Origin: a virus
Taxonomy: Duplodnaviria > Caudoviricetes
IMG/VR virus record: IMGVR_UViG_3300040985_001469
Location: 1-28,786 of that record
DNA: 28,786 nt
Reading direction: 5' to 3' (one strand)
Made by a program: the position numbers and the translations under genes. Below the pieces are notes generated by a model. It made no database searches. It saw nothing but the letters and a program-made list of their open reading frames with translations, and was not told the origin of the DNA. Each line of letters begins with the position of its first letter. Within the stretch, counting starts at the first letter, position 1. Shown here piece by piece: positions 1 to 28,786 of the stretch.

Positions 1-827
1 GGAGTAGGGGCGGGGGCGGGCGCGGGCGTCTCGACTACGGGAGCCCAGCGGGTCTTGAGGGAGCGTAGGCGGATGGCCTTAGCCTCGATAGCCGCAAGCG
101 GATTCTCGCTGCCAGCGGCCTTAGCCGCCATCACCGACTCAAGCAATTCGTTTTCATCGTACACGTCGCCGTAAGCGGCCTTGACGCGATCTAGTTCGGT
201 GTCTAGCCTAACCTGCTCCGCCTGGACCAGGGACTGGTACTCGTACGCACCCCTGGCCTCTTGCTCCCTGGCCTCGAAAGAGGCAAGCCTCTCCTCAAGC
301 TTCCTTACAACGGAAAGCGTATGGTCGGGCACCGGCTCTGGATCGCCGGCAGGGGGCTCAACGCCCAGCATGTCGTACAGCCACTTGTCGTCGCTGACCG
401 GCTCAGGTGCCGGCTCAGCGGCGGGGGCTGGCGCCGCTGGCGCTGCCGTCTGACCAATGGTCTTAGTAAGCGCCTCGGTAAGCTGGCTACCAAACCCATT
501 AAAGAGTTCAGCCATCTGCTCGGCGGTAATGCCAGCAGGCGCAGTAATCTGCACCTCTTGCGTCTCAACCTCATCCGACGCGGCTGCAACCGGCTCGGGA
601 GTCTCGACTGGCTCAGCGGCCACCTCTTCGGCGGGCTCAGCGGGAGCGGCCTCTACGGCCACCTCTTCGGCGGGCTCGTCCTCGACGACTTCAGCCTCAG
701 CCTCGGGCGCTGCCTCAACGACCTCTTCCTCTACTTCGACGCCAACGGCTTCGGACACCGAGCCTAGCGCAATTTCGCGCAGGCGGTCCTGAAGCTTGTC
801 GTCTTGCTCTTTAGTCAGTAGTGACAT
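1..827 (-). CDS. Acidic Ala/Glu/Pro-rich protein, probable head scaffolding protein (partial, runs off the window)
   Basis: Not in the ORF track. ATG at 827 (MSLLTKEQDDKLQDRLREIAL...) reads without a stop to position 1. Long E/A/P low-complexity region followed by a coiled-coil-like segment, directly downstream of TerL. Function inferred from composition and position. Confidence 0.6.
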   Translation of the reverse strand, partial: MSLLTKEQDDKLQDRLREIALGSVSEAVGVEVEEEVVEAAPEAEAEVVEDEPAEEVAVEAAPAEPAEEVAAEPVETPEPVAAASDEVETQEVQITAPAGITAEQMAELFNGFGSQLTEALTKTIGQTAAPAAPAPAAEPAPEPVSDDKWLYDMLGVEPPAGDPEPVPDHTLSVVRKLEERLASFEAREQEARGAYEYQSLVQAEQVRLDTELDRVKAAYGDVYDENELLESVMAAKAAGSENPLAAIEAKAIRLRSLKTRWAPVVETPAPAPAPT

Positions 828-883
828 ATTCAACTCGTAGAAAGGGGTCCACGATTGCAAATATGTCATAGATTTTTCAGTTA

Positions 884-899
884 TGCAAGTTCCGTGCCA
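884..899 (-). promoter_or_regulatory. Sigma-54-type -24/-12 promoter motif
   Basis: Minus strand reads TGGCACGGAACTTGCA, matching consensus TGGCACG-N4-TTGCW. Lies in the 74-bp gap upstream of the scaffold-like gene. Confidence 0.65.
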
Positions 900-901
900 C
901 T

Positions 902-2545
902 TTATCGACGCTTAGAGTATCTCTTGCGTCCCGGCACTGCCGACTTGATGTTCCTTATGGCCCGCCGCTGCTTGTGCTTAAGGTCCGTGTTGCACTCCTT
1001 TCCAAGCTGTGATTCGTACTCGAATTTTTCTTGAAGTGTGTGAACATACGTGTCTTCTTTCTTCATTCGCAGGCGTTTGGTTTGGGATCTGCCCATCCAT
1101 GCAAGTGCCGCAGCGAAGATCATGTCGTCATGCATTCCCTTGTCGTGCTCGGGGCGTCCAACGTCATTGTAGATGAACGTATTCATCTCTCGCATCAACC
1201 TAAACTCCACGGTTAGTTCGATGGTTTTCTTGGCAATTAGCTCACGAAACTCTTCGATAAGGATTGGGCGGCTCTGCGCTGTGGTCATCCAGCCGTGCAT
1301 TTGGCGCCACTGCTTTGCAACTTTGTCAAACTGCTCCCTGACATATAGCTGCACGAACTTCTTCTCAACCAACCAATCGAGGATTACGAGGCCGTGAGCG
1401 TTAACCTCAGGGACCACTAGGACGTCGTAATTTTTTGCCTCTTTGTGTACCAGCCTCTTGAACTGAGTGAGCGGGATCCTGTCATAGTATGTGCAGACGA
1501 TCTTCGGCTTATCCTTCTCAGTCACATCCATTACGCAGTATGCGGAATAGTCACCCTCCTCACTGGCCGTTCCGGTTGCGGGATCGACCCCCATCGTGTA
1601 GACGCGGAACCTCTTATGCTCCTCGTACTCGACGCGCCCATACTTGATATGGTCGTCAGTTGGGATGTTTTCATACGCGTAGGGGAAGACTGGATCGCCA
1701 CTTGAGACGAATGCTTCGATCGGGGAGTTTGGATACTCTTGCATGAGCGCTCGCCACGAGCCTCCGCACTTGGTGAACAGGACCTCTGCAATCCAGTTCT
1801 TCTGCTGCTCATCAAGGCCGTGATGCTCCACGTACCGATCAAGCTTCTCCTTCATGGTCTTTGGCATGTTGATCTTCGGGAACTTCTTCCGACGATTATC
1901 TGCGTCGATCGACCACGGAATGAAGATCTTCTTATAGGCGTTGTCGCCCTTCCAGTAGCCGTGCGCCTCGTTCATGCCGTTGGCAGTCGTCTCCATGACG
2001 ACCTCGGCCCCATCGCCAGCTACGGAGCCGGCAGCGTTGATGGTGGATTGGATGTGCTTGTAGAACGCGAACTCGGAGAAGTGGATGCTGCCGCGTGTGT
2101 CGCCACGGAACGAGGACTGAGCGGACTTACACGAGACCTTACCGCCATGCGTGAACTCCATCTCCGTGAGGGAGAACTTTACGGTAGGCACGGCCTTGCG
2201 GAACGCGTCTGGCAGATGTTCGTAGAATCTCTTGTAGATCCCGAACAGGCCCTGCGCGGTTGTGTCAATCTCGCTGACCACAAGCACGGAATGGTGCGGC
2301 CTGAAGAACGCCTTCCAGAAGAACTTGGCAGCAATGATGGTGGATAGGCCTTCCTTCCTAGCCTTGAGGACATATGTCCACACGCCATCATCGGTCTGCT
2401 CTAACCACTTCTCCTGACAAAAGTTCGGTGTTAGGGTGATTAGATTGCCATCTTTGTCGACAATCTTCAGCCAGTTACAGAACCTGTAGAAGTCCTTGGC
2501 GCAAGCTAGCAGTTCATCCTGTACCGCTGGGTGGATGCCCTTCAA
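902..2545 (-). CDS. terL: Terminase large subunit
   Basis: Walker A-like LKARKEGLST, Walker B-like IHFSEFAF, coupling motif ETTANG, and RNase H-like nuclease acidic motifs GVDPATG and HDDMIFAAALA. 547 aa. Confidence 0.93.
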   Translation of the reverse strand: MKGIHPAVQDELLACAKDFYRFCNWLKIVDKDGNLITLTPNFCQEKWLEQTDDGVWTYVLKARKEGLSTIIAAKFFWKAFFRPHHSVLVVSEIDTTAQGLFGIYKRFYEHLPDAFRKAVPTVKFSLTEMEFTHGGKVSCKSAQSSFRGDTRGSIHFSEFAFYKHIQSTINAAGSVAGDGAEVVMETTANGMNEAHGYWKGDNAYKKIFIPWSIDADNRRKKFPKINMPKTMKEKLDRYVEHHGLDEQQKNWIAEVLFTKCGGSWRALMQEYPNSPIEAFVSSGDPVFPYAYENIPTDDHIKYGRVEYEEHKRFRVYTMGVDPATGTASEEGDYSAYCVMDVTEKDKPKIVCTYYDRIPLTQFKRLVHKEAKNYDVLVVPEVNAHGLVILDWLVEKKFVQLYVREQFDKVAKQWRQMHGWMTTAQSRPILIEEFRELIAKKTIELTVEFRLMREMNTFIYNDVGRPEHDKGMHDDMIFAAALAWMGRSQTKRLRMKKEDTYVHTLQEKFEYESQLGKECNTDLKHKQRRAIRNIKSAVPGRKRYSKRR

Positions 2546-3126
2546 TCAACAGCGCCCCTTGCGGGCTTTTCGAGGTTGAGTTCCTCAAGCTGTGCGTGGA
2601 AAGCGTCGATCGCAGGGTCGCCGCCACCACCCATGATCGTCTCAGTCCTAGCCTTGACCAGTTCGATGTCCGCCTTTAGCTTCTCGATCTGAAGTCGCTC
2701 CAACTGCCTCTTCGCAGCGTATGAAGCCGTCTGCTTTCCGTTCCAGCAGAAGAGGTTCTGTAGCAGCCACTTGGCGCTGTTTGGGTCCACTTCGGCCCCA
2801 GCCATAACCAAGTCAGCAAGCTCACCCTCAAGCTTAGACCTTGACGCGTTGATGTTGTTGGCGAACACGAACTCTTTCTTGTGCTCAACCTCGGCATCGT
2901 CACGTTCACCGATCGTCATCCACGCATGGAAGATTCGGACAGGCAGGCGAATGCTACCGCACGCCGCGTCGATAGACCAGCCGCGCTCAAGCCTCTCGCA
3001 GATCGCCTTGCACATCTTTTCTGTAGGGCTGTATCCAGCCCTGGCAACGCTCTGCGCACCCGTCAACCTGCCCGCTCCCTTGGGGTTGGATGCGGTCTTA
3101 GGCTTGTCTTTAGCGCTTACGCCCAT
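2542..3126 (-). CDS. terS: Terminase small subunit (putative)
   Basis: Overlaps the terL start. N-terminal HTH-like segment (ICERLERGWSIDAACGSIRLPVRIFHAW), an AKWLLQ motif and a C-terminal coiled coil. Confidence 0.75.
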   Translation of the reverse strand: MGVSAKDKPKTASNPKGAGRLTGAQSVARAGYSPTEKMCKAICERLERGWSIDAACGSIRLPVRIFHAWMTIGERDDAEVEHKKEFVFANNINASRSKLEGELADLVMAGAEVDPNSAKWLLQNLFCWNGKQTASYAAKRQLERLQIEKLKADIELVKARTETIMGGGGDPAIDAFHAQLEELNLEKPARGAVD

Positions 3127-3638
3127 GCCTCAGCGAACTCCTCAATCACTTCCTTCCTCTTAGAGTTTGCGGTGTTCTCGTGGAACACGACAAATAGCGC
3201 CTCAACAAAGCTGGTACACAGCTTCATGGCGCTGACGATCCTTGGGTGGTTGAGATCTTCGTCACCAGTGAACTCGAATTCGCCGCTGGCGTCTACCATA
3301 ACCTTGAGCACCTTCTGGCACATCGAGTGCCTGGACTCCTTAAGGCGCCTAGGCAGAGACTCAAGGATGCTGAGGAGGACTGCCGCCTCAAGCGCAACAA
3401 TGGCGCAACACGACATGGCATGCAGCGGAACCTTCTCCTCAGGCACATCTGGGACGTTGATATCGTCGTCACCAACGTTGGTGTCATCAGGGTTTAGGAC
3501 CTTGTTGAGGAAGGCGGTTTGGTTGGTGATCTGCTGGAGGGACTCGTAGCACGCGGAGTCTACGGCGTTGGCCGTGGGCTCGCGCCCTGCGAGCGGCTTC
3601 TCCTGGGCGGCTACAGCCTCTTGCGTCGTGTCAGGCAT
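3117..3638 (-). CDS. Hypothetical protein
   Basis: 173-aa ORF overlapping both neighbours on the operon strand. Confidence 0.7.
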   Translation of the reverse strand: MPDTTQEAVAAQEKPLAGREPTANAVDSACYESLQQITNQTAFLNKVLNPDDTNVGDDDINVPDVPEEKVPLHAMSCCAIVALEAAVLLSILESLPRRLKESRHSMCQKVLKVMVDASGEFEFTGDEDLNHPRIVSAMKLCTSFVEALFVVFHENTANSKRKEVIEEFAEAWA

Positions 3639-3835
3639 TACAGGCCCCTCACGTTACGCAGAAAGGACATACCATACGCGGGGCCGAAGCGTAGGGACTC
3701 TTGATGCACATACCCTACGCAGCGGCGCAGGGCTTCATCCTTAGTCCAGTTACCCGACTTGGCGACTTGCTCTACCCAGGAATTCAGATGGGCTGGGAGC
3801 TTGGTCGTGCATGACTTTGGCTTGGTGGTTGTCAT
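3638..3835 (-). CDS. Small protein with a ribbon-helix-helix-like pattern
   Basis: From ATG 3835: KSCTTKLPAHLNSWVEQVAKSGNWTKDEALRRCV, a strand-helix-helix pattern typical of CopG/Arc-like proteins. Start codon uncertain. Confidence 0.45.
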   Translation of the reverse strand: MTTTKPKSCTTKLPAHLNSWVEQVAKSGNWTKDEALRRCVGYVHQESLRFGPAYGMSFLRNVRGL

Positions 3836-3869
3836 AAAGAAAAATCCCCATGTCGGAGACACGGGGATT
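3836..3869 (-). terminator. Intrinsic terminator
   Basis: Minus strand AATCCCCGTGTC-TCC-GACATGGGGATT (one G-U pair) followed by TTTCTTT. Confidence 0.7.
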
Positions 3870-3916
3870 GGTCCAGAACCCAAACGTGTCATATGGACAC
3901 GAATCTAGCACAGGAG

Positions 3917-4261
3917 TTAGGTTAAATCAAATACTGGCACGCTTCTTGCTTCGGCCGCCCTCATACAACCCCTAGTCCCTCGACCGCCTGGGAATGCCAC
4001 CACAGCGTCTGGCTTGAAGTCGTCTAGCATGAATCCGTTTCGGATAGGTCCGGCTGAGTTTCCGTATCTTCCCCAGTTGGCTGGGTAAGGCTTAACAGGT
4101 ACAGCATTCTCTCTAGCCCAAAGTCCACATAGGTAGTCTGCCCCGCTTGCTGCTCCGTGGGCAAGCTCTTCGATTCCGGATCGTATATGAAGTTCTGTAA
4201 GTGCCACATCAATGAATTCTGAGTCTGCGTAGTCTCTTCCACCAGTTACAACTATCCTCAT
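3917..4261 (-). CDS. DUF2493 / YspA-like SLOG family protein
   Basis: Motifs VVTGGRDY, HGAASGAD, ANWGRYGNSAGPIRN and VAFPGGRGT. Confidence 0.85.
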   Translation of the reverse strand: MRIVVTGGRDYADSEFIDVALTELHIRSGIEELAHGAASGADYLCGLWARENAVPVKPYPANWGRYGNSAGPIRNGFMLDDFKPDAVVAFPGGRGTRGCMRAAEARSVPVFDLT

Positions 4262-4471
4262 CTACAGCATGTCGCTCTTGACATACCTCATGCCTGGGGG
4301 CCTATGAACGCCACCGCCATTAATGCTAATCAAAAGCTCACCATCCAACATCACCTCAATCCCATCATCCCTCTGAGCAATACCAAACAAGCCCATGTCG
4401 GTCTTGATTCCGATGCCCAGGAACACATCTTCAAGGATGATGTCGCCGCACTCGTCTACGCTAATCTTCAT
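4262..4471 (-). CDS. Hypothetical protein
   Basis: 69-aa ORF abutting its neighbours. Confidence 0.6.
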   Translation of the reverse strand: MKISVDECGDIILEDVFLGIGIKTDMGLFGIAQRDDGIEVMLDGELLISINGGGVHRPPGMRYVKSDML

Positions 4472-4643
4472 TACGCCTCACGTACACATTGTTAAGCCAC
4501 GCTTGATATCCCTTCCAGTCGCTGTCCGACATGCTCTTGAATAGCTGCCTAGCCTTTGCGTCATCCGAGAAAACGCCCTCTCCGGTGACTGCGTTAGTCC
4601 ACTTCATGTAAGCCCTCGCCGCCTTTGCCTTTACGCCTCTCAT
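4461..4643 (-). CDS. Hypothetical protein
   Basis: Likely starts at MRGVKAKAAR, coupled to the upstream stop with an RBS-like GAGGT. Confidence 0.55.
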   Translation of the reverse strand: MRGVKAKAARAYMKWTNAVTGEGVFSDDAKARQLFKSMSDSDWKGYQAWLNNVYVRRNED

Positions 4644-4897
4644 ACTACCTCGTAAGTCTTTAGAAATACTGACTCTTTGCACGGATACACTTCACCCTCG
4701 ACCCCGCAGATGATGTAGTCGCCAACGTCCGCCAGCATCCTCCCCTCAAGCGTCTCACACATCACGCGACTGAACTCCCCGGTGTTGCGGAAGATCTTCG
4801 TCACTCCGTCAAACTCTTCGCAGATATGGTCTGCGCAAGATTCGGTTCCATCAAATTGAATGGCGTCGATTTCGACTGGTAGCTTCCTATACCTCAT
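4640..4897 (-). CDS. Conserved small phage protein (YRKxPVxIxA...GDYII...YPCK...F..TYE family)
   Basis: Recognisable widespread phage family signature; function unknown. Confidence 0.75.
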   Translation of the reverse strand: MRYRKLPVEIDAIQFDGTESCADHICEEFDGVTKIFRNTGEFSRVMCETLEGRMLADVGDYIICGVEGEVYPCKESVFLKTYEVV

Positions 4898-5430
4898 GAG
4901 GCAAACCTCTTAGCCGCTTCCCTGGTGACGTCGCTAAAATCCACATCCTCGTCATCGTCGATCCTCTCACTCACCCCCAAGAGGGAGTTGCCCTCGCCGT
5001 ACCATGCAGCCTTAGACTCCACCACATCGGTACACTCGATGGGAATCTCCACGATTTCGCGGAGCTTCTCCGGAACATACGCCGCTGTGGTGGTCAGGAT
5101 TTCATACAGCCTGTGGTCTTTCTGCATTCCGATGAACCGCATAGCCTCTGCCTCGCCAGCAAACACGTTGTGCAGTAGGTGCCCGTTGCACATCAGCCTG
5201 CACACTGGCCTGACGACCTTTTCGACCATGGACTTTTCCACGATCTTGACGTGGCGGATCGGGCCCCACTGAACGTAGTCGCCTGGAGGGGCGGCGTCGA
5301 TTCCGCTTCTGTGGTACTCAATCAAGCCATTGGCACCCACCCAAAACGGACCAACTGCAATCTCCTCATCGACAGTTAGATCGCTTTCGTAGTCGCGATC
5401 TGCGACGGTGTACTCCAACCTATACGACAT
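4894..5430 (-). CDS. Hypothetical protein
   Basis: ORF on the operon strand; likely start MSYRLEY. Confidence 0.6.
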   Translation of the reverse strand: MSYRLEYTVADRDYESDLTVDEEIAVGPFWVGANGLIEYHRSGIDAAPPGDYVQWGPIRHVKIVEKSMVEKVVRPVCRLMCNGHLLHNVFAGEAEAMRFIGMQKDHRLYEILTTTAAYVPEKLREIVEIPIECTDVVESKAAWYGEGNSLLGVSERIDDDEDVDFSDVTREAAKRFAS

Positions 5431-5653
5431 ACGAGTTATCCCCCCAATTCGCATCGAGCAGTCGGTATCCAGTATCCGTGCTCAGGACCAGCCCGAAGAC
5501 GCTGTCGCCACCGACCAACCCCTTAACCTCCACGATTGTGAGGGAGCCTGTTAGGTCTGTCTGCTCGACCACTCTGCCCCAACCCCTCTCCGACGGAACT
5601 CCGTCTGCTGTCAACAGGTTATGCAATTGCTCGATGATTACGTCGTCAAACAC
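5420..5653 (-). CDS. Hypothetical protein
   Basis: 77-aa ORF overlapping the NAMPT stop, with a GGAGGTGG RBS. Confidence 0.6.
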   Translation of the reverse strand: MFDDVIIEQLHNLLTADGVPSERGWGRVVEQTDLTGSLTIVEVKGLVGGDSVFGLVLSTDTGYRLLDANWGDNSYVV

Positions 5654-7008
5654 GCCACCTCCCTAATCTCTTCAAGTGTTTGGTCCACTAGCAACTCTCC
5701 ATCACGGAACACCGCAACGAGAACATCCACGCCAGTGCCGTGCGGAACGGTATCATACGTGACGCCCTTTGTCAGGGTCAAACGACCCCTCTTCGAATTC
5801 TTTGTCGGGTCGGTCTTCGGCCTCTTGTACACGTCCCTCCACTCGCCTCCAACCAGCGCAGCGGAGCACTTGAACGCAAACTTCTGAGTGTCCCTGTCGA
5901 GCTTCTGTAGCAGCCCGCCCCCCATGCCGAAGGCGATGTTGTCGATGCTCCAGCCGTCTAGGTACATCGCGTTGATGACCTTCTCAATGGTCTCAGGCGT
6001 GCATCCGTCCCCCTGAATGACGCGAACGTTGTCGTGCAACATAGTGAATCCCTTCACGTTGTTGTGGCCGCCGAATGCGTGGTACAGGCGCTCCATTACG
6101 TCGATTACAGTAGAGACGATCTCTCCGCTGTCAGGGCGTACGACCAGAACTCCGTCTCGCTCAAGAACCTCATCCCTAAGTGTCTCACCCCAGATCTTAC
6201 TGCAAGCATTCTCGATATCGTACGAATCGCTAACGCACGCAACCAGTCCTGTCGGGTACTTCTCCAGCATGTTTCTGTATGCGTCTGCCTCACCCTCTTC
6301 GCCCCACGATGTCATGGTCGAATGTTCAGACGCTGGAATGGAACAGCCAGCCATCTCTTCACCGTAGAACTTCCGCCCACACACGATTGCGGCCAGCGTG
6401 TCAGAACCCTTGAAGTTCACCAGATGGGCAAGCCCGCCGATGCCGGCCGACTCTACGGACGACACGCCACGGAACCCGAAGTCGTGCAACTTGAAGTCCA
6501 GGCCTCCCACATCGCCAGTCTGAATCAGCCCAGCCCTAATGATGTCTCGGACGTGGCTGCTGATGGTGGCCACTGTCGACGGGTACCACACCTGAACAAG
6601 TAGGGTTTCCAGGTAGTTGGGGAGCCAGTAGCATGCGGGGTCGGTGTTTTCGATGGTCATCAGGACGTTGCCAGTAGGGATCTTGCTACCCTCTGGAACC
6701 GCCTTGATCTCGACCGGGAGTCGGCCGTCGTGCTCGTTGAGGATGCGCTGCCACCCCTCTCGATTGAACACGCCAGGACCCATGTGGAGATCCGCGATCT
6801 CATTGGCCTCGTCGATCTTCTCCTGGGTCACGACCTGACCCATCAGGTACTTCTTGATGAAGTATTGCAGGCCGAAGAACATAGTCTCCGGATACTCTGC
6901 GCCAACACGGCTCTCAAAGTACGAGTAGACCTTCTCGGTGCCTGGAGGATATTGATGGTAGTGGGACAGCTTGTAGCTGTCTGTAAGCAACATGATGTTG
7001 TCAGTCAT
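5638..7008 (-). CDS. nadV: Nicotinamide phosphoribosyltransferase (NAMPT)
   Basis: Motifs LLTDSYKLSH, YSYFESR, KLHDFGFRGVSS, SIPASEHS, VSDSYD, VVRPDSG, VIQGDG, FGMGGGLLQKLDRDTQKFAFKCS and KNSKRGRL. Confidence 0.95.
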   Translation of the reverse strand: MTDNIMLLTDSYKLSHYHQYPPGTEKVYSYFESRVGAEYPETMFFGLQYFIKKYLMGQVVTQEKIDEANEIADLHMGPGVFNREGWQRILNEHDGRLPVEIKAVPEGSKIPTGNVLMTIENTDPACYWLPNYLETLLVQVWYPSTVATISSHVRDIIRAGLIQTGDVGGLDFKLHDFGFRGVSSVESAGIGGLAHLVNFKGSDTLAAIVCGRKFYGEEMAGCSIPASEHSTMTSWGEEGEADAYRNMLEKYPTGLVACVSDSYDIENACSKIWGETLRDEVLERDGVLVVRPDSGEIVSTVIDVMERLYHAFGGHNNVKGFTMLHDNVRVIQGDGCTPETIEKVINAMYLDGWSIDNIAFGMGGGLLQKLDRDTQKFAFKCSAALVGGEWRDVYKRPKTDPTKNSKRGRLTLTKGVTYDTVPHGTGVDVLVAVFRDGELLVDQTLEEIREVACLTT

Positions 7009-7012
7009 CGTC

Positions 7013-7924
7013 TTACCCCTTTTTAAGGTGGGCTAGCGCTAGCTCAAGGATGGGCTCATGAAGCTCCATCAGGTCGAGCGTATCAATCTCATCAAGACCG
7101 ACCCAGCGTACCTCGCTAAGGTCGTCGCCCGCGATGGCGGGCCCCCACAGATACTCCATGCAAAACACGGAAGTCATGATGCAGTCCACCTCATTGGCGT
7201 ACCGCCAGTCGTTGATCTGGGTCGAGCCGAGGTATTCCACCCTGCCTGCATCGACGCCGGTCTCCTCCCTAAGTTCACGTTTGGCTGCCGCTTCAAGCGA
7301 TTTGTCGCTCGGGTCTACGAACCCGCCAGGAAACCTCCACTTACCAATGGGGTCGTTAGGCTTACGGCCGACCAAGATGCGCTCACCATCAGTGAGGATC
7401 ATGTCGACGGTTGGGTAGGCGACTGGGTGCTTGTTGAATGCAGCGTACGTCACCCCGCGCCTGAAGTCTTCAGTCGAGCGAACGTCGTTGGACGCAAGCT
7501 TGCGAGCCTCAGTGGCAGAGACGTTACGGCTGGGCGCAAGCTCTACGGTGGCGTGCTTGCCGCTGTAGTGAGGTATGAATCCATCCCTTGAACCGTACAG
7601 GACAACCCTCCCGATACCACCGAAGGCGTCTCGGACCTTCCCGTCGACCTCTCTAGACCAATCATCGTCAGATGGACGATCGTACAGAGGCATGATGGAT
7701 ACGTCAGGGAAGGCATCGCGGATCATGAGCATGCGCGTGTGATAGTCTAGCGGGTTGTTGCGCGTACACATCACGCTTGGCTTGCATCCCACCAGGATGA
7801 GAACCTTAGGATGGCTGGCGGCTACAGTCTCGATCAGGTCGAGATGGCCACCGTGTAGCGACGGTGCTTGGAAGCGTCCGACGATGACGCCGATCTCTGC
7901 GTCTGGAGTTACTTGGTTGAGCAT
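7013..7924 (-). CDS. nadM: Bifunctional NMN adenylyltransferase / Nudix (ADP-ribose pyrophosphatase-like) hydrolase
   Basis: N-terminal GRFQ..LHGGH (HxGH), NPLDY..R and SATEAR motifs; C-terminal Nudix box GGFVDPSDKSLEAAAKRELREETG. Confidence 0.92.
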   Translation of the reverse strand: MLNQVTPDAEIGVIVGRFQAPSLHGGHLDLIETVAASHPKVLILVGCKPSVMCTRNNPLDYHTRMLMIRDAFPDVSIMPLYDRPSDDDWSREVDGKVRDAFGGIGRVVLYGSRDGFIPHYSGKHATVELAPSRNVSATEARKLASNDVRSTEDFRRGVTYAAFNKHPVAYPTVDMILTDGERILVGRKPNDPIGKWRFPGGFVDPSDKSLEAAAKRELREETGVDAGRVEYLGSTQINDWRYANEVDCIMTSVFCMEYLWGPAIAGDDLSEVRWVGLDEIDTLDLMELHEPILELALAHLKKG

Positions 7925-9606
7925 GCGTGTTCCCCTAGGATTTCGGTGAGATGTGCATACATCGTAAGTGCATCATTTGTCAAGGGGTTCCACTCACCAC
8001 CCGACGCGTCTGACATCTTCTTCCACTGAACCATCCCAAACCCGGTGGAGAACGTGTACACGTATGCGCCGCCCAGCACCGAAACAATGTTGTCAGGCGT
8101 AATCTTCGGGATGCTGTACGACTGAGGGTGCTCGTCAGAGAAGACGATAATCACTCTATCCGCACCGCCTCGCCAGTCGATAGCCCACTCCCATGATGGG
8201 GGGTCGGATTCTGCAACGCTCCAGTTGAGTGGTATTGGGCCGATTAGGCAGAGGTAGATCGCATCTAAGATCATCTCTGTGCCGCCAGAGATTCCGCCGA
8301 CGAGAGAGCCGAAAGCCGTCCAGAAGTCAGTGAATCCGACTAGGTTGGACACGAGTTTCAAATTCTCACCTGGGGTAAACGGCGCCACGGCCACGCCCCA
8401 CTTGATGATGTCCTCGTCCTTGTACTGGTTCGCGAACATGGACAGCGCACCCATTACGGCGTTGATCTCCATATCCATAGAGCCAGACCAGTCGACGATG
8501 AACAGGATGTCAGTTGGGTTTAGCTCTTCCCCGAAGTCAGTATCACCATCGCAGTCGTCATCGACCCCGTTGCAGACTTCCTCAGTAGGCACAACCTGAC
8601 CCGCGCATGTGGACCATGAGCCCTCAAGGCACATTGTCGTTCCCGCAACGCACTCGCCAACACCATCGGTGCCATCAGGACCGCCATAGCAGTCACCTGT
8701 TATGTTTTCGTCGATATAGGAATCGCAGTCGTCGTCGAAATTGTTGCACTGCTCAGGCATGACCGTGCCGATCTCCGCGTCGCATGACGCTAGGTTCCCC
8801 TCGTGCCAACAGAAGGCCCAGCATTCTGTGAATGTGAAATCTGGCAGGCAGGTTCTATAGCCCTGGCCACACGTCAGCGGCTGCTCAGAACATGGGATGA
8901 GAACGCCAACCATGCTGGCCGTGCACCCACAATCCAGCCCCTCATCAACCAACCCATCACAGTCGTTGTCTATGAAGTCACACTCCTCGGCAACAGGCTG
9001 TGGCGCGTCGCAGAGCCACTGCCCGCTGTAGCACCCCTCAAGGCCCAGCCCGCATGCTGACTCGCATGGGCGGTAAAGGTCTTCGTCGATGGTGCCATCG
9101 CAGTCGTCGTCCAACCCATTGCAGATCTCTGGCGGCTCGTGCCCGCATGCGCCGCACAGGTTCTGCTGCCCCTCATCGACCTCGCCATCACAGTCGTTGT
9201 CCTTGTAGTCGCAAATCTCTTCCGTGCATTCAGTCTCACACTTGCCCTCCATGAGCCACCCCTTAGAGCAGTACACGTTAAGCTCGCCAGGAAGGCCATC
9301 CTCAGTGGTGCATGGCTTGCTTCCGAGGTTGGGGATGGCCGGGTTGCAGTCGAACTTCTGCTCGCACTCACCCTGCTCGACGATCACCCCAGTACAGGTG
9401 TCGATGACCATCTGCCGCTGCCATAGCTCATGCCACGGCGGGCACCACCAGAGTTGAGTTTGGACACATCCGTCGTCAGATGTTTCAAGAACCACGTCGG
9501 TGACGACGGCGACGTCTGGGATAGCGTCAGGTTCAGTCGCGGGGATTGGTTGTGGGGATGCTGAGCAGGCGGCCATGAGGAGAGCCACTATAAGCGATCG
9601 GATCAC
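7909..9606 (-). CDS. Cys-rich repeat lipoprotein with a C-terminal vWA domain
   Basis: Lipobox LLMAAC; five E-x-C-(D/N)-x2-D-(N/D)-D-C-D-x3-D repeats of the MopE-like/myxobacterial type; vWA MIDAS motif DWSGS...GGTE...FSDE. Confidence 0.85.
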   Translation of the reverse strand: MIRSLIVALLMAACSASPQPIPATEPDAIPDVAVVTDVVLETSDDGCVQTQLWWCPPWHELWQRQMVIDTCTGVIVEQGECEQKFDCNPAIPNLGSKPCTTEDGLPGELNVYCSKGWLMEGKCETECTEEICDYKDNDCDGEVDEGQQNLCGACGHEPPEICNGLDDDCDGTIDEDLYRPCESACGLGLEGCYSGQWLCDAPQPVAEECDFIDNDCDGLVDEGLDCGCTASMVGVLIPCSEQPLTCGQGYRTCLPDFTFTECWAFCWHEGNLASCDAEIGTVMPEQCNNFDDDCDSYIDENITGDCYGGPDGTDGVGECVAGTTMCLEGSWSTCAGQVVPTEEVCNGVDDDCDGDTDFGEELNPTDILFIVDWSGSMDMEINAVMGALSMFANQYKDEDIIKWGVAVAPFTPGENLKLVSNLVGFTDFWTAFGSLVGGISGGTEMILDAIYLCLIGPIPLNWSVAESDPPSWEWAIDWRGGADRVIIVFSDEHPQSYSIPKITPDNIVSVLGGAYVYTFSTGFGMVQWKKMSDASGGEWNPLTNDALTMYAHLTEILGEHACSTK

Positions 9607-10031
9607 TTCAACCTCTCATAACCAACGATCACTTCTATCTCCCCAGCCGTATACGCATCAACATTCACCACGTTCGAATCAAACGTCACCGTGACGCTAT
9701 CGCCAGCCGGCAGCACGGCATCTCCGAACCCATTCATAGCAGCGCCCTTGTCGTCAGGGCCCGTGCCGATATACCCCACCGCAACCGTAGAGTCGACCCT
9801 CACGCCAGCCTTGATGTATGCGTCAACGTCAGGCGTGCCATCTTCGCCAGCCCACAATTCCAGCCTCGCGGCTGCCCCATCATTGAATTGGGTGATGAGC
9901 TTGTAGAAGACGTGCTTGACACGGATGTCCTCGTTGGCCGTCAGGACGTCGAACTCCTGCCTCTGAGAAGCTGACGTCAGGCTTGAATGGGATAGCGAGA
10001 ACCTGTGCGTGAATGATGATGCGTATGGCAT
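9603..10031 (-). CDS. Hypothetical beta-rich protein, possibly virion-associated
   Basis: 142-aa ORF coupled to its neighbours, with alternating hydrophobic beta-strand patterns. Confidence 0.6.
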   Translation of the reverse strand: MPYASSFTHRFSLSHSSLTSASQRQEFDVLTANEDIRVKHVFYKLITQFNDGAAARLELWAGEDGTPDVDAYIKAGVRVDSTVAVGYIGTGPDDKGAAMNGFGDAVLPAGDSVTVTFDSNVVNVDAYTAGEIEVIVGYERLK

Positions 10032-10283
10032 CTAGGTGTAGATGTCGTTGCCGATGCGGAAGTCCACCACATGCCACGCAGGCTGCGGATCGTGCCCCTT
10101 GTTGATGCACAGGGCGTACACGTCCTGCTCATGCACCAAGCCCTCAACCTTCACTACGAACACCCCAGACCCCAGTCGGCCCTCAGTGGTGACGCGAGCC
10201 TTCTTGACGTTGTTGGGGAAACCGAAGTCGGTAAGCCTTGCGCTAACCTGCTTGACGATAGTGAGATCTGAATCTTTTGCCAT
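10032..10283 (-). CDS. Hypothetical protein
   Basis: Start MAKDSDL at 10283 preceded by AAGGAG. The longer track ORF would overlap the tRNA-like element. Confidence 0.65.
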   Translation of the reverse strand: MAKDSDLTIVKQVSARLTDFGFPNNVKKARVTTEGRLGSGVFVVKVEGLVHEQDVYALCINKGHDPQPAWHVVDFRIGNDIYT

Positions 10284-10307
10284 GGACCGCTCCTTGGTTA
10301 TGTGAGG

Positions 10308-10379
10308 ATCCGAGAGCGGGGTTCGAACCCGCGTCTTCCGCGCTAAAATCGCGGGCTCTGCCCATTGAGCTATCTCGGA
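10308..10379 (-). tRNA. Atypical tRNA or tRNA-like element, nominal Lys(UUU)
   Basis: TCCGAGA/TCTCGGA acceptor, GCTC/GAGC D stem, CCGCG-ATTTTAG-CGCGG anticodon arm, GCGGG-TTCGAAC-CCCGC T arm. Lacks nucleotide 26, has A32/G38 and U73, and no encoded CCA. Confidence 0.65.
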
Positions 10380-10414
10380 ATGTTTAAGCTGACTACCACG
10401 CCAGCCAGCGGCTG

Positions 10415-10705
10415 TCAAGCGGCGTTCTCCAACCTCTCCACGCGCCCCTCTAGCGCAGCGACATGCACCCTGATCTCTGTGGTGACGTTGCTGGTGGTCA
10501 TGTTGAACGTGTGAAGCTCTTCACGTAGTTGCTTAATCTCGACAGAGAGGTCTGATATCGCCGTGACGGCCGACTCGATCTTGTCGATCCGCCTGACCGA
10601 CGCCATGTACACACCGCCAGCGGCGATGACTATGGAGACGATCGTTCCAACAACCCAGGCCATGAAGCCCAGCGCACTAAACGTTACTACTGTTTCTGGG
10701 CCCAT
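10415..10705 (-). CDS. Small membrane protein with a coiled coil (holin-like architecture)
   Basis: N-terminal hydrophobic segment FMAWVVGTIVSIVIAAGGVYM followed by a heptad-rich region. Confidence 0.6.
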   Translation of the reverse strand: MGPETVVTFSALGFMAWVVGTIVSIVIAAGGVYMASVRRIDKIESAVTAISDLSVEIKQLREELHTFNMTTSNVTTEIRVHVAALEGRVERLENAA

Positions 10706-11034
10706 TCCATGGCCTCCTCTAGCGCGCTCACAAGCTCAGTATAACTCATCGGCTTGTTGATGTACATCTCACAGCACTCAACCGACTCGTCTCTTGGCAG
10801 GCCGCTTAGGATGATGGCCTTCATGCCAAGCTCTTCAGCTTCACACGTCAGCGACGAGGCATCTCCATCCCACAGGCCCCTGTCAAAAATCCCCACATCA
10901 TACCCCAGCGACTGCATCATCGCCTTGGATTCAGCTACGCTCCTAGCGCGTTGAGACTTGTAGCCCAGCCCCGACAGGGCGCGTTCGACCATGTATGCGT
11001 AGCTATCTGAATCTTCAGTGAGGAGGATTTTCAT
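10687..11034 (-). CDS. Single-domain response regulator (CheY-like receiver)
   Basis: MKILLTED acidic pocket, YDVGIFD phospho-acceptor Asp, IILSG conserved Ser and YINKP conserved Lys-Pro. Confidence 0.85.
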   Translation of the reverse strand: MKILLTEDSDSYAYMVERALSGLGYKSQRARSVAESKAMMQSLGYDVGIFDRGLWDGDASSLTCEAEELGMKAIILSGLPRDESVECCEMYINKPMSYTELVSALEEAMEWAQKQ

Positions 11035-11050
11035 GTTGAAATTTTGACAC

Positions 11051-11081
11051 AAAAAAACCCCGGGAGCAAATGCTCCCGGGG
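11051..11081 (-). terminator. Intrinsic terminator
   Basis: CCCCGGGAGCA-TT-TGCTCCCGGGG followed by T7 on the minus strand. Confidence 0.85.
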
Positions 11082-11114
11082 CGCAGTCGTACGTGGACCT
11101 TTAGTATCGACCGC

Positions 11115-11573
11115 TCATGACTTTGGCTGCATCCAACCGAACTGTTCGGCAGTCCTTTTCCTGTGACAGTTTGCGCACCGCACGTCACATTTATCAATTT
11201 CTGCCTTGACAGTATCCAGACAGTAGGCACCTTCAAGCCCCTTGGACACTTCGAATCTCTTCTCTGTAGGGCTCCTGTGATCGAACTCCAAAACTAACGG
11301 ATTGTCAGTTCCGCAGTCGACGCATTGGTTGCTTGACAGGTGGTTCCAGATGTAGTCCCTACATTCAGACTTGCGCTTGCCATGTGAAGCCCAGAACTTC
11401 TCCTGGTTTTTTGCATACCACTCGGAAGCAGCAGCGTTTGCGCACGTCTTGCACCTTGTCTGCTTTCCGTCTTTCGACTTAGAAAACTTGTGGAAATCAG
11501 TGAGCGGCTTTGCTTTGTGGCACTTTCTGCACTCTTTCACTTCCATGCCATCCGCCTCGGGCGGCCAACCCAT
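11115..11573 (-). CDS. HNH endonuclease with an N-terminal Zn-binding module
   Basis: CRKC...CKTC, then CVDC...LEFDH...CDVRCANCHRKRT. Start may be the internal M at 11546. Confidence 0.85.
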   Translation of the reverse strand: MGWPPEADGMEVKECRKCHKAKPLTDFHKFSKSKDGKQTRCKTCANAAASEWYAKNQEKFWASHGKRKSECRDYIWNHLSSNQCVDCGTDNPLVLEFDHRSPTEKRFEVSKGLEGAYCLDTVKAEIDKCDVRCANCHRKRTAEQFGWMQPKS

Positions 11574-11815
11574 CTACCAAGCTCAAATGCCGTCTTGATC
11601 CTGTGGCAGTTTGCACACCTAACGTCACACTTGGAGATTTCGTTCATCAGACATGAGTCTCGGACCCTTCCAATCATGTTAGATATACACTCCAACTTAT
11701 CAGCCCCTTCCCTATGATCGAAATCTAGCAATATGAAATCGTCTATTCCACAGTCTATGCATGAAATATCCCCTATCAATGATAAGTGGTGAAGTTTCTT
11801 TTCTTGGTACGACAT
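11537..11815 (-). CDS. HNH endonuclease domain protein, a short paralog of its neighbour
   Basis: CIDC...LDFDH...EISKCDVRCANCHRIKT. Confidence 0.75.
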   Translation of the reverse strand: MSYQEKKLHHLSLIGDISCIDCGIDDFILLDFDHREGADKLECISNMIGRVRDSCLMNEISKCDVRCANCHRIKTAFELGRWVGRPRRMAWK

Positions 11816-11824
11816 TCTAACCAC

Positions 11825-11853
11825 ACGATATCACCATGTGGTTAGAATGTCAA
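11825..11853 (-). promoter_or_regulatory. Sigma-70-type promoter inside a 15-bp inverted repeat
   Basis: TTGACA-N17-TATCGT; inverted repeat GACATTCTAACCACA at 11811-11825 and 11837-11851. Confidence 0.55.
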
Positions 11854-11865
11854 ATTTATCCTAGA

Positions 11866-12282
11866 TCAAAACGGCAAATCGGCATCAGGTGCCGCCGCCG
11901 GAGGAGGTGTATGGCCGCCACCGCCACCAGATCCGCCGTTCGCCTGACCACCCTTGTCACCCAGGAAGGTGAAGTTCTCAACCACGATCTCGGTGGTGTA
12001 CTTCTTCACACCATCCTTGTCGTCGTAGCTCCTGGTCTGGAGCCGTCCCTCGACGTAGATCTTCGAACCCTTGGTGCAATACTTGCAGATGATCTCGGCC
12101 TGCTTGCCCCAGGCCACTAGGCGGTGCCACTCGGTCTCATCGACCTGTTCACCATCCTTCTTCTTGAACTTCCGATTGGTCGCCAACGTGAAGTTGGCCA
12201 CGTCCTGGCCGCCGTTGGTCTGACGAGCCTCGGGGTCTTGACCGAAGTTGCCGATGAGGATTACCTTGTTAACGCTTGACAT
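11866..12282 (-). CDS. ssb: Single-stranded DNA-binding protein
   Basis: VNKVILIGN.G.DPE, TEWHR, GSKIYVEGRLQTRSY, Gly/Pro linker, C-terminal DLPF; AAGGAG RBS. Confidence 0.96.
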   Translation of the reverse strand: MSSVNKVILIGNFGQDPEARQTNGGQDVANFTLATNRKFKKKDGEQVDETEWHRLVAWGKQAEIICKYCTKGSKIYVEGRLQTRSYDDKDGVKKYTTEIVVENFTFLGDKGGQANGGSGGGGGHTPPPAAAPDADLPF

Positions 12283-12342
12283 AGTTAGCTCCTTACGCGA
12301 ATAGCTGCGTGACGTTCGTCGTCACGACCAGCAGTGAGAGAG

Positions 12343-12371
12343 GGTATACAACGTGATTTTTGGGTTGTCAA
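12343..12371 (-). promoter_or_regulatory. Sigma-70-type promoter for ssb
   Basis: TTGACA-N17-TATACC, followed by a leader hairpin CGTGACG/CGTCACG and the RBS. Confidence 0.6.
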
Positions 12372-12565
12372 ATCCTAGCTCCACATTCTTTGCATACGCT
12401 GGATTTAGGTTGGAATGGTGTCGGCGGATTCCACCTGAACCCCTGAAATTCTGGCGAGTTCAGGTACGCCTCCCACATGACACGCTCATCTTCAAGCTCT
12501 CTGATGTACGAGTTGATGGCGAGGTTCTTTAGGATCGTTGCTGCGGTCATCATCCCGGCCCACAC
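12368..12565 (-). CDS. Hypothetical protein with a C-terminal CxxC
   Basis: ORF in a chain of overlapping minus-strand genes; start uncertain. Confidence 0.55.
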   Translation of the reverse strand: MWAGMMTAATILKNLAINSYIRELEDERVMWEAYLNSPEFQGFRWNPPTPFQPKSSVCKECGARI

Positions 12566-12822
12566 AGCTTCGCTGTCGACCTGTCCATCATGTCCGGCTC
12601 TAGATCCTCAAGAGGTGGCGCCCCATGCCTGTAGACTTCGCCACCCTCCTGGTGCAGTACAATCTCACCTAACCTCAACCCTACACGCCACGTCCTTCCT
12701 GACTCGTCTGGGAGCGATAGCATGCCCGGCCGCCAGCGCTTATTTGGCAAGGTTTTCATGATGGTGTTCAGTATGTCCTCCATCCACCATTGGGCCAGTT
12801 CTTCACCGGACTTATCAGGCAT
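12550..12822 (-). CDS. Hypothetical protein
   Basis: Overlap-coupled ORF, 90 aa. Confidence 0.6.
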   Translation of the reverse strand: MPDKSGEELAQWWMEDILNTIMKTLPNKRWRPGMLSLPDESGRTWRVGLRLGEIVLHQEGGEVYRHGAPPLEDLEPDMMDRSTAKLCGPG

Positions 12823-13105
12823 GCATCACCGGCCCCATGGTGATAACTACACCATCCTCGATGGGGATCCATTCAATCGGAACCCCGGACACCATCAGAG
12901 GCGTGTGTGGACTAGATGCGGACATCGCATACAAGCTCTTTCGACAATGGTCCTGGTACATAGCGCCGTGCGATCCCTTACTCATGTAGAGCAGCGTTGG
13001 GTCTGAGTGTGCGTTGAGCATGTGTATGTCCATGGCCCGAACGATGCTCAAAACAGTCACCTCACTAAGGTGGTGGCAGATCATGTGGTGGGGTTGGTCG
13101 GTCAT
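12815..13105 (-). CDS. Hypothetical protein
   Basis: Overlap-coupled ORF, 96 aa. Confidence 0.6.
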   Translation of the reverse strand: MTDQPHHMICHHLSEVTVLSIVRAMDIHMLNAHSDPTLLYMSKGSHGAMYQDHCRKSLYAMSASSPHTPLMVSGVPIEWIPIEDGVVITMGPVMHA

Positions 13106-13338
13106 AGCTTAGCCTTCTCGATAACGTCGCAGACCTGAGAGTGAACATCCCAGTCATCGATCCAGTCGACAGCCGCCTCCAGGGCTGCCAGCATCTCTGG
13201 TGCCGCCGCAACCATCGCGTCGTCTGGATGCGACGACTGCACGCTCCTGAACAGGAACTCACCATCCGCGTCGAGGATGGCGTCCTCGATTTCGCAGTGC
13301 CTCCATGGGGCTGGCGATCGCTTGTCGAACCTACTCAC
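13102..13338 (-). CDS. Conserved small phage protein (PW...AAAPEMLAAL family)
   Basis: Signature SPAPW...DAMVAAAPEMLAALE, common in phages; AGGAGG RBS. Confidence 0.7.
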   Translation of the reverse strand: MSRFDKRSPAPWRHCEIEDAILDADGEFLFRSVQSSHPDDAMVAAAPEMLAALEAAVDWIDDWDVHSQVCDVIEKAKL

Positions 13339-13601
13339 CGCATCCTCCTGCCAACATACCCAGCGGTTATCACCTGACCACCATCAAGGGGCATGATGTG
13401 AACTGCCACCCCCGACATCTCAGTCACGTCACCCTTCCACCCCACAGCCTCGGTGAGGCTGTCCATTAGCGTGCGGCTTATGTAGATCTCTGCCGCTGGT
13501 TGGCCGGTGATGTTGGTGTGGACTGAGAGTATGTGGTCGATTGAAGCGAATCCATTTTCGGCGATTTGGTGGTAGATTGCGTGGGCTGGTAGGTTAGTCA
13601 T
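13335..13601 (-). CDS. Hypothetical protein
   Basis: Overlap-coupled ORF, 88 aa. Confidence 0.6.
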   Translation of the reverse strand: MTNLPAHAIYHQIAENGFASIDHILSVHTNITGQPAAEIYISRTLMDSLTEAVGWKGDVTEMSGVAVHIMPLDGGQVITAGYVGRRMR

Positions 13602-13773
13602 TACTCACTACCCCGGCGCCGTTACACCCATAGCAGGGTTCAGCACCATATCCCGGGGACTTGTACTCACCTGACCCTTCGCACACCTCACACAGCTTGG
13701 CGATTTTTGACATGATCAGCACCTTTGCCATGGCGTTGAGCCTGCTCTCCATCAGTTCTAGCTGGCCACTCAT
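13594..13773 (-). CDS. Small DnaJ-type zinc-finger protein (59 aa, below the ORF-track cutoff)
   Basis: MSGQLELMES...CEVCEGSG...CYGCNGAG with two CxxCxGxG motifs; fills the gap between its neighbours. Confidence 0.7.
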   Translation of the reverse strand: MSGQLELMESRLNAMAKVLIMSKIAKLCEVCEGSGEYKSPGYGAEPCYGCNGAGVVSND

Positions 13774-14147
13774 CCCAACACAGCCAGCGCCAGCTTCCCA
13801 ATCGCCTCACCATACGTCTTTCCGCTCACGTAATCCACCCCGTTCCCGCGACTGAAAATCACCCGGCACTCGTCCGGCATGATGTTCGTCATGATTGGGC
13901 CCATCACCCCCTCAATCTGCTTCTTGATGATCTCAACGGTTGCAGGTTCGGATAGGTCGGGTATCTCGTCGGGCTTGACTTCAGACACACCCTCAGCCGT
14001 TGCCGCGAAAGGCATGGCGCCAGTCTGAACTACCACCCTCCTGTTACCCTGAATATCCCGCACTCTCATGCCGGACTTCCACTCCCAGAATTCGCTCTCT
14101 CCATTGCATAGCTCCATCGATAGTGCTGACTCTAGTTCAGTCATCAT
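13770..14147 (-). CDS. Hypothetical protein
   Basis: Likely start MMTELES; contains WKSGM and PDLSEPAT segments. Confidence 0.6.
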   Translation of the reverse strand: MMTELESALSMELCNGESEFWEWKSGMRVRDIQGNRRVVVQTGAMPFAATAEGVSEVKPDEIPDLSEPATVEIIKKQIEGVMGPIMTNIMPDECRVIFSRGNGVDYVSGKTYGEAIGKLALAVLG

Positions 14148-14376
14148 TACCCCAAACCTCCAAAACCCTCTTAGCCGCCGCAAGCTGTAGTGTGCTGCCG
14201 GTAGCTCCGTCAACACTCCATATCGTACCAATCCACCCGTTGTAGATCTTGGTGATCTTTATGGTTGGACATTCATCATTTAGGATGTCTAGCAGTATGC
14301 CGAGCGCCCTATGCCCATCAAGGCGCACCATCCCGTAGTTCCACTTTGGGTGTGTCTCCAGGCGCTTTTCAAGCAT
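14137..14376 (-). CDS. Hypothetical protein
   Basis: Overlap-coupled ORF. Confidence 0.6.
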   Translation of the reverse strand: MLEKRLETHPKWNYGMVRLDGHRALGILLDILNDECPTIKITKIYNGWIGTIWSVDGATGSTLQLAAAKRVLEVWGNDD

Positions 14377-14680
14377 GTAGCGCCTCCAGTTGAGTCTTCT
14401 GCCAGCACTCCATCAGGATTCTTGGCATGACTGACTCCGCATCTTTCACCTCTATTCTGGAGGTAAACATCGCCTCAAGGAAGTCGTATGCGAACTGCTT
14501 CGCGTCGTCGTCCGTGTCCCAATGGCCTGGAAATGTCATGTCGTGGACGCCAATACAGAAGGCTATCCTGGCGAATGGATTTTTCTCACCCCTCCACACC
14601 GTGTCACTCCTGGTGATGATGATCTCAATGTCGCCCACGTAAGCCCTGTGGCTACCGCCCATTTCAGTCCACTCAATCAT
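14369..14680 (-). CDS. Hypothetical protein
   Basis: Overlap-coupled ORF. Confidence 0.6.
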   Translation of the reverse strand: MIEWTEMGGSHRAYVGDIEIIITRSDTVWRGEKNPFARIAFCIGVHDMTFPGHWDTDDDAKQFAYDFLEAMFTSRIEVKDAESVMPRILMECWQKTQLEALHA

Positions 14681-14906
14681 TCATCAACTCCGCACACGCC
14701 ATTGAAACGTCAGCTAGGTGGTGGGAGAACTTTTCAATCATGAAGTCTTCCATGCTTTCGATAGATCCATCCATCATATGGGTCAACTCCACATCCATAA
14801 CGTCGCATTCGTAGACGCTTATCGACCCGTACACGTCGACTTTACCGTCAGACCAATCGATCTCTTCGATAACTATTCTGTACGAACCTATGTACATCTT
14901 GGACAT
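14673..14906 (-). CDS. Hypothetical acidic protein
   Basis: Likely start MSKMYIG; the longer track ORF overlaps the upstream gene. Confidence 0.55.
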   Translation of the reverse strand: MSKMYIGSYRIVIEEIDWSDGKVDVYGSISVYECDVMDVELTHMMDGSIESMEDFMIEKFSHHLADVSMACAELMND

Positions 14907-14946
14907 AACGCTACCGTTACCGCCAACTGGCCTCAGCTTGCTTACG

Positions 14947-15189
14947 TTAAGCACCGAGAAACCACTCGGCCCACATCTCAAACCTATCCCTCTCAAGAGC
15001 GTACGTGTCAGCCTCGCCATCACTCCACTCAACGTAGATGTGGTTCCCAAGCTCACCGAAGAGTAGCTCAAGAGCCTTGCCATTGCTGCTCCATCGGACG
15101 ACCTGATCGCCATCCTCTTCGAACTCCTGATACCGGCCAAGCTCACTCACGTACTCTGAATTGCTGGCCATGAACGCCTTCTTATACAT
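14947..15189 (-). CDS. Hypothetical acidic protein
   Basis: Likely start MYKKAF after GGAGG. Confidence 0.6.
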   Translation of the reverse strand: MYKKAFMASNSEYVSELGRYQEFEEDGDQVVRWSSNGKALELLFGELGNHIYVEWSDGEADTYALERDRFEMWAEWFLGA

Positions 15190-15742
15190 CGTCGATTTCC
15201 TCCACGTCGGGTAGTGGCCCGACAACTTTCTCGCCAAGGATGTTCATGCCTGCGGCCCTGAACACTGAAGATGAGAGGTCCTTAGCATTGATGAACGTGT
15301 TCGTCAACCCGCCGACCTGAGTCTCTGCGCCGTCAGGGCTCCAGATCCTCCACCTGTACAGGCCCTTGCTCTTGGGCCAGATCTGCGAAGCCCGATGCCC
15401 CGTCTCCAGCCACACCCTGCACACGCCTTCACGGACGTCTGGAAGGTACTGCCAGGGACCTACGGTGTAGGAGTTGACCATCGGCATGCCTTCGTACGTT
15501 GTCGGTGGAACTGCCCCCCTGTCGACAAATTCGCCGGTCTGCTTGTTGACGTCGATGACGCGAGCGTCGGCCGTGACCAACCTCTCCCATCCCGCGCCTG
15601 GAAGTTCCGCGATTGGGTCGTGCTTATCCCACAGGGATATCCACCAGAAACGGAGCCTCTGCATCCATTGCCTCATGTGGGCTGCTGCGCGCTTCAAAAT
15701 AGCTCTCCATTCCGCCCAACTATGCTCTTTTTGTCGTCCCAT
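15182..15742 (-). CDS. Hypothetical Trp-rich protein
   Basis: 186-aa ORF with a GGAGG RBS. Confidence 0.65.
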   Translation of the reverse strand: MGRQKEHSWAEWRAILKRAAAHMRQWMQRLRFWWISLWDKHDPIAELPGAGWERLVTADARVIDVNKQTGEFVDRGAVPPTTYEGMPMVNSYTVGPWQYLPDVREGVCRVWLETGHRASQIWPKSKGLYRWRIWSPDGAETQVGGLTNTFINAKDLSSSVFRAAGMNILGEKVVGPLPDVEEIDDV

Positions 15743-15924
15743 ATGACCTCCAATCCGGGTATCTTCCGCTTCTTTTTCATGCCAATCCGACTACCACAGG
15801 CCCTGCATTTCTCGTAATAGACGCTGCCAACCTGTATTTGGGCCCTGTATCGGCCCTCATGTGGACAGCCTTTAGTTCTTCCGAGCATTTGAGACATCTC
15901 TTGTAGGAGTTTTAGATAATCCAT
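15694..15924 (-). CDS. Small basic protein with Cys/His (CPH...CRAC)
   Basis: Overlap-coupled ORF; possible Zn ribbon. Confidence 0.55.
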   Translation of the reverse strand: MDYLKLLQEMSQMLGRTKGCPHEGRYRAQIQVGSVYYEKCRACGSRIGMKKKRKIPGLEVIWDDKKSIVGRNGELF

Positions 15925-16469
15925 GAGTCAGGAGGCGTGCCGGGCGCCTCATCCCGCACAGTCCACAGCACTTGGCCGGACATTATAGCATCTGCCGACG
16001 CCCTGTGCGCGTTTCCTGAGGCCACGATGCCCAGGCACGCCGCAACCTTTGTCAGCGACCTCGTTCCACGCGGAAACATGGGCATCCTCTTGACGATATC
16101 CAGGCTATCCACCTTGACCTTGCCAGAAATCGCCTCTGTCCAGCGATATCCAAGCTCTGCCTCGATCATCCTAAAGTCATAGGCCAAATTATGGCCAACA
16201 ATTACGTCAACACCCTCGAAAACCTTCAAAAATCGTTCCGCGATCTCTTGTAGGGTGGGCTTTCCCTCGACTTCGTGGTCGTAGATGCCGTGAATGGCCG
16301 ATGCAGTCGCGGGGATTGGTACGAGGGGGTCCACGAGGGCGCCCCTGCGGTCGATCACCACCCCTTCAAGCATCGTAACCGCCGCTAGCTCCACGATCCG
16401 GTCCCTGCCGGGCTTCAGGCCGGTGGTTTCCGTGTCGATGCAGAGCCATTTCTTAGCCTTCCAGTCCAT
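15912..16469 (-). CDS. DnaQ-like DEDDh 3'-5' exonuclease
   Basis: ExoI IDTETTG, IHGI, ExoII VGHNLAYD and ExoIII AHRASADA. Confidence 0.92.
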   Translation of the reverse strand: MDWKAKKWLCIDTETTGLKPGRDRIVELAAVTMLEGVVIDRRGALVDPLVPIPATASAIHGIYDHEVEGKPTLQEIAERFLKVFEGVDVIVGHNLAYDFRMIEAELGYRWTEAISGKVKVDSLDIVKRMPMFPRGTRSLTKVAACLGIVASGNAHRASADAIMSGQVLWTVRDEAPGTPPDSWII

Positions 16470-16737
16470 CTTCAGACCTCTCAAACATTGGTATATTCAT
16501 AGCCATAATGTACTTGCACAGCGCCTCTTCTGAATCGATCTTGGCGCCTGACAGGCTGTTAGATTCGCCCCTGATGCCGATATCCTTCAGACAGATGTGT
16601 ACCACCCATCCAAAATCACCGCCACCATCACTCTGCACCAGCAACCTAGTGTCCCAGGTGGGGTCAGAAATCCAGGTGTTGACAGATGAACGCCTCCACT
16701 CGCAATGGGGTTCTGAGTTAGTCCAGATCACCGACAT
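16453..16737 (-). CDS. Hypothetical protein
   Basis: Likely start MSVIWTN; start uncertain. Confidence 0.5.
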   Translation of the reverse strand: MSVIWTNSEPHCEWRRSSVNTWISDPTWDTRLLVQSDGGGDFGWVVHICLKDIGIRGESNSLSGAKIDSEEALCKYIMAMNIPMFERSEDGLEG

Positions 16738-17038
16738 CTCCATCGTCAAGGTCGCTGAAGTCAAGCCCGGTAGCATCAAACTCCTTAGGTGGCTTCGGTA
16801 GTTCGGGGATAATGTACTCGACGTCCCAGCACTGCGGGTAGATCTCCTTGAGCGTACCGACCAAATCGAACTCCTTACCAAATGCCGCACACAGCCTAGC
16901 CAGATGCTCGGTACCCGGCTTCATAACCCCGCGCCTGTGGTACGAAACCGTCATCCTGTTGCTGCCCAACACGCGGCCCAGGGCCTCGCCGCTGAACAAC
17001 TGCATCAACTCACCGTATGTTTTCTTCTTCTTAGCCAT
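16718..17038 (-). CDS. XRE-like helix-turn-helix protein with an acidic tail
   Basis: SGEALGRVLGSNRMTVSYHRRGVMKPGTEHLARLCAAFG matches the Cro/C1-type HTH pattern. Confidence 0.7.
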   Translation of the reverse strand: MAKKKKTYGELMQLFSGEALGRVLGSNRMTVSYHRRGVMKPGTEHLARLCAAFGKEFDLVGTLKEIYPQCWDVEYIIPELPKPPKEFDATGLDFSDLDDGDVGDLD

Positions 17039-17228
17039 TCGAAATCTCCCTCTCCAGGTACCAAAGCGCCTTCTTCAGGTCCGTCATGCGGTCGCCCTTA
17101 CGGCCGGCGCGGCTGACGTACTTGACCGTGTTGCCGAGGTTGAACCCCAACTCCCAAGCCTCTATCACATCTATGGCCTCTACGCCACCCTTTGTGTAGT
17201 GGTCAGGGTGGTCCACTGGATCACTCAT
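17031..17228 (-). CDS. DUF3310 family protein
   Basis: DPVDHPDHY..GGVEAIDVI...FNLGNTVKY..RAG.K.....DLKKALWYL. Confidence 0.9.
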   Translation of the reverse strand: MSDPVDHPDHYTKGGVEAIDVIEAWELGFNLGNTVKYVSRAGRKGDRMTDLKKALWYLEREISNG

Positions 17229-17613
17229 CCTCAACCCCGCTCAAGACCGCAATCAAATCATTCACGTTTTCCTTACCATCCACACACACGCTCACAAACC
17301 TGTCCTGTTGGTCGTCGTTCCACACGTACACGCCCATCGTGATGGTCAGCCCATCTCGGAAGATGCAGAACATGTAGCCGTCCTCCCACTTGGCCCAGGA
17401 GCCTGGATCCGCGATCGATGCCTCAAGGATGGAGGCGGTATCTAGCGCCTCGAATCGGTACTCCCCGAAGGCCCCGTCAGTGCATGAGGCAGTGACGAGG
17501 GTTTCTTGTTTATCGGATTCGATGGTGAATAGACATTCGGGTGACTGGTACTCTATTAGGGGCATAGAGCACCTGGGGATGAGGGGCATAGAGCACCTGT
17601 GGGTGAGGGGCAT
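17221..17613 (-). CDS. Hypothetical protein with a tandemly repeated N-terminus
   Basis: MPLTHRCS-MPLIPRCS-MPLIEY; three in-frame candidate starts. Confidence 0.6.
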   Translation of the reverse strand: MPLTHRCSMPLIPRCSMPLIEYQSPECLFTIESDKQETLVTASCTDGAFGEYRFEALDTASILEASIADPGSWAKWEDGYMFCIFRDGLTITMGVYVWNDDQQDRFVSVCVDGKENVNDLIAVLSGVEDE

Positions 17614-18092
17614 GTCACCTCCTCCATCTTCACGGCACCACCGCCGTCTAGAGTGATGGCCTCCACATCACCGTACGGTGTGCGGTACAAGAACAGCCCC
17701 TCCTCGTGAAAGACCAGCACGCCAGTCTTCTCACTCCAGAACCGATCCCAGTCACTCATAAACACGCACCCGACCCAACACCCATCAACGTAAGCGTCCA
17801 CGTTCTGGCGGACCTTAAACGACACACCCATGACCCTCTGAGGCGTCATCTTAGGCACCAACCCGGCCCACCAGTCCGACACGTTGAACTCAGTGGTCCT
17901 CAGGAACTTAGCCAACTCTACGTCCTCGCCAGACCAAGTAGACAGACCATCAACATCGACATCTACCCAACAGTCGCTAACCTCCCAGTTGACGGTACGG
18001 CCGAACACAGTCGCGGAGTAATGGTTGTTGGCGATGCACTTCACGCTTTCGCCGACCAGGAACTCCGGATCTAGTAGTGGATGCTTACTCAT
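17556..18092 (-). CDS. Hypothetical protein, LLDPEF family member 4
   Basis: Starts MSKHPLLDPEFL. Confidence 0.7.
   Translation of the reverse strand: MSKHPLLDPEFLVGESVKCIANNHYSATVFGRTVNWEVSDCWVDVDVDGLSTWSGEDVELAKFLRTTEFNVSDWWAGLVPKMTPQRVMGVSFKVRQNVDAYVDGCWVGCVFMSDWDRFWSEKTGVLVFHEEGLFLYRTPYGDVEAITLDGGGAVKMEEVTCPSPTGALCPSSPGALCP
17558..17613. repeat. 24-bp tandem repeat, 2.3 copies
   Basis: AGGGGCATAGAGCACCTGGGGATG / AGGGGCATAGAGCACCTGTGGGTG / AGGGGCAT. Confidence 0.9.
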
Positions 18093-18363
18093 GCCCAAAC
18101 CCCTCACTCAATGACTCCCACTTAGCCTTTGCCTCATCCTTCTCTACCTGCTCCTTCGGCGAATACATCAACGACTTCATCAACTCCTTATCCGTAACAT
18201 TGCACACATTAATTCCATCCAGAGCTACGGTTATGTAACCAGAGTGGTCCCCATGTAGGTAGCTCCACTGAACGTTCTCGTAGGTGTACACGATCCTGTG
18301 GTATGGACACGACATTGGAGTCTCCAACTCACGCACGTACTCTGGATCTAGCAGCTTATGCAT
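18085..18363 (-). CDS. Hypothetical protein, LLDPEF family member 3
   Basis: Starts MHKLLDPEYV after AAGGAG. Confidence 0.7.
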   Translation of the reverse strand: MHKLLDPEYVRELETPMSCPYHRIVYTYENVQWSYLHGDHSGYITVALDGINVCNVTDKELMKSLMYSPKEQVEKDEAKAKWESLSEGFGHE

Positions 18364-18841
18364 CCAACCACTCCTTGAACTTCGAAATGTCAAACATGTG
18401 CGTCCCGTTGTTCTCGACGTCGATGAGCATGATCTCTGAGCCGACGACTACTGAGGAGATTTGTGGGGTGGATCGGTAGATGAGATGCCTGTGTCGATCA
18501 AAGATTAGGTGCGCACGCCCAACGAAGAGCGAATGCGTGCTAGGGCTGCTTAGCCACAGGCCGCCTTCGTCGTGCCAGAACGAAAACGGCCCAACCTCAA
18601 AAATGCTCGGGATGACCTCACCGACCTCCTCATGGCCCTCATACCACTCGATCAACTCCCCAGTAAGCTCTTCGCTCTTCCGTGACAGGACGTCGAACAG
18701 GTCTGCCGGCAGGTACTCAAGCACCACGCCATCCACCGTAAGCTTTCCATCCGCGTATGAAAGGATTCTTCCGTTGTAGGAGATGAGGGGGTATCGGTCC
18801 ATGTGCTTCTGGACGAATTTTGGGTTTAGTAGTTGGTTCAC
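18356..18841 (-). CDS. Hypothetical protein, LLDPEF family member 2
   Basis: GTG start, (M)NQLLNPKFV, after GAGGTG. Confidence 0.7.
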   Translation of the reverse strand: MNQLLNPKFVQKHMDRYPLISYNGRILSYADGKLTVDGVVLEYLPADLFDVLSRKSEELTGELIEWYEGHEEVGEVIPSIFEVGPFSFWHDEGGLWLSSPSTHSLFVGRAHLIFDRHRHLIYRSTPQISSVVVGSEIMLIDVENNGTHMFDISKFKEWLDA

Positions 18842-19116
18842 GCATCCACCTCGTAACTGTTGATAACCTGTAGGTCTGGACGCAGGCTCTCCCATATGTC
18901 CACCAGCTTGCCGTAAAGCCCTTCCCCAACAAAGAATTCCTTGCTGTCGTTGCCAATGCATACTCGCACCTGTAGCGTTGGTGGCGCGCCGGGAAGCGGC
19001 AAAACCCTTACATCGCCCTCTGTGCGTCGGTAGTGGATCTCCATGCCTCCCCAGTTCTTTGTGGCCCTGAGGCCTTCCTGGTCTAGGATGAATTGTGGGT
19101 TGATGAGTTGGTTCAT
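18838..19116 (-). CDS. Hypothetical protein, LLDPEF family member 1
   Basis: Starts MNQLINPQFI after AAGGAG; first gene of the leftward operon. Confidence 0.7.
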   Translation of the reverse strand: MNQLINPQFILDQEGLRATKNWGGMEIHYRRTEGDVRVLPLPGAPPTLQVRVCIGNDSKEFFVGEGLYGKLVDIWESLRPDLQVINSYEVDA

Positions 19117-19138
19117 TGTTCTCCTTGGTTGTGGGATG

Positions 19139-19185
19139 GATATATCAATGGATTGGTTGGTTGTCAAGGGTAAAGAGGGCTTTAC
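19139..19185 (-). promoter_or_regulatory. Leftward sigma-70-type promoter with an adjacent GTAAAG-N4-CTTTAC palindrome
   Basis: TTGACA(19167-19162)-N17-TATATC; palindrome at 19170-19185 just upstream of the -35. Confidence 0.65.
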
Positions 19186-19274
19186 TTGAGAAAAGGGTGA
19201 AAATAGTTGTCGCGTATTTTTTAGCACCCACCCCCCGCGCCCGATCGCGCGAAGCGCGAAGGGGGGATCCCCCC

Positions 19275-19478
19275 TGGCACGAACTATGCATTAGCACGAT
19301 CCGTGCCAGTTACACACAACCCATACTGTACAAACTTTCAGTGTTGACAGACTCTTTCTTTTGAGATCCAAACAAAACGCTTGACACCCTACCGAACACG
19401 CGAACCACTGCACACCCGTACAGTACCCATGCAATCACCATGCCAGAAAGCTATTTTCAGAAATCAAAGATCGTGCCA
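19275..19478. promoter_or_regulatory. Cluster of sigma-54-like GG-N10-GC motifs
   Basis: Plus strand TGGCACGAACTATGCA 19275-19290; minus strand TGGCACGGATCGTGCT 19293-19308, TGGCATGGTGATTGCA 19430-19445, and degenerate TGGCACGATCTTTGAT 19463-19478. Confidence 0.5.
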
Positions 19479-19552
19479 AGATGCCGATTTTGAACTATTT
19501 TTTTTATTTTGTAACTCGTTGGAATCATTGCGTTTTTTTGTGTCGATTGTGC

Positions 19553-19580
19553 TTGATCGCCCCTGTGAGGATGTTACATT
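19553..19580 (+). promoter_or_regulatory. Rightward sigma-70-type promoter with an upstream T-rich (UP-like) region
   Basis: TTGATC-N16-TACATT with extended TG; T-tracts at about 19495-19540; GC-rich sequence downstream. Confidence 0.55.
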
Positions 19581-19643
19581 GCTTGTGCGGCGGGGGAGAC
19601 AACCCGCCCCGCGCGGGAGGCGAGACAGCGGACCCCCGGCAAC

Positions 19644-19654
19644 TGCTCTTTACA
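19644..19654 (+). promoter_or_regulatory. boxA-like antitermination element
   Basis: TGCTCTTTACA versus rrn boxA TGCTCTTTAACA, preceded by GC-rich hairpins. Confidence 0.55.
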
Positions 19655-19687
19655 CTTCAAACGCGAAACACAATCCAAGGGATTACT

Positions 19688-20101
19688 ATGTCATACACTG
19701 ACAAGGAGGTCCGGGATCTCGCGCGCCGTCTGGGCGTGACGAAGGATCGTGTGACGATTGCTGGCGCGTCTGACACTGTGTCAGACGTCAACCGCTACCG
19801 CCGGGAGACCCGGAGGCAGTCATACGCATCCACAACGTTTGCTGTACGCAGCACCGTGATTCGTCGCCGCAGCGGAGCGGAGACCCCGATCGATTCGTTC
19901 AATGTCAAGGTAAAGCAACGTGTGTTGGGAACCAAGCCACCGCGCGTTGCGGCGGAGCCTAAGCCCCGATCCGGGGGCCCGCGGATCCGCAAGTGTGCAA
20001 TCCCAGGTTGCGCAACCTGCGCAGTCTTCGGCGGACACGACGCAGCCGAGGATCGCCCGGAGCGTAAGCGCAAGGCACACGTTCACGGCTACCGTAGCTA
20101 G
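19688..20101 (+). CDS. Highly basic protein with a C-terminal C-x4-C-x2-C-x5-H motif
   Basis: ATG 19688 after AAGGGA; Arg/Lys-rich; CAIPGCATCAVFGGH. Confidence 0.7.
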   Translation: MSYTDKEVRDLARRLGVTKDRVTIAGASDTVSDVNRYRRETRRQSYASTTFAVRSTVIRRRSGAETPIDSFNVKVKQRVLGTKPPRVAAEPKPRSGGPRIRKCAIPGCATCAVFGGHDAAEDRPERKRKAHVHGYRS

Positions 20102-20107
20102 CGACAA

Positions 20108-20132
20108 GCGGCCCCCGTTCGCGGGGGCCGCT
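20108..20132 (+). terminator. GC-rich hairpin after the ORF (terminator-like, without an immediate U tract)
   Basis: GCGGCCCCCG-TTCG-CGGGGGCCGC. Confidence 0.5.
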
Positions 20133-20170
20133 ACCCTTCGATCTTTCTTTCGCGTTTGCGCTTTTATCCC

Positions 20171-20239
20171 TTGACCTCTGAATCATGGATGCTATGGTCC
20201 AGAGGTCAGCGGGTAACTGCTGAGCTTGATCCTTGAAAA
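20171..20239 (+). promoter_or_regulatory. Sigma-70-type promoter, hairpin and boxA-like site
   Basis: TTGACC-N16-TATGGT with extended TG; hairpin CAGCGG/CTGCTG; TGATCCTTGAAAA at 20227-20239. Confidence 0.5.
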
Positions 20240-20262
20240 GCCCAACCGACGATCGGATAGAG

Positions 20263-20713
20263 GTCTCGTTCTTACGTTGCCGAATAAATCCGGAACACCT
20301 TGCCCGATGCAAGGTTTAGTTGGCTTGGGCGTTCCATTAAAGGAACATAATCTCGCGAGTCCTACGAACAAGGGACACTGACCGAGACAGGGCGTGGCGA
20401 CAGACAATCCCATAGTGGATCTGGCGTTTAAGCCTGGAGAGGGACTAACGGACCGAATATAGCATTTCGGGTGATGACTGTTAGTCGGGAATGCCATTCC
20501 CAGATCATGCAACTAAACGGCCAGTTGGCAGGTTACGCATAGGGCGCCAAAAGGCGCTGAGGTCACCCCCGCAGCCTACCAAGTAGGCATAGGGAACCAC
20601 AGCAAAGCCTGGGCGATTCCACAGCAGTTAGCTAACAGGGCAGTGGACGAAGCATGTGACGACTAACGACCCCTCTATGGGCTCTCATCGCGAGGTGAGA
20701 GGGTAAACGAGAC
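20263..20713 (+). ncRNA. Candidate large structured non-coding RNA (about 450 nt), family unassigned
   Basis: No credible ORF on the + strand; closing stem GTCTCGTT/AACGAGAC, nested long-range stems and many hairpins (see findings). Confidence 0.65.
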
Positions 20714-20824
20714 GCAGGGGAGAGGGACGCACAAGGGTTCCCTCTCCCCGAACCCTTCGGGGCTTCCGAAGGTTGACCCTACCTCTAACCAGACTGCCAT
20801 TCCGGCGGCTGGGGAGAGTCTACG

Positions 20825-21025
20825 ATGGATGAGTTGTTTCGCGCATTGGCTGAGCGATTCGAGCAGAAGACGGCGCGAGCCCGGTCCTGCATGGCGCAGG
20901 GTGAGTACGAGTCGGCAAAGGAGTATAGCGACATCGCGGCACAGTGTGCCTCGTTGCTGTGCGCTCTGGAGTACGACGGCGCTGAGGCTCAGGCGACTGG
21001 GCTGTTGGAGTTGCTCGACGACTAG
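20825..21025 (+). CDS. Small helical protein enclosed by a 21-bp RNA stem
   Basis: GGGGAG RBS; 66 aa; flanking arms at 20774-20794 and 21056-21076. Confidence 0.65.
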   Translation: MDELFRALAERFEQKTARARSCMAQGEYESAKEYSDIAAQCASLLCALEYDGAEAQATGLLELLDD

Positions 21026-21140
21026 GGACCAAGCTCCCGACCAACGTGGTCGGGGGTCTGGTTAGGGGTAGGGTTACACGATTTGAATGTCAATCTTCCT
21101 GGTGGGCGTCAATCCAGACGTTCAATACCGGGAGGGTAAG

Positions 21141-21464
21141 ATGGATTACGATTGGAATGGCACGATCGAAGCTCTGGAGTCTACCATCGGCACTCTCCGA
21201 TGCCTGAATCGCGAGTTGGCAGGTCAGGTGGATGATGCACAGGCTAGCCTGCTCGATGCCAGGAGCTACCAGAAGCACGATGCGGAGATCGAGCGTCGCT
21301 GTGAGGCTGAGCGTAAGGTGCTCGATGGTGGGGACGACGCTCGGTGGGCTGCTGACGCGTACAGGGGTGTGGTCGCCAAGTTGCTGAAGGGTGAGAGCCC
21401 GACGATGGATGAGATCTCGTTCGTTAGCTCGATGCTGGGCGACGTGATCGAGACGCTGAGCTAG
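21141..21464 (+). CDS. Coiled-coil protein enclosed by a 22-bp RNA stem
   Basis: GGAGGG RBS before MDYDWNG; flanking arms at 21088-21109 and 21489-21510. Confidence 0.7.
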   Translation: MDYDWNGTIEALESTIGTLRCLNRELAGQVDDAQASLLDARSYQKHDAEIERRCEAERKVLDGGDDARWAADAYRGVVAKLLKGESPTMDEISFVSSMLGDVIETLS

Positions 21465-21675
21465 TATCCCGGGTGTCCACTTAGGTGGGCGCCCACCAGG
21501 GAGATTGACAGTAAATATTTTGAGAATGTCGATTTTTGGGTATGAAAAAATGCACTCAAAAATGGGCACGCAGTGCCACAATCGACAAGCAACGTGCTAG
21601 GTACCATCCCGAGAATGCCGGGATCGTGTCAATCTTGACACGCTACGCTCAAACGTTGCCACCTAACATTCGCGA

Positions 21676-21935
21676 GTGTTAGTTGGGGCTGTGTCCCCTG
21701 GATAACCTATGGGAAACCATAGTGGGGCGAGCTACCATGCAAGCTGCCGGTATACTCCGGATCGCGCTACAACCGCGAGCAGCGTATACCCTAAAACTTG
21801 CGCCAACAAGCCGGGAAACGGGCTGATGCATTAACGGCAGTGATACAAAGGCCAGCACGTTAGCCGCGCGCTGGTACAAAATCACACGCACTTGGCAGTG
21901 CGGCGGGATATTAGATCTCGGCAGCCCCCAAACAC
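21676..21935 (+). ncRNA. Candidate structured non-coding RNA (about 250 nt), family unassigned
   Basis: Closing stem GGGGCTGT/GCAGCCCC extended by GTGTT/AACAC; several internal hairpins including CTATGG-GAAA-CCATAG. Confidence 0.6.
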
Positions 21936-22092
21936 AGGCGTTGGCGTCATTCGGCGCCATTTCATCGATGGTGCAACAATGCAAGGAGAGTGAAACCCGC
22001 CGCGCGAGCAAAGCGGCTATGATTAAAGCAACGCACGCTGCAACGTGCGCATTCATAATATCCCTGGGCATGGAATGAAACTGCCCACCTAA

Positions 22093-22137
22093 TACCGCGG
22101 TAGTCCGATAGCCTGGGTTCGATCCCCGGGGCGGTAA
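22093..22137 (+). ncRNA. Minimal tRNA-like element (acceptor stem and T arm only)
   Basis: TACCGC/GCGGTA stem and CTGGG-TTCGATC-CCCGG T arm, with only about 14 nt between, so no anticodon arm. Confidence 0.45.
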
Positions 22138-22172
22138 CAGCGCATATGTCAGCCGAAACGCAAAGCGCCACA

Positions 22173-22183
22173 TGCTCTTTAAC
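22173..22183 (+). promoter_or_regulatory. boxA-like antitermination element
   Basis: TGCTCTTTAAC is an 11/11 match to the start of the rrn boxA; lies upstream of tRNA-Leu. Confidence 0.6.
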
Positions 22184-22289
22184 TAAGTGCCGCGGGAAAG
22201 CCCAACGCAAGCTGGGGTCAAGTGGGCGATCGATTGGTGGGCAGGCGCCAACACCCTGGGCATGGTGGGAAACTGCCCCTCCCTACTGA

Positions 22290-22372
22290 GCCAACGTGGC
22301 GGAATGGTATACGCGGCGGATTCAAAATCCGCTGACCTTCGGGTCGTGAGGGTTCGAATCCCTCGGTTGGTA
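22290..22372 (+). tRNA. tRNA-Leu(CAA)
   Basis: GCGGA-TTCAAAA-TCCGC anticodon arm, long variable arm GACC-TTCG-GGTC, GAGGG-TTCGAAT-CCCTC T arm and A73. G7-G66 mismatch; CCA not encoded. Confidence 0.9.
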
Positions 22373-22393
22373 CTTACATTCGCGGGAGGATGA

Positions 22394-22702
22394 ATGAGAA
22401 AGCAAATCCACGACGAGCGCCACGATAAGGGCGAGCCGTGGGGATTCATTGCCTGCACTGACTCATTCCTTAGTGGATGGGGCAAGGCTCCGAATCGGAG
22501 TCTCTATGTGCTCGCGGTGCGGTCTCCGAGGGAGGCTGATGTCGTCCTAGCTAACGCTATCGCACGGTGCGATATGAAGCGTCCCAGGATTGTGAGCGGC
22601 CGATACCTGTCAACGGTTCGGCTCTACCCTGGAGATCACGTCAAGGTGGTCGACCATCGTAGGGCTGAGCGTTGGTACTACACTGATGAGGGGTGGGGGT
22701 AG
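22394..22702 (+). CDS. Hypothetical protein (TDSFLSGWG.A motif)
   Basis: GGAGG RBS; the motif resembles a recurrent phage hypothetical family. Confidence 0.7.
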   Translation: MRKQIHDERHDKGEPWGFIACTDSFLSGWGKAPNRSLYVLAVRSPREADVVLANAIARCDMKRPRIVSGRYLSTVRLYPGDHVKVVDHRRAERWYYTDEGWG

Positions 22703-22704
22703 CC

Positions 22705-22926
22705 ATGAGTGACGGGCCACAACGGATCTACGAGCCCACCAACTGCGTGGACGGTAGTCAGGTTCGGGTTATCGCTGGCTCTTCCAGCGAGGCAGTAGTC
22801 AAGGCACACCTCATAGAGGTGAGCAAGATTGGTGAGGTTGTCGACTCTAGGCGAATCGCCAGCGTTGAACGTCCAGGCTTCTCCATCTGCGGAAAGTGGA
22901 TGGTGGTGCGGGGGTGGAATGTATGA
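22705..22926 (+). CDS. Hypothetical protein
   Basis: Start MSDGPQR; lies in the operon chain. Confidence 0.55.
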   Translation: MSDGPQRIYEPTNCVDGSQVRVIAGSSSEAVVKAHLIEVSKIGEVVDSRRIASVERPGFSICGKWMVVRGWNV

Positions 22927-23117
22927 ACACAAACAACGGTAACGGCTGGTTCGTCTACCAGAATGGTAACGCCTCAGGCTACAAGTATGCCAGCGAATGG
23001 TACTTGACAAGGGGCGAAGCTGATATCGCATGTGGCCGGATCAGGGATTCGGCATCGTGCGAACGGTGGGACCCTACCGCTGAGGTTAGGGCTGCGCCGC
23101 CAGCCGGAGTCGCGTAG
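22923..23117 (+). CDS. Hypothetical protein
   Basis: ATGA overlap with the previous gene; starts MNTNNGNGW. Confidence 0.55.
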   Translation: MNTNNGNGWFVYQNGNASGYKYASEWYLTRGEADIACGRIRDSASCERWDPTAEVRAAPPAGVA

Positions 23118-23130
23118 ATAGATGGATTAA

Positions 23131-23206
23131 GCGCCCTTAGCGCAGCGGTTAGCGCGCTACTCTTATAAGGTAGTGGTCGTGGGTTCAAATCCCACAGGGC
23201 GTACCA
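23131..23206 (+). tRNA. tRNA-Ile(UAU)
   Basis: Canonical cloverleaf; CTACT-CTTATAA-GGTAG anticodon arm; ends ACCA. Confidence 0.9.
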
Positions 23207-23210
23207 GCAC

Positions 23211-23286
23211 GGACTCGTAGCTCAGAGGATAGAGCAGCGGTTTCCTAAACCGCGGGTCGGGGGTTCGAATCCCTCCGGGTCCACCA
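23211..23286 (+). tRNA. tRNA-Arg(CCU)
   Basis: Canonical cloverleaf; GCGGT-TTCCTAA-ACCGC anticodon arm; ends ACCA. Confidence 0.93.
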
Positions 23287-23313
23287 ATCACAACAAAGCA
23301 GAGGAGAGATCCA

Positions 23314-23466
23314 GTGAAGCTCAAGGAAGTGAAGGCCAAGGAGGCTGCCGATAGGCAGGCGAAGCACGATGCCCTAACGTTGGCTCAGAAGATCGCCAAG
23401 CTCGATGCCCGACTGGGTAAGGGCAAGGGCGCCAGGAGGGAGCGTGCCAATCTCACTAACGGATAA
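23314..23466 (+). CDS. Small basic protein (50 aa)
   Basis: GAGGAG RBS, GTG start; KEAADRQAKHDALTLAQKIAKLDARLGKGKGARRERANL. Confidence 0.65.
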   Translation: MKLKEVKAKEAADRQAKHDALTLAQKIAKLDARLGKGKGARRERANLTNG

Positions 23467-23590
23467 GGACATCGCTGAGTTGCGGTCATTCCTTAGTGGC
23501 GTCGCACCACTCATGGGGCCGCTACCCGCTGAGACGCTAGCCAATATCAGGGCTGCGCTCAAGGAGCTTGAGGAATGTCGGGCGAAGTAG
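23444..23590 (+). CDS. Hypothetical small protein
   Basis: AGGAGG RBS before GTG 23444. Confidence 0.5.
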   Translation: MPISLTDKDIAELRSFLSGVAPLMGPLPAETLANIRAALKELEECRAK

Positions 23591-23745
23591 GTTACAGCCC
23601 ATGCGGCTGCCGAGACTGTTTCGAGATCGCCATTGGCGAGATTGGGCATCCCGACACGCTGTGCTGGGAGTGTGAGGAAGCTGAGTGTCAACCGAATGAG
23701 GAGTGTGAGGCTCCTGGGGCGTATGGTGGAACATGGAGCGAGTAG
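23575..23745 (+). CDS. Small Cys-rich acidic protein (56 aa, below the ORF-track cutoff)
   Basis: MSGEVGYSPCGCRDCFEIAIG...LCWECEEAEC...; fills the gap between neighbouring ORFs. Confidence 0.65.
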   Translation: MSGEVGYSPCGCRDCFEIAIGEIGHPDTLCWECEEAECQPNEECEAPGAYGGTWSE

Positions 23746-24038
23746 GAACCGTTATCCACGGAACCTTTAGAACGCAGGATCTGCACTCGGCGTTCTGTAG
23801 GGAGATCGAAAGGGTGTGGCGACACGTTAGTCACATCGATGGACTCACCGAGGAAATGGACGACATCGAGTTTCGCGGCAACATACCAGCCGACCATCCG
23901 TACTGGGATGATGATGACATCCTATACGACATCGAGCGCATGCGCGATATCCTGAACGAGGCCGCTCCGCAGGGCATGTACTTCGGCCCTCACGAGGGTG
24001 ACGGGTCGGACTTCGGTTACTGGGGGGCGGGGGATTAA
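23733..24038 (+). CDS. Acidic phage protein (GTVIHGT...YFGPHEGDGSDFGYW family)
   Basis: Recurrent phage hypothetical signature. Confidence 0.75.
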   Translation: MERVGTVIHGTFRTQDLHSAFCREIERVWRHVSHIDGLTEEMDDIEFRGNIPADHPYWDDDDILYDIERMRDILNEAAPQGMYFGPHEGDGSDFGYWGAGD

Positions 24039-24628
24039 TGCACACAGAACACACCATCAACGGAGTGGTCTACATAGATCACCCGTACTGCTGCATGGGC
24101 GACTACGGGGGCTCCGGCGATGTTGGGGAGGCTAACCGTAGGAGCGTCCTCGAAATGGCCAACGAAGCTGGGCTTGATGTGGGATACTACTACGCCCAAA
24201 CACTCTATCGAATGGAGGAGTGGCCGAGGGATGAATGGGAGTACCCAACTGAGAATGTCCTCGATATCTACGGGAGCTATGGACATAAGGCGGTCTGGTT
24301 CCGAAAGGATTGGGATGAGGCTGAGGATATCCTAGCCGCGCTGGATGACTACCCACTACTCGATGAGGACTTGAACAGTCAAGTTACAATGGAGTGGGAG
24401 GATGAGGCGTGGGAAAGCTGGGTGGAGAGCGACCTCTACAGCACGCTGGACGAGGACACGCAGGAAGCTCTCGACGAGCGAACCGATCCCGATACATGGA
24501 AGTGTTATCGGGAGGCAATGGAAGAGTGCAACGAATATCCAGTGATGGAGCATTCGGGTGCATATATAGATGTTAAGAGAATCGCCGAAGCGTATGGCAA
24601 TGCCATCAGGGAGATGTTGAATGGATAA
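24038..24628 (+). CDS. Highly acidic protein
   Basis: 196 aa, rich in D/E and aromatic residues; LDDYPLLDED motif. Confidence 0.75.
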   Translation: MHTEHTINGVVYIDHPYCCMGDYGGSGDVGEANRRSVLEMANEAGLDVGYYYAQTLYRMEEWPRDEWEYPTENVLDIYGSYGHKAVWFRKDWDEAEDILAALDDYPLLDEDLNSQVTMEWEDEAWESWVESDLYSTLDEDTQEALDERTDPDTWKCYREAMEECNEYPVMEHSGAYIDVKRIAEAYGNAIREMLNG

Positions 24629-24806
24629 GCGCTACACTGACGCGCAGGTGCAAGCGATCGAAAGGTTGTTTGAGGATGCGCCACACCACATCACAAGGAT
24701 CCTTAGGGATTTCTTCCCTGGGATTGGGCTGCCGAGCGGCTGGTGTGAGGTGTGGGTCGACACTACTCTGTACGGAATCAGCCCAGATGGGGAGGTCAAG
24801 AGCTAA
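24621..24806 (+). CDS. Hypothetical protein
   Basis: Overlap-coupled; ends YGISPDGEVKS. Confidence 0.65.
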   Translation: MDKRYTDAQVQAIERLFEDAPHHITRILRDFFPGIGLPSGWCEVWVDTTLYGISPDGEVKS

Positions 24807-25222
24807 TGCTTGTCGTCGACACAACAAATGTCAACCTGATGCCGGAGTCGTTTGACAACTGGCGAGTCGGTGTCTTGATGATGAATGTCGGGGTGAGTAA
24901 GATCACTCCGGAGAATGCTAACGAAGTGTGGCGCAGGGCGTGTTTGTGTAGTGAGCCTGTTAGGCTAAATGAGATCTTCGGGCTCATCGGCGCTACTGCA
25001 AATGTCCGCGATGAGACAGCCGATCAGTGGCACTATCGCATCTTCGGCGTCTTCCCCAAGGGTGGGGTGGATCCCAAGGTGTTGGCTGAAGCTATGCGCG
25101 ATGCCGCATACGATAAGCTCTATGATCTTTGCCATGAGGATGATGCGCATCGAATTTGCGATGACCTATATGAGGTCATGGAGGATTTCATGCGCGGGAT
25201 TGAGGATGAGGTGGGCGAGTGA
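24806..25222 (+). CDS. Hypothetical protein
   Basis: TAATG coupling with the previous gene; starts MLVVDTT. Confidence 0.65.
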   Translation: MLVVDTTNVNLMPESFDNWRVGVLMMNVGVSKITPENANEVWRRACLCSEPVRLNEIFGLIGATANVRDETADQWHYRIFGVFPKGGVDPKVLAEAMRDAAYDKLYDLCHEDDAHRICDDLYEVMEDFMRGIEDEVGE

Positions 25223-25371
25223 TAACACCAGCAATCGTAATGTGCCTCATCACATCGGTGCTCGGCGTCGGCCGCGTTGGCTACGGGATAGCTAGGGATG
25301 ACGGCGCAATCGCTGGCGTGGGGGCGGTAGTCGCCATACTATATTTCTGCGCAGGGGTGGGGTCGCTATGA
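25219..25371 (+). CDS. Small membrane protein with two hydrophobic segments (50 aa)
   Basis: GTG start overlapping the previous stop; ITPAIVMCLITSVLGV...AIAGVGAVVAILYFCAGVGSL. Confidence 0.55.
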   Translation: MITPAIVMCLITSVLGVGRVGYGIARDDGAIAGVGAVVAILYFCAGVGSL

Positions 25372-25532
25372 CACGCAAAGACTTCCAACTAGTGGCGGAC
25401 GTGATTGCGCAACTGCCAAGTAAGTTCGACAGGACGGTGCTATCGGTGAGGTTTGCCGAGGCGCTAGCGAATACCAATGACAGGTTTGACCGAGAGAGGT
25501 TCATCGATGCATGTAAAGCCGAGCAAGAGTAA
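25368..25532 (+). CDS. Conserved small phage protein (MTRKDF...N.RFD.ERF..AC family)
   Basis: MTRKDFQLVADVIAQ...FAEALANTNDRFDRERFIDAC; 54 aa, not in the ORF track. Confidence 0.75.
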   Translation: MTRKDFQLVADVIAQLPSKFDRTVLSVRFAEALANTNDRFDRERFIDACKAEQE

Positions 25533-26058
25533 CACGCTGGACCCAAACTCAGAGCATTGCTTTGACTTGGCCGGCAAGGCGAGGGATGAGGGTAAGCTGT
25601 TCTTCTGCGCCAACAACACCCTACACGGGCCCATCTATAGGGTTATTGATGATAGGCCTGGGTATGAGCAGGTGAAGCCCATCATAAGGTGGAGTGAGTT
25701 GCCTGATGGTGAGGTCAGCGTCAAGCCCGAGACCAAGGCTAAGCTGAAGGCCACCATCGAGGACATGATCCGCTCCATCGTCAAGGATGAGTTGGAGAAG
25801 TTCAACGTCTTGAGTGTTGTTGAGGAGGGCCTCGCCAACGCGGTGAGTGGGTTCTTCGACGACACCAGCATCATCAACGATCGCATCGAAGATACGCTGG
25901 ATTGCGAGTTGGAGGACAGGCTCGACAGATACATGAATGACTTCGACTTCAACACACCCATCGAGGATGCGCTTGATTACCTCGACCTAGACAGTAAGGT
26001 TGAGGATAAGGTCAAGGAGGCCGTGGAAAATCTGAGCATCACGATCACCGTCGATTAG
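25507..26058 (+). CDS. Protein with a very acidic helical-repeat C-terminus
   Basis: DRIEDTLDCELEDRLDRYMNDFDFNTPIEDALDYLDLDSKVED; start uncertain. Confidence 0.65.
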   Translation: MHVKPSKSNTLDPNSEHCFDLAGKARDEGKLFFCANNTLHGPIYRVIDDRPGYEQVKPIIRWSELPDGEVSVKPETKAKLKATIEDMIRSIVKDELEKFNVLSVVEEGLANAVSGFFDDTSIINDRIEDTLDCELEDRLDRYMNDFDFNTPIEDALDYLDLDSKVEDKVKEAVENLSITITVD

Positions 26059-26133
26059 TGGAGGTCTTCAGGTGGATTGGCGGAGTCTACGCAATACTCA
26101 TACTGGTGGGGCAACTCATCAAGGTGAAAAAGA

Positions 26134-26415
26134 ATGAGGGTGGATGAGTTTGAGTGGGGGTTCATGAAGCCACAGATTATCGCTGATAAGTGGTTCACCG
26201 CTGAGAATGAGTGGGGTGATAGTGAATCAGTCCCGGCCGAGTATGAGCATGAGTTGCGTGATGCCGGGTTCACCCTTGAGGGTGGACACTCCTTCGGGTA
26301 TGGCGCCCGACTGAGCGCGCCGGGCTACATGGATTGCACTGACTGGGTTGTGTTCGACACGTTTGAAGAGGCCGATGAGTATTTGGCCGAGATGTATGGG
26401 GTGATTGATGACTAG
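26134..26415 (+). CDS. Acidic phage protein (ARLSAPGYMDCTDW family)
   Basis: Recurrent phage hypothetical signature; start may be 26164. Confidence 0.7.
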   Translation: MRVDEFEWGFMKPQIIADKWFTAENEWGDSESVPAEYEHELRDAGFTLEGGHSFGYGARLSAPGYMDCTDWVVFDTFEEADEYLAEMYGVIDD

Positions 26416-26737
26416 TTGGCGAGAGGACATTGACAGTAAGAGGAGGTGCCTTGGCGATACGTCGCCACTCACCATCACCATTGATGATGGGCGGGGCCGA
26501 TGGTATGAGGATCATGAGAAGCCCAGCACCATCGGGCCCGTGAGCTACGAGGATGAGTCGGTCCAGAAGTTGCTGGACCGCAAGTTTGACGACAGCTTTG
26601 GTGGTGAGGAGGGGTACAACTTCACCGCATGGAGTGCCAACTACGTGTACTTCCCATGCTGCTACGATGGTAGTGAGTGGGTTGGCGCCATCCCACGCAA
26701 CCCATGCAGTGTCGCAGGGCGACACCGGGGAGGTTAG
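26405..26737 (+). CDS. Phage protein (FTAW...VYFP..YDGSEWV...PRNP family)
   Basis: Recurrent phage hypothetical signature. Confidence 0.7.
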   Translation: MMTSWREDIDSKRRCLGDTSPLTITIDDGRGRWYEDHEKPSTIGPVSYEDESVQKLLDRKFDDSFGGEEGYNFTAWSANYVYFPCCYDGSEWVGAIPRNPCSVAGRHRGG

Positions 26738-26739
26738 TG

Positions 26740-27153
26740 ATGCAGATTGAGGCATACATCGATGGTAAGTGGGTCGAGGTCAAAGAGGACATCGATGACA
26801 TGGATGGGTACACCAGGGATAGTGTGGTGAATGGCACCGACCCGTACCCAAACATGGGAGACAACCTCCCCGACCTATGCGCCATCAAGGTCACGCTCAA
26901 TGAGGTGCATGATGCTGACGCTTACGCCGCCTATGCTGATCTTGTTGGCTGGGATTGGGCGTCTGTCGAGCGTTTCGAAGATGCATACGCTGGGGAATGG
27001 AAGGACGAGGAGGCTTTCGCTCAAAACATGGTTGATGAGTGTTATGAGTTGGAAGGGCCGCTCGCCATGTACTTCGACATCGAAGCGTTCACGCGTGACC
27101 TCTTTATGTGTGACCACAGCTATCACCACGGCTACGTCTTCAGGGATTGCTAA
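26740..27153 (+). CDS. ardA: ArdA-like antirestriction (DNA mimic) protein
   Basis: C-terminal FEDAYAGEW.DEEAFAQ......L..YFD.EAF.RDLF..D......VF matches the ArdA pattern; acidic; GGAGG RBS. The N-terminus is shorter and divergent. Confidence 0.75.
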   Translation: MQIEAYIDGKWVEVKEDIDDMDGYTRDSVVNGTDPYPNMGDNLPDLCAIKVTLNEVHDADAYAAYADLVGWDWASVERFEDAYAGEWKDEEAFAQNMVDECYELEGPLAMYFDIEAFTRDLFMCDHSYHHGYVFRDC

Positions 27154-27434
27154 TGGAAGTTAGGGTTGACTTAAGGGATGAGGCGATTGCACTCATTGAG
27201 GCGCAGCAGCAGGCATCTAAGTGGGGCAAGGAAAAGAAGCGCATCGAGGATATCTTCAAGGCGCTTGATGTGGATGCTGTCGACTGCGGGCTAGCGATAA
27301 TCACAATCAAGAAGATTGTGGCGTCCTCCTTCAGCAAGAAGGGTTTGCCGCAGGATGTGATTGATGCACACACAACAACATCTATCAGGAAGAGCGTCAC
27401 GGTGACGCCAACGGGGGTTGGTTATGTTGATTGA
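27153..27434 (+). CDS. Hypothetical protein
   Basis: TAATG coupling with the previous gene. Confidence 0.65.
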   Translation: MEVRVDLRDEAIALIEAQQQASKWGKEKKRIEDIFKALDVDAVDCGLAIITIKKIVASSFSKKGLPQDVIDAHTTTSIRKSVTVTPTGVGYVD

Positions 27435-27666
27435 GTTTCCACCTGAGCGTGAGTTGACGGCTTGGTGTAACGTCAAAAGGGGTGACGTGTTCATATCTGA
27501 TGTAGGGCATCTCAAGTGTTTCACATTCATGCGAGTGGTTGGTGGTGGTGGTGATGGTGATGATATTGCAGTCATCCTGAACGATGGTGACGCATATTCG
27601 CGACCCGACATGACATTTAGTGATGGCGTTAGGATCGTCAAGGCAAGGCTGGTGATTGATGCTTGA
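27424..27666 (+). CDS. Hypothetical protein
   Basis: Overlap-coupled; V.RGDVF motif. Confidence 0.6.
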   Translation: MLIEFPPERELTAWCNVKRGDVFISDVGHLKCFTFMRVVGGGGDGDDIAVILNDGDAYSRPDMTFSDGVRIVKARLVIDA

Positions 27667-27967
27667 GATTCCACCCATCCTCCTCCCCAAGGGCCGCAAG
27701 GGTGCAGCCATCATCAAGCGCCACTTCGAAAGCCTCAACCTGGACACCGGAGGGTGCAAGGCGTTCTACTCTCCGCAAGAATGGGAAGCGCGCGGCGAGA
27801 CGTATGGAACCAACTCACTCCTCGTCGTCTGCCATGATGGTGGTGATATGGGTGAGCTTATGGATATGGATGGCGTCTTCTATGATGACGTTCTCCTCAA
27901 GCTTGAGAAGGTTGGCGTGTACATCGAGGCGTGTACGGGCTGGTACTCCGCACTGTATGAGGTGTAG
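27659..27967 (+). CDS. Phage protein (TGGCKAFYSP.EW..RGE.YG family)
   Basis: Recurrent phage hypothetical signature. Confidence 0.7.
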   Translation: MLEIPPILLPKGRKGAAIIKRHFESLNLDTGGCKAFYSPQEWEARGETYGTNSLLVVCHDGGDMGELMDMDGVFYDDVLLKLEKVGVYIEACTGWYSALYEV

Positions 27968-28198
27968 ATGGACACTTACGTAGACCAAATCAACCACAGC
28001 CACTACCTCGTCACCGTCCAATACCTCGACCAAGACCTCACCTACATCAACGAGGTCGAGTTCATCGCAGTGATGGGCAACGGCGGTATGCGACTGTTCA
28101 TGGCAGAGGAGAGCCTTCACCAAGGCGCTACCGACGTGCCGGACGAGGCCTTCGACGAGGCCAGGGTGGCAGCGCTGAGGTTCATCGAGGAACTGTAG
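27968..28198 (+). CDS. Hypothetical acidic protein
   Basis: GAGGTG RBS; abuts the previous stop. Confidence 0.65.
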   Translation: MDTYVDQINHSHYLVTVQYLDQDLTYINEVEFIAVMGNGGMRLFMAEESLHQGATDVPDEAFDEARVAALRFIEEL

Positions 28199-28228
28199 AC
28201 CGTGTGCAGCGCAACACAAAACGTCAAT

Positions 28229-28443
28229 GTAAAGCGCCCTTTACAAAGTAAAGCAGCCTTTACCCCTAAGTAAAGCCCCCTTTACCTCAAAGTAAAGAGC
28301 CCTTTACCAAAGTAAAGCAGCCTTTACCAAAACAGTAAAGCCCCTTTTACTTCAGACCACAAAATGTAAAGCCCCTTTTACTTGGGGCCGCCCAAAGTAA
28401 AGCGCCTTTTACTTGAGCACCCCTCAAGTAAAGCCACCTTTAC
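28229..28443. repeat. Array of nine 16-bp palindromes GTAAAG-N4-(C/T)TTTAC
   Basis: Copies start at 28229, 28248, 28270, 28292, 28312, 28335, 28366, 28397 and 28428. Confidence 0.95.
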
Positions 28444-28547
28444 CATTGCAACTGCGTAATGACCACAAAATGTGTACCAAAACGATACACTGTGTGAGAT
28501 GACACAGCCGCGGGGCGATAAATGGTACGAAACTGGCAAAAGTGGGG

Positions 28548-28648
28548 TGGCAGGCTCTAACAGACTTTTGTGCCCTGTTATCAGCGACTTACAAAAAAGT
28601 GAGCAGGGTGGCATATCACACAGGTGGCAGGAGTTAACAGACTTTTGT
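28548..28648. repeat. Imperfect 25-bp direct repeat, two copies
   Basis: GTGGCAGGCTCTAACAGACTTTTGT (28548) and GTGGCAGGAGTTAACAGACTTTTGT (28624). Confidence 0.8.
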
Positions 28649-28786
28649 TGGCTGATTCCAGGTACTTACAGAAAACCCAACAGAAACGTCCGGTTTTCCC
28701 AGAACATTACTCGTGTTTTTCTAGAAAACCTAGGCCTCAGAATTTTGAGACACACGTAGTAAAAATAACCGGGCAGGGAGTAGCTT

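Follow-up and report, generated by a model that had tools for sequence, protein, structure and literature searches.

Small early genes of a Caudoviricetes phage enclosed by complementary RNA flanks, with predicted completion-gated translation in two of three cassettes

Helix-enclosed genes in an early region resembling an rRNA operon

The window analysed here is a 28,786-nt contig of a Caudoviricetes phage (IMG/VR record IMGVR_UViG_3300040985_001469), which carries, on its plus strand, three small early ORFs, each enclosed by complementary flanks (hereafter, cassettes 1, 2 and 3). The cassettes reside in an early region reminiscent of rRNA operons: it carries boxA motifs, tRNAs and folded RNA devoid of ORFs, as well as a pseudoknot that is widespread. 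The initial annotation depicted the three ORFs as neighbours, which is accurate for cassettes 2 and 3, lying 11 nt apart, whereas between cassettes 1 and 2 there are ~615 nt of folded RNA that lacks ORFs and has a promoter-like site of its own. The arms that it had positioned around the three ORFs were all recovered by helix search and folding.

Pattern scans point to a possible promoter, P1 (19553–19580; TTGATC, 16 nt, TG-extended TACATT), and to a boxA-like motif at 19644–19655, the G of which lies 13 nt before the 5′ arm of cassette 1; the motif carries two mismatches to the gammaproteobacterial consensus GYTCTTTAANA (PMC5725501). Downstream of cassette 1, an interrupted 23-bp local hairpin (20164–20216; folding, z −4.7) lies over a second promoter-like site, P2 (20171–20198), and can form only in RNA reading through from P1. 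A leader hairpin (20206–20223), predicted by folding, and after it a loose boxA-like motif (20228–20239), a weak candidate from the pattern scan, lead into the first ORF-free folded RNA (20240–20772; z −4.5 for 20195–20775, no Rfam match). The second such RNA (21724–22279) is closed by long-range helices (p 0.78–0.83), with an overall z of only −1.9, and includes an H-type pseudoknot of ~28 nt (22059–22086) located 6 nt before a T-arm/acceptor-like minihelix (22093–22139), a boxA motif found by pattern scan ahead of tRNA-Leu (22173–22184) and a second copy of the H-type pseudoknot (22251–22278), 11 nt before tRNA-Leu(CAA) (22290–22373). The boxA core TGCTCTTTA was also found by motif scan at position 805, outside the cassette operon. 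Rfam families in the window are limited to four tRNAs, with no rRNA, and nothing credible emerged there when the threshold was relaxed to E 5.

The cassette products are charged orphan proteins of 66–137 aa with no family match: ORF1 (19688–20101) encodes a basic protein of 137 aa, ORF2 (20825–21025) a protein of 66 aa and ORF3 (21141–21464) one of 107 aa, which is predicted, with low confidence (pLDDT 60.6), to be all-helical and the model of which gave no fold match at E ≤ 0.001. The codon pattern is phage-like in ORF2 (0.14) and ORF3 (0.18); ORF1 scores lower (0.00), yet best among its six frames. Searches of 5.8 billion proteins and, with HMMER, of 1.84 billion proteins returned only the window's own proteins, the second member of the ORF1 cluster being ORF1 itself in a version extended at its start rather than a homologue, and the ESM Atlas yielded no usable match. 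In IMG/VR, ORF1 retrieved no loci and ORF3 no homologous locus among 12 candidates, the one hit among 56 for ORF2 (L001) was a chance match within a long unrelated gene, and queries with terL and the gene at 22394 produced no cassette homologue. A metagenome scan with ORF3 was negative (0/597), pattern searches for the folded RNAs and for boxA plus arm gave either nothing or four chance-length matches without flanking similarity, and only tRNA-Leu was matched in GenBank phages among the best 20 of 67 matches listed. One seawater DNA run, perhaps the sample of origin, contained six short near-identical pieces, none spanning an arm. The idea that a known intron or giant RNA hosts the ORFs as insertions gained no support. 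On comparison with lambda N (best E 3.5), ORF1 was rejected as a homologue, and no N-like first early gene of the lambda N/nut type was recognized, but N proteins diverge, so that an analogous role of ORF1 is compatible with the weak match.

Enclosing helices and alternative pairing of the 5′ arms

The most conspicuous pairings are those of cassettes 2 and 3, namely, a helix of 22 bp with three G-U pairs between 20774–20795 and 21055–21076, and one of 23 bp with two G-U pairs between 21088–21110 and 21488–21510, each one terminal pair longer than originally described (21 and 22 bp). Among all perfect helices on either strand with partners 60–1500 nt apart, these two rank first and second contig-wide (scores 57 and 51; the next scores 38), and when the 3-kb region was dinucleotide-shuffled 150 times, nothing reached either of them (best score 40, longest helix 19 bp). 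Their pair probabilities in a 1.36-kb fold are 0.96 and 0.94, respectively, and none of 3422 mismatched flank pairs drawn from 59 genes is as stable as the flank-to-flank duplexes of cassettes 2 and 3 (−66.4 and −61.1 kcal/mol). The helices end 29–30 nt 5′ of the AUG and begin 23–29 nt 3′ of the stop codon, positions outside ribosome footprints. The arms of the three cassettes are, as proposed, mutually unrelated (best local score 3–5). All five departures from perfect inverted repeats in cassettes 2 and 3 are indeed G-U pairs, but only two of them (20784 and 21097) are located deep within the helices, so that this feature is a weak stand-alone argument for selection on RNA. The local hairpin anticipated next to each 3′ arm is present in cassette 1 (20107–20132, 11 bp, just inside the arm; p = 0.99) and in cassette 2 (21036–21054, 8 bp, adjoining the arm; p = 0.95), but is no longer than 3 bp in folded cassette 3. 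No boxA directly precedes cassettes 2 and 3, the nearest being the loose motif ~550 nt upstream.

The stem of cassette 1 is weaker. Its 5′ arm (19658–19681) and 3′ arm (20134–20158) form only 11+3+5 bp, with a 4×5 internal loop after the first segment and a 1×1 loop after the second: pairing of 19658–19668 with 20148–20158, continued by AUC/GAU and AAGGG/CCCUU, was found as described (p = 0.98 and 0.95), and the last 5 bp, formed by the anti-SD CCCUU (20134–20138), do cover the SD (19677–19681). The trimmed flanks of cassette 1 outperform 1999 of 2000 shuffles and tie with or beat all but 2 of 5751 other sequence windows. With 65-nt flanks, its pairing is at background (−27.7 vs a mean of −30.1), the minus strand folds better than the plus strand (−28.3 vs −21.9), and the z-score of the cassette (−5.3) is partly owed to the body of ORF1, the RNA of which is itself structured (z −3.75).

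The 5′ arms of cassettes 2 and 3 are each complementary to two partners, the 3′ arm and the SD region of their own gene, the second of which adds to the earlier reading. In cassette 2, 20783–20798 is predicted to act as an anti-SD that pairs with 20804–20818 in the nascent RNA and locks the SD of ORF2 (20811–20816), leaving 20774–20782 as a free toehold; the 3′ arm mimics the SD region and is predicted to displace it. In cassette 3, the predicted nascent partner of the 5′ arm is 21117–21142 (21 bp, six G-U), which would bury the SD of ORF3 (21131–21135) together with part of the AUG until the SD is freed; of the 21 paired positions, 8 are not identical in the two partners of this arm, and G-U wobble accounts for every one. 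In predicted folds, opening the SD of cassette 2 costs 11.2 kcal/mol before and 2.7 kcal/mol after addition of the 3′ arm, and that of cassette 3 10.8 and 3.4 kcal/mol (9.3 to 2.7 and 10.7 to 3.4, respectively, with upstream context included); stepwise folding places the drop after ~16–19 nt of the 3′ arm. For twelve other early genes, the opening cost is 0.6–5.6. Without the 5′ arm, the cost falls to 0.3 in cassette 2 and 4.1 in cassette 3, and the observed lock is rarely matched by shuffled arms (3/300 and 1/300, respectively), indicating that it depends on the arm sequence; random stretches of the window match it in 2/300 and 1/300 cases, all these p-values being post hoc because the switch was noticed after looking. 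The nascent hairpins are also more stable on the plus strand (−20.5 vs −14.1 and −22.8 vs −10.3).

Ranking of 32 window genes by unlocking on completion, in which one background gene has a mis-set start, places ORF3 first (+7.4) and ORF2 second (+5.6); ORF1 is last (rank 32/32, −3.5), its SD being predicted to lock when the message is complete. The folding thus supports the prediction that completion switches translation on in cassettes 2 and 3, and off in cassette 1 only. The final state is favoured over the locked state by just 5.1 kcal/mol in cassette 2 and 8.4 kcal/mol in cassette 3, and displacement could accordingly be slow.

Candidate gating of translation and rival explanations

A comparable arrangement occurs in 11 of 11 T5-like phages, each with a perfect boxA 5′ of a gene-enclosing helix with compensatory changes, the order boxA, 5′ arm, gene, 3′ arm being conserved throughout. 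In T5 itself, the unit around T5.008 consists of boxA, a 28-bp helix with two G-U pairs on the transcribed strand, an SD, a 67-codon ORF and the 3′ arm. Folding predicts that the SD opening cost drops on completion in 10 of the 11 phages, although by a small margin (1.0–5.1 kcal/mol), with no shift in phiR2-01. In an unrelated uncultured phage (L094), a 23-bp helix surrounds the first early ORF, and the predicted cost declines from 9.4 to 5.1 upon completion. The early regions of T7, SPO1, phiEco32, phiCbK and N4 contain no perfect helix of at least 20 bp with at most three G-U pairs, nor is there a gene-enclosing perfect helix of more than 15 bp in T7 1–8000. Collectively, helix length, G-U pairs, boxA geometry and the T5 covariation bear out both the pairing at the RNA level and the analogy to rRNA stalks drawn in the initial annotation.

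We consider the chances about even that cassettes 2 and 3 are completion-gated translation switches doubling as RNase III-type stalks. In the modelled sequence of events, the nascent 5′ arm would fold onto the SD region of its own gene and block ribosomes; once the gene has been fully transcribed, the better-matching 3′ arm would displace the SD region and open the SD. The toehold for the final bases of the 3′ arm to be transcribed would be the outer end of the 5′ arm, unpaired over 9 nt in cassette 2 and weakly paired over ~5 nt in cassette 3. The gene, looped from a 22–23-bp stalk, would then likely be cut by host RNase III, releasing single-gene mRNAs with paired ends. Such excision is plausible: a continuous helix of about two turns connects the flanks of both cassettes, typical RNase III substrates span two helical turns (PMC1540722), and in E. 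coli the two members of a pair of cut sites can be as far as 1080 nt from each other (PMC6212723). The nascent ORF would remain untranslated and, as such, exposed to Rho, which would account for the boxA antitermination motifs in the transcript, and expression would become conditional on processive, complete transcription. Cassette 1 combines the rRNA-like geometry of boxA followed by an arm with what would be the reverse logic, the SD being open while the RNA is nascent and shut on completion. The translation timer suggested originally would act as a gate rather than time the infection, because the delay, at the elongation rates that we assume, would last only seconds.

The same helices could be pure processing or stabilizing stalks, cut by RNase III to yield end-paired mRNAs, with the pairing between 5′ arm and SD being incidental. 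This we regard as rather unlikely, although the helices of 22–23 bp (−39 and −45 kcal/mol) are close to the 16S stalk of rrnB (26 bp, −43), the boxA geometry matches that of rrnB and T5, cassettes 1 and 2 have a 3′ hairpin next to the arm, and the SD shift in T5-like phages is weak. Cassette 3 and the rrnB stalk also have CAAUCU/AGAUUG in common, which in rrnB presumably adjoins the cut site, but the match is weak given that CAATCT occurs nine times in the window. A stalk alone leaves unexplained why the SD lock imposed by each of the two arms exceeds 297–299 of 300 controls and why ORF2 and ORF3 top the ranking of 32 genes. Insulation, by which each ORF would be kept from disturbing the folding of the non-coding RNAs and tRNAs around it within a long, rRNA-like precursor, appears improbable: the cassettes do alternate with ORF-free folded domains and tRNAs, and leader-trailer helices have a role in rRNA folding that does not depend on RNase III (PMC10250234), but no large non-coding domains flank the T5 and L094 helices over the stretches that were examined, and insulation makes no prediction of SD locking.

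Less probable still is that the arms are DNA inverted repeats, whether they form cruciforms, bind proteins or delimit small mobile cassettes. The T5 counterparts have been described as DNA inverted repeats IRA/IRA′ (bioRxiv 10.1101/866236), genes are swapped in early regions, and the 3′ arm in T5-like phages overlaps the promoter-like TTGACA-17-TAAGAT. By contrast, the arms here share no terminal repeats, as insertion sequences or MITEs would, the G-U departures all fall on the coding strand and break DNA-level symmetry, and no transposase or integrase is present among the scanned window proteins; in T5-like phages, the transcribed strand gives the longer helix in 7 of 10 cases, an equal one in two and a shorter one in one, with changes on both sides of the helix, Gostya9 having its best helix on the other strand. 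Ligation of the excised units into circular mRNAs, to which paired ends bringing the termini together might lend themselves, is hardly credible: RNase III leaves 5′-phosphate/3′-OH ends with 2-nt overhangs, for which we know of no in vivo circularization route in bacteria, and the window, searched for ligase, ribozyme and intron families, offers no support.

Bacterial translation normally begins on nascent RNA; a cis switch that turns on only once the 3′ end exists would constitute a checkpoint for complete transcription and a compact design for synthetic biology. If true, completion gating would account for boxA motifs of the rRNA type in front of protein genes in phage early regions. It is possible, though we lean against it, that in many phages, T5 included, natural toehold strand-displacement switches gate single early genes, the 5′ arm keeping the ribosome-binding site locked up to synthesis of the gene's 3′ end; translation would thereby be uncoupled from transcription in rRNA-like, boxA/Nus-protected transcripts, and protein would come from complete, antiterminated messages alone, which are afterwards excised with tied ends. 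The T5 parallel would give an RNA function, testable in E. coli, to repeats that we found described solely as DNA elements (bioRxiv 10.1101/866236); the supplements to that preprint, with details of the repeats, may bear on the novelty for T5.

Relation to known systems

In layout, the cassettes resemble T5 IRA/IRA′ around T5.008, which display the same succession of boxA, helix, SD, ORF and arm, without sequence homology to this locus and with a weaker SD shift than cassettes 2 and 3. As in the E. coli rrnB leader-trailer helices (PMC10250234), a long helix joins the flanks of one product, and a boxA, or in cassette 1 a boxA-like motif with two mismatches, lies 10–13 nt before the 5′ strand (13 nt in cassette 1, 12 nt in rrnB, 10 nt in T5). 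The rrn operons further share similar helix length and energy and the presence of tRNAs and a second boxA downstream; however, their product is rRNA, whereas the cassettes enclose mRNA (no rRNA by Rfam), and their stalks are directly preceded by boxA, unlike cassettes 2 and 3, whose 5′ arm additionally serves as an anti-SD.

The intervening sequences of 23S rRNA with an S23p ORF (PMC4990558) similarly have an ORF looped from an RNase III-excised stem, but these are located within rRNA, rapidly degraded and apparently untranslated, whereas the cassette ORFs, which are not S23p and lie outside rRNA, have strong SDs and coding-like codons. In T7 early mRNA, RNase III cuts polycistronic RNA into single-gene messages at local hairpins, a type represented here by the 23-bp hairpin downstream of cassette 1.

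With regard to the control of translation, cassette 1 parallels icaR of Staphylococcus aureus, in which the message's own SD is bound by a pyrimidine motif in the 3′ UTR, which blocks initiation and creates an RNase III substrate (PMC3868564); that pairing is short and its sign is opposite to that predicted for cassettes 2 and 3. The latter follow, in predicted folds, the course of the type I toxin mRNAs aapA3 and hok (PMC6733600), in which metastable hairpins sequester the SD in nascent RNA before 5′-3′ long-distance pairing, although neither an antisense antitoxin (by promoter scan) nor a small membrane toxin is evident here. Folding thus supports the suggestion that transcript completion controls translation, but the predicted sign in cassettes 2 and 3 is opposite to that of these known cases: aapA3 in its full-length form stays off until trimmed at the 3′ end (PMC6733600), an inert full-length form is predicted for cassette 1 only, and the full-length forms of cassettes 2 and 3, with their SDs open, are predicted to be on.

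Gene-enclosing helices at the start of the early arm

The initial annotation described three ORFs, each packaged in a long RNA stem. For cassette 2 (ORF2, 20825-21025; arms 20774-20795 and 21055-21076; 22 bp, 3 G-U) and cassette 3 (ORF3, 21141-21464; arms 21088-21110 and 21488-21510; 23 bp, 2 G-U), the arms are present and constitute the top two long-range helices of the whole window, scoring 57 and 51, beyond 150 shuffled controls (best score, 40). In a 1.36-kb fold, they pair with predicted probabilities of 0.96 and 0.94, their flank duplexes are more stable than all 3422 mismatched flank pairs, and in a 3x3 matrix of the arms every arm pairs with its own partner only. The description holds less well for cassette 1 (ORF1, 19688-20101; arms 19658-19681 and 20134-20158), which has only an interrupted helix of 11+3+5 bp (predicted p=0.98). 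One in 2000 shuffles of its trimmed 3' flank was as strong, but the helix is at background in a wider flank test and the minus strand gives the better fold. Codon use of ORF2 and ORF3 is like that of real genes and their bodies carry no extra RNA structure (z -0.24 and +0.38, respectively), whereas ORF1 is weaker in codon use and its RNA is structured. Family and homologue searches returned no relatives for the three proteins, all of which are orphans. The arm feature is real, is built from known parts and has a counterpart in a model phage.

The cassettes open the rightward, early-type arm of the window, an entire virus record of 28,786 bases: genes point leftward to ~19,100 and rightward from ~19,690, where the sign of the GC skew flips. 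Encoded products include terminase subunits, a NAMPT-like enzyme, a NadM/Nudix protein, SSB, a DEDD exonuclease and ArdA; TerL is at most ~25% identical to GenBank phage proteins among the matches listed (20 of 747). The adjacent NAMPT-like and NadM/Nudix genes (5638-7924, minus strand) form a phage NAD salvage pair. A 565-aa protein (7909-9606, minus) begins like a lipoprotein, contains several Cu-binding_MopE repeats and matches VWA weakly. Four consecutive genes (17556-19117, minus) share the N-terminal motif LLxPxF/Y-V/I/L, a probable paralogue array, and at 28221-28443 some nine GTAAAG...CTTTAC palindromes, spaced 20-40 nt apart, form an origin-like array. Sigma-54-like sites lie at 19275 (+), 19308, 19445, 19478 (-), 899 (-) and 3935 (+); they cluster in the divergent control region, and a similar site precedes the cassette of IMG/VR locus L094. 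The motif TTGACAC(C/G)CTAC, at 19381 and 21635 without a good -10, resembles TTGACAC(C/G)CTAG of T5-like promoters.

Predicted locking and unlocking of the Shine-Dalgarno sequence

Folding supports the earlier suggestion that completion of the transcript controls translation, and adds, for cassettes 2 and 3, a partner that had been missed, namely pairing of the 5' arm with its own leader and Shine-Dalgarno (SD) sequence. The energy needed to unpair the SD, computed for early, to-stop and complete transcripts, is 10.5, 11.2 and 2.7 kcal/mol in cassette 2 and 9.7, 10.8 and 3.4 kcal/mol in cassette 3, and 4.5, 3.6 and 6.6 kcal/mol in cassette 1. These are equilibrium predictions, and the switch was recognised post hoc. 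In the predicted nascent folds, the 5' arm pairs with the leader (cassette 2, 20783-98 with 20804-18, 13 bp; cassette 3, 21089-110 with 21117-42, 21 bp including 6 G-U); the 3' arm mimics the leader and matches the 5' arm better. Leader and 3' arm of cassette 3 diverge at 8 of the 21 paired positions, each time by wobble; the positions having been chosen for pairing, this pattern is supportive at most. The lock was reached by shuffled 5' arms in 3/300 and 1/300 trials and by random stretches in 2/300 and 1/300 (cassettes 2 and 3, respectively), so that in these models it depends on the actual arm sequence. Opening is predicted only once the 3' arm has reached a length of 16-19 nt. In the predicted locked state of cassette 2, the outer end of the 5' arm (9 nt) is unpaired and would offer a toehold to the last-made 3' arm bases. 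ORF3 ranks first for unlocking, ORF2 second and ORF1 last among 32 selected genes of up to ~520 nt, the start of one of which was mis-set. The complete state is favoured over the locked one by just 5.1 (cassette 2) and 8.4 kcal/mol (cassette 3).

Dual complementarity of the arms, their geometry and the boxA motifs are seen in the sequence. On the folding models, we favour, at about even odds, the reading that cassettes 2 and 3 act as a completion-gated translation switch doubling as an RNase III-type stalk. The 5' arm would first fold on the SD leader and the 3' arm would then take over by strand displacement, in the predicted order of folding; the untranslated nascent ORF would be exposed to Rho, Nus factors would be needed, RNase III would cut the helix, and mRNA life would be longer. 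Such a mechanism is specific and cheaply testable. A simulated central cut leaves the SD open (4.3 and 3.4 kcal/mol in cassettes 2 and 3). That the helices are pure stalks, without a switch, is a tentative alternative, to be set against the predicted lock. The 4x5 loop of cassette 1 may resemble the T7 R1.1 loop. A typical RNase III substrate spans two helical turns, and cleavage can be restricted to one nick by an internal loop, according to PMC1540722; the latter effect would suit the cassette 1 loop. Insulation of neighbouring RNAs by the helices appears improbable.

boxA-like motifs, folded RNA and a pseudoknot repeat

Downstream of each of two TG-extended promoter-like sites, 19553-80 (P1) and 20171-98 (P2), come a hairpin and a boxA-like motif. 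The boxA-like TGCTCTTTA occurs at 19644 and 22173, whereas none of 2000 shuffled versions of the 3-kb region contains it twice, and a third copy in the window lies at 805; the motif at 20228 is a weak, loose boxA-like match. Relative to the gammaproteobacterial consensus GYTCTTTAANA (PMC5725501), the copies at 19644 and 22173 carry two mismatches and one, respectively. The same paper shows that translation of a gene can be repressed by a boxA in the 5' leader preceding it; this is relevant to ORF1, which lies 32 nt from a boxA-like motif.

Two folded regions that lack ORFs and measure 530-555 nt, 20240-20772 (with possible pairing of 20264-72 with 20707-14) and 21724-22279, are candidate large non-coding RNAs; neither has an Rfam match or a homologue. 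A 23-bp interrupted hairpin at 20164-20216 (z -4.7) covers P2 and competes with the P2 leader hairpin. At 22093-22139, 6 nt 3' of a pseudoknot copy, lies a T-arm and acceptor-like minihelix ending in ACA, without D and anticodon arms and not significant by energy, possibly a processing mark. Three tRNAs are among the elements between and after the cassettes. These surroundings fit a long precursor that is antiterminated, folded and cut.

The repeat at 22059-22086 and 22251-22278 is a widespread H-type pseudoknot of ~28 nt (core CCUGGRCAYG-N5-AAACUGYCC), its pattern occurring in an estimated ~710 IMG/VR stretches. Across 119 distinct copies, unconstrained stem 1 positions are paired in 326 of 357 cells (shuffle maximum, 210), and the variable stem 2 pair is Watson-Crick in 127/131; covariation, as judged from these alignments, is strong. 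There was no Rfam match in 20 loci. The pseudoknot often lies just 5' of tRNAs or gene starts, with a tRNA in 8 of 11 selected loci.

The layout in other phages and known systems

As no homologue of the cassette locus was found, the layout was compared in other phages. In T5, T5.008 is enclosed by a helix that has 28 bp, 2 of them G-U, on the transcribed strand and just 16 bp on the other, and T5.010 by a 20-bp helix. A perfect boxA starts 10 nt upstream of the T5.008 helix; the corresponding distance is 12 nt in Escherichia coli rrnB, whose 16S stalk has 26 bp, and 13 nt in cassette 1. T5 and 10 relatives, taken from 40 listed of 460 records, all combine boxA with a gene-enclosing helix (11/11), and none of them breaks pairing in the inner 14 columns; both-side changes come mostly from two related Sugarlandviruses. 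The available part of a preprint treats the T5 repeats as DNA repeats of unknown function (bioRxiv 10.1101/866236). Of 10 T5-like phages, 7 have a longer helix on the transcribed strand than on the other, 2 have helices of equal length and 1 has a shorter one, and we consider it very unlikely that the cassette arms are DNA repeats. Circularisation of the cassette RNA, also raised initially, is less probable still. SD opening drops on completion in 10/11 T5-like phages, by 1.0-5.1 kcal/mol, with the sign of cassettes 2 and 3 but a weaker size.

No such helix was found in the T7, SPO1, phiEco32, phiCbK and N4 stretches examined, so the layout occurs in one of six model regions. Among 68 IMG/VR pseudoknot loci, a strong helix occurs twice on the sense strand and never on the antisense strand. 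In L094, the first early ORF lies inside a 23-bp helix and SD opening falls from 9.4 to 5.1; the helix of another locus, L039 (17 bp, spanning several genes), may be due to chance. Two further 20-bp long-range helices lie in the T5 first-step-transfer region (minus strand, 6289-6270/5301-5282 and 10455-10436/9896-9877), one of them enclosing hegG. T7 has a perfect boxA 3' of promoter A3 (813, +), and phiEco32 has four boxA-like copies in a non-coding early stretch (28620-29274, -).

The literature searched, with subscription journals thinly covered, yielded no description of phage mRNAs with stalks around single genes or with activation on transcript completion. The cassettes belong to none of four known systems: they would work like rrn leader-trailer stalks (PMC10250234); they would also work like the metastable hairpins of aapA3/hok, although the end state is reversed (PMC6733600); cassette 1 would work like icaR (PMC3868564); and S23p intervening sequences are alike in shape only (PMC4990558).
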